Source: a virus | Lineage: Duplodnaviria > Caudoviricetes | Reading direction: 5' to 3' (one strand) | Length of the DNA: 64,000 nt | Virus record (IMG/VR): IMGVR_UViG_3300048024_000800 | Coordinates: 1-64,000 of that record | In this document: positions 1 through 64,000 of the stretch, one piece after another | Numbering within the stretch: position 1 is the stretch's first letter | Layout: every line of letters starts with the position of its first letter | Position numbers and translations under genes: made by a program | Notes under the pieces: generated by a model | The model's input: only the letters and a program-made list of their open reading frames with translations | Database searches by the model: none | What the model was told of the DNA's origin: nothing

Positions 1-880
1 ATCCGTCATCGTCATCATCTGTGTCTGCATTATCTCCTGTTCCGTCGCCGTCTGTATCAGTATCTTCTGTGGGGTCTAGCGAAAAATCGTCGTCGACATC
101 TGGAGTTCCATCGTTATCATCATCTGTATCTGCAACGTTTCCTATTCCATCTCCATCTGTATCAATTGGTTTAGAGTTGTCGTCCAATGGATCGGTACCT
201 TCTACAATTTCCTTGGCATCGCTCCATCCGTCATCGTCATCATCTGTGTCTGCATTATCTCCTGTTCCGTCGCCGTCTGTATCAGTATCTTCTGTGGGGT
301 CTAGCGAAAAATCGTCGTCGACATCTGGAGTTCCATCGTTATCATCATCTGTGTCTGCATTATCTCCTGTATTGTCGCCGTCTGTATCAGTATCTTCTGT
401 GGGGTCTAGCGAAAAATCGTCGTCGACATCTGGAGTTCCATCGTTATCATCATCTGTGTCTGCATTATCTCCTGTTCCGTCGCCGTCTGTATCAGTATCT
501 TCTGTGGGGTCTAGCGAAAAATCGTCGTCGACATCTGGAGTTCCGTCGTTGTCATCATCTCCGTCAAATTCATCGTCTTTTCCATCTCCGTCAGTATCCG
601 TTCCTGACGCTTTATTTGGGTCAAGAGGAAAGTTATCGTCGTTGTCTGACACTCCATCGTTATCATCATCTGTGTCTGCATTATCTCCTGTATTGTCGCC
701 GTCTGTATCAGTATCTTCTGTGGAATCTAGCGGAAAATCGTCGTCGACATCTGGAGTTCCATCGTTATCATCATCTGTGTCTGCATTATCTCCTGTTCCG
801 TCACCGTCTGTATCAATTGATTCTGACGAGTCAAAGGGAAATGCATCATCTTTATTCAATACTCCATCTGCATCTTCGTC
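1..880 (-). repeat. Tandem 105-bp (35-aa) coding repeats of TSP3-like type
   Basis: catctgtgtctgcattatctcctg recurs at 16, 241, 346, 451 and ~667/772, with 105-bp spacing between adjacent units. Confidence 0.9.
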
Positions 881-1780
881 TTGATTTGGGTCAATTTTAA
901 CGTCGATGGTGAATGTTTTTACCGCAGCGCTTCCCAGTAACCCTATAGCTGTTAGTTTGCAAATGAAAATTGGATTGCTTTCTTGTGCAGAGTTTGGTCC
1001 AGCTGGGGCATTTATAAAACTTAAAGAATAAACATCTGGATGAAATTCTTCGCTTAGTGATGAAGAATTGTTTGTTGCGTTTCTGGAAGATTTTTCGATT
1101 TTAAAATATTTGCTTGATCCTTCTTCCACGCTAATCTGGCCTTGCATTGAGTTTGGGTGAGATTTGCAGCGATAAGTATAATTACCTATTGATGTAGGCT
1201 TGAAGGTTGTAACTTGGTTAACTTGAGTAGCTACAACAGCTCCGTTCGAATTTAAAATTTCAAGCGGGTGCCCACTGCTGGTATTTGTAAAAAGATAAAC
1301 ACTACCTTCTTTTAAATTTGAAAGAGGTATATTCTCTGAACTTCCATTTACTGAAAGCTCGACTCCATCTTTAGTTAATGTATATGAAGTTGATCCATTG
1401 GGGGTTAATTCGTAAAATAACTGCTCTCCTAAGACAATATCTCTGTATGTCATATTATTTGGACGCAATAAACTCGCTAAATCATTTTCTATATTTAGCG
1501 TGCCTTCTATGTGACTAATGCTTTCTTCCTCAAGCAGCCATTCTGGAGGGGGAGCGATAACTCCCGCTTGAGAAAGCAACCTTTTCATTTCTTTTTGAGT
1601 AAAAGATGTCTGCGAACTTAAATTCTCTCCGTTTAATGTGAGATTTCCTTCTACATTAAGGTTTTGATTTATTTCAACGCTTTTACTTACTTCTATAGAA
1701 CTTCCGGTAGATTGAAACTCATCTATCCATAGAACCTTTCCGCTAATTACGTCTGAGTTGAATATATGGTTGGAGTTCAT
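1..1780 (-). CDS. Virion/surface protein with cupredoxin-like domain and Ca-binding thrombospondin type-3-like (DxDxDG) repeats; 3' end runs off the window
   Basis: Absent from the ORF track because there is no stop in the window. My translation from ATG 1780 gives MNSNHIFNSDVISG..., then TNTSSGHPL...YTYRCKSHPNSMQGQISV, then [27 protein letters not shown] repeats. GTGTA motif 14 nt upstream. Confidence 0.85.
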   Translation of the reverse strand, partial: MNSNHIFNSDVISGKVLWIDEFQSTGSSIEVSKSVEINQNLNVEGNLTLNGENLSSQTSFTQKEMKRLLSQAGVIAPPPEWLLEEESISHIEGTLNIENDLASLLRPNNMTYRDIVLGEQLFYELTPNGSTSYTLTKDGVELSVNGSSENIPLSNLKEGSVYLFTNTSSGHPLEILNSNGAVVATQVNQVTTFKPTSIGNYTYRCKSHPNSMQGQISVEEGSSKYFKIEKSSRNATNNSSSLSEEFHPDVYSLSFINAPAGPNSAQESNPIFICKLTAIGLLGSAAVKTFTIDVKIDPNQDEDADGVLNKDDAFPFDSSESIDTDGDGTGDNADTDDDNDGTPDVDDDFPLDSTEDTDTDGDNTGDNADTDDDNDGVSDNDDNFPLDPNKASGTDTDGDGKDDEFDGDDDNDGTPDVDDDFSLDPTEDTDTDGDGTGDNADTDDDNDGTPDVDDDFSLDPTEDTDTDGDNTGDNADTDDDNDGTPDVDDDFSLDPTEDTDTDGDGTGDNADTDDDDDGWSDAKEIVEGTDPLDDNSKPIDTDGDGIGNVADTDDDNDGTPDVDDDFSLDPTEDTDTDGDGTGDNADTDDDDDG

Positions 1781-1789
1781 GTTTTTATA

Positions 1790-1794
1790 TACAC
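1790..1794 (-). promoter_or_regulatory. Putative late promoter motif GTGTA
   Basis: Minus strand reads GTGTATATAAAAAC-ATG; ATG is 14 nt from the first G. Confidence 0.65.
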
Positions 1795-1804
1795 AGTTTT
1801 TAAT

Positions 1805-2641
1805 TTATCTGACCGCATGAGTATGTATTCTGCAAGGGTCTTTTAATTGTGCTCCGAATAATATATGAAAGGAATTTTCGGACACTCCAGAAACTAGGTG
1901 CAGTAATGCAGGCCCTTCGGTTTCTAAGCTATTAGAGATTGTCGGGGTCGCATGAAATGTATTCGGGAAATTAATTTCATAAGAATCTTGTCCGGTCGCT
2001 AGGTCTGTAAAGAAAGATTGCGTGGTAGTTTTGCTTGTTGAAGATTGACCTGTTGCTCTTGTTGAAGTGTGCATTTTATATGCGTCGCTTCCGAGAGTTT
2101 CATCAAAATTTACATAATATTCTGAAGTGTTAACTCCTGAAATAGAATAAGGAATAATTTTTGTTGCTCCGTCAATTTCCAAAGATAGTGTCACTGCTGG
2201 AGGTTCTCCGAAAGTCTTCGGAAAGTCTATTTTATAACTATCACTTCCTGCTGCAAGCGGAGTAACAAAAGATACTGATTCATCTGACCCTCTTGAAACT
2301 TTATTCCATTCTCCATCTTCTGATTTTATAAAAACATTTTCCAAAAACGCATCTCCAGATACATTGACTCCGTCAAGAAATGTACAAGAGTCTGCAAAAT
2401 TTTTTTCACCACTAATTAATTGATCTCCTGTTAGTAGCATAGTATTATCCAATATAGAACTTTTTAAATTCTTGTATTGTATTTTTTCATTGTATTGTCC
2501 TGAATTTGAAATTAAAAATAATACTTCATCATCTTTATTTCCTTGAGTATTGATTTTTGCACTGCTTGGAAAAGGTTCTAATCCGTCAGATGACAGTTTT
2601 TGTGTATGAAAAAGATTAGATATTCTATTATCTTTGTTCAT
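1805..2641 (-). CDS. Putative tail fibre/structural protein with repeated F-P-x-x-F-x-x-x-P-x-V beta modules (gp53/H-lectin-like); paralog of 2644..3507
   Basis: Two DFPKTFGEPPAV/NFPNTFHATPTI modules; N-terminus shared with the neighbouring gene (RIS.L, FPSSA, NEKI.Y.NLKSSILDN, LTG.QLISGEK). Confidence 0.6.
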   Translation of the reverse strand: MNKDNRISNLFHTQKLSSDGLEPFPSSAKINTQGNKDDEVLFLISNSGQYNEKIQYKNLKSSILDNTMLLTGDQLISGEKNFADSCTFLDGVNVSGDAFLENVFIKSEDGEWNKVSRGSDESVSFVTPLAAGSDSYKIDFPKTFGEPPAVTLSLEIDGATKIIPYSISGVNTSEYYVNFDETLGSDAYKMHTSTRATGQSSTSKTTTQSFFTDLATGQDSYEINFPNTFHATPTISNSLETEGPALLHLVSGVSENSFHILFGAQLKDPCRIHTHAVR

Positions 2642-2643
2642 TG

Positions 2644-3507
2644 TTATGATCTTTTTGTTCCCTGAGTGCTAGAGAAGGTGTGTATCGTGTAGTCGTCATT
2701 AACATTTGTTCCAAAAGTGATTGTGTATGAACTATTGTTTACACTAGATATCGTGTAAGGAATAATCTTGTTTGCTCCTTCTACACTGATCGTAACAATA
2801 GGAGCTTGTGAGTATGCAAAAGGAAAAAATATTTCGTATTGATTTGAACCTTTTGTTAATGTACTGCGAAAAGCCTGAATTTGCTTTTCTTCGGTTGTCT
2901 GAGACAAAGCCGTGGTATTAAGGTAGTAGTTTTGACCTTGAGTTTTGGAACTTAATTTTAAAGAAAAGTCGTGCCTCGTAACGTTTGAAATTATGAACGG
3001 CTTTATTATTCCTCCATTCTCGCTTTCAAGGTTTGCGCATATTACTGGATTCGATTCAAATGTTTTTGGTAAATTTATTTTAAATTCATCGAACCCTTCT
3101 TTCAACCGAGTTTTGAATGCTACTGTCTCATCTTTTATTGATGAAATTTTGAAAAACTCTGCGGAGGGCTGTTCTTGAATGAACGCGTTTTCCAAAAAAC
3201 AGTTTCCTGATATCGACAGGTCTTTAGTTGGGCCGGCCGAATTAAACGAGCAGTTAGAGTTAAAAGTTTTTTCTCCGCTTATCAATTGAGTTCCTGTTAA
3301 ACATACCGCATTATCTAATATCGAGCTTTTTAAATTCGAGTAAGATATTTTTTCATTTCTTTCTCTTGGTCTAGCCAGCAAGAAGTCTATTTTTTTGTCA
3401 TGCTCTGTTTGCGGGTTTGAATGCGCAGAACTTGGGAAGCTCTCTAGAGTTAAATCAGAAATTAATATTTCTTTTTCTTGTAAATCTGAAATTCTTTTAT
3501 TAGGCAT
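2644..3507 (-). CDS. Putative tail fibre/structural protein, paralog of 1805..2641
   Basis: Same architecture: LPKTFESNPVI and FPFAYSQAPIV modules, LTGTQLISGEKTF. Confidence 0.6.
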   Translation of the reverse strand: MPNKRISDLQEKEILISDLTLESFPSSAHSNPQTEHDKKIDFLLARPRERNEKISYSNLKSSILDNAVCLTGTQLISGEKTFNSNCSFNSAGPTKDLSISGNCFLENAFIQEQPSAEFFKISSIKDETVAFKTRLKEGFDEFKINLPKTFESNPVICANLESENGGIIKPFIISNVTRHDFSLKLSSKTQGQNYYLNTTALSQTTEEKQIQAFRSTLTKGSNQYEIFFPFAYSQAPIVTISVEGANKIIPYTISSVNNSSYTITFGTNVNDDYTIHTFSSTQGTKRS

Positions 3508-3524
3508 GGCGAGTCTTTTATTTA

Positions 3525-3549
3525 TACACTTAATTAATAAAAAGGTGTA
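3525..3549. promoter_or_regulatory. Back-to-back putative late promoters TACAC-N15-GTGTA
   Basis: GTGTA on minus at 3529-3525 (ATG 3507) and on plus at 3545-3549 (ATG 3559, 14 nt). Confidence 0.65.
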
Positions 3550-3558
3550 ATCAGTTTA

Positions 3559-4686
3559 ATGGCTAAACCTTCTCCTACTAGAATCACATACGAAAGGCTT
3601 GGAATTATGGTATCTGATTCTCCCGCTTATAAAGAGGCGGGTTCTGTTTTCAAAAACTTGATAAGAGTTCAGGATGTTGATTATGATTTTTCGCACCCAG
3701 CTTTAGATTTAAAGTCTGTTGGTTTTGATAATTTAATCGTTAAAGACGAAGAGTCTCCTGTTGTCAGGCAGGGTGATGTTCGGTGTAATATTTCATATCT
3801 TTTTTCTAGCGGACAAAACGAAGAAGCTATCGGTTTTAATTTGAGCCCTAGCGAAACAATTTTAAAAAATTTTATAGATGCTCCTGGCCACAACGATAGT
3901 AATATAGTTATTGTCGCCGCAAACGAGGTTGACTCTATAGATTTAAACAATATAAAAGATCAAGATTCTTTTGAAGGGTATAATGTAATAGGTTTAGGTA
4001 ACTCTTTTTTGATCGATTATAACTATGAAGCTTCTGTTGGGCAGTTGCCTTCTGCTTCAGTTACTTATGACTGCGGAAACATGAAATTCGATATTTATGA
4101 GCATAGTGACCCTCCCTCTTTTCCTTCTTTAAAGCTAGGCTCTGATAATAAATTTTCAGAAGAAAAAATTAATATAACTTCTGAAACGTTTTCTCCACAA
4201 GTATCTGCAGACTGCAATGCAATTATGCCTGGAGATATTTTGATAGAAATAACTAAAAAAGCTGGAGATTACGGAGGCGTACCTTTGGAAAAAGTAAACG
4301 CAGCAATACAAAGCGTATCTATCGATGTTCCAATTCCTCGGCAAAATATTTTTGGATTTGGTAGCAATTATGTTTTTGATAGAAAATTAAAACTTCCAAT
4401 TATAGGATCGTGTGCTATAGAAATGATTGTTCGGGAGTTTGATGAAGGTCAGATAGACTCTTTTTTTACAAAAGGTTCTGTATACGACATCAAAATCAAG
4501 CATACTGATAGAGATTTAAATGACGGCAGAGTTGAAGTTTCTTCTGTGATTAATACATTTTTAATAGAGGGAGCGCAATTAAAACAGCAGGCATACAGGG
4601 CTGGAATTGGTGGCCAAATGACTGTTGGAACTTTTTTTACTTTTGGAATAGGTAGAAAAAAGGGGTTAAAGTTATATAGACAATAA
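3559..4686 (+). CDS. Tail tube-like protein (paralog of 4737..6731)
   Basis: Collinear motifs shared with 4737..6731: RVQ..Y.F, I.LGN.F...Y..EA.VG..P.A.VT, PGDI, IQS.SIDVP..R, GS.Y...R, GA.L. Confidence 0.65.
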   Translation: MAKPSPTRITYERLGIMVSDSPAYKEAGSVFKNLIRVQDVDYDFSHPALDLKSVGFDNLIVKDEESPVVRQGDVRCNISYLFSSGQNEEAIGFNLSPSETILKNFIDAPGHNDSNIVIVAANEVDSIDLNNIKDQDSFEGYNVIGLGNSFLIDYNYEASVGQLPSASVTYDCGNMKFDIYEHSDPPSFPSLKLGSDNKFSEEKINITSETFSPQVSADCNAIMPGDILIEITKKAGDYGGVPLEKVNAAIQSVSIDVPIPRQNIFGFGSNYVFDRKLKLPIIGSCAIEMIVREFDEGQIDSFFTKGSVYDIKIKHTDRDLNDGRVEVSSVINTFLIEGAQLKQQAYRAGIGGQMTVGTFFTFGIGRKKGLKLYRQ

Positions 4687-4714
4687 AAAACCCGCCGAAT
4701 AAAGGCGGGTTTTT
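4685..4714. terminator. Bidirectional rho-independent terminator
   Basis: AAAAAA-CCCGCC-gaataaa-GGCGGG-TTTTT between convergent genes. Confidence 0.9.
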
Positions 4715-4736
4715 ATTAAAGATAATTAATAGTATC

Positions 4737-6731
4737 TTATCCAGAATACCATCCAGGTAGGTTTTCAACGTCTAAAGCGTTTCTAGATCCTAGTATAAAT
4801 AAACCTCTTGCTTTATCATCTGGAGCTCCAACTTGAGCAGTAAAGGTTAAGTCTACAGATTTATTATCTCCAATACTCGAACTGAACGACTCTCCTTCGA
4901 GAAGAGCTCCCTTTACAACATATTGCATTGCTACTGGGCCATCTCCCATTTGAGCTGGCTCACGCATTGTAAATACTAGATCGTGCTCTTCTGTGTTCCA
5001 TAACAGCTCTGCTACGTCACCTTTTTTGAGGTCTGCTAGTATTGCATTTACTGAAATTGAAATGTTTACTGGATAATCTACCACTCTGCTGTATCCATAT
5101 GGAGATCCTAATCTGTTTAATACAGATCTTGAAAGAGGAACATCGATGCTAAAGCTTTGAATATGAGCTGAACCTGCAACAGAATAGTCTTTTTGTGGGT
5201 TGTCGTTTATTCCTACGGAACTTCCGTCATTAAAGACTCCAGCTTCTTCAATATCCCAATGAGCTGTGTCTGCAGTTCCAGGGGTATTACCTTTGTTTTC
5301 TGCAGTCAAAGATTTGTAGATATGTACGCCAACCTTTGTCCAGTAAGTAGAAGAAGTTGTTTTTATATCTGCAGTAATGTCTGTAGCAATGTCGGATAAA
5401 TCGGCAACTGTCCATCCAGCGGTTGAAGAAGGATCTCCTCCTCCGGCAGCTGCTCCACTTGCGCTTTTATAATACTTGCTATCTCCCGGATCAGCGGCTA
5501 GAGCTCCCGCGACGTAGGTGGTCGCAGCGTCGTAAGCCACTGGCAGTGTATTTATTTTATAATAAATAGTTGGAGTTGCAGCATTTTTATAAATTTGATC
5601 TTTTACTAAAGTGAGCGAACCGTCGTTGATCAATACAGTGTCAACGAAAGCGCCTTCTTTTTTGAAGAAATTGTCTCCGATCTTAATGTGTGCGACGATA
5701 GCGTCCGCAAAGTTGAGAGCGTTGCCCTCTTTGTCCTTAAGATTGGATAAGCTTGATTTTGTTACTACTTTTGCTGCTGCTTGCTCGGCGGTGGTAGCAA
5801 CCGAATATTTTACTCTGTCTCCGATGTTATACTCCTTGTTTGCCGAGTAGTCGTCCAGATATGGAGTTGAAAAGCCTCCAACTGTATCTCCATAACCTTC
5901 AGAGCCTCGAGGATCTTCGCCCGGAAGAAGCTCAAATTCTGCAGCTCGTCCATCTGTTCCAAGAGATAGTGTTATATCTCCAGGACGCAAACAAGACCAA
6001 CCTTCTGATTCTGCATCTGTATCTGTGGCGCTGTCATTTAAGACACCACTAACTGCAGGAGGAATACTAAATTTAACGTCTGTAATTGGTGTTCCATAAT
6101 TAGTATTAACTGCTGGAATTTCAAGATCTTTGCATCCTGTATAACTTTTTAAGTTTAAACCGTCAACTGTAACATTCGCAGTTGGCATTCCGCCTACTGC
6201 AGCTTCTATTGAATAGTTTGAAACAAAACCGTTTCCAAGCGCTATAACACTTTTATTGTCTGAACTTGTTGTGTCTGCCCCGACTGCGTCTTTTCCTTCG
6301 CAGGTTGTTAATATAAAAAAGTTTTTTCCTGCAGCGTTAACGCTTTCTCCGCAAACAACTCCATCCATAATTTCGCTTGAAAGTGCGCTTTGTTTTCCGC
6401 TAACATTCATTCCTAACAATCTTTCATTTATTCCGTTTGTTAAGTAATATGAAAAATCGAGAGTTACTGTGGGAGGCTCTATCGAGACTGAGTCTACTCG
6501 AGCAAGCTGACCAAATTGATTTACGTCTTGACGGTTAATACTGAAACTATAGTTTGCGCTTTGTACTCTTCGAAGTTGTTGAATGCCTGTTTTGTCTACA
6601 CCAGCCACGTCAGTTGCTTTGCCTACGTTGCCGTCTGCGAAGTGGTGTCCTGTTGCATCGACTGTTCCGGCATATAATGCCTCGCTTTGATAAATTACTC
6701 GCGCTCGTCCTGGTAAATTTTTGTCTGCCAT
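4737..6731 (-). CDS. Major tail tube protein with a large insertion of carbohydrate-binding-module-like (CBM5/12-like) domains
   Basis: Lies after the neck genes; beta-rich tube-like sequence (RVQSANYSFSINRQDVNQFG, PTVTLDFSYY, ESFSSSIGDNKSVDLTF); insert contains YSANKEYNIGDRVKY and [12 protein letters not shown]...YYKS...GW. Confidence 0.7.
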   Translation of the reverse strand: MADKNLPGRARVIYQSEALYAGTVDATGHHFADGNVGKATDVAGVDKTGIQQLRRVQSANYSFSINRQDVNQFGQLARVDSVSIEPPTVTLDFSYYLTNGINERLLGMNVSGKQSALSSEIMDGVVCGESVNAAGKNFFILTTCEGKDAVGADTTSSDNKSVIALGNGFVSNYSIEAAVGGMPTANVTVDGLNLKSYTGCKDLEIPAVNTNYGTPITDVKFSIPPAVSGVLNDSATDTDAESEGWSCLRPGDITLSLGTDGRAAEFELLPGEDPRGSEGYGDTVGGFSTPYLDDYSANKEYNIGDRVKYSVATTAEQAAAKVVTKSSLSNLKDKEGNALNFADAIVAHIKIGDNFFKKEGAFVDTVLINDGSLTLVKDQIYKNAATPTIYYKINTLPVAYDAATTYVAGALAADPGDSKYYKSASGAAAGGGDPSSTAGWTVADLSDIATDITADIKTTSSTYWTKVGVHIYKSLTAENKGNTPGTADTAHWDIEEAGVFNDGSSVGINDNPQKDYSVAGSAHIQSFSIDVPLSRSVLNRLGSPYGYSRVVDYPVNISISVNAILADLKKGDVAELLWNTEEHDLVFTMREPAQMGDGPVAMQYVVKGALLEGESFSSSIGDNKSVDLTFTAQVGAPDDKARGLFILGSRNALDVENLPGWYSG
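5401..5546 (-). repeat. 146-bp dispersed repeat, copy 1 (inverted relative to 41151..41296)
   Basis: Manual alignment gives ~10 mismatches in 146 nt; encodes [49 protein letters not shown]. Confidence 0.92.
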
Positions 6732-6766
6732 AATATTGTTTGTATAAAAGTTAGTTCTGTGTTAGT

Positions 6767-6771
6767 TACAT
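6767..6771 (-). promoter_or_regulatory. Variant late promoter motif (ATGTA) upstream of the tail tube gene
   Basis: ATGTAACT in the intergenic gap, 40 nt upstream of ATG 6731; one mismatch to GTGTA. Confidence 0.4.
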
Positions 6772-6797
6772 TTTTTTGTATATAAAGGGAAATTTTT

Positions 6798-7643
6798 CTA
6801 TCGAGGAAATCTTAGGCTAGTTACTTCGAAGTCTATAAAGCCTACAAATAAAGATGGATCTATATTTTTGCTAACCCTGTCACTTAGCTTGGAAACTCTT
6901 GATTCTTCAACGTGAAATAATGGATATCTTTTTGAATTTATAAATTGTTTATAATTGAAGTTTATAACATCTCCATATTCATTGAATGGATAATCTTCGA
7001 AATTTAATTTTGCAAATACTTCATTTTTTGCATCTGCGAAAACAGATAATGCTCCGTCTAATTGGTATGTGTTTTCTGCAAACACTACGCATCTAATGTT
7101 TGTTGTTGTTTTATCTTCACCTCCAAATGCATAAGGTTCGTTTTCTGAAAGCTCAGGGTTTACAAAAATAGCAGGAACAACTTGTTTGTATGGAGCTATG
7201 CCTGATATATCTTGCTTGAATCTTCCATTTACATCAAATTTACTGTCAACAATTAATTGCTCTTCTGTTTGATTTGTTATATAAAAATTGAAATCTTTTA
7301 CTGCATAAGATCCGCTGACTGCTGTGTTCGACGATCCAAAAGACGAATCAAATATTGCGCGCCCATTGTCAAAATCAAACTGCAAACCTTCGTCTCCTCG
7401 GTTCATAAAGGTTCCGTTATCAAATACCCCACTTGGAATGCTTGCGCCTTCGATGCTTGAATCATAAACCCATTGTTTGTGTGGGCTGCTATAACTTACG
7501 AGTCCGTTTCCGAGCCTGTCATCTGAATCGTTTGAATAAAAAGTTGATGTGTGATTAGTAAATGCTTCTGCTTTATTTGTTATAAAGTTGTCCGCCCAAA
7601 GCATAAAGCTTGTTGTTAATTCATGTTGAAATTGTGGTTTCAT
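6798..7643 (-). CDS. Putative tail terminator/neck protein
   Basis: Lies between neck and tube genes; C-terminal PAIFV...EPYAFGG...IRCVVFA...GFIDFEV pattern resembles tail-completion proteins. Confidence 0.5.
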   Translation of the reverse strand: MKPQFQHELTTSFMLWADNFITNKAEAFTNHTSTFYSNDSDDRLGNGLVSYSSPHKQWVYDSSIEGASIPSGVFDNGTFMNRGDEGLQFDFDNGRAIFDSSFGSSNTAVSGSYAVKDFNFYITNQTEEQLIVDSKFDVNGRFKQDISGIAPYKQVVPAIFVNPELSENEPYAFGGEDKTTTNIRCVVFAENTYQLDGALSVFADAKNEVFAKLNFEDYPFNEYGDVINFNYKQFINSKRYPLFHVEESRVSKLSDRVSKNIDPSLFVGFIDFEVTSLRFPR

Positions 7644-8266
7644 TAAAAATAAGATTTTGATACTCTTGATGCTTGAATTGAATTTAAATCTTTTTCAAAA
7701 TTATTTAATAAAGACTTTATATAAGAAGTTTTTACTCTTCCTCCTCCTGATACTTTACTGTTTTGAATTCCTGTTCCTGATCTTCCTTTTGAGGATCTTT
7801 TGAAAATGTATTGTCCTAAGTTTGGTATTCCTCCACCTTCCATTTCTCTGAGCCAACTTAATCCTTTTGCCCACGGCATCGGGGTCGCCTTGTATAAATC
7901 ATTTAAAGAAGGCGCGGTTATTATATAAGTCCAAATTAAACCTTTTGTTCCTATCGATCTTCTTTTGAGTATAATTTCTGTTTTTTGAAGCAATGATTCG
8001 ACGGTTGATAGTGGATCGGTCTCTACATTAAATCCAATAAAACTAAAAAGATTGCCGCGAGGAGTCAATCCTGAGGAACTTGATGCGTTTGGGCCGCTTT
8101 TTAATTCTCGAGTAACAGGATGAGATTCAAAATCTTTCATCATTTTATTGTGCAGAACTTTAAATTCTTTTTGTATCAAGTTTCTTGTTTTGAGCATCAG
8201 CTCATTGTCTCTCTGCAATTGTTTTACAATAGAAGTTTTTATTGATCTATCTAATCGCGCAGACAT
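7643..8266 (-). CDS. Putative neck/tail-completion protein
   Basis: Basic 207-aa protein translationally coupled (TAATG) within the head-tail cluster. Confidence 0.45.
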   Translation of the reverse strand: MSARLDRSIKTSIVKQLQRDNELMLKTRNLIQKEFKVLHNKMMKDFESHPVTRELKSGPNASSSSGLTPRGNLFSFIGFNVETDPLSTVESLLQKTEIILKRRSIGTKGLIWTYIITAPSLNDLYKATPMPWAKGLSWLREMEGGGIPNLGQYIFKRSSKGRSGTGIQNSKVSGGGRVKTSYIKSLLNNFEKDLNSIQASRVSKSYF

Positions 8267-8727
8267 TATACTTCTGTTGGCCTTAGGAACAAGGTGTAAA
8301 ATTGAACTTTGTCAAAAAGTCCGTGAGCTCTGGGGTCAGACTCAACATGGAACATTCTTCCGTCAAGCTCTATTCTTTTTGCGTCTTTTATATATTGGTA
8401 GTCTTCTATTTTTAATTTAATTCTTACCATGCTATTCGCATCAGGCTTTGACACTTTAACTTGTGCATCTGTATCTCCGAAGTATTCTAAGCTTCTATCT
8501 GTGTCGTACCTTATTCTCGCTTTAAATACTTTTTTTACGGGAACATTTTCCACGCTATTTGTTTGAGCTCCAGCTGTATTATATAAATAGTTGTAATTTG
8601 GGTCTGTACTAATGATGACTTTTTGAGCCTCTTTATATACAATAATATCTCTTCCAAATGTATCGTGAAGGTTTAATAAATTTGCCGCAATGTCTGCTCT
8701 GTCTGAAGGTGATAAGAATTCTACCAT
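8266..8727 (-). CDS. Putative head-closure (stopper) protein; start reassigned to ATG 8727 (MVEFLSP...)
   Basis: In-frame ATG 14 nt downstream of GTGTA; avoids overlap with the divergent gene at 8785; RIELDGRMFHV..PR.HG...Y.LFL resembles head-closure proteins. Confidence 0.55.
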   Translation of the reverse strand: MVEFLSPSDRADIAANLLNLHDTFGRDIIVYKEAQKVIISTDPNYNYLYNTAGAQTNSVENVPVKKVFKARIRYDTDRSLEYFGDTDAQVKVSKPDANSMVRIKLKIEDYQYIKDAKRIELDGRMFHVESDPRAHGLFDKVQFYTLFLRPTEV

Positions 8728-8736
8728 GAATAACTT

Positions 8737-8761
8737 TACACTAAACAATATTTTTTGTGTA
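8737..8761. promoter_or_regulatory. Back-to-back putative late promoters TACAC-N15-GTGTA
   Basis: GTGTA on minus at 8741-8737 (ATG 8727, 14 nt) and on plus at 8757-8761 (leader AGGTATAAGG, ATG 8785). Confidence 0.65.
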
Positions 8762-8784
8762 TATCGTTTTAGGTATAAGGTTTT

Positions 8785-9072
8785 ATGGACGCAGAAGGTA
8801 TTTTTAAAAAATCCTGTCAAAGGAATACGGTTTCCCTTTTTAAGGGTTTCCTCGTTATGCTTGAAGACTTGCATAATGAGCATCAGATTCATTTTAATAA
8901 ATTAAAATACAATCTTCCTGAGGGCTGTTCCCCTATTATTGATCAGGCAAACTATTTTGATGATGATAAACTTCAATACTTAAGAAAAAGAACTTTAGAT
9001 ATTGGTAATGAAACAATTAGAAATATCGAAGGCGAATTAGATAATTATACTATAGGCTTTACATTTAAATAA
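8785..9072 (+). CDS. Hypothetical phage protein
   Basis: 95-aa ORF with AAGG SD-like leader, first gene of the tail chaperone/tape measure unit. Confidence 0.7.
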   Translation: MDAEGIFKKSCQRNTVSLFKGFLVMLEDLHNEHQIHFNKLKYNLPEGCSPIIDQANYFDDDKLQYLRKRTLDIGNETIRNIEGELDNYTIGFTFK

Positions 9073-9079
9073 TAATATT

Positions 9080-9898
9080 ATGGCAGAATCAACATTAGAA
9101 AAAGATCAAACAATGGACGATACGCGCAAAAAGTTGCGTGAAATTTACAGCTTCACTTTTGAGAAAGAAGAAAAAGCAAAAAAAACTGAAACGAAAAAAG
9201 TAACCAATCCTGAGAGTGGAGAGGAAGAGGAAATTTCTGTCACTAAGGAAGTTGTAGATAAGATTCCATATAGGGTCATAATGAAGCAGCCTAACAGAAG
9301 GCAAATCGAAGAAGCCGAGCTAGAGTTTAGTGTTGAAATGAGCAACTGTATTAAGAGAGGCATTTTGACCAAAGCTATGCTCGCAAAAAAATACAGTGAC
9401 ACGGGCGGCCTTCTTGCGGAAGAAGATGCGAAAGCTCTCACCAAAATGTATATTCGTTACGGAGAACTTTCCCAAGAAAGCGAAAAGAAACAAATCAAAA
9501 ACCTTAAGACAGATGAGGATAAAAAGCGGCTCGAAGAGATCGCTGGAGAAATCGCTACATTAAGAAAAGATATCATTAATGTCGAAACATCTTATTCTAA
9601 TTTATTTAATCATACTGCCGACGTTCGAGCAGAAAATAAAGTTATTCAATGGTATATTCTTCATTTAACGTTTATACAAAAAGATGATTCTGATGATTCA
9701 ACTCCTCTATTTGAGGGAAATGATTTTGATCAAAAGCTTCAAACTTATTATGAGCTAGAAGAAAATGGAGATGAGCTTTACGACTTGGTTGGTGGAAAAA
9801 TCGCAGCCCTATACAGCTTTTGGTATTATAGTTCTGGCGCGGTATCTACGGCCGATTTTGAAAAGTTAGACAACGATATCGAAGAGGGTAACATTTAG
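9080..9898 (+). CDS. Putative tail assembly chaperone
   Basis: Acidic, coiled-coil-rich; lies upstream of the tape measure gene. Confidence 0.5.
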   Translation: MAESTLEKDQTMDDTRKKLREIYSFTFEKEEKAKKTETKKVTNPESGEEEEISVTKEVVDKIPYRVIMKQPNRRQIEEAELEFSVEMSNCIKRGILTKAMLAKKYSDTGGLLAEEDAKALTKMYIRYGELSQESEKKQIKNLKTDEDKKRLEEIAGEIATLRKDIINVETSYSNLFNHTADVRAENKVIQWYILHLTFIQKDDSDDSTPLFEGNDFDQKLQTYYELEENGDELYDLVGGKIAALYSFWYYSSGAVSTADFEKLDNDIEEGNI

Positions 9899-9903
9899 TA
9901 TGC

Positions 9904-10890
9904 GTGGAAACTGTCAAGCGCAGAAAAATATTTAGAGATATAGTTCGAGGTTTCTCTGCTACAATCTTTAAGGATGATTATGTTTACATAAAACACTTGA
10001 CTCCTCATGATCAAGTAGAACTTGAGGAGATAGAGGAAAAATATTTTAATATAGCTTTAAGAAAAGGAGTTCCCACAGAAGAGGATATGCTCGCCTACCT
10101 TAAGCAAGAGGGCGAATGGTCTGAAGATGACGATAAGTTTATTGTTGACAAACAAATATTTGTAGAAAATTTAAAAAAAGCACAGTCTAAAATAATTCTT
10201 AAATCAGATGTTGATCGACAATCCAAGTTGATCGAGAAAGAAGAAAGTTTATTGCGGCAAAAGCAATTCGAGAAAATTTCTTTGATCGGAAACACTTGCG
10301 AAAAATATGCAAAAGATAGATTAAATGATTTTTATATGATTAAAAGTTTTTTCTCTGATGTTGATATGAGGAAGCCTTTATTTAGTCAAGATAAATTTGA
10401 TGAGCTTGATAATCATGATATAAAAGTTGTTATAAATAGATACAATGAAATATTCGAAAGCTTTAATGAAGAAAATATACAATATACTATACTAGAAGAT
10501 TTTTATAATCCATATTTAAGTTTTGCTGAAGATAGTATGCAATTTTATGGCAAAGCATTTTGTGACTTAACATATAATCAAATAAGATTAATTGTATATA
10601 CTAGAGTATTTAAAAATATATTTGACTCAAATGAAAATATTCCTGAAAATATAAGAAAAGATCCTGCGAAATTGCTAGAGTTTGGAAGCAGCTCTAGGGA
10701 GGAGCGGGACAAAGCTAAGGATAAACTTTCGCAGGGAGATGGAGGCACTATAGTTGGGGCAAAGGACGAAGATTATGAGTATCTTGGAGTCGAAAAGCCA
10801 AAGAATACAATAAATCTTCATGAAGAAGCAAAAAAGAAGGGCGGCACTTTAAATATGGAAGATTTAATGAAATTACATGGCGTAGGATAA
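9904..10890 (+). CDS. Putative tail assembly chaperone (second)
   Basis: Immediately precedes the tape measure gene; helical; GTG start. Confidence 0.5.
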   Translation: METVKRRKIFRDIVRGFSATIFKDDYVYIKHLTPHDQVELEEIEEKYFNIALRKGVPTEEDMLAYLKQEGEWSEDDDKFIVDKQIFVENLKKAQSKIILKSDVDRQSKLIEKEESLLRQKQFEKISLIGNTCEKYAKDRLNDFYMIKSFFSDVDMRKPLFSQDKFDELDNHDIKVVINRYNEIFESFNEENIQYTILEDFYNPYLSFAEDSMQFYGKAFCDLTYNQIRLIVYTRVFKNIFDSNENIPENIRKDPAKLLEFGSSSREERDKAKDKLSQGDGGTIVGAKDEDYEYLGVEKPKNTINLHEEAKKKGGTLNMEDLMKLHGVG

Positions 10891-10895
10891 TTTTG

Positions 10896-10900
10896 GTGTA
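10896..10900 (+). promoter_or_regulatory. Putative late promoter motif GTGTA for the tape measure operon
   Basis: ttttgGTGTAttaatac followed by AAGGAATAAGGA leader and ATG 10930. Confidence 0.6.
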
Positions 10901-10929
10901 TTAATACCTTATCTAAGGAATAAGGAAAT

Positions 10930-13900
10930 ATGTCTATAAATTTAAATGTAAACGGTAATACGGCCCCGCTGGAGGCAGCTGTTCAGGCGGCTGTAAACAG
11001 AATTCGCAAGACTCCAATCAAGGTAACTGTTGACGATAAGGGCGCTACTCAGCCCTTGGGCAATATGAAGCGGGGCGCTGATGAGTTTAGCAAATCGATG
11101 GAAGCTGCGAACGCTCGTATTATAGCTTTTGGAGCAAGTATGGCGATTATAAATGGAATTTCTGACGCATTCAAAGCTATGGTCACCAATGTCGTTCAGG
11201 TAGAAAAAGCTTTGGCAGATATTAATGTTGTGATGGGTTTAAGTTTGGCTAACTTGGATAAGTTTTCAGACTCTTTATTTAAGGTGGCGAAGGAAACTGC
11301 TGCAAGTTTTGATGTAGCTGCTGCAGCAGCCACGGAATATGCACGTCAAGGTTTAGCTGTTGAGGAAACCTTGAAAAGAACCAAGGACGCTTTAATCTTG
11401 ACTCGATTAACAGGCATGGACTCTGCAAATGCAGTTAAAGCTTTAACTGCCGCGATGAATACATACGGAGATCAAATAAAAGATACTACTCAATTGGTTA
11501 GTAAGTTTGCCGCAGTAGACGTTAAGTTTGCGGTTAGCGCGGAAGACTTTGCTGATGCAATATCTCGTACTGGTCAGGCTGCAAAAAGTGCTGGAGTAGA
11601 TATTGATGAGTTGGTGGGTCTGGTTACTGCAGCGCAGCAGCAAACTGCTAGAGGTGGTAAAGTAATCGGAAACTCGTTTAAAACAATTTTCACGAGAATA
11701 GGAAGAACTGATACATTAAATCAATTAGAAAACTTGGGCATTGCTGTTCGAGATGTCGAAGGAAATACAATCGGCGCAAAAAGAATTTTGACTGATCTTG
11801 CAAATACGTTTGACTCTTTGACCGAGTCGCAAAAAGCTCAAATTGCACAAACAGTTGGTGGAGTTTTTCAAATCAATGTTCTTAAGGCTGTATTAAGTGA
11901 TGCCGCGAAACAAAACGGAATTCTTGCGAACGCAACACAAATTTCTGCAGGGGCTACGGATGAAGCTATACAAAAGAATGAACAACTAAGAAGCACAATG
12001 TCTGCAATGGCTAGCGAAACAGGTCTCGCGCTTAAAGAAGTTTCTGCTAAAATAGGGGAGCTCGCGATAGCTCCTGGAATGGAAAAGATTTTAAATATCG
12101 TTAAAGGTTTTGCGGAAGGAGCTTCTGATATGCTTGGAGATGGAGAGTCTTCTGGAAATAAATTTGCTACAGGTTTTTTAAAAGGACTCGGTAATATTAT
12201 TACTGGTCCGGGATTGGTTGTTATCGTTGCCGTGTTTGGCAAACTATTTTTGAAAGCGGCTCAGTATGCTCGAGAAAGTTTGGGCTCGTTGATTGGTGTT
12301 ACGAGTGAAGCTCAAAAACAAAAAGCTATACAAACTTCTTTGGTCACTTTATTTGGTCAGAACGCAGCTCTTAGCAAGGAAATGTTGCGCACCGATATCT
12401 CTCGAACAGAAAAGGAAAGAATAATTCTTGGATTGCTTAAAGCTCAGGTAGTGGAAGCTAATGCTTTAAACACTATCGCGAGAAGTTCTGCAGCTAATTT
12501 GTATCAAAAAGGTTACGGATCTAATCTTGCTCCCAGAGCAAAACCTCGCCGTACAAGCGCGCAAGGTTATATACCTAATTATGTAGACGCTGAGCGCCAG
12601 CAAGCCGCACAAGGTGGGTATGCTGCTGGAAGTATTCGCAGTATGAACATGCCTGGCGAAGGCTCGGTGATATACAACAGTGCAGAAAAAGTAAAGAATT
12701 TTAAAGGTATGAGTCAGCCCGCGATTATGCCTCCAAAGTCAAGTAAAGCTGGAGAAAATTATCAACAAGCATTTGGCAGTATACATGGATTTGATCCATA
12801 TGCTGCAGGAGGATATATACCGAATTTTGCGAAAAAAACCGCATCTAAAACTTCTGATATTCCACGAAATCTTAATTCTAAAAAACTGGGAGATCTGAAT
12901 AAAGATTCTTCTTTAATTTTATTAACCGCTGACTCTTCTGCTGATAGCGAGTCGAGGTTCTTTGTGGGAAAAGACCCTAAGGGTGGGACAAAAATTTTAA
13001 ACACTGCAGATCTAGCTTCAAAGAGGACTACGGGTTATTACCAAGTAGATGTTCCGTATTATTCTCTAGATAAAAACGACAAAAGTAGGAAAAGTAAAAT
13101 AGACTTACCCTCGATACAAAAGGCAATTACTGCTGCAGCATCAGGCAAAGCTCTTGATATAGCCAAGCAAATTGTCGGGGGAGAGAAGAATTTAAAACCT
13201 TTTAATAGAGAACAAATTAAAGAAACATTTAATAAAGGCGCTTTTAAGGGCGCCGCTGGTAGCGCATTCGAGAGTGCAATAGCTGCAGCCCTTGACTCTT
13301 ATTTGTTTCAAGATTATAAAGCAAGAACTGATACATCTGCTATAGATTTACCTTATGACCCTAAGGTGTTTCAGTATTTTGGAGCTCCTCCTGGTGCTGG
13401 GAAAATGGGGGCAGAGGTAAAAGCTGATCTAGCTAACAATTTGCAACAAGGTGCCGCCAATAAGTTTTATCAGGTTTTAGCGGGGGGTCGTGCGGCATGG
13501 CAATATAAGGATAAAAATTTTAAGGACCAAATGAGGGGGCCGGCTGAAGATGCAGGTTTGGAAAGAAGGGGGGGCGCTTATTTTAAGAAAGGTAGGGCTT
13601 ACGGTCATATTCCAAACTTCGCCGCAGCGCGACTAGCTCTCACGGGTGGATTGGTTGGAAAAAACAAATTTGGCAATATAGATCGCAGGCAGATGACAAG
13701 ACTAGTAAGATCTAATCCTTACTTCAACGGCTTGATGAATGAACATCTTACATGGGACAGTTTTCCGAAAAAAGATAAGCGTAAATTAAGCAGGTGGCTA
13801 CTCAAACAAGGGGTGTCTAACCGAGCCTTACAAGCGTATGGTCTTGCAAGCATGCATTCAAAATCGATCGGAGAGGGAATCTCAAACTTAGCTATGGCGA

Positions 13901-16900
13901 AAGGCTATATTCCTAACTTTGCTGACCCATTATCTGATGCGATAGGTAGGGAAAAAGAGGCTGGAGTTCCTGTTTCAAAAATAAGAATTGGCTCTCATTC
14001 AGCGCTAATGAATAAAAGCAATCCGATTGGTCTGGGCGTAACCAATACAGACGATGAACCAAATGGATTGCGAGATGTATTTGGAGCTGCTAATGGATAT
14101 GTGCCGAATTATTTTAATCCATGGGAGCGCTTAAAAAGTTCGGTAAAGAATAGCGATTTTGGAAAAAGCTGGGATAAGGCTACGGCGCAGCACACCAAAG
14201 AAATACAAAGATTAAACGCCAGAATCAAACAAAGAGAGCAAGCTTTAAGCAAGCATAATCAAGAGTTATCAGCACTCACTAAGGGGACTAGTGAGTATAA
14301 CGCAGTTCAGAGAAAAATAAGAGACACCACCAAAAATTTAAATAAAGCTACGCAAAAAAAGACTGCCCTCCTAAACTCTCCTGCGCCTGGCGTCGGGGGC
14401 AAGATGGGTAGATTTAGTCAAGGTCTCGGAAAAGCTTTTTCTGGAAATTCAGGCATGATGATGATGATGGGAGCTCCTATGGCGGCAGGGTTTCTTCAGC
14501 AAGGGGGGATGGGTGCACAGGGAGGAAATCAAAATATGTACGCTGCAGGTGGAGCCTTAAGCGGTGCCGCTTCCGGAGCTATGATGGCAAGCATGATAGC
14601 CCCAATGTTTGGACCTGGAGCTCCTTTAGTTATAGGTATTGGTGGACTAATTGGAGGACTTGAGGGCTTAGCGGCTGCAAATGAAGAAAATACAAAAGCA
14701 TTAAAAGAAGTCGAGAAAGAAAGAAGGCAGCAGGTTGTATCTTCTTTTGTAGGTGCAGATCCTAAGTTCATGCAAAAATTTTCCAAGAACATATTTAAAG
14801 ACCTGAGCCCAGAAGACAAATCAGTCATGAGAATGGCAGCGCCTGAGTTTACAGCCACTAAACCCCCCGATGTTAGCGAAAAAGACATATTTACGAGAAG
14901 CGCAGTTAACCCAATAGCTAAAATGAAAATTCCTTTTTTGTCTCCGCTGTTTTCTCCAAGCGACGAAGAAAGAGCGCAAGCTACGGAATATAGAGAACAG
15001 ATGGATGAACAAAAGCAATTTCAAAAATACCAAAAATACCAAGTTAGCAATATGAGAAAAGCTTTGGGGTCTATGGGGGATGAAGAATTTTTGTTGCCAA
15101 ATTATCAAAAAAATAAGCAAGGTAAAATACAAACAAAAGGGCAACCCGAGTTAAAAAAAGCTTCTGCATATCTAGAAAATTTAGAAAACATAGGGTTTTT
15201 TGAGGTAAAAGATACTGGTGACGTAGCGAGGGTTGAAGCTCTTCGGTCAAAGTTATACGAAATCTACCAAAGCAATCTAACCCAGCAAGAAAAAGCCTTA
15301 ATTCTTCAATTAAACTTTCAGCGAGTGATGTTAAAATCCCAAAAAGCTGCCGCGGATACTCAATTAGATATAAAAAGTAAATATCTAAAACAATCTAATT
15401 TATTAGATTCTCAAGAAAAGATTCTCGGTGGTTTGATAAGCGAAGAGCAAAAAGTTAGAATTCAATACAATAAAAATTTAACAAAAGCTTCTGAGGCGTA
15501 TGCTAGTGGAGCTGCCAAGGCGGAATCTGATTTTTCTATGGGCCTGCTTCAAGATATTCAGGGACAAGGTAGGGATAGCCTTAGATCTGCAATAAAGCAA
15601 GAGTTGTTTAATCGGATGACCAACGAAGAACAGCGTGGAAAGGGAACCGCAGAGAGTATTTCAAATGTCGAACTCTCTGGAGAATTAGCCGCAATGTCAT
15701 CTAAGGAAAAAGAAGAATTTTTAACGAGCTTAAAAAATAAAAATAAGGGGCTCGATAACGAAATTAATGAAATACTAGGCAATAGACAATTAATATATGA
15801 TAACCAAATAAACACCCTAGAAAAACAAAAAACTCTTTCTGATGGTCAGAGCCTGTCTCAAAAAAATCTCAATGAAAAAATTGCTAAACAAAAAGACCTA
15901 ATGGTTGATGTTAACAGGGAGATGCAAGCTTACATCCGTGGGTTAGATAATGCTGCTCAATCCAGGGTAATAGCTTCTGAAATTACCGCTGCTAGATTTG
16001 GAGCTAGACCTCAAACACAAGAAGCAACTTTTGCGGAGCAACAAAGATTGGTCAAGGAAAGACAGCAAGGTATTCGCGAATCATATACAAAAAGCGCAGT
16101 TTCAGAAATGCAAAAACTGGCAACTGATAAAGGTTTAACTAAGGAGCAAAGATTGGAAATTGCTGCTGACCCATCAAAATTAAAAGGTATGTCTTCAGCG
16201 GCTATTGACTCTATGGAGAAAAGCTTTAAATCAAGAGGAGGGTCGAGGAAAACTACAATGCTAGATCAATTAATAAAAAATAGCCCTACTGACACGGAAG
16301 ACCAAAAAAAATTAAAAATTTCAAGAAAACAGGAATTGGATGAATTAAAAACCCTTGAACAATCAATTACTGACGCAAAAGCTCAAACATCCAAACAAGA
16401 AGACGATATTATTGCCAAGCTTGAAGAGCAAAAAAATAAAGTTGAAGAAAGAATATCAAAAGAAAAAATATTGCAAGAAATAAGAGAAAAAGAATACACC
16501 CGAAGAACTGGCCCAGGTGCTTTCGGAGAGGGCGTTAAGGATGCTGGGATAGATATGGAAAAGCGGGTCGCTATGATGGACTACGAGCTTGGAACAAGGC
16601 TTCCTCAAACATTTGCTAATGGTTTGTCTGGAGCGTTCATTGAGGCGATCAATGGAGCCAAGGACTTGGACGACGCGCTCAGAGACGCTGGCTTGAATTT
16701 CTTGAAGATGATTCAAGAAGCCATGATGCAAAAAATGGTCATGCAAATGATGGGAGGCTTGGGATTTTCGCAAGGAGGTAATGTCCGCAATTACTCGAAG
16801 GGCGGAAATGTTCCCGCAAGAGTTTCGAATGGAGAATATTTAATGAGTCGAGAGGCTGTAAATAAATACGGCGGATCATTTATGCATGGATTGAACGCCC

Positions 16901-17946
16901 GAGGAAAAGCTCCTGGATTTTCTTCTGGAGGAAGAACTATTCAGCCAGGATCCGCACTGGCTGCTAATTTTGGCGGAGCCGAAGGTTATAAATCCGGAAA
17001 AAGGTACCAATCTCAAGCAATGTCTTCATTTTTTTATAGCGGACAATCCGGCAATCCTGGACTGCGGGAGGACACCGACGAAATGAGTAAAATATTGGCA
17101 GAAAGAGAGCAAGCAAGGTTGAGAGCTGAGGCTGAGGCAAAAGCAAAAAAACAAGAAAAAAGAGCCATGTGGGGCATGCTTGCCGGAATTGTCGCGACCT
17201 CAGCGGCGAGCTCATTAATGGATCATTTCTCTAGTTCAAACTTAACTGCAGACGCAAAGGCTGATGGTTATACTGTAGACACTCCTTCTGGGGTTAGGTC
17301 TGCCACAAAAGATGGTTACCAATACAGTCTTCTGCCTGGCGCTAGCGACAAAGGATTTGATAATGTTTCTAAAACCAGAAGCTGGAACCCTTTTAGCTGG
17401 GGAGGTTCTGGAGCTGGAGCCAGCATAAATGAAAGGCAATTTCAATTTAATGATTTTCAGGCTTCTCCGAATTATGGCGTTCCCCCCGACCCGTTCGGCT
17501 ATAAGGACCCTAGGCTTGCGTATTTTGGTGGAAAAATAGGTAACTACGCAAATGGCGGACCTATTTCTGGGAAATCTGGAATCGATCAAATTCCTGCGAT
17601 GCTTAGCGAGGGCGAGTATGTCGTTAAAGCTAGTAGTGCGAGACAGATTGGTAGGCCAATGCTTGACCAAATAAATGCAGGAAAGTTTTATGATGGAGGG
17701 CAAGTATCTACTTTAAGCCAGAACTCGGAATCTTCCGTATCTGAGGGTAATACAAATAATATAAATATTTCCGTAAATATAGAAAATGGAACAGTAAAAG
17801 AATCTAATGAAAACTCAAAGGATCAGGATTCGAAAAATCAGGATTCTAGTAGTGAGTCTAAGATCGCCCAAAAAATTAAACAACAAGTAGTTGCTGTAAT
17901 AATAGAAGAACAAAGGATTGGGGGTCTTTTAAACAAGTCTAAATGA
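10930..17946 (+). CDS. Tail tape measure protein (TP901-type core) with internal repeated motifs and cargo-like domains
   Basis: 2338 aa, Ala/Gly-rich; TP901-like core (EYARQG, FAVSAED...AISRTG, G.VIGNSFKTIFTRI, LENLGIAV); C-terminal IPAMLSEGEYVV motif. Confidence 0.92.
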   Translation: MSINLNVNGNTAPLEAAVQAAVNRIRKTPIKVTVDDKGATQPLGNMKRGADEFSKSMEAANARIIAFGASMAIINGISDAFKAMVTNVVQVEKALADINVVMGLSLANLDKFSDSLFKVAKETAASFDVAAAAATEYARQGLAVEETLKRTKDALILTRLTGMDSANAVKALTAAMNTYGDQIKDTTQLVSKFAAVDVKFAVSAEDFADAISRTGQAAKSAGVDIDELVGLVTAAQQQTARGGKVIGNSFKTIFTRIGRTDTLNQLENLGIAVRDVEGNTIGAKRILTDLANTFDSLTESQKAQIAQTVGGVFQINVLKAVLSDAAKQNGILANATQISAGATDEAIQKNEQLRSTMSAMASETGLALKEVSAKIGELAIAPGMEKILNIVKGFAEGASDMLGDGESSGNKFATGFLKGLGNIITGPGLVVIVAVFGKLFLKAAQYARESLGSLIGVTSEAQKQKAIQTSLVTLFGQNAALSKEMLRTDISRTEKERIILGLLKAQVVEANALNTIARSSAANLYQKGYGSNLAPRAKPRRTSAQGYIPNYVDAERQQAAQGGYAAGSIRSMNMPGEGSVIYNSAEKVKNFKGMSQPAIMPPKSSKAGENYQQAFGSIHGFDPYAAGGYIPNFAKKTASKTSDIPRNLNSKKLGDLNKDSSLILLTADSSADSESRFFVGKDPKGGTKILNTADLASKRTTGYYQVDVPYYSLDKNDKSRKSKIDLPSIQKAITAAASGKALDIAKQIVGGEKNLKPFNREQIKETFNKGAFKGAAGSAFESAIAAALDSYLFQDYKARTDTSAIDLPYDPKVFQYFGAPPGAGKMGAEVKADLANNLQQGAANKFYQVLAGGRAAWQYKDKNFKDQMRGPAEDAGLERRGGAYFKKGRAYGHIPNFAAARLALTGGLVGKNKFGNIDRRQMTRLVRSNPYFNGLMNEHLTWDSFPKKDKRKLSRWLLKQGVSNRALQAYGLASMHSKSIGEGISNLAMAKGYIPNFADPLSDAIGREKEAGVPVSKIRIGSHSALMNKSNPIGLGVTNTDDEPNGLRDVFGAANGYVPNYFNPWERLKSSVKNSDFGKSWDKATAQHTKEIQRLNARIKQREQALSKHNQELSALTKGTSEYNAVQRKIRDTTKNLNKATQKKTALLNSPAPGVGGKMGRFSQGLGKAFSGNSGMMMMMGAPMAAGFLQQGGMGAQGGNQNMYAAGGALSGAASGAMMASMIAPMFGPGAPLVIGIGGLIGGLEGLAAANEENTKALKEVEKERRQQVVSSFVGADPKFMQKFSKNIFKDLSPEDKSVMRMAAPEFTATKPPDVSEKDIFTRSAVNPIAKMKIPFLSPLFSPSDEERAQATEYREQMDEQKQFQKYQKYQVSNMRKALGSMGDEEFLLPNYQKNKQGKIQTKGQPELKKASAYLENLENIGFFEVKDTGDVARVEALRSKLYEIYQSNLTQQEKALILQLNFQRVMLKSQKAAADTQLDIKSKYLKQSNLLDSQEKILGGLISEEQKVRIQYNKNLTKASEAYASGAAKAESDFSMGLLQDIQGQGRDSLRSAIKQELFNRMTNEEQRGKGTAESISNVELSGELAAMSSKEKEEFLTSLKNKNKGLDNEINEILGNRQLIYDNQINTLEKQKTLSDGQSLSQKNLNEKIAKQKDLMVDVNREMQAYIRGLDNAAQSRVIASEITAARFGARPQTQEATFAEQQRLVKERQQGIRESYTKSAVSEMQKLATDKGLTKEQRLEIAADPSKLKGMSSAAIDSMEKSFKSRGGSRKTTMLDQLIKNSPTDTEDQKKLKISRKQELDELKTLEQSITDAKAQTSKQEDDIIAKLEEQKNKVEERISKEKILQEIREKEYTRRTGPGAFGEGVKDAGIDMEKRVAMMDYELGTRLPQTFANGLSGAFIEAINGAKDLDDALRDAGLNFLKMIQEAMMQKMVMQMMGGLGFSQGGNVRNYSKGGNVPARVSNGEYLMSREAVNKYGGSFMHGLNARGKAPGFSSGGRTIQPGSALAANFGGAEGYKSGKRYQSQAMSSFFYSGQSGNPGLREDTDEMSKILAEREQARLRAEAEAKAKKQEKRAMWGMLAGIVATSAASSLMDHFSSSNLTADAKADGYTVDTPSGVRSATKDGYQYSLLPGASDKGFDNVSKTRSWNPFSWGGSGAGASINERQFQFNDFQASPNYGVPPDPFGYKDPRLAYFGGKIGNYANGGPISGKSGIDQIPAMLSEGEYVVKASSARQIGRPMLDQINAGKFYDGGQVSTLSQNSESSVSEGNTNNINISVNIENGTVKESNENSKDQDSKNQDSSSESKIAQKIKQQVVAVIIEEQRIGGLLNKSK

Positions 17947-19073
17947 GTTTCTCTAATTACCAACAAACCGTAATAATAAACGGAATATCTTTATCTGGGG
18001 TTCAAGATGTTAACGGAAGTTATGGAATCAATGAAAAGCCTGTTCGTGTTGCAGGGGCTGGATTTGTTGACGCTTTAATAGATTCTCCGCTAGAAGGAAA
18101 CTTTTCGATTTCAAGAAAAATGGTAAGCCGGGACCCTCTTCTCTCTTCCAATGTTATTGGCTCCTACGATTTTGATGAAGAAGAAATTAGCGGGGCTATA
18201 CTTTATGATGAAGCTAGCAAGGGGTTCGGGTTTACTAAAGGTAGGGTTTCCAGGTATTCTGTTTCTTGTTCTGTTGGAGATATTCCGTCTATCGAGACCG
18301 ATATTATTGTGTTTGGGTCGTTGGGAAAAAATGTTCTATCTGAAACTCGTTTCGAAATTAATGAGTCTTTTGCAAATTATCCATTTGGGGGCGATGATGT
18401 CTATTTCTTGGATTCTAATGGAAATCTTCTTGATGGTTCAAATTCAGAGAATTTAAAAACTAAATGGGATGGCGGATCTTTAGTCGTCAGTCAAAGTGAT
18501 TATAATTCTCTACCTTCTAACTCTCGCATATTCGACGATGGTGATGTTTTGGGTTTGGGCAGAAACGCATTCTCTTCGCAAGTTTCCTATGAGGGAGCTA
18601 TAAACAAAGAGCATCCACCAATACAATTTTGCGATCAATCTAGTATTAAGGTCAGTGTTAGTGATTTTGAAATAGATGCTGTCAGTGATTTTAGTTTTAG
18701 CAGGACAATAAACTTATCACCGATTTATGCAATACATCAAGGAAACGACCAAGAGTGGGATGAGGGCAAACTTAGTTTTCCTAACCTAGAGCCTGTTCAG
18801 ATAGATACTCAATATCCGATTGAGACAGATATAAATTTCACGATGATCGTTCAGTCTTATCAAATAAGAGAAATTAGGGAAAGAATACAGTCTGCCCCAA
18901 AAAGCGATGTATCTATTCAAATAAGGGATTCAAAGACCGATCAAATAATCAACTCTCTGGTCGGAAGAAACGTAAGACTTACAAGTGAATCTCTCACTTC
19001 GAATACAGAGCAGGAGATGTCCATATCTTTAACCTATAAAGGTTATGAAACCTCTCACAATCCCGTAATATGA
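17943..19073 (+). CDS. Tail tube-like/distal tail protein with an inserted domain
   Basis: Follows the tape measure gene; VSRYSVSCSVGDIPS echoes the tube motif YSIEAAVGGMPT. Confidence 0.55.
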   Translation: MSFSNYQQTVIINGISLSGVQDVNGSYGINEKPVRVAGAGFVDALIDSPLEGNFSISRKMVSRDPLLSSNVIGSYDFDEEEISGAILYDEASKGFGFTKGRVSRYSVSCSVGDIPSIETDIIVFGSLGKNVLSETRFEINESFANYPFGGDDVYFLDSNGNLLDGSNSENLKTKWDGGSLVVSQSDYNSLPSNSRIFDDGDVLGLGRNAFSSQVSYEGAINKEHPPIQFCDQSSIKVSVSDFEIDAVSDFSFSRTINLSPIYAIHQGNDQEWDEGKLSFPNLEPVQIDTQYPIETDINFTMIVQSYQIREIRERIQSAPKSDVSIQIRDSKTDQIINSLVGRNVRLTSESLTSNTEQEMSISLTYKGYETSHNPVI

Positions 19074-19987
19074 GTAATCCGTTTTTAAGGTTCGAAGATG
19101 GAAAAATTTCCTTAGGAGGTAAAGACTTATTGGTTTCATCTGCGAACCTTTCTATTTCTCCATCTTTTCAGGTAGAGAGGGTTTACGGGGATTATGATCC
19201 CGACCTGGTTGGAGCTAAGACAGAATTTATTAATTTCGCCCCAATGACCGGACTTAATGGAAAATTGGATATTTCGTTTTACATCTCCGCCGAATCTTTT
19301 AATCGAGAAGGAGGTATTAATTCTATCGAAAGACTGTTTGAAATAAAAGGCGGAATGTCTGAGGATCCTATACATTCAAATGTTGTTGGTAGATATTCTT
19401 TCGACAATATGTATTTAACTTCTTTTAGTTTTGAGCTTCAACCTTTTAAAATTGTTAAGGCTAGCGCTTCGTATATTATATATGGTTCAATCAGAAAGAA
19501 TCCTAGCCGAAGATTTGTTCAGTTGGGAGCTAATTTTGCTCATGGGTTAAAATCTTTCGGGCAAATAAAAATTGGAGGCGCTGCAGTTAACCCTTCTTCC
19601 TCTGAGAAGTTTGAAATTAATAGTTTGAATTATAAAATAATCGTGGATAGAAAGCTACATACTAAGATAAGAGAATCTGAAAATACGAGTATTAATACTT
19701 TTCCCGACGGGGTCTTGCCTTATAGAGTTTCAGTTGAAAGCATCGAGTCTGAAATGAATGTGCAATGTAATGATATTGTCTCAAGCTTGAATTCTTACGG
19801 AGATCAGCAGCTGGGGAGCTCTCCCGAAGGGCTGCAAGATTCTGAAATTTGCGCCTTTTTGTACTCTGCAAAAGGGGAGAGGGTCGCTAAATTTTCCTCA
19901 AGGGGTAAGATTCAGTCAGAGTCTATTTCTATAACTGAAGGATCAAACGCTTCTTGCAATATATATATTAAGGAAATTATAAAGTAA
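19070..19987 (+). CDS. Tail tube-like/distal tail protein
   Basis: Coupled ATGA overlap; beta-rich (YLTSFSFELQPF..V.ASASY). Confidence 0.5.
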   Translation: MSNPFLRFEDGKISLGGKDLLVSSANLSISPSFQVERVYGDYDPDLVGAKTEFINFAPMTGLNGKLDISFYISAESFNREGGINSIERLFEIKGGMSEDPIHSNVVGRYSFDNMYLTSFSFELQPFKIVKASASYIIYGSIRKNPSRRFVQLGANFAHGLKSFGQIKIGGAAVNPSSSEKFEINSLNYKIIVDRKLHTKIRESENTSINTFPDGVLPYRVSVESIESEMNVQCNDIVSSLNSYGDQQLGSSPEGLQDSEICAFLYSAKGERVAKFSSRGKIQSESISITEGSNASCNIYIKEIIK

Positions 19988-22900
19988 TGAGTAATAATCC
20001 TGAAGATGGAAATTATTTTCTAGCTAACATATCTAATTATAGCGGGGTTTTTGACCCTTCTCTTAGTTATAAAAAGTTTGATTTTGTTTATGATCAGAAT
20101 GACGGGCTTTATTATTACGCAAAAAAAGATATTTCTTTTGGTGGTAATGTTCAAGTTTCGGGTGATTATAGATTTGATTTAGTTCCAGATGGCCCCATAA
20201 TAGATAATAGAGAGTCGTATTACATTTATGATAAATGGAATCAATTAGGGTTGCTAAACCAAGGTTTTCGTGCTGGACAAGAAATAAGTATACAGGGTTC
20301 TATACAGGGTTCAAACGGGAACTTTGAGGTTTTAGAAGTCGAAGAGAGCGTGGACGCTTATTATAATTCAGAAGCTCAAAACACAATTATCTCTGCGTTA
20401 GATCTCACTGAACTTGCTGGAGGTTGGTACAGGTCTTCGTGGTTTTTTATTCCTAATAAGGGAGAAGTTTCTGAACTCGACAAGTCTCTTAACTATCTAA
20501 TAGAAGGTAGTAATTGGATTTATAATACACTACTCGGTTGGCTTTTTATTAATCTTGATAATTCTTACGGAAAAAACTTTTGGTTTTACATGCCACAATT
20601 TTCTAACTCTAGGAGTGAGGGTGACGGTGTTTGGTTATGGGCTGATATTCAAACTATCGGGTCTTCAATTGCAAACTCAAACTCTTTTATTTATCTAGGA
20701 CCTTCTAATCAAGTTAACGACTACTTGAGTTATGTGGTAAATTCTCCAGAGCTTAATGAATATTACTCTCTTGGTAAAAGTTGGGATTATCAGGATGGCC
20801 TGGGCTCTCTTCCGTCAGATAGAAAAAGTAAAGAGGAATTTGGACTAAGTCATTGGGTTTTTAACGGAGAAAAAGAAGGTTATTCTATGCCAACAAAACA
20901 GCTCATGGGTGCAGAAAGTTGGGTTTTTTGTTCCGAGTCTCACTCAGACTTATATTCTGTTTATTTTTATAATTACTCTGATAATACTTGGTTTGGCAAA
21001 TCAACGTCTTCTCTGGCTATCTCTCAAGTTTCGAGTTCTCAGGTTCAAATATCTCCAGAGTCTTCTGTTCCTTCGAGTTTTGTACCTAATAGGTTGACCG
21101 ATGGAGTATCTTCTAGGTTGATCGTTAGAGGTTCAAATGAGAATTCTAAGATTTCTACAATTGAGGAAGCTGGCGAAAATAATATTATTCTTACCTCTAT
21201 CAATAATTTGCCCAGTTCTAATCAAGATGCTTGGGCGTCCGACAGATTCTTTTTTGATGCAGATTATGGATCTACTGTAAATTTCAAAGCCAATGTGAGT
21301 AAAAATGAATTCGGCAATGGATATTATTCTGTTCAACCAAAAGGAATTAATTGTTTGGACTTTGAGGTTAATTTAGATTTTAGAAATAGGACTAATAGGG
21401 AGGCTAATGCAATCATTCATTTTTTAGAATCCCATCAAGGCCAACTAGAAAAAGATTCTTCCTCTTCTTTTTTGCAGTATAATCAGGGAATATCTGGATT
21501 CAATTGGGACGGCTCTTCCACCTTTCATCCATACGACTCCCTGGATAATCAGTCTAAAACTTTTTACTGTTCAGAGTTTTCTCATAGTTTAAATTTTGAG
21601 AATAGTAATGATGTCTCTGTTAAGTTGAGAAATTTTAATACTTCTATATTGAATAAGTCTGAATCATTGTTTATTAATAGAGCTGATGATTATAGCGAAA
21701 GCTCTTATTATTCTAAAAATGATGTGGTTTTTTATCCGGATAATCATCAGTATTATTATTTTCATAGCGGAAGCCAGCATCAGGAGGCTCTAGCTGGGCC
21801 TCCCGTTTTGATGCATGATGAGTGGACTAAACAAAGCGGGTATTGCTCAGAGATAAACAAAGAAGCGTGGACTAGGGAGTTTTTCTGGAAACCTTCTGTC
21901 GGGCTAACTGTGTCCCAGAACCCCAAGGTTTTAGAATTAAATTTGAACGATTCGTATTCGCAGATTTATGCAAACGGAATTAATGCTAATCTATTAAATT
22001 TAAATCTAAATTTTAATAATAGAGATGACGCAGAGTGTTATTCTATTCTTCATTTTTTGGAACAACATTACGGATCTGTACCTTTTATATTTTACCCTCC
22101 TGCTCCCTACGAAACAGAAAAGGCTTTTATATGTAGAGATTGGTCTCACGTTTATAATTTTAAAAATAATCATAGTATATCTGTTCTATTCGAGGAGTTT
22201 CCTTTAAAGCTATCGAGTGAGGATTTAATTAACCAAATATCTCCCGCAATAAAAACTAAAGGAGAAATAATTGCTCCTTCTTTTTTAGAGTTTTCTGAAG
22301 AGAATGAAGAGTTCTCTTGGGATTCCGTGTTAAAGAAAAGGTTTTATATAAAAAATGTTGGCGGAACTGATGTAGATATATCAAGCTTGCGCATTTCTTC
22401 AGAAAGATATTTTAGAATTTTAGGAAAAAGGTCCTTGGGCGAAACGTATTGCACTGAGGGGCTTGATAGAAAAAGTTTAGTTTTCGACGAGAGCTTTGTT
22501 ACAGCGCGATCTATATATTTAGATATTTTAGAGCAAGATGCTCCCGAGAGTTTTATTCAAATATATTCTGAAGATTTAAAATATTGGAGCGTTGGCGATT
22601 TTATTGGGGTGCTAATGAATGACGATTTATTTCTTTATTCCGCTCCTTCCGTTAAAAAAATAAAAATTTTATATAAAGATTTATTGGGTAGGGATGCAGA
22701 TTCGCAGGGCTTAGATTACTATATAAATGAGAGTGATAATTTAAGTATTGTTGAGTCAATAATGGATTCTAGTGAGTTTTGCGAAGCTTTTCTTTTGCCT
22801 AAAACTTCTGAGCGGCCAGGAACCGTGCTGCAAGTACCTTTGGATAAGCTATTAGATCTTAATCTTCAGGGTAGGACGATAAAACTTAAATCTTATGATG

Positions 22901-25389
22901 ATGGAGTTCAGGGGTTTGAGACTTTCGACGATGGCCCTTTCGCTAGATTTATTCAGTACCCGGATGGAAAAATAAAAGATGAGGGATCTGGCACATTTTA
23001 TGATTATTCGTATTTCATTAATAGCTCTATGTTTGAGCAATATGGAACTTCTGTCGTTCCTGCTTATTCTGAGGTATATATAGACATAGTATATCAAAAT
23101 AAATATGGCGAGATTCCGGCATTTTTTTTAGAAGATAATTTAGGGGAGAGAATAGAGTGGAATAATTATGATGGAAGCCCGGGAGGAGGGTTAAAGATTT
23201 CAAATGGAAGCGAGTGGCTCGACTCCGAACTTACAATTCAAACTGATTCTAAGGCAATAAAGTCAGAGCTTCGAGCTTGGGTGACGTCTTCAGATAAAGA
23301 GCGCAAAGAAGTTATTGAGGAGGAGAATGAAGCCTGGAAAAAAGCCGAATGCATAACTTTTCCTTTCAGCCTAAGATTTATGGATGCAGATAGCAGTCGT
23401 TTTATAAAATTTGGTAACCTCTGGCTTCAATCATTTAGTCATGGGGACCCAGTCCGACCTAGAACCGAAAACTCTGAGGGAACTTTATTTAAAGATGCGG
23501 TTAATTGTAGGGCTGATTGGCCTTTGTTTGACTCTTCTGACTCTGTTCATTATTTAGGTTTATGGGTTCCTTATGAATTTAAAACTTTTTCAATACAGAA
23601 TGGGGGGGTTTTATTACCAAGGCCTTTTTCTCCAACTTCTGTTCTAAGTTCTACCGGTGAGCTAAAAATTAACTCCTCTATTTCTTTGGACGTCGCTAAT
23701 TCTGATATTCATACATTGATAAGTATTGAGCCTATCGATTCATCTGAATTACCATTAGGGTATTCCAGCGGTTGGAGTCAAAAAGGAATTATGAAAATTC
23801 ATTCTTCAAAAGCTAACACTTTAGAAGATAATGTATCTTTGCCGGTTAGTTTTTCATACTCTTGTTTTTCTGAAGCTTCTTGCTTTATTGAGGATAATGC
23901 GGGATTGGGTAATATACAGTTTTCTATAGAACCTGTAGTTTATAAATATGGAATGTTGTATGACAGCGAGCTTGAAAGCTATTATGTAGAGAATAAAGAT
24001 GGAGATTCGCTAGGAAGAAACCTAGATCTTGATTCGGCTTACAGTCTGCTACTGAGGTCAAAAACATCTCTCGATGCTTATAAGAAGATGGTTGATTACT
24101 GGGGCAGGGTTTCATGCAGAATTTGGAGGCACTTGACTAGAACTGACGCTCAGGATGAATTGCTCAAGGAAGCTTATTCAAATCAGGGGCTTGAGCGACT
24201 TTGGGTTGTAGGAAACTTTATTCGACAATCTTCTCCGCTTCCATATTTAAAAAACTCTCCTGGGTTTAATTTTGATATAAATTTTATGTGCCCAGATATA
24301 GATCCTAGGTTTAAAGAAGGGCTTGAAGAAGCTATACTTTCTTGGCAGAATATTATTCAAGATGATTGTTCTATAAGTGTGGACATAGTTGAGACCTCTC
24401 ATGGCAGACTCCCTGGAGAATTTGGGTTTGATCCAAATTCTTCAACAATAGCTTATGTCGCATCGAGTGCGTCAAGTTTTATAGAAAAAGGCATGAGGGT
24501 CTGGGGAAAAGATTACCCTCTTCGCGCAAGCGCTGTTTTTGCGTATAACCCTGAGATTATGTCTTCTGATGAATCTCTTAATTTAAATAGCTTGGGATCA
24601 AGTTTTGCTAAAGAGGTATCATCTCATGAACTTGGGCACGTTTTTGGGTTGACTGTGTTTCATAAAGTGGGGTTTTTCATGCCTGCAAGCCAAGAGAAGC
24701 TTGATGAGATAATACCTAACCAAATCATAAGGCCTTTTGACGGAGATTTTGTTTTCTTTACTAATTCAAATGGAGATACTTTAAGCGAAGGTGAAAATCT
24801 GAAGACGATATGGGACAACCTACTTGGACCTTGGGAAACAGAGCCTGTGTTTATAGACCAGGCGCAATACGATTCTCTGTCCGACGAATCTTTTTTAAGT
24901 TCTGACAATAAAACATTATCTTTGGGCAAGGACGCCTTTAGTGAAAGAAATAACATAACCTCTTTCTGGGGAGATGAGAGTCGGCAACTCATGGCTCATT
25001 CTTATGAAAATGAAGATTTTGGATGGCAATATATCGCAGCTAAAGGGGTTGAAAAGTATCAAGAGTTAATTGCTCATAATGGATACGATGATCCAGATAA
25101 TTATTTTTATGAAAGCGTGCCTCTTAATCAAAGGAATAATACCAATTCTACAGAAATACTACCGGACCTGCACTTTTCTGAGTTTCCAAAAAAGCAAAAA
25201 AATGGCATTAAATGGCAACCAGCTTTTCCAGCCGCCCTTATGACCACTTTTATCGACTTAAATAAGGGTATGACTCAATCAAGATTTACTTTAGGATGTA
25301 TAGAGGATTTAGGTTATACTGTTGATTATACTTTTGCATGTTCTAATGATCACCCTAGCTTAAAAATAGATGCTGGAGAGAACGATTAA
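19987..25389 (+). CDS. Minor tail protein: two lambda gpM-like domains, accessory domains and a C-terminal zinc metallopeptidase (leishmanolysin/M8-like)
   Basis: gpM-like FFDADYG...FGNGY...GIN...AIIHFLESHQG and FFWKPS...GIN...ILHFLEQHYG.VPF; HELGHVFGL, LMT Met-turn, SRFTLGCIEDLGYTVDY. Confidence 0.8.
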   Translation: MSNNPEDGNYFLANISNYSGVFDPSLSYKKFDFVYDQNDGLYYYAKKDISFGGNVQVSGDYRFDLVPDGPIIDNRESYYIYDKWNQLGLLNQGFRAGQEISIQGSIQGSNGNFEVLEVEESVDAYYNSEAQNTIISALDLTELAGGWYRSSWFFIPNKGEVSELDKSLNYLIEGSNWIYNTLLGWLFINLDNSYGKNFWFYMPQFSNSRSEGDGVWLWADIQTIGSSIANSNSFIYLGPSNQVNDYLSYVVNSPELNEYYSLGKSWDYQDGLGSLPSDRKSKEEFGLSHWVFNGEKEGYSMPTKQLMGAESWVFCSESHSDLYSVYFYNYSDNTWFGKSTSSLAISQVSSSQVQISPESSVPSSFVPNRLTDGVSSRLIVRGSNENSKISTIEEAGENNIILTSINNLPSSNQDAWASDRFFFDADYGSTVNFKANVSKNEFGNGYYSVQPKGINCLDFEVNLDFRNRTNREANAIIHFLESHQGQLEKDSSSSFLQYNQGISGFNWDGSSTFHPYDSLDNQSKTFYCSEFSHSLNFENSNDVSVKLRNFNTSILNKSESLFINRADDYSESSYYSKNDVVFYPDNHQYYYFHSGSQHQEALAGPPVLMHDEWTKQSGYCSEINKEAWTREFFWKPSVGLTVSQNPKVLELNLNDSYSQIYANGINANLLNLNLNFNNRDDAECYSILHFLEQHYGSVPFIFYPPAPYETEKAFICRDWSHVYNFKNNHSISVLFEEFPLKLSSEDLINQISPAIKTKGEIIAPSFLEFSEENEEFSWDSVLKKRFYIKNVGGTDVDISSLRISSERYFRILGKRSLGETYCTEGLDRKSLVFDESFVTARSIYLDILEQDAPESFIQIYSEDLKYWSVGDFIGVLMNDDLFLYSAPSVKKIKILYKDLLGRDADSQGLDYYINESDNLSIVESIMDSSEFCEAFLLPKTSERPGTVLQVPLDKLLDLNLQGRTIKLKSYDDGVQGFETFDDGPFARFIQYPDGKIKDEGSGTFYDYSYFINSSMFEQYGTSVVPAYSEVYIDIVYQNKYGEIPAFFLEDNLGERIEWNNYDGSPGGGLKISNGSEWLDSELTIQTDSKAIKSELRAWVTSSDKERKEVIEEENEAWKKAECITFPFSLRFMDADSSRFIKFGNLWLQSFSHGDPVRPRTENSEGTLFKDAVNCRADWPLFDSSDSVHYLGLWVPYEFKTFSIQNGGVLLPRPFSPTSVLSSTGELKINSSISLDVANSDIHTLISIEPIDSSELPLGYSSGWSQKGIMKIHSSKANTLEDNVSLPVSFSYSCFSEASCFIEDNAGLGNIQFSIEPVVYKYGMLYDSELESYYVENKDGDSLGRNLDLDSAYSLLLRSKTSLDAYKKMVDYWGRVSCRIWRHLTRTDAQDELLKEAYSNQGLERLWVVGNFIRQSSPLPYLKNSPGFNFDINFMCPDIDPRFKEGLEEAILSWQNIIQDDCSISVDIVETSHGRLPGEFGFDPNSSTIAYVASSASSFIEKGMRVWGKDYPLRASAVFAYNPEIMSSDESLNLNSLGSSFAKEVSSHELGHVFGLTVFHKVGFFMPASQEKLDEIIPNQIIRPFDGDFVFFTNSNGDTLSEGENLKTIWDNLLGPWETEPVFIDQAQYDSLSDESFLSSDNKTLSLGKDAFSERNNITSFWGDESRQLMAHSYENEDFGWQYIAAKGVEKYQELIAHNGYDDPDNYFYESVPLNQRNNTNSTEILPDLHFSEFPKKQKNGIKWQPAFPAALMTTFIDLNKGMTQSRFTLGCIEDLGYTVDYTFACSNDHPSLKIDAGEND

Positions 25390-25395
25390 CATATT

Positions 25396-26595
25396 ATGAC
25401 ACAGGAATCAAGTTCAAACTTAAATAAGCAGTTAAATTCTTTAACTCCTGATACTCTTCTTGAGTTTTTTGAGATAGATTTTAGCAATCTCCAAGCAAAC
25501 TTTGATCAGTTTAAATTGGATTATGGAATAACTTTTGGCTCTGAACCTATTTATAGGTTTTGCCCCATGATAAATGGAACAAACCCTATTATCTGGCAGG
25601 GAATTTCCTTTCAGCCTTTGCCTATAAAAATAGAAGGTTTTGAGCATAAGTCTGAAGGAGGTTTGCCTAGACCAATATTAACCCTTGCAAATCCTGATGG
25701 AATATTCTCTAGAATAGTTTATTCTAATCAAGATTTTACTAATTGTAAGGTAACCAGAAAGCGAACTTTTGCTAAATTTCTTGACTTGGATAATTTCCAA
25801 AACAGGAATCAGGAGGGTGGCACCAATAGCCTCTTTGCTCTCGAAGATAAAGAAGCTCATTTTGATGATGATATATATTATGTAAATAGGAAGGTTTCCG
25901 AGAGTAAAAAAAGCATATCTTTTGAGTTAATTTCTCCACTGGAAATGGAGAATGCCAAGATTCCTGCAAGAAAAATAATTTCTAATTTTTGTCCATGGAC
26001 TTATAGGTGTTCTGTGGGTTGCAAATACAATGGTTTGCCTATAGAGAGTATTGAGGGAGTTGACCTTACTGAGAATTTTTTAAGCAAAAAGAACCAGGGG
26101 TTGTTCTCTAATTCTTCTTCAATTAATGCATCATTACTTGATAAAGATTTAGGTAAAGTCAGGGTAGATCGATATCCAGAAATGCTTAAGTCTGTGCCTG
26201 AGTGGAGCCCTTTTGGTCATCAATTTTCTGAAGAATCTAAAAAGTTTTTAGAAGGTTCTGAAGTGGAAATATTCAGTTACAAGTTGGGAGATTTGGTAAA
26301 AATAGTTAATTCTTCGTCTTCCAATCCTTACGTTCAGGTGCCGCAAGTTTTTGTGTGCACGAGAACTCATGCATCTCCGGCTGAATTTCATCCCTATTTA
26401 AGCAAGGATTATTGGGCTAAGGATGAATGCTCTAAGACTATAAGCGCATGTAAAAAAAGATTCCCTCCTCGAGGCTCCGTAGAAGAAAAAAAATACGCAA
26501 CTAGAGGTAATATTTTTGTAAGAAAAGAGGGCACCATTCCTCAAGACCTTAGGTTTGGGGGTTTTCCTGGAACTGAGGAATATCCTTTTGAATAA
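25396..26595 (+). CDS. Minor tail protein L (lambda gpL-like, Fe-S cysteines)
   Basis: WQG..F.PLPI..EGFE...G.LPRP.L..AN, KVTRKRTFAKFLD..NF, CPWTYR...C.Y, D.CSK....CKKRF, FGGFPG. Confidence 0.92.
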   Translation: MTQESSSNLNKQLNSLTPDTLLEFFEIDFSNLQANFDQFKLDYGITFGSEPIYRFCPMINGTNPIIWQGISFQPLPIKIEGFEHKSEGGLPRPILTLANPDGIFSRIVYSNQDFTNCKVTRKRTFAKFLDLDNFQNRNQEGGTNSLFALEDKEAHFDDDIYYVNRKVSESKKSISFELISPLEMENAKIPARKIISNFCPWTYRCSVGCKYNGLPIESIEGVDLTENFLSKKNQGLFSNSSSINASLLDKDLGKVRVDRYPEMLKSVPEWSPFGHQFSEESKKFLEGSEVEIFSYKLGDLVKIVNSSSSNPYVQVPQVFVCTRTHASPAEFHPYLSKDYWAKDECSKTISACKKRFPPRGSVEEKKYATRGNIFVRKEGTIPQDLRFGGFPGTEEYPFE

Positions 26596-26917
26596 TCCCT
26601 TCCAAGAATTATTGCTATGTAAGATTAAAAAATATGCGAGAGAAAACAGTGGGGAGGAGTCCTGCGGCGTTATAGTTCGGGATCTTGCGGGTTTTAAGTT
26701 CTTTCCTTGCGAGAATTTAAGCCTAAGAAAAGATTCTCATTTTTTTATAGACCCTTATATTATAGTTGAAAATGATGTAGCGTGCATTTATCATTCTCAT
26801 GTGAGTCAATCTTCTGAACCTTCTGCTCTTGATAAAAAAACTTCCAATGAATTATGTATTCCTTATTTAATATATAGTTTAAAAGATGATGACTTTTATT
26901 TTTATAATTGTGTATAG
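26555..26917 (+). CDS. Tail assembly protein K-like, JAB/Mov34 domain only (exact start uncertain, possibly ~26588)
   Basis: ESCGVI...YHSH...PSALD JAMM motif; lies between L and I/J; no NlpC/P60 domain. Confidence 0.88.
   Translation: MGVFLELRNILLNNPFQELLLCKIKKYARENSGEESCGVIVRDLAGFKFFPCENLSLRKDSHFFIDPYIIVENDVACIYHSHVSQSSEPSALDKKTSNELCIPYLIYSLKDDDFYFYNCV
26910..26914 (+). promoter_or_regulatory. Putative late promoter motif GTGTA
   Basis: aattGTGTAtag followed by TAAGGTAATAAG leader and GTG 26936. Confidence 0.55.
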
Positions 26918-26935
26918 TAAGTATAAGGTAATAAG

Positions 26936-29900
26936 GTGAAAAAGGTATATTTACATGGTAAGATGGGGGAGAAATTTGGCTCGGAGTGGCATTTTAATGT
27001 TAAGACGGTTCCTGAGGCTTTAAGGGCTATAGACTGCAATTGCGAGGGTTTCCTTGATTATTTCCAGCAAAAAATAAATGAGGGGGATAAATATTTTATT
27101 TTTAAAAAAGATTATAGAAATATAAAGAGCAAGGAAGACTTCGAGGGTAGTCTTGTACTTAATCAGGATGAGGCCTTGTCGGAAATAGAGTCGGAAGAGA
27201 TTCATTTAGTTCCGTCTGTTCAGGGAAGTATTCCGGGTTTTTTCGCTGCTGCCTCGGCTTGGGCTGCTAATTTTTTCACTGTAACTACTCTTATTAATAT
27301 TGTAGTTATGACCGCCATAAGTTATGGCATCGCTATGCTTACAAAGCCCCCTGACGAGGAGGAGGTCGATGTTAAAACTATAACCTCTAAGTCTTATGTT
27401 ATGAATGGGGCTTCTAACAGGGCTGCCCAAGGAATTCCTGTTCCGATTGGTTATGGAAGATTGATGGTCGGTTCTGTTAATATAGGGCTTGAGCGAGCGA
27501 TTAAAAAATCTTCTTTTTTGCGATCCGAAAGTGATCAAGTTTTACAATCTTTTTCTACTACTAGGTTTTTGGAATTAATCTGCGAAGGCCCTATAGAGGG
27601 GTTTGTCGATCAAAAGGGAGTTAAGTTAGCTCAAGAAGATTGGGAAAAAGCTGTTTTTTTAAATGAGGTTCCTGTGAGAAATGAAGATGGAACATATAAT
27701 TATATATTATCTGAAGAAAAGAATCAATCTGTAGTAGTGGATCAAATCTCAGACGTAACCACAAGTATATCTATATCTACCGGAGATGAAGATGACTTTT
27801 CTCAATCCACTTATTTTTCTGATGGGATAAATTATATCAGGGAATATAATAAGGTTATGTATGGGCCATCTCCTTATACAATAAAGAATCAGGCTTTTCT
27901 CGTTGAAGATGAGGATTCAGGCCTCCAGGAAATAGAAAAAGCTAAAAAATACGGAGCTAAGATATTTTCTCATTTTGTTTCTAACGTTAGTGTTGGGCAG
28001 TGTATTTTTTCTCTTGCCGCAAGATTATCAAAGAGCGATACACAGGGGAACACTTTCCCTGAAACTTGCAGGTTTGCTATTCTAGTTCAGAGATTTGATG
28101 GAGAATTTAATATCCTAGATAAACAATCTGGGTGTCGCGTCAAAATCTCAGATGACTTTAGGGTGAATCACGGAGAAATTGGTATTTACGAAGATGAGAG
28201 CGCGAGAGGAAGAGATGGAAGAAGTATCGAAAAGTGGGAGTTTGGATTTAGGTTTTACTGGGAGAAGCTTAAAGATGAGGAAATGCAAGGCGAGAATCTT
28301 GTGATGTTTCCGATATTTAGGCCTAAAAATATTGACGAGGCTGTCGAGTCTTTTCGCACAGACGCTCATTTTACAGAAAAAGCCAAAAGCTTTGAAGATT
28401 TTGTAGATAGGAACGAAGAAGCTTATTCTTCGTATAAAGAAAAAATAAAAAGTTCGGGTATTTTTTGCGTAAACGGGATCGCTACGGAAAGTTTTGAGTT
28501 TCAAATAAGTTGCGATTTTGATTTTAATTTTGGAACTTCAGAGATTAATGAGGGTATAACGTTTAAAATTATTAAATTAAGCCCTGAATACGATCCGTCT
28601 ATCTCTGGAGAGCAAGATATAGCCGGAATGAGAAAGGTTCGTTCAATGTCTTTCGTAAGCGTTCAGGAGAAGGTCGACTGTTCCTTAAGGTATCCTCATA
28701 GTGCAATTTGCTCTGTGGAATTTGACAGTAGGAATTTTGAGAATACTCCTAGTAGAGCTTACCATTTAAAGCTTAAAAAAGTTCTTATTCCTTCTAATTA
28801 TGATCCAATATTAAGGAAGTATATAGACGATAAAGGAAATAAAACTCCATGGGACGGATTGTTTAAGGGGCAACAGACTTCTGTCGAATCCCTCAATTCA
28901 ATTAGCGATTTTCACAAATACTGGACAGATAATCCGGCTTTTATTTTGTTTGATTTGATACAAAATCCAAGGTTTGGTGTTTCTAGGTATGGCCTTGAAG
29001 AAGGTTCTATAGATAAGTGGCAAATTTATAAAATAGCAAAATACTGTGATGAGTTAGTTAATACTGATTATATTGTGGAGACAAAAACTCAGATCCTTAG
29101 ATCTTTTTTTACAAGTGGAGTTGTTAAGTTTGATAAATACTCTGACATTCTGGATGGAAATTATGGTTATATGGAAATTTCTGTAGATGATAATTTTTTC
29201 TATAATTCTGGCGATAATAGAGTGCTCTTGCAGTCGAAAAAAGTAGGTAGAAGTGATTATTCTCCTCTTGGGCTAAATAGGGATGACCCTTGTACTTCTG
29301 TAAGTCTTGAAATGATTTTTGATGAAATTTTGGGTAGGGAGCCTACTAGCGAGGAAGTTTCTATTTATGAAGATTTTTCTATTGGTCGTGTTTGCGATTC
29401 TTTAGTTTTTAAATTGAACGAGCAGAACCCTCAGTCAGTATTTCTAGACAGCGATTTCAAAAAAGAGTTCGGGAGCGGGTCTCAGTTTGCTGGTAAAAAA
29501 ATAGCATTCTTCTCTTCAGATCATAACTTAAGTAGTTTTTCTCCAGATGTAAAGCTTAAGATACAGAAGGATTCATGCCTTAAGAATGGAAGATTTGGTA
29601 TAGAAGAAAGAATACTTTTAGACGCTGACCCTGTTTCTAGAAAAATATATGTCTCCGGACCAAGTTTTAAAGGAGACTTTAAACCTGTTTTAAATCCTTG
29701 GGGAGACGAATTGTATTTAGGGGGCTGCGCTTGCCAGGTGAATCACCCACTTGTTGAGCCTAGGTTTTCTTCTAATTTTTATATAACTGATCAAACTGAT
29801 GCGTTGTCCGCCTTAAATCACGTTTGCTCTATTTTTAGGGGCATCCCAAGCTATTATTCAGGGAAAATAAGCTCCAACCATGACTTTCCAAAAAAAGCAA

Positions 29901-32080
29901 GGATGCTTTTTACTAATTCTAATATACATTCTGACGGCTTTTCGTATTCAGGGAGTCATAAAGCTCAAAAGTACACCAGCTCGCTTGTTAGGTTTAATAA
30001 TAAAGAGAAAAATTTTGCACCAGATGTCATTGTTGAAGAGGATTCAAAAGCTCTTCAAAGAATAGGGTTTCAGCAAAAAGAAACTATTGGATTTGGGATT
30101 ACTTCTGAGTCTCAAGCTAGAAGGCTTGCTAGATGGACTCTTCATACTGCTAATTCGGAGGTTGATGCAGTGTCATTTAAAACGTCGCTCCCCGCAAGCT
30201 TATTACATCCTGGTTCTGTTTTTGAAGTGTCTGACGAAATGAGGGTTGGTAAAGGTCGAAGTGGAAGAATTTCTGAGATAATTATGACTAGAAATTATGA
30301 TTTGCTGAATGAAGAAAATGAATCTGCTCTTATTGAGGATCCCTATATTTTGCTTGACAAGTTCGTAAGTCAGGGTCCTAACCCTTCAAGGGTTGAGCTT
30401 TCTGTATCTGTGGGCATAAGTAGCGGGTCGTTTTACTCAATAAATAATAGATCGTTAGAAGAAAAAACTGTGGACGATCAAGACACTGAAATTGATAATG
30501 TGCAGTCTTCTCAGATACTTAGGTTTGACTGTTCCGTTGGTAGCTTAGGTGAAGTTGACGAAAGGCCTATTGGTGTTGGCCGACCTTCTATACTTGAAGA
30601 TTTTTTGTTAAAAATAAGTTTAGAGGTTGATTCTAAGAATAACTCTTTTAAGGCTTATAAGCATGGATTTGTATCTGGGTCAAGAGTTAGATTTTTATCT
30701 AATGGAATTTTGCCTGCTGGGTTGGATGTTAATCGAGTTAATGATCGTTCCTACTTTATTATTAATGAGACTGACCATACTTTTCAAGTATCAAAAACGA
30801 ATAACGGCGAACCTGTTTTTATCTATAACGAAGGGTTTGATGCTTTTCTTCAAAGAGGAGGTTCTCATTTTGTTTGCCCTGAAAACTTAAACGGGAAAAC
30901 TTCCGCCGCAACTTTAGAATATTTAGGGCAAATACAAAAAGGTGCAAATTTTTCTATAAGCGGTAATGTGAATTCTGAAGTTAGTAACGTTGGGACTACT
31001 TCTTTAAACTCTTCTGAGCTTTCTAGTATAGGGGTATTAAATACTAGTTTTGCTAATTTTTTGTCGTGGCAATATTCTACTATACTTGGGCAAATATACA
31101 TTTCTTCGAAGGAATGGGTTTTTTCAATTGATTTTGGGTGGGTTTACGTTAGTTATATTATTGATTCTCCGGTGGGTGATAGGTGGATATTTATCGAAGA
31201 TATGGGGTGGACCCTTATAGATGCCGCGCAAGATTATTGGTGGATACCTTATTACCACGAACATCAGACTATTAGCCCTTGGGTTTTTAAATCTGACAAA
31301 AATGAACTTTTTATTCGAGACTCTGATTGGGCCAGCAAGAAAAAAACTGATTATGTTTATATAGGCGGATATTCTCATAATCCTTATGGTAAGAAATTTT
31401 TAATAACTTATGTCTCCGAAAGCTCTTTGGGTTATTGGGTTAAACAGCCAAGCCTCGAGCTAACTGAAGGAAGCCCTTCCGATCCCCCTTCGTCGCCGGA
31501 ATCTGTAGATGTAAGTGGTCCCCATCAGGACAGTTCTTCATTGGATCATATTTACTACATAGACAGTTTAAGTTCTGAGCAGGGGAGTGAGGCTATAGGA
31601 GTTAAGCTTTTAAGCTCTCAGCCTTTGGGCTCAAGGATTAATCCTAACGTAATAATCGAAGGGTTCGAAAGTGAAAATCATAATTTCAACGCGTTAATTA
31701 ATAAAAAATGGGAGGCAGTTTATATTGACGATCTTAATCTTGAGCTTATAGCTTCAAATCTAGAGGCTGCTGATTTTCTGCAAGATTCTTATCAAATTTA
31801 TGATCATGGAAAGGTGAAATACGAGAGTGTTGCTTCCTCTATTTTTTCAAATTTTTTAGAAAAAAAACTGTATAGAACTTTATCAGTAAAAGAGTTGCCT
31901 GATGGAGAATTTGAAGTTTCTGGTATGGAGTATAATTTTCAAAAATTTAAATCTGTTGATGAAAATGAATCTTTGAGGACTCCTTATTTTCCTATACCGC
32001 CGCAGGCAGATATGAGTGTTCCTGATTCTCCTTCTGATTTGCAACTTGAAGATAATACTTATAGGGGTGTATTTAAGTAA
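26936..32080 (+). CDS. Fused tail assembly protein I (ubiquitin-like) and tip attachment protein J N-terminal/core region
   Basis: gpI-like KKVYLHG..G.KFG...EALRAI...IHLVP..QG and QG.PVPIGYG...VGS; gpJ-like [55 protein letters not shown]. Confidence 0.9.
32067..32071 (+). promoter_or_regulatory. Putative late promoter motif GTGTA inside the 3' end of the I-J gene
   Basis: GTGTAtttaagtaag-ATG (15 nt to ATG 32082). Confidence 0.6.
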
Positions 32081-32081
32081 G

Positions 32082-35000
32082 ATGGCTACAACAATATTAG
32101 GGTTAAAGTTTAAGGTTAATGATCTTTCTGCTAGGTATGAGGTTGTTGGGACGTCTGACAATTACTCTTTTTCTTATGATCTTGGTAAGGGCGAGGACCT
32201 GGTTGAGAGCTCTGTCAATAATCAATACAGCAAGTCTATAGATCTTCTAGGAAATTATGGCGTTTTTAATGTGCGGGTTTTTGCCGAAACTTCTCTGGGG
32301 ATAAGGTCACAATTTATTGAAGAAAATGTAGTTATCTCTCCTCCAAGTTTTGGTGGAACTTATACGTTTTCTAAAATTCAGATGTCTTCACTTGGTAAAG
32401 ATTTTGATCCGTTTATAAATAAAGCCGCTAGTCAGCAGGATAATTTATTAAACTGTTCTTCTGTGTTTGCCGGTAGGCATGTAAATATAAAATGGGAGGT
32501 ATCTCCTCCTCCAGGCCACCCTTTGGAGGGGCAATCTATTTCTTCAGAATTAATGTCCGATCCTTTTTTTGATCACTTTGAGTTAAGTCTAAAAAGTGGA
32601 AACCCTGGCCTAGATATCTCCAGTTTAAGCTCTTCAGAGCCTTTGATGAATACTCTTAAAACTGAAGAGGTTAATGAAGCGCTCTCTAATTATCGAGAGA
32701 ATTTTTTAAATATAGATAATTATATTTTTGAGGATTTAGATTTAGCTAGAAATTTAGACCTTCAAATTGTGTGCGTGGATTCTCTTGGTGATACGTGCAC
32801 AGGTTTGATTAGCGGGTTTAATCCTGCTCCTGTTTTGAGTAGTTTTTCTAATTCCACTTCTTCATCTAAGACTTCTTTTTCTTGGAGCTCTGAAGATTTT
32901 GACTTTAGGAATGTTCAGGTTTCTTACCTTGCTGTGCCTGATGGGCATTCTATATATGATGACCAGGATCTTCAGAATAGTATACTTCATTTAGAGTCAT
33001 TAAGTGCAGCAAAAGAATATATAGCTTTACCGGATTTTAGTTATCAGGTTGGAGATCTCGCGCTATATTCTGATGATAATGTATATAGAGCTACTCAAGA
33101 TCATATAGTTGACTCTTTGAACGGCCCTGGAAATTTAAATTTTTGGGAGGAAGTCGGGCCTAAGGTTAATTTTCATTCTGATACAGAAACTGTTAATTTG
33201 AACTTTTTTGAGAATGTCCAGTTGTGGGGATTCAATTATTACTATTCTTTATTACCTTTTGATGAGTTTGGGGCTGGAGATGTTTTTAATGTTACCAGTG
33301 AAGGCTTAAGTAGGAAGGGTGAGGGTGGTGAACTTAGGAGTTTTAATACGTCTGTTGCGATTAGTGATTTAAATTTTAGGGAGCGAGGCGATGATCTAGT
33401 TTTTTCTTGGGGCTTTTTTGATGAAAAAGGTAATAAGTTGGACCTTACTGATTATAGGGTTAAATCTGATAGCATTGATGCAAGTGAGCAGCTGTTTGTT
33501 CAGGCTTACATTTTTGATGTAGACACTCTTGATGTTGTTTACGATATTGACCCCCTAGATCCCTCTATCTTTGATTATTTTGAATACAATAGAGATTTAA
33601 ATAATTCAATATATCTTCAGGGAGGTTTTCCTCCTTACGCTCAAGAGTTCGATCCTGGTCAAGTTTATTCTCCTGATGGATCCAATAATTGCGCTTTTAT
33701 TGAGGGGCAGTATAAAATTTTTAAGTCTGTAGCTCAGAACAGCTTTACTTCTCCTTATGTTCGTCCTTACTATAAGGATTGGATTAGCGAGAATAATTAT
33801 TATTCTGTTTCTGATGAAAATATTGTAAAATACGATGGGGCCTTATATAAAGTTATACAAGACATTGGGCCTCTCGCTCCATCTGTGGTTGGTTTTTTTA
33901 ATGAAGAGTTCCTGTCTGAGAATTCTGAATATTATTCTATAGGAGATTTAGTTTTTGCTCCTGATATTGATATTGAAATTTTTAACCCTTCTCTATCTTT
34001 TAATGTTGGGGAGTTGGTTTTTTATAGAGGGTCTGTTTACAGATGCCTTTCTTCTCAGTCTAAAGGTAACGCAATTTATCCGAATTTAGATTCTGAATTT
34101 TGGCGTAAAGAAAATCCGGTTGAAGATTTTTCATGCTCTGTCTTTAAACTAATATACGATTCTTCGATCGAGCCAATGGGGGTAAGTCCAGCTTCAGTTA
34201 ACTCGGGTTGGGAAAGGGTTACTCCAAATAATAACTCTGATTATTTTTCTTTATTTGCTGGGCCTTTCAATTATAATGTCGTAGAGTGGAGCGAAGATTA
34301 TGATTTTTATGAGGGAGACTTTACTGTTTATGGAAATGATATTTGGATATGTCTCGCGCCAAATAGGTCGCAGCGACCCCCTGAATATTCTAGCTCCTGG
34401 AGCAATCAAATTTTTTCGTCAGATTCAAATTCATTTCAAGATATAGTTGCTGATTATAAGTTTGAGGATATTGTATTCCATAACGATCAGGTTTATAAGT
34501 GCTTATCTGATAATCCTACTGGCGCGCCTATATCTGCTATCAGCGAGCCTAATAGGAGTTCATTAAGTAATTATTTAGATTCTCAGTGGATTCCTTTTTG
34601 GGAAGAGGATCTAAGTGACTATGGTAACGTATTTGGTCATGTAGGTATCCCCGAAAGCGGAAAAAGAGATATAGGCATAGATGTTTCTTTGGTCAATCTC
34701 AATGGCGACATATTAGACTCTTCGCGAATTATTGCGACTAATCCTCCTCCAAGAATATTACCGCAAGGCTTTAGTGTTGACAGTACAAGCATGGCTTCTA
34801 GGGTTAGATTTAATTTTAATTACGATCAGGGATTTCAAGAAAAAACAACGAAAGTCAATTTGTATAGATCTAGCTTTCCGGATTTCGATATAACCGGATC
34901 TGATAAATTTCCTCTTGAGCATATTGGTGCAGATTCTACATTCGTAAAGTCTGTGTTGGGTGCTGGAGATGCTACGTTTGGCGATAATATTACTGAAATT

Positions 35001-38000
35001 TTTGACGATCCTCCTTTATATGTAAACTCAGAAGGTATAGAGGAGGCTACTGGTTATTATTATAAAATTCTGCCTTTTGATGATTTTGGGTCCGGAGATT
35101 TGTTTGGAGTAAACCCCAGTAACGATGGAGGTCTTGACAAGATCATAGTTTACCCAAAAAACTTTCACAGTCAAAATCCAACAGATCCAATTGGAGAAAT
35201 TCCCAAAGCATCCCAACCAAACCTGGGTCCAGATGGGGGTATAATTTTATACGAATCTATTCCTGGTCCAGCGCAAAACTTAACTGGAGATACTGCGTTT
35301 GTAAACTACTTCTTGAATTGGGATATGCCTACTTCAGAAAGGGATGAGAATGATAATTTTGTTAAGAGAGTTCCTAATGATATTGATTATTATGAAATCT
35401 GGGAATCTACAGGTAAATATATAAACTACAGTTTGGATGGAGGAGTTAGTTCAAGCTTTTTGAATCAAACTACTAATCTAAATGGTTATAGAAGAATTAT
35501 TGGAGATCTTGAAAGCTATGGAGATGTACCTTTAGAGGCAATTGATATCGCAGAAAGTATAGTTGGTGCAAAAAATATATTTGATGTAGACGCTCGGTCG
35601 CTGTCCTTAGAAACCACTTACAAGGGGGAAGTTAATGATAGAAGATATTTTTGGGTAAGACCTGTAGATTTTGCAGGAAATAAGGGACCTTTTACTGGAG
35701 CCAAAAATTTCGATGGAGAGTACGTTGAGGGTTTAGAGTTAACACTGGGACAAGCAAAAACTACAGATATTGCTGACTTTGAGCAAAATATAACAAAAAC
35801 ATTTCCTAATACGGTAGCTTTGGTTCCCAATAACCCTTTTAAAAATCAAGACCCCAATAGTTCGTCTATATCTTGGGAAAGTCATTATTTGTATAATAAC
35901 GGAACTGGCTATTATATTTCTGCAGGTAGCACAGACGATAAATTTCTTTATTTTACGGGAAGTTCTTTAGAGTTAACTGAAGACCAAAAGAAGGAAGAAT
36001 TAAAGTTGGGTCAAGCTGGAGGAGGAACTCTTGACGACTCTAAAAATAATCCCCTTAGGAATGTAGTCTTTACTGGAGATTACGATTCTGTAAATTATCA
36101 TCCCGCTGGACAGGGGCAGGGTACCGACGATGAGCTTCCGGCAGTAGTAGATGATAGCGATTTTATAATAGCAAGAAATGTAAACGGCATAGCTTCTCCA
36201 ATGTGGCACGCATTTGCTAACGCATTGATTGGTAGTGCTCACATAGAAAATGCCGCTATTACAAATGCAAAAATTCATAACTTAACTGCAGACAAAATTA
36301 GAAGTGCAGAAATAAAAGGTCAAGATATTCAGGTGGGTCTTGGTGGGGGTAGCGGTCAAATTAGGAGCGCTGGCTTCGATGGTCTTGCTGATACTGGAAA
36401 AGGTTTTGTTGTTAGTGGAGACGGAAGCTTCGTTTTTGCGGCGGACGACGGAAGATTACACTTTGATGATGGCGAACTTGTATTAGAAGGAAAGCTTAAG
36501 CAAGTTGATGGTAAAGAATATACATTTATAGATTTAGATGCTTCGCCTGATTCTTTCTTTTATAGTGAATTGTCTGATGGAACATATGTTAGTGATGAAC
36601 CTCAAACCTGTGAAATTAGGGCGTCTTTTCAAAATAGTTTTGTTCAAGAAAATCAAGTTAGATTTAGAGTCAGTAATCCTAATAATGGATATGAATTTAT
36701 TAAGTATAGCGATTTTGATGATGATCCTACGACATATGGTAAATACAATATAAGCGGATTTAAATATGATCCAACCGATGGTGACTTTGTAGGCGGAGAA
36801 CCTAAGGTTGCTACTGCGGAATTTAATGTAACTGGATTTAATCAAATGATTAATACTGTTGATCCGCAGCTTACAACAATTATTGTTTCTGCATCAGGAT
36901 TAAATACCTCAACCGAAAGATCAATTCCAATTAATTTTGTAGCCGATGGAGCGGCTGCTGTATATGTAGAACTTGCTGCAACTCAACAAGTTTTTGAATA
37001 CGATTCGGATGGAAATGAGCTTGCAACGAATAGTGATCCTACATTAACTGCGACGGCATATAATGCTGATGGATTGATATATTACAACTTTATTTCTGGC
37101 GGATTGAGTTTGCAGAATTCAGTATCAAATTATTATCAAGTGACAGGTATACCTGAAAAATTTGAAGATATGCCGATAGCTTTTTCTGTGGATATAAGTG
37201 GACAAGACGATTCTTCTATACTTGCTTCTGATCGTTTTACATTTTTCGGAACGCATCCAGGTAAAGATTCGTATACTGTTTTTCTAACAAATGAAAATCA
37301 TACATATCCAGCAAATGAGAATGGGCTTGTTCATCCTGATGATCTTGAAGTAGGTAAAACTCAAGTTAGGTTTTTTAGGGGAACTGGAGAATATAGATAT
37401 GATCAAGCTGGTTCTGCAGATAAAAGTTTTAGTCTTGTTAGTGTCACTAGCAGCCATCAAAATGTTGTTACTCATTCTGAAGATCCACAAGGGGTTGGTG
37501 TTGATAGAAAACTTTTTGTTAAAATGGCCGCCTATCCTGACGATAAAAATGAGGGAACTTTTACAATAAAAGTAAAAGACAATCAATACAGCGATGTTAC
37601 TTTTGAAAAAATATACACCTACTCAAAATCAATAGAAGCTGCCAAGGGAAGAACTGTTGAGTTGTCTGCCGGTGCACAGGCTATTAAGTATGATACTGCG
37701 GGTGATAATCCAACACAAAATCAAACAGTTGAAATAACCGCATTTGCGACTAATTTCATTGCGGCAGCGCAATATGAATTTTTCATAGGAAATACTAAAA
37801 TTCAGAACAAAAATGTGGGTGCTACTATAGAAATTAACATTCCTGCTACTCATGATGGAACTGCAACAACAAGTAATCCAGACGACCCCACTAATTCTGC
37901 AACTTATAATTTACCTGTTACAATAGAATGTAAAGCATATGACACGACAAAAAATGATACTGGAGATGTAATCGACACTAATCCAAGGGCTACAGACCAA

Positions 38001-41000
38001 ATTACAATATTCGGTCTGAAGGAAGGCTCTAATGCTATAACTGTAATTCAGTCTCAGCAGTTTGTTAATGTTCCTGTAAAAAATGATAGCTCTGGTGGAG
38101 TAACTGATGTAGATGTTTCTAATACAGAAAATATATTAACTGTTTTTGATGGAACAAATCAATTAAATTATAAATCGGGCTCTGTTCCGACAGACATAGA
38201 TGATGGAGATATTGGTTTTTATGTTGCTGCTACTTCATCGTCTTTAACGGTAACCTCTGGGGCTGTTACCGGTCCGCCTAAGCAATTTAAAACAAGCATA
38301 GCTCAAGCCTCAGATTGGTTTACGAGCGAAAATTCAGCCAAAATAAATTATGCAATAACTGTAATTGACCATGATGAACAAAAAAGAGAATTAGATGCAG
38401 AACAAAATTTAGTTAAAACTTTTGATGGAACAATAGCAAGAAAAGTAGATTTAACTGCTGATGATCAAACAATAGAGTATGATTCCGCAGGAAATACTGA
38501 TTCGGGTCAAAAAATTACTCTTACCGCTACGGCACATAATACAATTGGAGATGTTTACTATAAATATACTGTAACAGATTCTAGTGGAGCTGTTGTTGAT
38601 AATAGTCTAGATGTAAGCGGATTTAACAAGGATGATACAGAGGTTAAATATACTGTACCACAAGTAATTGGCGGCCCTGTAAAAATTAAAGTTGAAATAA
38701 GTGAAAAGTCCGATGGAAGTGTTGTTCTAGCAACAGACGAAATTACAATTTATTCTTTGAAGAACGGATCTGATGTTATCACAGCAATCTTAAGTAACGA
38801 AGCTCATTCTTTAACCAAAGATTTTGAAGGAATAATCACTTCTACGGGAAGCGGAACAGATATTAAAGTTTTCCAAGGGACACAAGAATTAACATTTGTT
38901 GCAGGAACAGTAAACCCTTCGGGTGAGAATACTTTTACGGTAGAGGATTCAACTATAGGCGGAGTTACTAATGGAAGCATGGCCCAGCATGCAGATCAAG
39001 ACAAGAAGTATTGCGTTGTAGAACCTCATGACTTTAGCTCTTTCACTGGTCAATCTGCGACGATTACATATACAATAAAATTTAAAAATGACGTTGGAGA
39101 AACAGGCACCATAACGAAACAACAAACCTTCTCTATATCTCAAGAAGGAGAACACGCAAGAAAAGTTGATCTAACAGGAGACCAAGCTGTAAAGTATAAT
39201 ACTGCTGGAAGTTCTCCTGATCCTGATGAGATTACATTAACTGCAACCGCACTCAACCAAAGGTCAAGTTCGACTTTGCTATATAGGTACAGCCTTGTCG
39301 GAAATACAATAGGTACTCTTAAGGAGGGCAACAGCACTTACAACGAAGAGTTCATCAGTGAGAATACAATAAAGTATAATCCTCCTGACAATAAATTTAA
39401 GGTTGCTACTGTTATGGTTGAAATGCGTGAGGATGGAACTGATGTAGCTAAAGATACATTAAGTATTTATGGTATTCAAGACGGCTCTGATGTTATCACA
39501 GCAATATTAAGTAACGAAGCTCATACCCTACCTAAGAATTTTAATAACATTGTTGATTATTCAGGAAGCGGAACAACTATTCAAGTATATCAAGGTACTA
39601 CTGAGTTAGCTGTGGTCGACGACTCGACCACACTTTCTGCGGGAAAATACAAGATAAGTACAGCGGCAGCCGGTATACAAGCTAATCGATCGACAACAAC
39701 ATTAAATGAATTCGATAACGCATCAAATTTAACTGCAGATGCTGCAAGCATAACGTTTACCATAGAAGGAAAAGATTCTGACGGCAAAGATTTCTCAATT
39801 GTTAAGACGCAAACCTTCTCTATATCTGCACAAGGTATACTAGGTAATAGAGGGGTAGGTATAACGTTTAGAGGAGTTTATGATCCAACCGAAGAAGAGT
39901 ATATTGGCGCGGTTGATGGAGGGAACAGAGGTGATGTGGTTGAATATAATGGTTCATATTATTTGTGTATACAAGATAATGGGACTAAGGCAGGCTTATC
40001 AGTAAAAAACCCTACTGATGGCGCGTACTGGGAAGGGTTTGGTGCTGAGTTTTCAAGCGTAGCAACAGATATATTGTTGGCTCAAGACGCCGCAATAACT
40101 AGATCTTTGGTGATGGGCAAAAATACTAAAGATCCGTCGGGAAGCGGAGGAGTAATAAGAAGCGCAAATAAAACGGGATTTGGAGATGGTAACGAAGGAT
40201 TTTTCCTTGGTGATACTGATGTTGTTGAATTTGAAGTTGGTGATTCTGATTCTTTTATTAAATTTGATACTGATTCAGATAGAGTAGAAATTAAGGGTTC
40301 ATTGATTATTAATAGTAGGGATGATAGTAATTTAAATATTAATTCTATAGATGGAGAAGACGCAACATTTATTGGTGGTGGATATAATAATTCGATATCA
40401 GGTTTGGGTTCCTCGATTGTTGGTGGGGGAGAAAATGATATAAGCGGAAGGTTTTCTTTTATAGGTGGTGGTTTTAATAATAATATGGGCGACAATTTCT
40501 CTGCTATTGTTGCTGGATACAATAACGAAATGCCAAATACTGGAGAGCTGCATCAAGGAGCTAATCTTATTGGGGCAGGAATACATAATATTATTGACGG
40601 AGGAACTTCACAAACTATAGTAAATGGAAGCGAAAACCTTATTCATCAAACAGGAAATGTTGGGGACGAGCTTGTAGCTTTTGATGGTCAACAAGGTTGG
40701 CTTTCTCCAGGTTTTCTTGGAACTTTTTCTGGCTATGGAGGTGGAGGTTTGGCGTATAATAAAAGCGCTAATTTCGTAGATGGTCTGGCAGGTTGGGTTG
40801 AAAACTCTTGGTGGCCATCATACAAAAAAGATTGGGGTGTGAATACGTTAAGTAATGTATTTTATATTGGGAGTAACCGAGGAATAAGTCAAGGCGCCTG
40901 GGTTTATCATACCGATTTAAAGTGGTGCAATTTTTCGGATCAAAGTAGTGAAGTGTATAATGACGCTGAATATAGAATTTATGATAGTTTATATGGAAAA

Positions 41001-43673
41001 GCTTATCCTAATAAAGATACGTTTTACATTTATATGGCAAGTTTTGATCCAGACTTTCGGGATTTTTATTTCTGGTACAAAGATGAAGGTCTTGCTCTGG
41101 TGCAGTCTGGGGGTTCTTTGGGTCTAGGTATTAAACTTTATAGACATATACTGCCAGCAGCTTACGACGCTACGACCACCTACGTCGCGGGAGCCCTAGT
41201 CGCTGATCCGGTAGATAGCAAGTATTATAAAAGCACAAATGGAGCAGCTGCCGGAGGAGGAGTTCCTTCTTCAACCGCTGGATGGACAGTTGCTGACGAC
41301 ATTTCGTCTTATGGTTGGTATTTTTTACTAAAGGATAATAATTCTGAAATTAAGTTGTATCATTATAACACTCAACAATTGCATTCACCGATTAGCGTGT
41401 CGGTTGATACGGATGGCGATGGAGTGGATGACTATTTGGACCTGGATGACGATGGCGATGGAATCCCAGATGTTGATGACGACTTTCCGCTAGATTCCAC
41501 AGAAGATACTGATACAGACGGTGACAATATAGGAGATAATGCAGACACAGATGATGATAACGATGGAACCCTAGATGTTAACGACGATTATCCTCTTGAT
41601 CCAAATAAAGCGTCAGGAACTGATACTGACGGAGATGGGCAAGACGATGAATTTGACGAAGATGATGATGGTGATGGGCTATTAGATATAAACGATAACT
41701 TTTCGTTAGACGCTCAGCAAGCTCAAGCGATCACTTGGAACAATAATACTTCTCACAACTTGAATGCTGGTTCGTTTTCTTTGGAAGCTACTAGCACCTC
41801 AGGACTCACGCTTTCGTACACAAGTAGCAACACATCAATTGCAACAGTAAATTCAAGCGGGTTGGTGACACCGCTAACAGGTGGAGCATTTACAATAACA
41901 ATATCTGCGCCAGCCAATGCAAGTTACTTTGCAGCTTCTTTGACTACTGCTTCGATCACTGTGATTGATGACGTAACTGATACTGATGACGATGGAATTC
42001 CAGATTCTTCTGATCCATTTCCAAACCAGGTAGCTCAAACGATCTCTTGGAACAATAGTACTTCTCACAACTTGAGTGACGGCCCTTTTTCTTTGGAAGC
42101 TTCTACCGATTCAGTAGTCACGCTTACGTACGCAAGTAGCAACACATCAATTGCAACAGTAGATGCAAGTGGATTGGTGACACCGCTAACAGGCGGAGCA
42201 TTTACAATAACAATATCTGCACCAGCCAATGCAGGTTACTTTGCAGCTTCTTTGACTTCTGCTTCGATCACTGTGATTGATGATGTAACTGATACTGATG
42301 GGGATGGAGTGGTTGATCTGAATGATAACTTTCCAAACAATCCTAACCGCGCAAGCGGAACGGACACTGATGGTGATGGTATAGATGACGAATTTGAGAT
42401 TTTTACCCCAGTAGACGAAGCGCAACTTAAAACTGCCGTGGACGAGTGGATTGACGATGAAGCGTCTGCGGTGATAAAGTATAAAGATATTAATACGTGG
42501 AACGTAAGTAATGTAACGAACATGAGAGCTATGTTTCACAGTGCAACATCTTTTAATCAAGACATAAGCTCCTGGGACGTTAGTAATGTGACAGATATGG
42601 CTTACATGTTTTACAAAGCAACATCTTTTAATCAAGACATAAGTTCTTGGAATGTTAGTAATGTGACAAGTATGATAGACATGTTTAATGGAGCAGCATC
42701 TTTTGATCAAGACCTTAGTAGTTGGGATTTCGGCCCACGCGCTAATGGCTTTGGACCCAATATGCATGATATGTTTGAGTATAACAGCGTGTTTGGGGGT
42801 CCACGATTAAGTGTGTTTAATTATGATGCACTATTGAATTCAATTAAAAATCACGTTGAGGCTGCGGATGGGTATTCAGGCGGTTTAAATGGAGGAGGCT
42901 CTTATTATTCAATCAACGGATTGGCGGCAAGGAATTATCTCAGCACAGGAGTCTGGGCCCCATACGAGTGGGATTGGGCCGTTCAAGATTGGGGACAACT
43001 GAAGACTGCAGGTCTTTCTTTAAGCTTTGATACAAAAACATTAACCATTGAAGATAATAACTATAACACTCACAATCTTTACGCTTGGTTCCAGTGGCAA
43101 TGCGACTTGGCTGGGAAAGATGTGGCGTGGAACCGCACTGGCAACGCTCTTGATCTAGGCGACTGGAACATACTCATAACAGGTTATTCAAGATACACTG
43201 GCGACATGACAACGACGGGAATCATTACTGTAGACGTGCCGTTATATATATATGAGACTTATGGTCAGGCATTTGCGGGAAATAGGACAGACGCGAACGG
43301 ACTATTTAGAAGTTTACATCCCCAAGTCTCTTTTGACCCCGTTACTAAAATAGTCACTACTAAGTTCTTCCCTGGTCCTGATGGCGCTTACGAGACTTGG
43401 AGTACGGTTGTCTCCAGTGAATCGCATAGTTTTGCTAAAATATACAGCGCAGGGTTATATTCTAGCGGTGAGGTGATCGGTTATTATGGTAGCGGGGGTG
43501 GTGAAGTTGTCTTCCAGTCCGACGCGTTAGACAGCTCGTTTAACGGAGAATATAAATTTACATTTTCCGGAAAAAGTAAAAACCCCTATACAGGCACCTT
43601 TATAGCGAGCCAACCCATGCATTATGTCTCGTCAGGGGAAGAGGTGTTTCTTACAATAAATATACAGACCTAA
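32082..43673 (+). CDS. Giant mosaic central tail fibre/adhesin (~3860 aa): FnIII-like, CBM5/12-like repeats, gpJ C-terminal-like region, fibre repeats, GGGxN repeats, TSP3, two Big-2 Ig domains, DUF285/BspA-like repeats; start reassigned to 32082
   Basis: Motifs Y.VGDLV.Y....[28 protein letters not shown] repeats, [22 protein letters not shown]...[14 protein letters not shown]. Confidence 0.85.
41151..41296 (+). repeat. 146-bp dispersed repeat, copy 2
   Basis: Encodes [49 protein letters not shown]; ~93% identical to the reverse complement of 5401..5546. Confidence 0.92.
41720..42300 (+). repeat. Tandem duplication of a ~300-bp Ig-like (Big-2) module
   Basis: caagtagcaacacatcaattgcaacagta and ggagcatttacaataacaatatctgc...ttactttgcagcttctttgact each occur twice. 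Confidence 0.88.
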
Positions 43674-43692
43674 TAATGAAAGAAATTAAAAA

Positions 43693-44607
43693 ATGACAAC
43701 TTCTTCCCCAACATCAACGCAAGGTTTCAGTGATTATTATAATGATAATAATTTCATTGGCGCTGGAGTAGATAATCAAATAATAAACAGCTCGAGATGC
43801 TCAATTCTTCAGGGCTCTTCTAGTTTTATTAGCGGTAAATATAATTGCCATGCAGTAGGTGATTATCTGGGCGTAGGCTCTCTTCAGCTTGAGGATAATA
43901 CTTTTAATATAGGTTGCTTTAACGGAACTTATTCATGGGGGCCAATATTCGCAAAAAGAGGACTATCTGTTACTCATGATGCTATGTTTGGTGGGGAGGT
44001 TAGAATTGGCGGAAGTAGCAATAGGCATATTCAGCCTTCAGGTTTTTTTCCTGATAATTCATGGTTGGACATGGAAAACGGTTACTTTAAGGGTGGAAAC
44101 GACTTTGGTTATGTAGATTTTGATGCTCAAATGGACCTAGAAGACATGACTCAAAGATGGGCAGTGAGAATACATAATGGCTTTATAGAGGAAGATAGCG
44201 ATACAAGTTCTGATCTTTTTATAACCACCGACCCCTCCCAAACCCAGAAGCTTTCTAATTTGAACGTTCAAGGAGATGTAATTTCTTTTTCTTCCTCTGA
44301 TAGGAATTTAAAAGATAATATTTCTTTGATAGAAAACCCTCTCGATAAAGTTTTATCTCTTGATGCTATAGAATTTGACTGGAATTCTAACCAGCATGCA
44401 TACAGAGGTCACGATCTCGGGTTGATTGCTCAACAGGTAGAAGAGGTTGCTCCAGAGTTGGTGGTCACCAGAAGTGATGGATACAAGGCAATTAAATATG
44501 ATAAAATAAATTCTTTAATTGTTGGAGCTATACAAGAACAACAAAAGAAAATAGAATTTTTAGAAAAAAGGCTTGAAAGTCTGGAGCGGCGGTCTAGTCG
44601 TTCATAA
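43693..44607 (+). CDS. Tail fibre protein with C-terminal intramolecular chaperone (peptidase S74) domain
   Basis: SSDRNLKDNI...F.W...GLIAQQVEEVAPELV...AIKYDKI..LIVGAIQE plus terminal coiled coil. Confidence 0.88.
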   Translation: MTTSSPTSTQGFSDYYNDNNFIGAGVDNQIINSSRCSILQGSSSFISGKYNCHAVGDYLGVGSLQLEDNTFNIGCFNGTYSWGPIFAKRGLSVTHDAMFGGEVRIGGSSNRHIQPSGFFPDNSWLDMENGYFKGGNDFGYVDFDAQMDLEDMTQRWAVRIHNGFIEEDSDTSSDLFITTDPSQTQKLSNLNVQGDVISFSSSDRNLKDNISLIENPLDKVLSLDAIEFDWNSNQHAYRGHDLGLIAQQVEEVAPELVVTRSDGYKAIKYDKINSLIVGAIQEQQKKIEFLEKRLESLERRSSRS

Positions 44608-45421
44608 CTTTCATTAACACTCTAGCTTGCGTCGCAGGTATATCTGAAAAGTCATTCCATTCTTTTACTGAATCGTTTTTGTATTTTCCATCTTTCCACC
44701 AATCTCTAAGATAAACTTTAAATTCTTCAAAGCTTGAGCAGTTTAATTTTTCTTTGGCTAGGTTTTCTATCATTGAGTGGGGGGTAAGTGATGGAGATGA
44801 ATTTGATTGTCCAGAGAATGACTTGTTATTCGATTTATCTATTTCATCGTCCCCTACAATGTGGACGTTTAAGAAATTTCTCACGCATCTAACAAACGCT
44901 CTATTGCAAGCTATTGTTTCAAGGAATTTTGTAGCAAAGCTACTGGTATTATTTAGGGTAGCGTTCGCCATATCTTGAAACTCAACAGCTTTGTTTCCTG
45001 TTTCATAGTTTGGTAAAAATTTTATTTTGCAAACTGCTGCTACGTGGTCTTGTTCACATTTAACTATGTCATAAGAAACATCCAAAAAACCTCTAAGCTT
45101 TGCGAGTTCTTTTATTCCGCTTAGTTTTATTAATAGTTGGTGATCTCCCAGTCCAACTACGCTCCTTGGCATATCTTTTTTTCTTAAATCAAACCATGAT
45201 TTGTTCGGAAATAAATGCTCATCTTTTATCATTGATCTCCAGTTTACTGATCCATCTTCTGCGAATTCATAATCAACGTTATCTAATAAGCCAAATTGAT
45301 TTCTGCAGAATTTTCCTGGCCCATCTTTATAGTTTTTGATATAGTTCTTGGGTTTTTCTTTTATTTCTGCGGTTGATTCGAGAGTTACTGAGTTGTCTGT
45401 GGCTGATTTTGATTTTGTCAT
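44594..45421 (-). CDS. Putative Rad52/Sak-like single-strand annealing protein
   Basis: IKL.GIKELA..RG...V.Y........A.C.I.F...A.A...N.....ETIA.NRAFVR.VR..LN...VG.DEI layout resembles the Rad52 fold. Confidence 0.5.
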   Translation of the reverse strand: MTKSKSATDNSVTLESTAEIKEKPKNYIKNYKDGPGKFCRNQFGLLDNVDYEFAEDGSVNWRSMIKDEHLFPNKSWFDLRKKDMPRSVVGLGDHQLLIKLSGIKELAKLRGFLDVSYDIVKCEQDHVAAVCKIKFLPNYETGNKAVEFQDMANATLNNTSSFATKFLETIACNRAFVRCVRNFLNVHIVGDDEIDKSNNKSFSGQSNSSPSLTPHSMIENLAKEKLNCSSFEEFKVYLRDWWKDGKYKNDSVKEWNDFSDIPATQARVLMKVMND

Positions 45422-46581
45422 TATTTGCGTTCGTTATAAATTTTTATTATGTTCAAGTCTTCCCAGAATTCTTCACAATCAATAATTTCATTATGATTTC
45501 CTGGTTTGTCGTACTTCCATGCAGCCTTACTGTTGTATATTTGGCCTCCTGATACTATTTTCATTGAACATTTATAACGAGAATTATCGCATAGTTTTTC
45601 TGATTTGTCAAGATCTTTTTTTGTTTTTGGTTGTTGTAGTAAAATATTCCAATCAAAAAACTTAACTCTTATATTGTTTATATTTTTTTTATCTTTGCTT
45701 ATTAAATTAAATTTTATATTTGATCTTTCTAATAATCTAAAATAGTTTTCATTATCTTCTTCTGATACATAGTAATTTATATAGTTTATGTTATCCTTTA
45801 TTATATTGAGGTATTTTATTTGCATGGGTTTATCTAGGAAAATATTGCATTTTCTGTCGTATGCCCATTTAACTATATTTTCTTCATCAAAGCATTCGTT
45901 GCCCCATATGTTTACTGCTTGACCCTCCGCGAATGAGGACGGCATGATGTGGTTTGGCACAACAGATATAGAGCTTTTGTGGTACTCCACTCCAGTGTGT
46001 ATTGTTTCTATTTTATCTAGATCATTCTTTATTTTTAATAAATTTAATACACCCAAAGCTATCTCCTCTGGCTTGATTAGGTTAACTGTTTTGGGGAACT
46101 CTTTACTTGAAAAGGAGGGCTTTAATCCTTTTCTGTCTGACTCTATTAATATTTGATTATTTTTGTCGCCCCAATAAGGGCCGCAACATTCTTTATATAG
46201 TATGCTATATAGGCACACTATTTTTTTATTATATCCTGATGCTATATGTGTGCTAAATGAATCATTTCCGAAGTGTAGTAGAGAGTTTTTTATTAAGTAA
46301 GCTGTTTGCCTTATTGAGGTCTTCCCGTGAAAGTTTGTGCATCCAGGTATACCTTTGTCGTCTTTTCCTCCTATTTGTATAATTTTTATCCCCATTTTTC
46401 TTAGGTAGGGTTCAATTATTAAGATTACATCTTCAAAGTAGTCGTAGTTTTTTGATTCCATTCCGCTGCTTGCATGCAACGTTATGTATTTATCATGCGG
46501 AACCGGAAAAAAAAGAGGTTCTATGTGAGGAGTATCTATCTTAACTCCGCAGGAAAGCGCATATTGTTCTATTAAGTGCAT
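45421..46581 (-). CDS. Glycosyltransferase family 9-like, C-terminal half plus extension
   Basis: HLIEQYA, YITLHASSG..KNY, IIQIGG..D, HFGNDSFSTHIA. Confidence 0.75.
   Translation of the reverse strand: MHLIEQYALSCGVKIDTPHIEPLFFPVPHDKYITLHASSGMESKNYDYFEDVILIIEPYLRKMGIKIIQIGGKDDKGIPGCTNFHGKTSIRQTAYLIKNSLLHFGNDSFSTHIASGYNKKIVCLYSILYKECCGPYWGDKNNQILIESDRKGLKPSFSSKEFPKTVNLIKPEEIALGVLNLLKIKNDLDKIETIHTGVEYHKSSISVVPNHIMPSSFAEGQAVNIWGNECFDEENIVKWAYDRKCNIFLDKPMQIKYLNIIKDNINYINYYVSEEDNENYFRLLERSNIKFNLISKDKKNINNIRVKFFDWNILLQQPKTKKDLDKSEKLCDNSRYKCSMKIVSGGQIYNSKAAWKYDKPGNHNEIIDCEEFWEDLNIIKIYNERK
45583..45611 (-). promoter_or_regulatory. Internal sigma70-type promoter for the Rad52-like gene
   Basis: TTGACA-17 nt-GATAAT with TGn extension, inside the coding sequence (LDKSEKLCDN), ~160 nt upstream of ATG 45421. 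Confidence 0.55.
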
Positions 46582-48476
46582 ATGTCGAATTGTATTTTAT
46601 CTTTTCCGTTGTGCATGTAATTTAACATCCTTTGAGTTCCTATGAAGGGCAAAAAAGCTATTTCAAAGAAACCTTCGTGATCTCCGTGCCCTTCCATTAC
46701 TGTAAGGTTATCTAAATTCTTATCGTAGGGTATAACCTTATGTATATAAGGATTTCCTTCTAGTACTTCGAAATACTCCTTTTTCGTTGCAAAGTAAATA
46801 TTTAAATCCGGATAAGTCTCTTTTATGTTTTTTAGTAAAGAGGTGCATAGATATACATCCCCTATGCTTTCGGGCATCGATATTAAAAGCCTTTTTCCTT
46901 TATCGTCCTCACTTAAAAGCTCAGAGAAATTTATGTTTTTATTTTTTTCATTATCTTTTGCTGCTACCTGCTTAAAGTATTTTAATATTTCATCCCTGGT
47001 GGCGCCTTCGGATAATTTTTTTGACCAATGCTTGTGCCCATCATCAGATTCTTTAATTTCCATATCTAGGATATTTCTATAAATATCTTTTAACCAATCA
47101 GATTGATCCTCTATCTCTGGAGGGTTATATTCAGGGTTTTTAGGTTTTGATTTAAAATCAAAATCCCAATCTGGAGCATCCATATTATCTAGAAGTAGCT
47201 CCAGTTTTTTTCCTATAGATTCTATTCCGTAATTTTTTATTGTAAAATCTCTAGCTTTCCTACCAAGCTCTTCTCTTTTACTGTTACTCATTCTGAATAC
47301 TTTTCTTAATTGACTGGCTATACTGTCAGGACTGGTGCTAGCTTTGATAAACTGGGTGCCCGGTTCTCTATATTCAGTCCAGCTAAGCGGTAGGCCTGCC
47401 GAGTCTTTGGTGCAGCAATCTTCTCCGCAGCTATAATTTGTTACTAGAGTTATCAACTCTGTTAGCTTCGCTTCTTGTATAGGTATCTCTTGACCCCCGC
47501 TTGTAAATGGGTGGCAATAGACGTCCATGCAGTTATATATCTGATTTAACTGAATTTCACTAACCCCTAGTTTAGCATTTGTTGTGTTTTGGCTTTTCTT
47601 TGAACCGCAAAAAGGGCAATCTTCTTCCTCTTTCGAGAAACTTTTTATCTCGAAGTTTTTGCAATTAGAGCATATATAAGTAGTTAATACTCTGGATGGA
47701 TCTATTTTTTTCTCCTTGATTAACCTCGGGATATCCCAGCCCTCTGACCAGCTAGTGTGTAATAGTAATTTAGCTGATGAGTTTGGATTTTGGTTACAAA
47801 AAATCTTGAATCCTTCAAGTAGATTTGGGACGCTCTTTCTTAATTGGTTTCTAAAAACGAAACCTATCACAAAGTCTTTATCTATTTTAAAGAAGTTTCT
47901 TATCTTCTTTCTATCTTGATCCTCTAACTTTTTAAAGTTTGAGGTGTCTAGAGCTCCATGTAGAGTTTTTACATGATCGTGACCTAATTTATTTAAAGCT
48001 TTTGACGCGAAGGATGACCACGTAAAATAGTTTTTAATCTCTGGGGCAACTTTCTCTGCTTCGGGTAGTATTGGCAGGCTGTCTAAAGTAGTCCAGATCA
48101 TGCAATTTATTTTGTTCCACCATTTCTTTTCTGTATATCCTGAGAAGGCCCATATGTCTTCTATACCTATGTAAACATCAGGTTTCTCCTGTTCAATTAT
48201 CTTGTCAATCGTGTGGGTTCCGTAGCTGGCGCTTCTTGCTAAACTTGGATCTTCTTTTAATTTTCTTAATAAAGATGGATTGTTGGGGAGAGAGCCCTCA
48301 CACTTCCATGGCAAGTTTTTTAAAGACGCGTCTCCCCATTGTATGCCGTTTGAGAACTCTACTATATCATACTTTCCTGTTTTTTGTAAGTAGAGTAGTA
48401 TATTTTTTGTATGCTTTCCGAATCCAGTAAAAGCTTTACAGTGATTGGAGTGTATTAAGATTTTTTTTTTATTCAT
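46572..48476 (-). CDS. GT4-like glycosyltransferase with CxxC-CxxC insert, DUF4214-like helix module and C-terminal GT9 N-terminal half
   Basis: TGFG, VFRNQLRK.VP.L, YNCMDVY.HP..SGGQEIP..EA; CSNC...CPFC; SIGDVYL.TSL..NIKE.YP...EGNPYI.KV. Confidence 0.8.
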   Translation of the reverse strand: MNKKKILIHSNHCKAFTGFGKHTKNILLYLQKTGKYDIVEFSNGIQWGDASLKNLPWKCEGSLPNNPSLLRKLKEDPSLARSASYGTHTIDKIIEQEKPDVYIGIEDIWAFSGYTEKKWWNKINCMIWTTLDSLPILPEAEKVAPEIKNYFTWSSFASKALNKLGHDHVKTLHGALDTSNFKKLEDQDRKKIRNFFKIDKDFVIGFVFRNQLRKSVPNLLEGFKIFCNQNPNSSAKLLLHTSWSEGWDIPRLIKEKKIDPSRVLTTYICSNCKNFEIKSFSKEEEDCPFCGSKKSQNTTNAKLGVSEIQLNQIYNCMDVYCHPFTSGGQEIPIQEAKLTELITLVTNYSCGEDCCTKDSAGLPLSWTEYREPGTQFIKASTSPDSIASQLRKVFRMSNSKREELGRKARDFTIKNYGIESIGKKLELLLDNMDAPDWDFDFKSKPKNPEYNPPEIEDQSDWLKDIYRNILDMEIKESDDGHKHWSKKLSEGATRDEILKYFKQVAAKDNEKNKNINFSELLSEDDKGKRLLISMPESIGDVYLCTSLLKNIKETYPDLNIYFATKKEYFEVLEGNPYIHKVIPYDKNLDNLTVMEGHGDHEGFFEIAFLPFIGTQRMLNYMHNGKDKIQFDICT

Positions 48477-49126
48477 TAAAACGGAGCATCCTCTGAGGGC
48501 GTCGGTTTTTCGGTTTTATTATTTGCGCCATCACAAGAAATGTTTAGTAGTTTTTGAAGCATACCTAATCCTCCAGCTAGATAATCTTGGGGCCTATTAT
48601 CGCTTTTATCTCGATAGCTTTGCATCTTTTTATGATCCTCTATTCTTCTGTGCTCGTAGAGACAATGAAGGTAATGTTTAAAAAATTCGGCTAGATTCTC
48701 TACCTCGCCGGGTTCTAGTGGTATTCTGAAATTTTGACTTCCATTTCTAGTTAGGGTTATTCCGAAGGCAGGAAGAGTTACCCATTTTTCAGAATCTGCG
48801 GTTTTTATTTTTGACTTCTTGTCCCAGGGGGTAAATTTTATTGAAGTCTTGTTGTCTTCAAATGCATGAAAAGATGAGAATTCGTTCCTGTTTTTAAACG
48901 CGCTTATTACTCCGCCTATTTCAAATTCAGTAAATTTTATATTTATTTTTTTATCTGGATCATTCGCATTTTGAGAAAAGCTTCCCGTTTTTGTTTTGTC
49001 GTTCCAACTGTGCTGTTGAATGGCGTTTGCGTAAACAACCGGCTCTTTCTTTTTGTTATGACCTATTGAGAAATTGAAAGCACAACCTGCGTTTTTGCTG
49101 TTTGGTTTGTATAAAGATAATGACAT
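48476..49126 (-). CDS. Putative ssDNA-binding protein with SSB-like acidic C-terminal tip
   Basis: Beta-rich aromatic N-domain, low-complexity linker, ends EDAPF; has its own sigma70-like promoter. Confidence 0.45.
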   Translation of the reverse strand: MSLSLYKPNSKNAGCAFNFSIGHNKKKEPVVYANAIQQHSWNDKTKTGSFSQNANDPDKKINIKFTEFEIGGVISAFKNRNEFSSFHAFEDNKTSIKFTPWDKKSKIKTADSEKWVTLPAFGITLTRNGSQNFRIPLEPGEVENLAEFFKHYLHCLYEHRRIEDHKKMQSYRDKSDNRPQDYLAGGLGMLQKLLNISCDGANNKTEKPTPSEDAPF

Positions 49127-49147
49127 GATGTTAAAGATATTTTAATA

Positions 49148-49175
49148 ATAATAACATTCATATTTGTTTTGTCAA
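49148..49175 (-). promoter_or_regulatory. Sigma70-type promoter
   Basis: TTGACA-16 nt-TATTAT with TGn extension; the -35 overlaps the upstream gene's TGA stop. Confidence 0.5.
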
Positions 49176-50050
49176 CTATCAATTAATTCTATGTCGTGAC
49201 ACCAGTCTTCTTCGTTGTATAGCGCGTCATACTTTCTGTAGCTAGATGTCCATATGTGATTTGGTAAATCGCGTATTCTTATTATGTCAAAATGTTTTTT
49301 CATTAGTTCTGTGCATTTTTTTTCATCTAGCACGCCAACCCTTTTTAAGTTTTTGTCCCAAAAGCTTTCTATTATAGCTCGACACAGTAGCTGTTCTGGA
49401 AATTGAGATATCCTTTTTTTATTGCAAAGCTCTGTTGATAGTTTAAACACGTCAAGCATCCTTGTTCGCTCTCCAGCTACAATATGATCGGATGGGTGGA
49501 ATTTGTTCTGCCTTGAGAATCTAAAATAGATATTCGAAGTTATTATTTTGAACCATTGATATTCTCCGTTTTTTTTATTTATGTGAGAGTTGTTTATTAA
49601 TTTTGATATGAATGGCTCTAGGGTTGGGTAACTCTCGTCAGATCTAACTTTTATACAAAAGAAACCTGTCGCCTTTTTGATTCCGCTTAATGTCGTTATG
49701 TTTTGGTATATCCATGGGGCTTGTTTTCCTGGCTTTTTATTTTTAACTTTTACGTTTTTATATTTATTGACTACGATTTTTATTTTATCTTTGTAATTAT
49801 CTAGTCTTGATAGGTCATCTGTGTCCCAACAACTTACTATAACTTCTCCGTAGCGTAAATAGTTATTTATGGTGCTTATTGATCTTTCGTGAAGTGGTCC
49901 TTGTATTATTATTGATACTGTTCTTTCGCGCTTTTCGAATCTTTTTAATATTCCTTTTTGTAGCGATATCGAAAAATTAGTAAAACTCGAAACGAAACTT
50001 AGTTCTTGCCCTTCCTTGTTTTTTAATTTGTGTGGGTTCCATTCGTTCAT
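49172..50050 (-). CDS. WavE-like lipopolysaccharide synthesis protein
   Basis: SIIIQGP, IVSCW, Q..TTL.G, IKVRSDE, FHPSDH..G, PEQ. Confidence 0.75.
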   Translation of the reverse strand: MNEWNPHKLKNKEGQELSFVSSFTNFSISLQKGILKRFEKRERTVSIIIQGPLHERSISTINNYLRYGEVIVSCWDTDDLSRLDNYKDKIKIVVNKYKNVKVKNKKPGKQAPWIYQNITTLSGIKKATGFFCIKVRSDESYPTLEPFISKLINNSHINKKNGEYQWFKIITSNIYFRFSRQNKFHPSDHIVAGERTRMLDVFKLSTELCNKKRISQFPEQLLCRAIIESFWDKNLKRVGVLDEKKCTELMKKHFDIIRIRDLPNHIWTSSYRKYDALYNEEDWCHDIELIDS

Positions 50051-50469
50051 TTTAAATAATCAGAACATAAGCCAAAGCATGGAGGCCCCGCATACCGCCT
50101 TGCATCATCTACAACCAAAACGCTTTTATTGCTGACCCTTTTTCCTGGATAGGTCCATATGAAATTTTTAGAAGTTAACGTAAAGTCGTCTGACTCATGC
50201 CAAAAATAATTTAAAGTTCTAAACTGGCTAAGTAGGTCCATTGCTTCTAGGTTTTTACAATGAATCCATAAGTGTCTGAAGTTCTGAATGAGAAATTTTG
50301 TAGGACACGGAGTTTCTGGGTTATCATGCCCGAGCCATAATTGCTTATCTGCCCAGATGTCAATTTCGACATCAAATCCTAGTTCTAGAGCTTCCTCTAT
50401 GTAACTTATTGAGTTTTCTCTTTTTTCGTTAGGGCCAGCAATGTTACCCCTGTGGGATATTAATATCAT
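50047..50469 (-). CDS. Glycerophosphodiester phosphodiesterase-like protein
   Basis: ISHRGN...EN....AL..GFDVEID...LGHD.P, WIHCKN. Confidence 0.75.
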   Translation of the reverse strand: MILISHRGNIAGPNEKRENSISYIEEALELGFDVEIDIWADKQLWLGHDNPETPCPTKFLIQNFRHLWIHCKNLEAMDLLSQFRTLNYFWHESDDFTLTSKNFIWTYPGKRVSNKSVLVVDDARRYAGPPCFGLCSDYLK

Positions 50470-51826
50470 ATTTTAAGAAAGTTTCTAGATCCTCTGGAGT
50501 TCCTAGCCCCCACATCTTTTCAATATGGAACGTTTTTACTCTAGCTCCATTCAATAAAGCTTCATTATATACTGGGCATACGTAGAATTCATTATTGACT
50601 CTAATATTTTTTTCTATCATCTGTTCTGCTGATTTTACGTAATCAGAGCCTTTTCTCCAGAAGTATATACCAACAGTTGCATGTTCGCTGATGGGTTTCT
50701 TTTCTGCTACTTCAATCACGAATCCGTCATCATTTAATTTTGCGTAACTCCACTTGGGGTGAGTTGAGTGAAATGTTAAAATGGACGCATCGATGTCGTC
50801 TGCCATAGATGAGTACATGAATTGATTACTGTCCCACTGTACATACTGATCGGAGTTTGCTAGAACTAATGGTTGATCATTGTTGATAAACTCTTTAGCT
50901 AAAAGCGTCGTGCATGCCGCTCCCTCGGTTAAGCCTTCTACTTGAACTATTTCGCAGTTTGGAGAAATTAAATTTAAAGTATGCTGTAGGGAGTATTTTT
51001 CGTAATGTTCTTTTTGTACAATAAAGATATGCTTGGCATCGATATTTAAGTTTTCGACAACTCTTTGTATCATAGGTTTTCCATCAACATCAATTAAGGG
51101 CTTAGGAAAAGTATAACCTGCTTGCTCGAATCTGGACCCTGCTCCAGCCATAGGAATGAGTACGTTCATTTTACCTCCTTGCCATTTGGGTGAAATTGAT
51201 GATGTTTTTTCTGCACTTAGTATAGTATTGTTTACCTTAGTAAATGTCAAGTCGTTAGAATCTGTAACTGCACATAAATGTGCCCCGCTTCTTATTGCTC
51301 CTTTTCTTCCGATGTGAGAGTCTTCTATAACTAGAGTTTCGTCGGGGTTAGCTTTCGCTTTGATCATGCACTGCATGTAAATTTCCGCATTGGGTTTTGG
51401 TAAGTTTACATCTTCATTTGAGTATAGAAAATCTATGTATTCAAAAAAACCTTTTCTTATTAACATTAATTTTGATGTATCTCTTATAGAGTTTGTTGCG
51501 CATGCAATTTTATAATTTTGTGATTTTAGTTTTTTAAGAATATCTATTATTCTATGGTCACGCTGGTAGTCGTCTATTTCTTGTAATGTTTTTTGTTGTT
51601 TGAGTTGCCATACTCTGTTGTGATATTTTTCTGGAAGATTTTTTTCGGCGGTTAACTTTTTTAGTTTTTGCGTAGTTGTTAATGCGTCATACTTGCAAAG
51701 ATGTTCTTCTTTGCTGATTGTGTATTCTCCTCCTATTTCTGAAAGGGCTTTATTTAGGGCAATGTAATGTAATTCGCGCGACTCAACCAATACTCCATCT
51801 AAATCAAATATAATTAATTTAATCAT
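50444..51826 (-). CDS. HAD phosphatase fused to sugar-phosphate nucleotidyltransferase
   Basis: FDLDGVL, KP..EIY, IEDS..G; IPMAGAGSRF..GY..PKPLI, AEKKPIS, GTPEDL. Confidence 0.9.
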   Translation of the reverse strand: MIKLIIFDLDGVLVESRELHYIALNKALSEIGGEYTISKEEHLCKYDALTTTQKLKKLTAEKNLPEKYHNRVWQLKQQKTLQEIDDYQRDHRIIDILKKLKSQNYKIACATNSIRDTSKLMLIRKGFFEYIDFLYSNEDVNLPKPNAEIYMQCMIKAKANPDETLVIEDSHIGRKGAIRSGAHLCAVTDSNDLTFTKVNNTILSAEKTSSISPKWQGGKMNVLIPMAGAGSRFEQAGYTFPKPLIDVDGKPMIQRVVENLNIDAKHIFIVQKEHYEKYSLQHTLNLISPNCEIVQVEGLTEGAACTTLLAKEFINNDQPLVLANSDQYVQWDSNQFMYSSMADDIDASILTFHSTHPKWSYAKLNDDGFVIEVAEKKPISEHATVGIYFWRKGSDYVKSAEQMIEKNIRVNNEFYVCPVYNEALLNGARVKTFHIEKMWGLGTPEDLETFLKYDINIPQG

Positions 51827-52559
51827 CCGTTTTACTTAATGCTGCGTCGATAAGTAGGTCTATTTCTTTTTTGTTTCTTGGAAAATTTCTTGGGCAATGG
51901 CAGTCGATAAAATGTCCACCTTTAATTTCGCTTAAGGAGTAGTTCCAGTTTTTTCTATCAATTCTTCGTGTTGCTATTGCGTTATTAAAGCCTCTTTTTA
52001 AAAAGGATATTTTATTTTTATTATTCCACTTATTAATCATTCTTCCAAAGAATAATTCATCCGTATCCCATCCCCAGTTAAATTTACTTAAGTTTTTGCA
52101 ATATTCCTCGAATGAATGGCTTAGTTTTAATATCTCAATAAAAACTTTACCTTTAGCTGCGTTGTAGCATATCGGGAACCTGTTTCTTGATAAAGAGGAG
52201 GGGGCATCAGAAGTCATGATTGCAATGTTATCACTGCAAATTTCTTTTATGCTATCTGAGAAATAGTGGGGGCTTAATGGAAGCATATCGATATCTGATG
52301 TTATGCAAGTTTTTTCCTTATAGTATTGGGTTGCAAACATTCTCGATATTTGCGATTGAGTTGATATGGGTAAATATTTGTTTTTTTTTATAAAATGTAA
52401 ATCGTAATTTTCATTTTCAACATAATCGTTTCTGTCGCATATGAAAACTAATACTGGCTTAATACCAACGAGGTCACTCCATAATCTAGAAGCGTACGGC
52501 CAGAATTCTATATAAGAAGACTCGTTATCTGCGCTAACTATTGCATAATCAATTTTCAT
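51819..52559 (-). CDS. Putative GT-A-fold glycosyltransferase
   Basis: SRMF, TSDIDM (DxD), W.TDE, D.HCPR; island context. Confidence 0.55.
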   Translation of the reverse strand: MKIDYAIVSADNESSYIEFWPYASRLWSDLVGIKPVLVFICDRNDYVENENYDLHFIKKNKYLPISTQSQISRMFATQYYKEKTCITSDIDMLPLSPHYFSDSIKEICSDNIAIMTSDAPSSLSRNRFPICYNAAKGKVFIEILKLSHSFEEYCKNLSKFNWGWDTDELFFGRMINKWNNKNKISFLKRGFNNAIATRRIDRKNWNYSLSEIKGGHFIDCHCPRNFPRNKKEIDLLIDAALSKTDD

Positions 52560-52563
52560 ACAA

Positions 52564-53157
52564 CTAAGGAACTCTGGAAAGAATCATTAATCCATTATTA
52601 TTTTTAAATTCTTTTTCTATATTCCATTGTTTATTTAGATTTATAAAGTCGGTAACCGCTGCATATAGGCCGGTTTTGTTTTTGGGCATATCTTTTATTA
52701 AATTGCTTGCGTGTTTATATGTGTGTTCATCTTTATTCTTAAATGAAACTGTATCATGTAATATAATTGCATGATTAACTTTTGCGGAATGCCTTGTTAA
52801 TTCACTGTATAGTTGATTGTAGGTGTGCAGTGTATCTATGAAAAGCACATCTGTTTGCTCTATTTCTATTGATAGGCTATCACATTCTTGGAATATAAAA
52901 TCTGTTTTTAATGATTTTGATATGTCTATTATTTGTTGAGTTTCATTTGTTATTTTTATGTCATAGGATATTAATTTATTGGGCTCCCCTGCTAGTAAGG
53001 CTATAGTCGAACTGCCCCATCTTACGCCCATCTCTGTTATGTGATTATATTTCTCGGCGTAAGATTTTAGGGTGGGAAGGTGCTCATTTATGTCGATTGA
53101 TTTATATAAGAGGGGCTCTGTTGTATGTTTTTTGTATAATTCTTTAATTAATTTCAT
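52564..53157 (-). CDS. Class I SAM-dependent methyltransferase (Methyltransf_24-like)
   Basis: EMGVRWGSST, FIDTLHTY.QL..EL, IILHDT, NNGL..L. Confidence 0.82.
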   Translation of the reverse strand: MKLIKELYKKHTTEPLLYKSIDINEHLPTLKSYAEKYNHITEMGVRWGSSTIALLAGEPNKLISYDIKITNETQQIIDISKSLKTDFIFQECDSLSIEIEQTDVLFIDTLHTYNQLYSELTRHSAKVNHAIILHDTVSFKNKDEHTYKHASNLIKDMPKNKTGLYAAVTDFINLNKQWNIEKEFKNNNGLMILSRVP

Positions 53158-53845
53158 TTGAGTATCCTAAATGTTTATGTAAATAGTGCATTCTTTGTAT
53201 ATCTATGTGTCTATTTGGTGGAAACTTGCACCTGAAGTGAAATATATTATCTGGGATATTTATATTAATAATATCATTAAGGTGAGGGAAGTCAAAGCGT
53301 TTTTGTGGTGATGGACTAATGCCTGCTTGGAGAAAAATTTTAGATATAGCTACGTCGTCCGGTAAAGAATGGTCCCATAATTCTTTTTTTTCTAGGCATA
53401 GGTTTATTAAGTCTTTAGATATGAAGTATCCAGATCCGGAGCAAAATTTAATGCGTTCGTTTTGTTTTTTGTTTGAGTGGCTGCCTATTACTCCGCTATA
53501 AAATTTATTAATTGGTATTTTTTTTATAAAATATAGGAATTGAGAACTATGTATATATGATGAAATATTTGTTCTGAAAATATAATCTGGATTGTATTTG
53601 GTATTTATAAGTTTAATTGCTTCTAGTGTTTTCCTTCCGATGTTTTCTTTTAGCTCTTGGCCTGGGCATAGTATGTAGTCTTTTTTTATTTGCGCTGACT
53701 CTACTGAGTTGCTATATTTATAGAAAAATATTTTTACATCGTTATTTTTTGACAACTCTTTTATCCACGTGGGTCTTTGCCCTTTTTCCTCTATGCCAAT
53801 AAAGGGGGCGCTATCCGTGGTTAATATAAGTATTATGCATTTCAT
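53144..53845 (-). CDS. GT31-like glycosyltransferase
   Basis: TW, KT..A, DYIFRTN.SSY, FCSGSGYFIS.D, DDVAI. Confidence 0.7.
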   Translation of the reverse strand: MKCIILILTTDSAPFIGIEEKGQRPTWIKELSKNNDVKIFFYKYSNSVESAQIKKDYILCPGQELKENIGRKTLEAIKLINTKYNPDYIFRTNISSYIHSSQFLYFIKKIPINKFYSGVIGSHSNKKQNERIKFCSGSGYFISKDLINLCLEKKELWDHSLPDDVAISKIFLQAGISPSPQKRFDFPHLNDIININIPDNIFHFRCKFPPNRHIDIQRMHYLHKHLGYSNEIN

Positions 53846-54542
53846 GATTGTTTATAGATTGCTCTTTCCAGTTTTTATCTAAGTATACGTAGTCTTCTGT
53901 TTTAGGGAAAAGTTCTATGTGCTCTTTAGTTTTTCCGACAGGTATGTAACCAGGATGAGGCTCTGAGTGTATTAGAATTTTTTTAGTGTATTTAAGCATT
54001 TTGGGTACGAAGTAGTTAGTTAAGAAGAACTCGTCTGCCCCGTATATAGTTTTATCATCTTTATATTCGTTTATTAAATTAAGTGTTGAGAATGGGGTTT
54101 TCTTTGAGGATATACAGCCAGCCATGTAATACCTAGGTTCTTTTTTCTTATACAGGGCTAACCTGTCATGGGCGAACCATATGAATTCTAGCATATGATC
54201 TTTTTTTAGCCAATCATTGATGCAAAAAATGTCGTTCTCTTGTATTGGAAAATCTAAATCCCTGCAGACTGTTATATCTGCGTTATCAAAAGCCAAAAAG
54301 CGCCAAAAGCAACCTTCTCTACCTTTAGACCTTGGCATTTTTATAAGTTCAGTGTTTTTAATTGAATTTAATCTACTAATAATGCCTTCGGGAACCGTGT
54401 CATCGTGGTATACTCTAAATTTCCAATCGGGCATAAAGTCTCTAACAAATTTAGCATTCCTTATTGATCCTATGGAGTATTTATTAAAAGATGTAAATCT
54501 ATTAAAAAAAAGAGATGTCGATATAATCTTCTTTATTGTCAT
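53811..54542 (-). CDS. Putative glycosyltransferase/glycan-modifying protein
   Basis: IISTSL, Y..G..RNA, PDW..RVY, WRFLA, CRDLD, DE.FL. Confidence 0.55.
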   Translation of the reverse strand: MTIKKIISTSLFFNRFTSFNKYSIGSIRNAKFVRDFMPDWKFRVYHDDTVPEGIISRLNSIKNTELIKMPRSKGREGCFWRFLAFDNADITVCRDLDFPIQENDIFCINDWLKKDHMLEFIWFAHDRLALYKKKEPRYYMAGCISSKKTPFSTLNLINEYKDDKTIYGADEFFLTNYFVPKMLKYTKKILIHSEPHPGYIPVGKTKEHIELFPKTEDYVYLDKNWKEQSINNHEMHNTYINHG

Positions 54543-54576
54543 AAAGGCTTAAGGTTAAATTTAAAATATTTTTATA

Positions 54577-55182
54577 TTAATCTATTGTTTTTTCTGTGCA
54601 AATTATTAATTGAGTACTCTGGGATCTATTTGTTATTTTGTGATCTATCACTTTTAGGTGGCTTGAAATATATTGGTTAAATTCAGAAGAGTTCCACTCT
54701 CTAATATGAGTTTTATTTCCTGGAGGGCCATTATACCCGGGGTTATTGGGGTGATAGTGCAAGTCTCTATCTGGGGTAGATATGAATGCAAATTTAAATT
54801 TAAAAGTTTTTATATATTCCATTAGCATGTCTGGATTTATTAAGTGCTCTATTACATCCGCACAGATTACTATATCTGTTTTAAGGTTTGGGGGGTTGTT
54901 GAAATCTGATTTAAGCCATTGATGGGAGGGATATTTTGAATTTAAGAAATCAAGGTTACATTCAACTTCTAGTCCTGTGGTGTTATATTCCTGGAAGTAT
55001 TTAACAAGTTTATATCCGGAGCCACACCCAATATCAATTACATTATTAAGGTCATGTTTTTGCATGAAGCCCCTAGCTTCAAGATAGACTTCTTTTTGCC
55101 AACCATCAGTATTTTTGGTATCATCATAATGTAGGAAATTTTTCCTAGAGGTATAATTGTTTTTTATAAAGAAATTTTTCAT
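54577..55182 (-). CDS. Class I SAM-dependent methyltransferase
   Basis: VIDIGCGSG, DVIEHL..PD, ISTP, H.REW. Confidence 0.88.
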   Translation of the reverse strand: MKNFFIKNNYTSRKNFLHYDDTKNTDGWQKEVYLEARGFMQKHDLNNVIDIGCGSGYKLVKYFQEYNTTGLEVECNLDFLNSKYPSHQWLKSDFNNPPNLKTDIVICADVIEHLINPDMLMEYIKTFKFKFAFISTPDRDLHYHPNNPGYNGPPGNKTHIREWNSSEFNQYISSHLKVIDHKITNRSQSTQLIICTEKTID

Positions 55183-55187
55183 AAATA

Positions 55188-55862
55188 TTAAAGTTTTACT
55201 GATATTAATTTTATGTGTTTGTTTAATTTTTGAGAAGATATTATCTCATAATTAATGTTATTTAAGCCACTTTTTTTAAAGTGAGATAGTTGAATTTCTT
55301 TATTTCCAGTATTAAATATAAGATCTTCTAGGTCTGATATCTTTTTCTTTTCGCCAGAATAGATTTCATTATTTGGTTTATGGGGTAAAATTTTTAACAT
55401 ATTGAATGTTGTTAGTTTAAGGTGGCCTGACATATTGTTTTTATTTATAATATATCTATGAAAAAGGGCTCTATCTTCTATTCCCCATCCCCATATATTA
55501 TTAGGAAAGCCATTTGCTTCCTGGAAGCTGCAACTCGAGAGTTTGCATACGCCCCCCAAGGAATTTTCGTGGGCAGTGAAGATGCGTAATGCATCATATG
55601 AGTTGATAGTGTAAAATTCTTTAATTAATTTTTCTGAAGGAATAATATCTACATCATGGGTGATAATAAAATCTTTATCGGAACTTTCCAGGAAACCTAT
55701 ATTTAATAGTTTTCCCCTATTGAATTTTTTATTGTCAGCTTGCTCTATTATTAATATTTCGGGTTGATTGAAATATTTAACGAAAACTTCTAGGGTGTTT
55801 TTTATAAAAATATTAAGATGTTCGTGTCTGTCCCTGAATGGAATAATTATTGACGATTTCAT
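55188..55862 (-). CDS. GT7 (beta-1,4-galactosyltransferase-like) glycosyltransferase
   Basis: IIPFRDRHEHL, EQ....FNRGKLLNIGF, HDVD, GGV, NGFPNN.WGWG.ED. Confidence 0.9.
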   Translation of the reverse strand: MKSSIIIPFRDRHEHLNIFIKNTLEVFVKYFNQPEILIIEQADNKKFNRGKLLNIGFLESSDKDFIITHDVDIIPSEKLIKEFYTINSYDALRIFTAHENSLGGVCKLSSCSFQEANGFPNNIWGWGIEDRALFHRYIINKNNMSGHLKLTTFNMLKILPHKPNNEIYSGEKKKISDLEDLIFNTGNKEIQLSHFKKSGLNNINYEIISSQKLNKHIKLISVKL

Positions 55863-56761
55863 TTTAAATATTTGTTTTTCATGTGGGATTTGATTTCCTT
55901 AAATATGCCCTCGTTCCACATAAAGTTGTTTTGGAATTTTTTATAAACTTCTTGATTTAACCAACTGTCAAGTTTGAAGTTTTCAGGGTTGCTATGCTCT
56001 CCTATTTCTCCTATGTAGTTGAAGTTATTAGTGAACGTAGATACTTTAATGAAACCTCTGGCCGCAAAGGCTGCCGAGGTGCATGAGTCTTGACTTGAAA
56101 CAATTTTTCTTGGATCAGCTCCAATGGAAGACATTAATTTTAAAATTTCTCCATGAGGTCTGAATCTATATTCTTGCGGCAATAACTTCCAGTACGACTC
56201 CAGTATGTCATATATTGATTCATAAGAAGATCTCCTTATTGCATAAGCCCAAAGATGATCCATTAAAATGAGTTTATCCTTATTGTCTTCTTGAATATTT
56301 ATAGAAAGCCTGTCGTCTCTATCATGTGAATAATTTATATATGAATAACGGTGAGTTTTCTTTGATCGATGATGCTCTCCGAAGCAATTAATCATCGCTA
56401 TTCTTTCGTCGTCTTTAAATTTATCAATAAGAAAATCTAACTGCTGTATGTAATGAGGTTGCAATACGGAATCGTCTTCAATGATTATAGCAAATTCATG
56501 GTCTTTAAGAGCCAACTCTCTTGCGTATTTCATTATCCTAGCAACACCTTGGTTTGATTTTGATATTACTGTTTCGCAGTGAGGAATGAATTGGTTGGCT
56601 AGTTTAAATGAATCTTCAATTAAGGGAATATCTTCCTTGAACCTAGGTCCATCGACAACACAATAAACCTTCCTATCCCAACATTGCGGAGATAATGAAT
56701 CTAAGACTCGCTTAAAGTAATCAGGTCTATTATAAGCTGTTAGTACTATTGGAGCTTTCAT
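55859..56761 (-). CDS. GT-A (GT2-like) glycosyltransferase; start likely ATG 56761 (MKAPIVL)
   Basis: AYNRPDY, DGPR, IIIEDD, WAYA....W, SQD, IG..G.H. Confidence 0.78.
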   Translation of the reverse strand: MKAPIVLTAYNRPDYFKRVLDSLSPQCWDRKVYCVVDGPRFKEDIPLIEDSFKLANQFIPHCETVISKSNQGVARIMKYARELALKDHEFAIIIEDDSVLQPHYIQQLDFLIDKFKDDERIAMINCFGEHHRSKKTHRYSYINYSHDRDDRLSINIQEDNKDKLILMDHLWAYAIRRSSYESIYDILESYWKLLPQEYRFRPHGEILKLMSSIGADPRKIVSSQDSCTSAAFAARGFIKVSTFTNNFNYIGEIGEHSNPENFKLDSWLNQEVYKKFQNNFMWNEGIFKEIKSHMKNKYLK

Positions 56762-57548
56762 TGTAGATTGTAGAGTTGTGCCCTTGATTTCTCCATTTTT
56801 TTCCATCTTTGCATAATATAGTTTTTATATTTCCAAAAGAATTGGTGCCTGTTAATTGCTTGTACTTACAGTTTTGTAAATGAAGACACATAGTCATGAC
56901 TGACTCGGGGACCTTAATCGTGTATTCTGGGTATCCATCTTCCCACATGATTTTTATAGCTTGTCTTAAAAATGATAGGCAATTAAAATATTTATCCATT
57001 TGATCTGGGTGACCAATAGCAAATTGATCATTGATTTGATTTGGTAGAGATTGTTTTTCGTAAACAAAACTAAAACTAAATTCTTTTTTTAATTCTTCTT
57101 CGTGATCGTAAATATTATCACTTTCAAATAAAGGTAATCTTATTAATTTATTTTTTATGCAATCATTTTTTTCATGAATTTTGATTGGTTCGAGAACTTG
57201 TATATCTGGGCGTAATCTGACAACTAGATCGTACTCAGTTTTTTTGTAAGTAATATAATCCTGATACATTGTGTGGCAGGTCTTTAGTCCTGCTAGCATG
57301 GGTATTAATCCTGGGTTAGGTTCGAGTTTTAATTGATCTATTGATCCTACTACTTTCATTACTTGATTGAAATTTAAGATGTGCTGCCTTGTGGGTCTGT
57401 AGTATTGGTAGAATTCTTGATAGGGTTGGTCATCCCAGGTACTGATAAAAATATCTGGACTGAGAGGTTGTATTATGTTTTTCGTTATGGATTCTATACA
57501 GTTTTCCCAGTCTCCTAGTTTTCCGCTAAATAGTAGTGCTGTTTTCAT
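56730..57548 (-). CDS. Putative glycosyltransferase-like protein
   Basis: ALLFSG, DIFISTW, YDLVVRLRPD, NDQFAIG, PE motifs typical of glycan-locus proteins. Confidence 0.6.
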   Translation of the reverse strand: MKTALLFSGKLGDWENCIESITKNIIQPLSPDIFISTWDDQPYQEFYQYYRPTRQHILNFNQVMKVVGSIDQLKLEPNPGLIPMLAGLKTCHTMYQDYITYKKTEYDLVVRLRPDIQVLEPIKIHEKNDCIKNKLIRLPLFESDNIYDHEEELKKEFSFSFVYEKQSLPNQINDQFAIGHPDQMDKYFNCLSFLRQAIKIMWEDGYPEYTIKVPESVMTMCLHLQNCKYKQLTGTNSFGNIKTILCKDGKKWRNQGHNSTIYNESSNSTNSL

Positions 57549-58495
57549 TCTGTGATATATTCCGTTATGTTTCTCTGGGCTACAAGCTTTTCGATATTAT
57601 CCAATAGGAAAGGGTAAAGTCTGTACGCAGGATTTCTTAATGTGTTTTTGATTATTTGTCCCGCGCTCTTAACGTCGTAGTGTAAGGGAAGCACGAACTT
57701 TTCATTAAAAAGCCATCTTATTAGATATGAATATTGAGTTACGCCGTAAGACTCGCAGTACTTTGAGAACGTAAAAGTGGGCTTTCCATAGTGGTAGGGA
57801 ATGAATCTTATTCCAGAATCAATTCCAAAAGCGGCGATGCACTTACTTGATATAAAGAAGATGTCTGTTAGCGAAGCTTCCACAAAGTGTAGTCGAGGGT
57901 TTTCGTCATTAATTATATCTTGATACTTGTGTTTGGAATCTTTATCCATAAGTACTACCACGTCAAACTCTAGAGCAATATTCTTTAAGAGTTTATCAAT
58001 ATACCAATCTTCCATATTCGAATCTGCCCCATCTCTAGCATATAGATGTGACATTATGAATCTTTCTGGAAGATCTATTTTTGAGTTTATTTGGCATTCT
58101 GGTTTTGGGAAAAAATTAAATCTTTTAAACCAGTCAAAATTATAATTTAACCATTCCAATGAATCGATATGTAGATCATAAAATTTATCATATTCTTTAT
58201 TCATTTTATTGAATATGTTATCGGGTACATTCTTTATATTGCCGATGTGATCTTCATCTGGGAAATTGGATGATTTTATTTTAAATGTTTTGTATTTTTT
58301 TTCTTTAATGATGAATGTTTCATTAAAATGAGAAGGCCACATTTCATTAAGTATTTTTGATTGACTCTCGCTTCCTTCTGTATCTGAGAATAAATCTATA
58401 GAGCAATCTGGATGAAGCTCCTTTATTGCCGGAACAAAACGGTTTGCCGCAAAATGGTCTCCTAGCCCTCCCTCCATTCTTACTGATACCTTCAC
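57545..58495 (-). CDS. GT9-like glycosyltransferase
   Basis: GGLGD, AIKELHPD, FGIDSG....Y.YGKP. Confidence 0.7.
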   Translation of the reverse strand: MKVSVRMEGGLGDHFAANRFVPAIKELHPDCSIDLFSDTEGSESQSKILNEMWPSHFNETFIIKEKKYKTFKIKSSNFPDEDHIGNIKNVPDNIFNKMNKEYDKFYDLHIDSLEWLNYNFDWFKRFNFFPKPECQINSKIDLPERFIMSHLYARDGADSNMEDWYIDKLLKNIALEFDVVVLMDKDSKHKYQDIINDENPRLHFVEASLTDIFFISSKCIAAFGIDSGIRFIPYHYGKPTFTFSKYCESYGVTQYSYLIRWLFNEKFVLPLHYDVKSAGQIIKNTLRNPAYRLYPFLLDNIEKLVAQRNITEYITE

Positions 58496-58806
58496 TGTCT
58501 ACTACCTCTGATTATCACGTTATCTCCGCCGAGTACTACAGTAGTTAACTGGGTTAATGTTTTATTGCAAGTTTTTTTTCTTTTGATATGTTTGGCCTTG
58601 GCTAACCTGTTGAGACTTCCTGATATTTTTCCGTATGACATTCCCCCAAGATCCAACCCTATTCTTTCGTTGGAGAAAAAGATTGGCTTTCCGTGGGACG
58701 CCTTGGAAACGAGATAGTTATATACAACTAAATCATTGCCAATTAAGTTTCCATTGATAATATCTTCTTGTACAACGACTGGAATTTGTGTGAATTTTTT
58801 CATCAT
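58492..58806 (-). CDS. Winged-HTH protein resembling phage replication initiator N-terminal domains; start likely 58806
   Basis: FTQIP...L...DLVVY.YL......FFSNERIG..LG.MS...I...L..L....HI; ATG 5 nt after the -10 box. Confidence 0.65.
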   Translation of the reverse strand: MMKKFTQIPVVVQEDIINGNLIGNDLVVYNYLVSKASHGKPIFFSNERIGLDLGGMSYGKISGSLNRLAKAKHIKRKKTCNKTLTQLTTVVLGGDNVIIRGSRQ

Positions 58807-58811
58807 GTTTG

Positions 58812-58840
58812 ATAATATCATGAAAGCTTACTTTTGTCAA
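58812..58840 (-). promoter_or_regulatory. Sigma70-type early promoter (leftward, likely leaderless)
   Basis: TTGACA-17 nt-TATTAT with TGn; ATG follows 5 nt after the -10. Confidence 0.8.
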
Positions 58841-58943
58841 GCAACATTCAAAAAACTGTACATGCGACATACAATTAATTGTACAATGTTAATAATATAG
58901 ATATACATTAATATATTTTTTTAATATTATATAAATATAAGAA

Positions 58944-58972
58944 TTGACAAATTGTATAGATGGTGATATAGT
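58944..58972 (+). promoter_or_regulatory. Sigma70-type early promoter (rightward, likely leaderless)
   Basis: TTGACA-17 nt-TATAGT with TGn; ATG 58979 follows 6 nt after the -10. Confidence 0.82.
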
Positions 58973-58978
58973 AGTTGA

Positions 58979-59275
58979 ATGAAGTTTTTAGATTTAAGTG
59001 ATGGAAGGTTCTTTTTAGTAAAATGCTCAGACTGGTCGGTAATCACCGAAGCCTCGAGCGAAACAGAGGCGTGTACCGCTGCATTAACTGAAATGTTGGA
59101 CAAGTCGGGCAAAGACTTAAAATTATCTTCAGTTATGGTAACACAAGAATTAATACCAGATGTAATGGACGAAAGGTATGATGATCCGGTATCCTACCAT
59201 TCAGTTTCCAGGATGCTGGCCAATGCGGGAATGCATGACTTATCCTCAAGTATGAAGCATATATTCGGAGCGTAA
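58979..59275 (+). CDS. Hypothetical protein
   Basis: 98-aa ORF directly behind the promoter, first of a tightly packed operon. Confidence 0.7.
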   Translation: MKFLDLSDGRFFLVKCSDWSVITEASSETEACTAALTEMLDKSGKDLKLSSVMVTQELIPDVMDERYDDPVSYHSVSRMLANAGMHDLSSSMKHIFGA

Positions 59276-59277
59276 AT

Positions 59278-59826
59278 ATGAAGCTTATAGGTATATGCGG
59301 TTTAGCTAGGTGCGGGAAGGACACTTTTTTTGAAATATCAAAAAGTATATTAAGAGAGAAAGGCTCAGAGGCTAAGAAGTTTGCTTTCGCTGATTCCCTA
59401 AAGTTGGAATGCGACGAGCTACTAGGGAAATATACTAATATATCATCCTTTACTGAGAAGGACGAGGAAAAGAAGATGATTAGACCGCTTCTTGTGGCTT
59501 ATGGCACAAACATAAGAAGAAAGCTTAACGAGAACTGCTGGATAGAAAAAATAGAAGAAGAGGTTCTTAAAAATTTGAACCTAGGCAAAGTCGTATTTAT
59601 TACGGATGTAAGGTTTGAAAATGAAATAGACTGGATACATAGAATGGGAGGAAAAACGGTACACATAACCAGAGAGGGTACCGCGCCCCCTAATTTAGAC
59701 GAAGAAATTAACAATCCCATACTCAAGCGTAAATCTAATATACGCATAACTTGCAATAATTTCCCTGACAAATATATAGATAAACTTAGAAATACAGTAG
59801 AGTTAGCTTTACAATCAATTTTATGA
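59278..59826 (+). CDS. Deoxynucleoside monophosphate kinase
   Basis: IGICG.ARCGKDT P-loop, FADSLK, R.LL..YG, W, ITDVRFENE. Confidence 0.88.
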   Translation: MKLIGICGLARCGKDTFFEISKSILREKGSEAKKFAFADSLKLECDELLGKYTNISSFTEKDEEKKMIRPLLVAYGTNIRRKLNENCWIEKIEEEVLKNLNLGKVVFITDVRFENEIDWIHRMGGKTVHITREGTAPPNLDEEINNPILKRKSNIRITCNNFPDKYIDKLRNTVELALQSIL

Positions 59827-60419
59827 ACGAAGAAACTACAGACTTAACTCTGATCGAGAACATACAGAATAATAAAAAACAAGAAGACAGCTTAAACGCC
59901 TTAGTGGAAAGGCATAGTGGAATTTACTTAGAAATGGTAAATTCTTATGCTAGTCCAAACAGCCCGTTTATTGATTACAATGATCTGGTTAACGATAAAG
60001 AATATAAAATTTACAGCGCCGCAATAAAATTTGACAAGACTAAAGGGGCAAAGTTTAGTACTTACCTAGGAAACGAAACAAAATGGATGTGCTTAAATAT
60101 ATACAATAAGAACAAAAGAAGACCAACATGGCACTCAGACTACTTAGAAAATATACCTGAATCTCCAGACTTCCAATGCGACCCAATGTCCGCGAACGTC
60201 AAAAAAGATTTATTAAATAAAGTATTAAATGTAATAGACGAACATCCTGACAAAAGAGTAAAAAGAATTTTCAATATGAGATATATAATAGGACACAAAA
60301 ATAAAGTGATGTCTTGGAAAAAAATAGGAACAGTAATGAAATTAAGTATACAAGGTTGCATAAACATACATAACTCTGCAATTAATAGCTTCAAGGAACA
60401 ACTAAAGGAGGAAGTATGA
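59823..60419 (+). CDS. Phage RNA polymerase sigma-70-family-like factor
   Basis: Region-2-like LVERH..I...MV..Y...DL......IY.AA.KFD..KG.KFSTY; C-terminal HTH (IF.MRY...MSWKKIG..MKLS). Confidence 0.78.
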   Translation: MNEETTDLTLIENIQNNKKQEDSLNALVERHSGIYLEMVNSYASPNSPFIDYNDLVNDKEYKIYSAAIKFDKTKGAKFSTYLGNETKWMCLNIYNKNKRRPTWHSDYLENIPESPDFQCDPMSANVKKDLLNKVLNVIDEHPDKRVKRIFNMRYIIGHKNKVMSWKKIGTVMKLSIQGCINIHNSAINSFKEQLKEEV

Positions 60420-60799
60420 ATAAATTCATAGGACTCGGCAACCTAACTAGGGAGCCTGAGATTAAAAAAACAAAAAATGGAAACACTGTTTGTGACTTTA
60501 GTGTCGCTATAAACAACAAGGCTAGCAACTCAGTATTCTACATTGACGTAGAAGCATGGGGAAATGTGGCTGAAAACTGCAACAGATTCCTATCGAAAGG
60601 CAGAAAAGTTTTACTCGAAGGGAAACTATTGTCAAGTAGCTGGGTTTCTAAATCTGGAGAAAACAGAAGTAAGACTTATTGTAGGGCTGATTTTGTAAAC
60701 TTTCTTGATAAGCCTTCAGAGGAGAACCAAAAAGAAAACGTTGATAGGAAAGCTGAGCGAATAATAGAAGAGGACGACTTCGCAGACATCCCGTTTTAA
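60416..60799 (+). CDS. ssb: Single-stranded DNA-binding protein
   Basis: MNK...GNLTREPE, AW...AE....L.KG.KV..EG.L...W, acidic tip DDFADIPF. Confidence 0.93.
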   Translation: MNKFIGLGNLTREPEIKKTKNGNTVCDFSVAINNKASNSVFYIDVEAWGNVAENCNRFLSKGRKVLLEGKLLSSSWVSKSGENRSKTYCRADFVNFLDKPSEENQKENVDRKAERIIEEDDFADIPF

Positions 60800-60800
60800 C

Positions 60801-61853
60801 ATGAATTCAATAATATATAAAGGCCCACTAAACTCCTTATCATTTGGGAACGTGTCCGTAAACCTACTAAAGGCAATGTTCGAAAAGGGAATGAACGTAG
60901 CTATATTCCCGAATGGCAATATAGATGTTAGCGCCTTCGAAATAGATCAAGATTTTAAAACATGGATAGAATCTGGGATTAATGATAGGTTTCAAATATT
61001 CAAGAAATCTGACACAACGTTGCAAATGTGGCACTTAAATGGTTCGGAAAACAGAATATCCCCCAAGCAGATACTGTATACTTTTTACGAGTTAGATAAG
61101 CCAACTAGCACGGAAATTTCCCTAGCAAACTTTCAAGATAAGACTGTATTTAGCTCATCTCAAGCTCAATCTCTCTTTCCAGATTCATCGTTTTCCCCTT
61201 TGGGGTTTGATAGCTTTTTTCATAAAACTGAAAAAAAATACCTTGAGGGAAAAACCCACTTTGGGTTAATGGGTAAATTTGAAAAAAGAAAGCATACCGA
61301 AAAAATAATAAAATGCTGGATCCGTAAGTACGGAGGTAACCACAACTACCAATTGACATGCTGCATAACAAACCCATTTCTAAAGAAAGAACAAATGGAG
61401 GCCGTAATATCACGAATTCTCGGAGGAGAAAGATGTGAGAACATTAATTTCTTACCCTTCCTTCCTAAAAATTCTCAAGTAAACGACTACTTAAACTCAA
61501 TAGATATTGACCTAGGAGGAATGAGTGGCGCAGAAGGTTGGAACCTCCCCTCTTTTAATGCAACCTGCCTAGGAAAATGGAGCATAGTACTAAATAGTAG
61601 CTCTCATAAAGATTGGGCTTCTAAAGATAACTGCGTACTAGTAAACCCAAGCGGCAAAGAGCCTGCTTATGATAATATGTTTTTTAAAGAAGGAGAAGAG
61701 TTTAATCAGGGCAACATATATACTTTTGATCAAGATGAATTCATCGATGCAATGGAAAAAGCTGAAGAAAGATGTACCATAACAAATACAGAAGGTGAAA
61801 AATTAAAGCATAAGTTCACCTATGAAAACACACTAAATAAGATTTTAGAATAA
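60801..61853 (+). CDS. GT4-like glycosyltransferase
   Basis: GKFEKRK, SGAEGWNLP.F.A..LGK. Confidence 0.78.
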   Translation: MNSIIYKGPLNSLSFGNVSVNLLKAMFEKGMNVAIFPNGNIDVSAFEIDQDFKTWIESGINDRFQIFKKSDTTLQMWHLNGSENRISPKQILYTFYELDKPTSTEISLANFQDKTVFSSSQAQSLFPDSSFSPLGFDSFFHKTEKKYLEGKTHFGLMGKFEKRKHTEKIIKCWIRKYGGNHNYQLTCCITNPFLKKEQMEAVISRILGGERCENINFLPFLPKNSQVNDYLNSIDIDLGGMSGAEGWNLPSFNATCLGKWSIVLNSSSHKDWASKDNCVLVNPSGKEPAYDNMFFKEGEEFNQGNIYTFDQDEFIDAMEKAEERCTITNTEGEKLKHKFTYENTLNKILE

Positions 61854-62197
61854 TGCCTCTATATACATATGAGCACCCCGAAACAGAAGAGTTGATTGAC
61901 ATAGTTCAATCAATGAAAGAGGATCATATATATATTGACAATGAAGGAGTAAAGTGGAATAGAGTATTTTACGCGCCTGAAGCTTCAACAGACTCAAGTA
62001 TTGACCCGTTCGACAAAGAAGCATTCAAGTCTAAAACCTTTAATAAAAAAGGTTCTTATAACGATGTGCTAGAAAAAAGTAAAGAGTTGGGGCAAATGAG
62101 AAAAGATAAACTAGGGTACGACCCTGTTCAAAAAAAATACTTCAAGGATTATAGTAGCAAGAGAAGGGGCATAAAGCACCCTCTTGACAACACCTAA
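61853..62197 (+). CDS. FmdB-like small protein (degenerate zinc ribbon)
   Basis: MPLYTY......E....QSM...H...W.RV N-terminus, lacking the cysteines. Confidence 0.55.
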   Translation: MPLYTYEHPETEELIDIVQSMKEDHIYIDNEGVKWNRVFYAPEASTDSSIDPFDKEAFKSKTFNKKGSYNDVLEKSKELGQMRKDKLGYDPVQKKYFKDYSSKRRGIKHPLDNT

Positions 62198-62209
62198 ATT
62201 TTAGGTGTA
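62190..62209 (+). promoter_or_regulatory. GTGTA late motif embedded in a 19-bp palindrome
   Basis: ACACCTAAA-T-TTTAGGTGT; GTGTA at 62205-62209, ATG at 62222. Confidence 0.55.
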
Positions 62210-62221
62210 ATATACTCCTGT

Positions 62222-63484
62222 ATGTCAGACCCAGGAGATTTTAAGAATAATCCGTTATATACGGATATAACAAAACTTGATGCGCTATCACCCTCGCCAT
62301 CTTTTTCTTATAACTGGAACAAAGCATCGGGAAGATGGGACCCTGCAGCGGAAGTAGATTTTATACTAGAAGGGTTATCTGGAGAGCTCGCAGAGTTAAA
62401 CAGACAAAGCTCTAGTAGTGTAAAATTATTGTCAGGTATCTCAGGAGAACTCTCAAATATTCATGTTGAGGTTGAGATCGACAGGGATATAGAATCCCAT
62501 AGGTTACTATCAGGCATTCATGGCGAATTGCTTAACCTAGGGGTAAACGACACGAGATCCCATGAGTTGCTATCAGGAGTAAAATCAGAATTATCAAACA
62601 TACACGTTGATGTAGAGATAGATAAAGATGTTGAATCTCATAGATTGCTATCTGGAGTCTTAGATTCGCTTACTAATCTTGATGTAAACGACACAAAAGC
62701 TCACGGTTTGCTATCAGGTTTATCTATAGGTTTATCAAATCTAGATGTAGATGACAATAAAACCCACGAACTACTTTCGGGAGTAATAGGAAAACTTGAC
62801 CAAATAGGAGGAACCCCATCCGATCCCATTAGCGGAAATCAATCAAGAAGCAAGTCTCAACAATGGAAACTTAGAACCAAGACGGTTTCGCAAAAAATAG
62901 AAGAAGACTTTATACTTATGGAAGACATTCCTGAAGAATTAAGGTTTGGCTCAAACTCTGGAGATTGCTTAGGTCAAGACAGAAACATAAAAGATGATTT
63001 ATTCGGAAACTACTTCAATAATGGAAGAAAAAATTCCAGTGAACCAGAAAAATCACATCCAGATTTTTTCTTGCACGCAGAATATACAAAACCTGATAGA
63101 TGCAGAGACTCTTTTTCTACCTTTGATAGCGATACTCAATACGGATTAAGACAAGAAAACTTTAAGGCTAGTTTAAAAAATTCTTACGAACTACAAGATT
63201 ATAATGAATTATATGAAAGAGGACTACTTGATCATATTGTAATATACAACCACTCTCCTTATCCCATACAGTTTCACACTAGCGATAGAAGGTTTTCAAT
63301 AACAGATTCAGTAAAAGAAGGAAAAGATAATTTAATATTCCTCGATCCAGATATGGCCGTTAAGATACACAATGACGAAGCAGGAAGAGTTTTTGTAAAA
63401 AGACCGCATACTATATCAGGATATTCAGTAGATTACGCAATTATATATAAAGTTCCAGCGGAGCAAGACAGGATCGACGGCTAA
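62222..63484 (+). CDS. Hypothetical (probably structural) protein with H-x-LLSG repeats
   Basis: HRLLSG, HELLSG and HGLLSG repeats; late motif upstream. Confidence 0.65.
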   Translation: MSDPGDFKNNPLYTDITKLDALSPSPSFSYNWNKASGRWDPAAEVDFILEGLSGELAELNRQSSSSVKLLSGISGELSNIHVEVEIDRDIESHRLLSGIHGELLNLGVNDTRSHELLSGVKSELSNIHVDVEIDKDVESHRLLSGVLDSLTNLDVNDTKAHGLLSGLSIGLSNLDVDDNKTHELLSGVIGKLDQIGGTPSDPISGNQSRSKSQQWKLRTKTVSQKIEEDFILMEDIPEELRFGSNSGDCLGQDRNIKDDLFGNYFNNGRKNSSEPEKSHPDFFLHAEYTKPDRCRDSFSTFDSDTQYGLRQENFKASLKNSYELQDYNELYERGLLDHIVIYNHSPYPIQFHTSDRRFSITDSVKEGKDNLIFLDPDMAVKIHNDEAGRVFVKRPHTISGYSVDYAIIYKVPAEQDRIDG

Positions 63485-63889
63485 ATGGACTATTTCAGAA
63501 TCAAAGACCCTCTAAAAAGGGTAGGTCCAGATAGTTATATAATCGGGAAAAGCTTAACTGAACCACAGTTAAGGTTAGATGGAAACAGGCTTGAGGTTGA
63601 TGAGATATATGCAACTTCCGCTTTATTTATAAACGGCCTAAATGTATCAGACTACATAACAGGAAGCTCACTGCAAGATCAAAATTTTAACTCTAACCTT
63701 CGAGACAGTAGGCTTGATATATCAGAAGCCTTTGAGAAAGATGAGTTGGGAGATATATCCCCTTCTAACGCCCCACTTATATCAGATTCAATGTGGATAT
63801 TAAGGGATGATAATAATCTAGAATTAAGAGCTAATATCTGGAGGTATGATACAGGCCCCGAAGCTTTTACAGATGATATATCTTTTTAA
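63485..63889 (+). CDS. Hypothetical protein
   Basis: 134-aa ORF abutting the previous stop codon. Confidence 0.65.
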   Translation: MDYFRIKDPLKRVGPDSYIIGKSLTEPQLRLDGNRLEVDEIYATSALFINGLNVSDYITGSSLQDQNFNSNLRDSRLDISEAFEKDELGDISPSNAPLISDSMWILRDDNNLELRANIWRYDTGPEAFTDDISF

Positions 63890-63897
63890 TAATATTT

Positions 63898-63902
63898 GTG
63901 TA
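63898..63902 (+). promoter_or_regulatory. Putative late promoter motif GTGTA
   Basis: GTGTAATATAAGTA-ATG (14 nt to ATG 63912). Confidence 0.65.
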
Positions 63903-63911
63903 ATATAAGTA

Positions 63912-64000
63912 ATGGCTACAAGAAATTTAGTTCCAAGGAATAGCGGAGAAGGTGGAGTCGGCAGGCTAGACAAAGCTTGGGCGACAGGAGTATTTGATAA
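63912..64000 (+). CDS. Partial ORF (MATRNLVPRNSGEGGVGRLDKAWATGVFD...), probable fibre/structural protein
   Basis: Open to the window end; late motif at 14 nt. Confidence 0.6.
   Translation, partial: MATRNLVPRNSGEGGVGRLDKAWATGVFD

Follow-up and report, generated by a model that had tools for sequence, protein, structure and literature searches.

The window analysed in this study, a 64,000-nucleotide stretch from the genome of a tailed virus, contains a long open reading frame (P0001; positions 10930..17946, 2338 aa) which encodes a tape measure protein (TMP) of the TP901/PF10145 type. All features described below lie on the same (+) strand. Family PF10145 was detected with a score of 97 bits (cut-off 33.2; E 1.7e-27) over aa 121-311, aa 20-470 were matched by eleven PHROG tape-measure families, and tail-tip genes follow directly on the 3' side of the TMP gene (Phage_min_tail, M-like; Phage_tail_L; I/J-like; lambda-like; 19987-32080). 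The source is probably an uncultured siphophage of marine Flavobacteriales. Upstream lie two syntenic genes for conserved acidic proteins. The first (9080..9898, 272 aa), for which no family match was found, is 72-100% identical in closer loci and 39-47% identical in L030, L032 and L033. The second (9904..10890, 328 aa), which adjoins the TMP gene on its 5' side, is 64-98% identical in closer loci and 32-37% identical in three distant ones. Its frame overlaps the preceding ORF by only 7 nt, which leaves no room for a frameshift of the G/GT type. We infer that these two proteins occupy the position of tail assembly chaperones.

The TMP is built of several clearly different parts. Its conserved N-terminal part (aa 1-545; 10930..12564), which carries PF10145 and, around aa 425-447, a hydrophobic segment (hydropathy maximum 2.19), was matched in 113 of the 120 relatives listed; full-length matches are mostly 78-100% identical, and in three distant relatives the identity falls to 47-63%. 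An array of modules (aa 546-1061) follows, flanked by this hydrophobic segment and by a second, Gly/Met-rich one (aa 1181-1290; 14470..14799; hydropathy windows aa 1217-1252, 18% Gly), at the position of which relatives P0044 and P0081 have gly-zipper matches in Pfam. Between the array and the second hydrophobic segment lies a variable helical “post” segment (aa 1062-1180; 14113..14469), which has no match in most relatives, near-identical ones included; in the AlphaFold model the helix runs from P0002 residue 545 onward. The long middle of the protein (aa 1291-1930; 14800..16719) is helix-prone in composition, shows about 30% identity between relatives, and is presumably the ruler.

Five copies of a short peptide, G[YH][IV]PN[FY], divide the array. 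The sequence-only reading had reported these motifs, and all five were located precisely where it placed them: GYIPNY (12565..12582, Gly at aa 546), GYIPNF (12811..12828, aa 628), GHIPNF (13603..13620, aa 892), GYIPNF (13903..13920, aa 992) and GYVPNY (14095..14112, aa 1056). The coordinates given here are those of the Gly, two residues into the strings quoted in that reading. A match to this pattern in the TMP is expected by chance at about 1e-4 (7e-5 analytically; at least one match in 4 of 20,000 protein shuffles), and when all six frames of the window were scanned for a looser pattern, just the five TMP copies were returned. All five lie between modules in stretches which AlphaFold models with pLDDT below 50 (about 27-33 for the first motif and about 25 for the third).

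The full consensus comprises nine residues, A-x-G-[YHF]-[IV]-P-N-[FY]-A, and is kept in all 120 relatives listed; in a logo of 540 instances, the Ala at position -2 is present in 90% and the Ala at position +1 in 78%. Most of 121 family members carry four copies (79 proteins) or five (36), with three in 4 proteins and six in 2, and as many as 13-14 copies occur in relatives of 4493 and 5354 aa. Near-misses are rare: 520 full motifs in the 121 proteins of the close set compare with one N-to-x, one P-to-x and two G-to-x variants, and 444 further full motifs were counted in 134 additional representatives. At 9 sites of this wider set, Ser, Ala or Gln stands in place of the Asn, so Asn-driven self-cleavage of the motif is not obligatory. 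The peptide is confined to the TMP gene, as shown by 23 of 23 pattern matches in four virus records of 75-140 kb (reversed control, 0). Its codons are free at synonymous sites (4/4 Gly, 4/4 Pro and 2/2 Asn codons in use; 105 distinct 27-mers in 141 copies), at which the five copies of the window also differ from one another, and the constraint therefore acts on the peptide and not on the DNA. The spacing between copies is rarely short (below 30 aa in 8 of 782 spacers); exceptions are P0154, with a tandem array of about ten copies spaced 11-33 aa apart, and P0037, with an “empty” spacer of 4 aa.

The segments between the motifs, put at about 60-260 aa in the sequence-only reading, measure 76, 258, 94 and 58 aa (modules A, B, C and E). 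The two largest differ from the helical core, as had also been proposed: AlphaFold2 (AF2) models the 258-aa segment as an alpha/beta domain and the 94-aa segment as a small helical one, in contrast to the long-helix region downstream. The view that all of them are unrelated cargo was not borne out, since conservation within the region is highest in modules A and E, and module B represents one diversified family. Module A (aa 552-627; 12583..12810) is predicted to be disordered (pLDDT about 26-33) and is 82-99% identical in most relatives and 49-66% identical in six distant ones; distant relatives have extra [IV]PNF copies within it, 22-36 aa apart. Module E (aa 998-1055; 13921..14094) is 79-97% identical in most relatives and 50-75% in five distant ones, with 30 invariant columns in an alignment of 19 sequences. 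A profile search with module E yielded 1006 clusters at 50% identity. In 50,697 records of cultured phages, module E had no match at E<=1.

Module B (aa 634-891; 12829..13602) is hypervariable. At least five types of it were found on backbones 99-100% identical, with B identity passing from 100% to 28% to none; in P0008-P0015, module B is 28% identical or undetectable, despite an identity of 99-100% in N, A and C and of 95% in E. The 116 B modules examined form 31 clusters at >=60% identity. Despite this divergence, Gly777, Glu781, Asp806 and Lys845 are invariant in a 23-row alignment (mean identity 22%), as is Lys831 in a 21-row alignment; the position of Glu829 was judged by eye to be Glu or Asp. 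The ordered Glu ... Asp ... (Asp/Glu)-x-Lys series of PD-(D/E)xK nucleases is thus present, on a helix, a strand and a strand (H136-153, bridge at 174, E194-198 in the AF2 model). The strict Glu/Asp/Glu-x-Lys pattern occurs in 105 of the 116 modules, against 4 reversed and 3 shuffled controls, and the remaining 11 carry variant spellings. Modelled alone, module B reached pLDDT 75 and pTM 0.70 (60-84 within a longer model). This model gave no clear match to a known fold, nuclease folds included, in searches with Foldseek against PDB (best E 0.1), with VIA against 48,161 chains (top Z 4.5 over 45 aligned residues, helices only, at an rmsd of 2.9) and against BFVD (best E 0.05). A profile of 23 B modules found no PDB match at E<=10 and no usable match in the Atlas, and Pfam returned no family at E<=1 for TMP aa 520-1100. 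From the residue signature we tentatively predict, with rather less than even confidence, that module B is a restriction-endonuclease-like enzyme which diversifies under pressure from the host.

Module C (aa 898-991; 13621..13902) is an optional, small helical cassette (pLDDT 80-89), present in 30 of the 121 proteins, with no Pfam family and no lead in the Atlas. P0040 and P0048 match it at 95% identity, although identity in their N-terminal parts is just 47-50%. The commonest architecture in the 121 proteins is A-B-E (75), followed by A-B-C-E (20) and others (26), and the inter-motif segments fall into 14 clusters. Nearly all cassettes lack a Pfam family; among the exceptions are a staphylococcal-nuclease (SNase) domain in an optional cassette of P0098 and DUF7178 in P0152 and L029.

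The comparison of orthologous TMPs, proposed as a check in the sequence-only reading, revealed that inter-motif segments are present in some relatives and missing from others, or are replaced as a whole, with breakpoints at the edges of the motifs. DNA homology with at least 20 loci stops at TMP nt 1897-1914, just past motif 2 (nt 1882-1899), and resumes with most loci at nt 2971-2980, where motif 4 begins (nt 2974). In most loci it stops again at nt 3183, the final base of motif 5; L002 and L003 are 97-98% identical up to this base, where homology ends. At the protein level, all 9 swapped pairs lose identity 0-1 residues past motif 2 and regain it 0-2 residues ahead of motif 3. The peptide hence marks the points at which module B is replaced, cassettes are gained or lost, and the segment after the last copy changes, and the modules that it fences are exchangeable between relatives. 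A survey of 2023 (PMC10684548) was, in the part of its text that concerns tape measure proteins, unable to confirm any case of recent mosaicism within them, and the array described here supplies clear cases for this class.

A second series of motifs had been thought to punctuate the C-terminus in a similar manner. The series is present and C-terminal (FSQGG at aa 1946, YSKGG at 1955, FSSGG at 1997, YANGG at 2206 and FYDGG at 2253, with a further copy, FSWGG at aa 2155, absent from the original list), and in the 121 family members the 450 C-terminal residues contain [FYW]xxGG at a density of 10.7 per 1000 aa, compared with 1.2 elsewhere. It does not mark cassette borders: the motifs belong to an ordinary TMP unit, repeated twice (FSQGG, YSKGG ... 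GEYL, 16765..16914; YANGG ... GEYV ... FYDGG, 17545..17703, with phrog_13338 at aa 2201-2253), which also occurs in TMPs of cultured phages. In a tblastn search, aa 2191-2277 had matches in 62 cultured-phage records, and 23 of the 25 matches listed lie under annotated tape measure genes.

The fact that modules are swapped, gained and lost exactly at the peptide suggests that the tail probably delivers a changeable protein cargo. In the explanation that we favour, at a confidence that stays below even, the array would travel in the tail alongside the ruler and part from it at infection, and the border peptide would be a signal which all modules share and a single partner reads. The single likeliest function of this signal, again at less than an even chance, is that of a putative site-specific processing site, at which the modules would be severed from one another and from the ruler. 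Like a viral polyprotein, the TMP has recurring consensus sites in the flexible linkers that separate its folded units. The confinement of the motif to one gene means that cleavage would need a dedicated protease or one of the host. Pfam detected no peptidase domain in P0001 or in 28 relatives, and no cognate protease was found among the ORFs of the window, in a record which is about 54% complete; a host enzyme is possible. Other observations sit less easily with cleavage. Modules A and E, which would be released as peptides of 58-76 aa, are surprisingly well conserved for mere spacers, and both the P0154 array and the spacers below 30 aa are easier to reconcile with unequal crossing-over or with a binding site of high valency than with release of cargo. 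From established tail geometry, three folded copies of module B would not be expected to fit side by side in a tail lumen.

Nearly as likely as cleavage is a docking or holdase signal that is never cut. The motifs, together with modules A and E, would bind one conserved putative partner (the two upstream acidic proteins or the tube wall), which would prevent non-helical cargo from folding and hold it in register while the tail is assembled, each cassette requiring a copy of its own. Module A has the properties expected of a region that folds on a partner, being strongly conserved in most relatives yet predicted to be disordered; the extra [IV]PNF copies within it in distant relatives, the tandem array of P0154, the restriction of the motif to the TMP and the synteny of both upstream ORFs (64-100% identical in closer loci) point in the same direction. 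The motif is also aromatic and hydrophobic, as short docking motifs often are. Docking on this hypothetical partner leaves unexplained why added cassettes should need more than the two conserved clamps A and E. Since homology must end where variable sequence starts, breakpoints at motif edges are partly built into the comparison, which lends some weight to the view that the motif is only an insulator or linker cap whose function depends little on its sequence; it would stand at every border because only recombinants joined there survive and because cassettes carry along one flanking copy. Tandem arrays and the empty spacer of P0037 resemble products of unequal or illegitimate recombination. 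We nevertheless regard such a passive boundary as unlikely, because the 520 and 444 intact motifs, with few near-misses, unrelated cassettes on either side and free synonymous change, indicate conservation far beyond that of a passive linker.

The sequence-only reading had also considered the motifs as recombination joints. Homology blocks do end at them, even in the relatives 97-98% identical up to nt 3183, and tandem copies occur in P0154; but a joint acting through its DNA, in which 18-27 nt of the motif would serve as a crossover site for phage recombinases and this alone would explain its conservation, is very improbable given the free third codon positions, the variety of 27-mers and the synonymous differences between the copies of the window, which indicate selection on the peptide. 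Finally, the array might not be injected at all and might act inside the virion, with the nuclease-like site of module B keeping hold of the leading DNA end, or shielding it, in the part of the tail nearest the head. The N-terminal half of the TMP, in which the array lies, is known to be head-proximal in lambda and T5, and the signature of module B is that predicted for a DNA-binding or DNA-cutting site. A host-directed function is a better fit to the hypervariability of module B on near-identical backbones and to the optional cassettes (including the SNase of P0098), and a role confined to the virion seems quite unlikely to us.

Tape measure proteins occasionally carry a wall-degrading domain, and a single cut is known. 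In mycobacteriophages, embedded Rpf-like and peptidase motifs target polymers of the cell wall; as may be the case here, these are small host-directed enzyme segments, inserted in only some relatives, but the predicted signature of module B is nuclease-like and, to our knowledge, no common peptide fences them. The internal proteins of T4 combine variable cargo with a conserved sequence for capsid targeting and cleavage, and are packaged in the head and cut by the prohead protease. In T4 a short conserved peptide gives varied, fast-changing injected proteins access to the virion, as the border peptide would here, with the difference that T4 uses separate small genes, whereas the modules described here are joined in one tail protein. 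The TMP of T5, pb2, carries an enzyme domain and offers a precedent for a cut between ruler and enzyme: as described in the relevant part of Linares et al. 2023 (PMC10038345), it is cut after R1127 during tail assembly, between a hydrophobic stretch and the enzyme domain, and both pieces remain in the tail. That account concerns one cut and one fixed C-terminal peptidase domain, in contrast to the 3 to 14 copies of a fixed nine-residue peptide, a putative cleavage site, and the exchangeable modules of the N-terminal half described here. The polyvalent proteins that Iyer et al. 2017 (PMC5512222) describe in phages and conjugative elements are giant virion-associated proteins with several effector domains and proposed processing after delivery. 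In the portion of that paper describing them they are head or ejection proteins with known domains, and a metallopeptidase is proposed for their processing; the term “tape measure” does not occur in its text. The TMP studied here lacks a peptidase domain, has no known domain but PF10145, and has a repeated border peptide. Unrelated cassettes are joined in the TMPs of this family (14 segment clusters, SNase, DUF7178), and they are candidate effectors whose delivery is putative. In the Sle1-type effectors of actinobacterial contractile injection systems, a tape-measure-like scaffold is packaged in a tail-like particle, and the functional domain likewise varies between relatives and is exchangeable (Nagakubo et al. 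2026, PMC13277306). These are contractile systems of Actinobacteria with a single C-terminal domain, and the abstract of that paper mentions no repeated border motif.

Taken to its furthest extent, our interpretation would mean that siphophages of marine Bacteroidota, as a large group with at least 1006 protein clusters at 50% identity, share one nine-residue tag which allows almost any module to be written into the TMP, loaded in the tail lumen and released into the host before the DNA, and that the always-present module B is a predicted first-strike nuclease-like enzyme in an arms race with host defences; we consider this complete picture doubtful. Should the peptide prove to be a tag for cleavage or loading, it might be used as a tool for loading chosen proteins into phage tails. 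If the cargo reading is true, the motif would also provide a sequence handle with which metagenomes could be mined for hundreds of injected proteins that are as yet uncharacterised, and a standard border peptide, by making the ruler a re-writable carrier of 1 to 12 modules, would constitute a new design principle for phage tails.

Comparison of the tape measure protein (TMP) with its relatives revealed that it carries exchangeable modules fenced by a short peptide motif, G[YH][IV]PN[FY]. The gene (10930-17946, + strand) encodes a protein of 2338 aa with a PF10145 match at aa 121-311 (E 1.7e-27) and matches to eleven PHROG tape-measure families within aa 20-470. The record to which it belongs is 74,951 bases long, with completeness rated at approximately 54%, and the window covers its first 64 kb. 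Pattern matching within the ORF recovered all five motifs where the sequence-only reading had placed them, at aa 546, 628, 892, 992 and 1056 (nt 12565, 12811, 13603, 13903 and 14095). The chance expectation for the motif is 7e-5, with at least one match in 4 of 20,000 shuffles of TMP, and a looser pattern applied to the six frames of the whole window found no match beyond these five. A degenerate DNA pattern, applied to four virus records of 75-140 kb, matched 23 sites, every one of them (23/23) inside the TMP gene, and its reversed control gave 0 sites in the same records.

A word-indexed search with TMP aa 520-1100 returned 427 proteins, the best 120 of which were listed, and a scan of viral contigs yielded 33 related loci. 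The motif is present in every one of the 120 listed relatives; with the query included (n=121), four copies were found in 79 proteins, five in 36, three in 4 and six in 2. The consensus over 540 instances is A(90%)-x-G-[Y 42, H 28, F 25]-[I 67, V 32]-P-N-[F 63, Y 36]-A(78%), the bracketed figures being percentages. Because the search pattern itself requires Gly, Pro and Asn, near-misses were counted separately: the close set contained 520 full motifs versus 2 with Gly, 1 with Pro and 1 with Asn replaced, and 134 further representatives contained 444 versus 5, 3 and 9 (Asn replaced by Ser, Ala or Gln), respectively. When a profile spanning the last two motifs and module E between them was compared with 1.84 billion proteins, it matched 1006 clusters at 50% identity (797 with E<=1e-10); the 134 new proteins among the 150 matches listed contain 0-14 copies each. 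PF10145 lies at the N-terminus of 13 of the 15 long members scanned, which indicates that the motif family is a TMP family. The feature is real, strong and widespread.

The segments between consecutive motifs of TMP, designated A, B, C and E, comprise 76, 258, 94 and 58 aa. Clustering of 419 such segments defined the architectures A-B-E (75 proteins), A-B-C-E, that of the query (20 proteins), A-B-fam4-E (5), A-B-fam5-E (3) and A-B-fam4-C-E (2), as well as three multi-cassette forms (P0040, P0048 and P0098) and a few others. Optional cassettes are located between B and E in every case, each accompanied by one additional motif; C is present in 30 of the 121 proteins. The suggestion that orthologous TMPs would differ in these segments is thus borne out by the architecture clusters and by part-by-part identity, both in presence/absence and in replacement. 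In full-length matches, the first 520 aa mostly share 78-100% identity with the query, and modules A and E are 82-99% and 79-97% identical in most relatives, with lower values in a few distant ones. In the related proteins P0008-P0015, identity reaches 99-100% for the N-terminal part, A and C and 95% for E; their module B shows 28% identity over 59-67% of its length, or no match. Five B types were found on such near-identical backbones. Module C, in turn, is 95% identical in P0040 and P0048, the N-terminal parts of which share just 47-50% identity.

The limits of the exchanged segments were examined at the protein and DNA levels. Each of the swapped pairs (9/9) loses protein identity 0-1 residues past motif 2 and regains it 0-2 residues before motif 3. 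DNA homology with at least 20 loci ends at nt 1897-1914 of the TMP gene (motif 2 occupies nt 1882-1899) and picks up again at nt 2971-2980 (the first base of motif 4 is nt 2974) or, in locus L008, at nt 2679 (the first base of motif 3 is nt 2674). In most loci the homology stops at nt 3183, the final base of motif 5, up to which L002 and L003 retain 97-98% DNA identity. Such breakpoints are to some extent inherent in the comparison, as homology can extend no further than the start of variable sequence; the core finding is that variable sequence starts at a motif in every case. The segment following the last motif (14113-14469, + strand, and onward) is unrelated even in L002 and L003, and the remainder of TMP forms a patchwork of 30-100% identity among relatives, which makes the protein a mosaic over its full length.

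Unusual arrangements of the motif were also observed. In P0154 approximately ten copies stand in tandem (aa 985-1170), with spacers of 11-33 aa resembling the start of module E, and in P0037 two motifs lie 4 aa apart (aa 911-926), as though a C cassette had been deleted between them; spacers shorter than 30 aa account for 8 of 782. The distant relative L029 (locus 1-9552 of record G002) has 8 motifs over more than 3100 aa, and an E-like module in it begins at aa 1231 and finishes at aa 2066, so that E has either been interrupted by about 800 aa or undergone partial duplication.

An AF2 model of TMP aa 520-1100 based on 21 sequences (a 581-aa fragment in which residue 1 is aa 520) had a mean pLDDT of 54. 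Module B (fragment residues 134-338, pLDDT 60-84) is predicted to be alpha/beta and module C (397-456, pLDDT 80-89) helical; the values for E and A are about 55 and 30. Stretches with pLDDT below 50 cover fragment residues 1-133, 339-396, 457-481 and 526-546, and all five motifs fall within them, which suggests that they act as short linear elements in linkers and not as parts of a fold. Fold searches with the 581-aa model were uninformative, a single helical hairpin dominating. Homology of A to E was considered and rejected, since hhalign aligns just 17 columns, which are the motif itself. Hydrophobic segments flank the array (aa 546-1061) on both sides, at about aa 425-447 and aa 1217-1252, and past the second a helix-prone stretch of 640 aa leads to the C-terminal part.

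What stands at each module border is a peptide-level signal specific to TMP. The 141 motif copies (136 in the 33 loci and 5 in the window) use all four Gly, all four Pro and both Asn codons and comprise 105 distinct 27-mers, and the five window copies differ from one another at synonymous sites. This free variation points to selection on the peptide and not on the nucleotide string, and it speaks against a pure DNA joint, which we regard as extremely improbable; a passive border is improbable. The motif may instead mark sites of processing, as the sequence-only reading had partly proposed, and we consider this possible, if rather less than probable. As in viral polyproteins, every border carries one long and specific site within a flexible linker, and TMP cleavage is known to occur: pb2 of T5 is reported to be cut after R1127, between a hydrophobic stretch and its peptidase domain, with both pieces remaining in the tail (PMC10038345, which cites a 1973 title on the host's part in cleaving a T5 tail protein). 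Processing into units has also been proposed for polyvalent proteins (PMC5512222). However, no peptidase was found in a Pfam scan of TMP and 28 relatives, the motif occurs in no other gene of the four virus records, and A and E are conserved beyond the need of spacers. Two particular routes were rejected, namely Asn-driven self-cleavage (the wider set has 9 sites with Ser, Ala or Gln in place of Asn, and the motif context is disordered) and a signal-peptidase-like A-x-G site (most copies, judged by eye, are not preceded by a hydrophobic stretch).

Alternatively, the motif might serve as a docking or holdase signal, which seems to us unlikely, if not markedly so. Module A is highly conserved though predicted to be disordered, and extra [IV]PNF copies, 22-36 aa apart, occur within A of distant relatives. 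The tandem copies of P0154 would also fit docking, yet spacing that close is rare in the family. The two acidic proteins encoded directly upstream of TMP are conserved as well; complex prediction for both of them with motif 1-A-motif 2 returned "no answer" (score 0.01), which weighs neither way.

These acidic proteins (9080-9898 and 9904-10890, + strand) belong to no known family, show synteny and 64-100% identity in closer relatives, and probably occupy the usual position of tail assembly chaperones. A G/GT-type frameshift between the two ORFs was dismissed, as their overlap of just 7 nt leaves no room for it. With them begins the + strand tail block, after a divergent gap (8892-9080), and the tube gene is therefore not adjacent to TMP. 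Immediately after TMP, a 376-aa protein (17943-19073, + strand) is conserved at both ends (aa 1-131 and aa 222-376), and relatives replace or enlarge the part in between. Its two matching pieces are separated by about 0.5 kb in L002, L003, L004 and L006 and by as much as about 1.2 kb in L019; it resembles a distal-tail-type protein bearing an exchangeable insertion. Lambda-like tip genes (M-like, L and I/J) follow, and then a fibre-like protein and an S74-chaperone protein. Three tail proteins are giants (19987-43673, + strand): one of 1800 aa with an M-like domain (aa 631-737) and DUF4214, one of 1714 aa in which a J-like core is joined to an I-like N-terminus, and the fibre-like protein of 3885 aa with DUF285, CBM5/12 and Big_2 pieces. 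Elsewhere, a sugar/envelope block (44594-52559, - strand) encodes GT9-like and GT1-like glycosyltransferases, a WavE-like protein and a HAD hydrolase fused to a nucleotidyl transferase, with a further glycosyltransferase-like gene at 60801-61853 (+ strand). A 278-aa protein of the leftward block (1805-2641, - strand) matches H-type lectin weakly (E 6e-5; 23.5 bits, just short of the cut-off of 24).

Module B was analysed separately. The only residues shared by all 23 aligned B modules, which average 22% identity, are Gly777, Glu781, Asp806 and Lys845; in a separate alignment, Lys831 of Glu829-x-Lys831 does not vary. The strict pattern G-x-x-hydrophobic-E ... hydrophobic-D-hydrophobic ... [ED]-x-K was found in 105 of 116 B-position segments (controls: 4 reversed, 3 shuffled), and the remaining 11 contain variant spellings of the same sites. 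This fixed signature, together with the division of the 116 segments into 31 clusters at >=60% identity, indicates that B is one family, fast-changing around a fixed site. From its residue pattern the site could be of the restriction-endonuclease kind, a nuclease reading that we hold tentatively, as something short of an even chance; that B acts inside the virion, for example in handling the DNA end, is distinctly improbable. A B-only model (pLDDT 75, pTM 0.70) matched no nuclease or other fold in the PDB with Foldseek (best E 0.1), in 48,161 chains with VIA (best Z 4.5, rmsd 2.9, 45 aligned) or in BFVD (best E 0.05). No family was found for B in Pfam, the PDB sequence profile or Atlas, and for C Atlas returned unnamed clusters only, at <=0.86. 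Nearly all other cassettes are without a family, the exceptions being a staphylococcal-nuclease domain in P0098 and DUF7178 in L029 (aa 618-814) and P0152. The search for shorter homologues of B or C gave one match, a truncated TMP with a frameshift-like tail, and, within the sensitivity of this word-based search, no free-standing B or C.

A second series of repeats near the C-terminus had also been noted. The enrichment stood, with a ninefold higher density of [FYW]xxGG over the last 450 aa than over the remainder; a role as cassette border did not. The repeat is part of an approximately 60-aa unit built around the core ...IPAMLSEGEYV...; of 121 proteins, 101 have two copies of this unit, 16 have one and 4 have none. 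The unit at aa 2191-2277 matches 62 cultured-phage records (phages of Mycobacterium, Streptomyces, Burkholderia, Gordonia and others), with 23 of the 25 listed rows under annotated TMP genes, and by this comparison it is an ordinary TMP feature.

Cultured-phage matches to TMP were confined to the N-terminal 488 aa, module E had no match at E<=1 in 50,697 cultured-phage records, and no DNA near-identical to the window was found. The sole match among MAGs is one Flavobacteriaceae MAG, two contigs of which carry the family, and some source names of relatives read Bacteroidetes or Crocinitomicaceae; this is a weak hint at such a host and not an assignment. In the literature searched, we found no occurrence of the four motif strings and no paper on a TMP with an ejected nuclease domain.

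TMPs with embedded domains and polyprotein-like virion proteins are already known, and the motif-fenced TMP is a variant of both. A 2023 survey of phage protein mosaicism, in its treatment of TMPs, reports having been unable to confirm genuine recent mosaicism (PMC10684548). Judged from sequence comparison, swaps of the type seen in P0008-P0015 and in L002/L003 are cases of such recent mosaicism in tape measure proteins.
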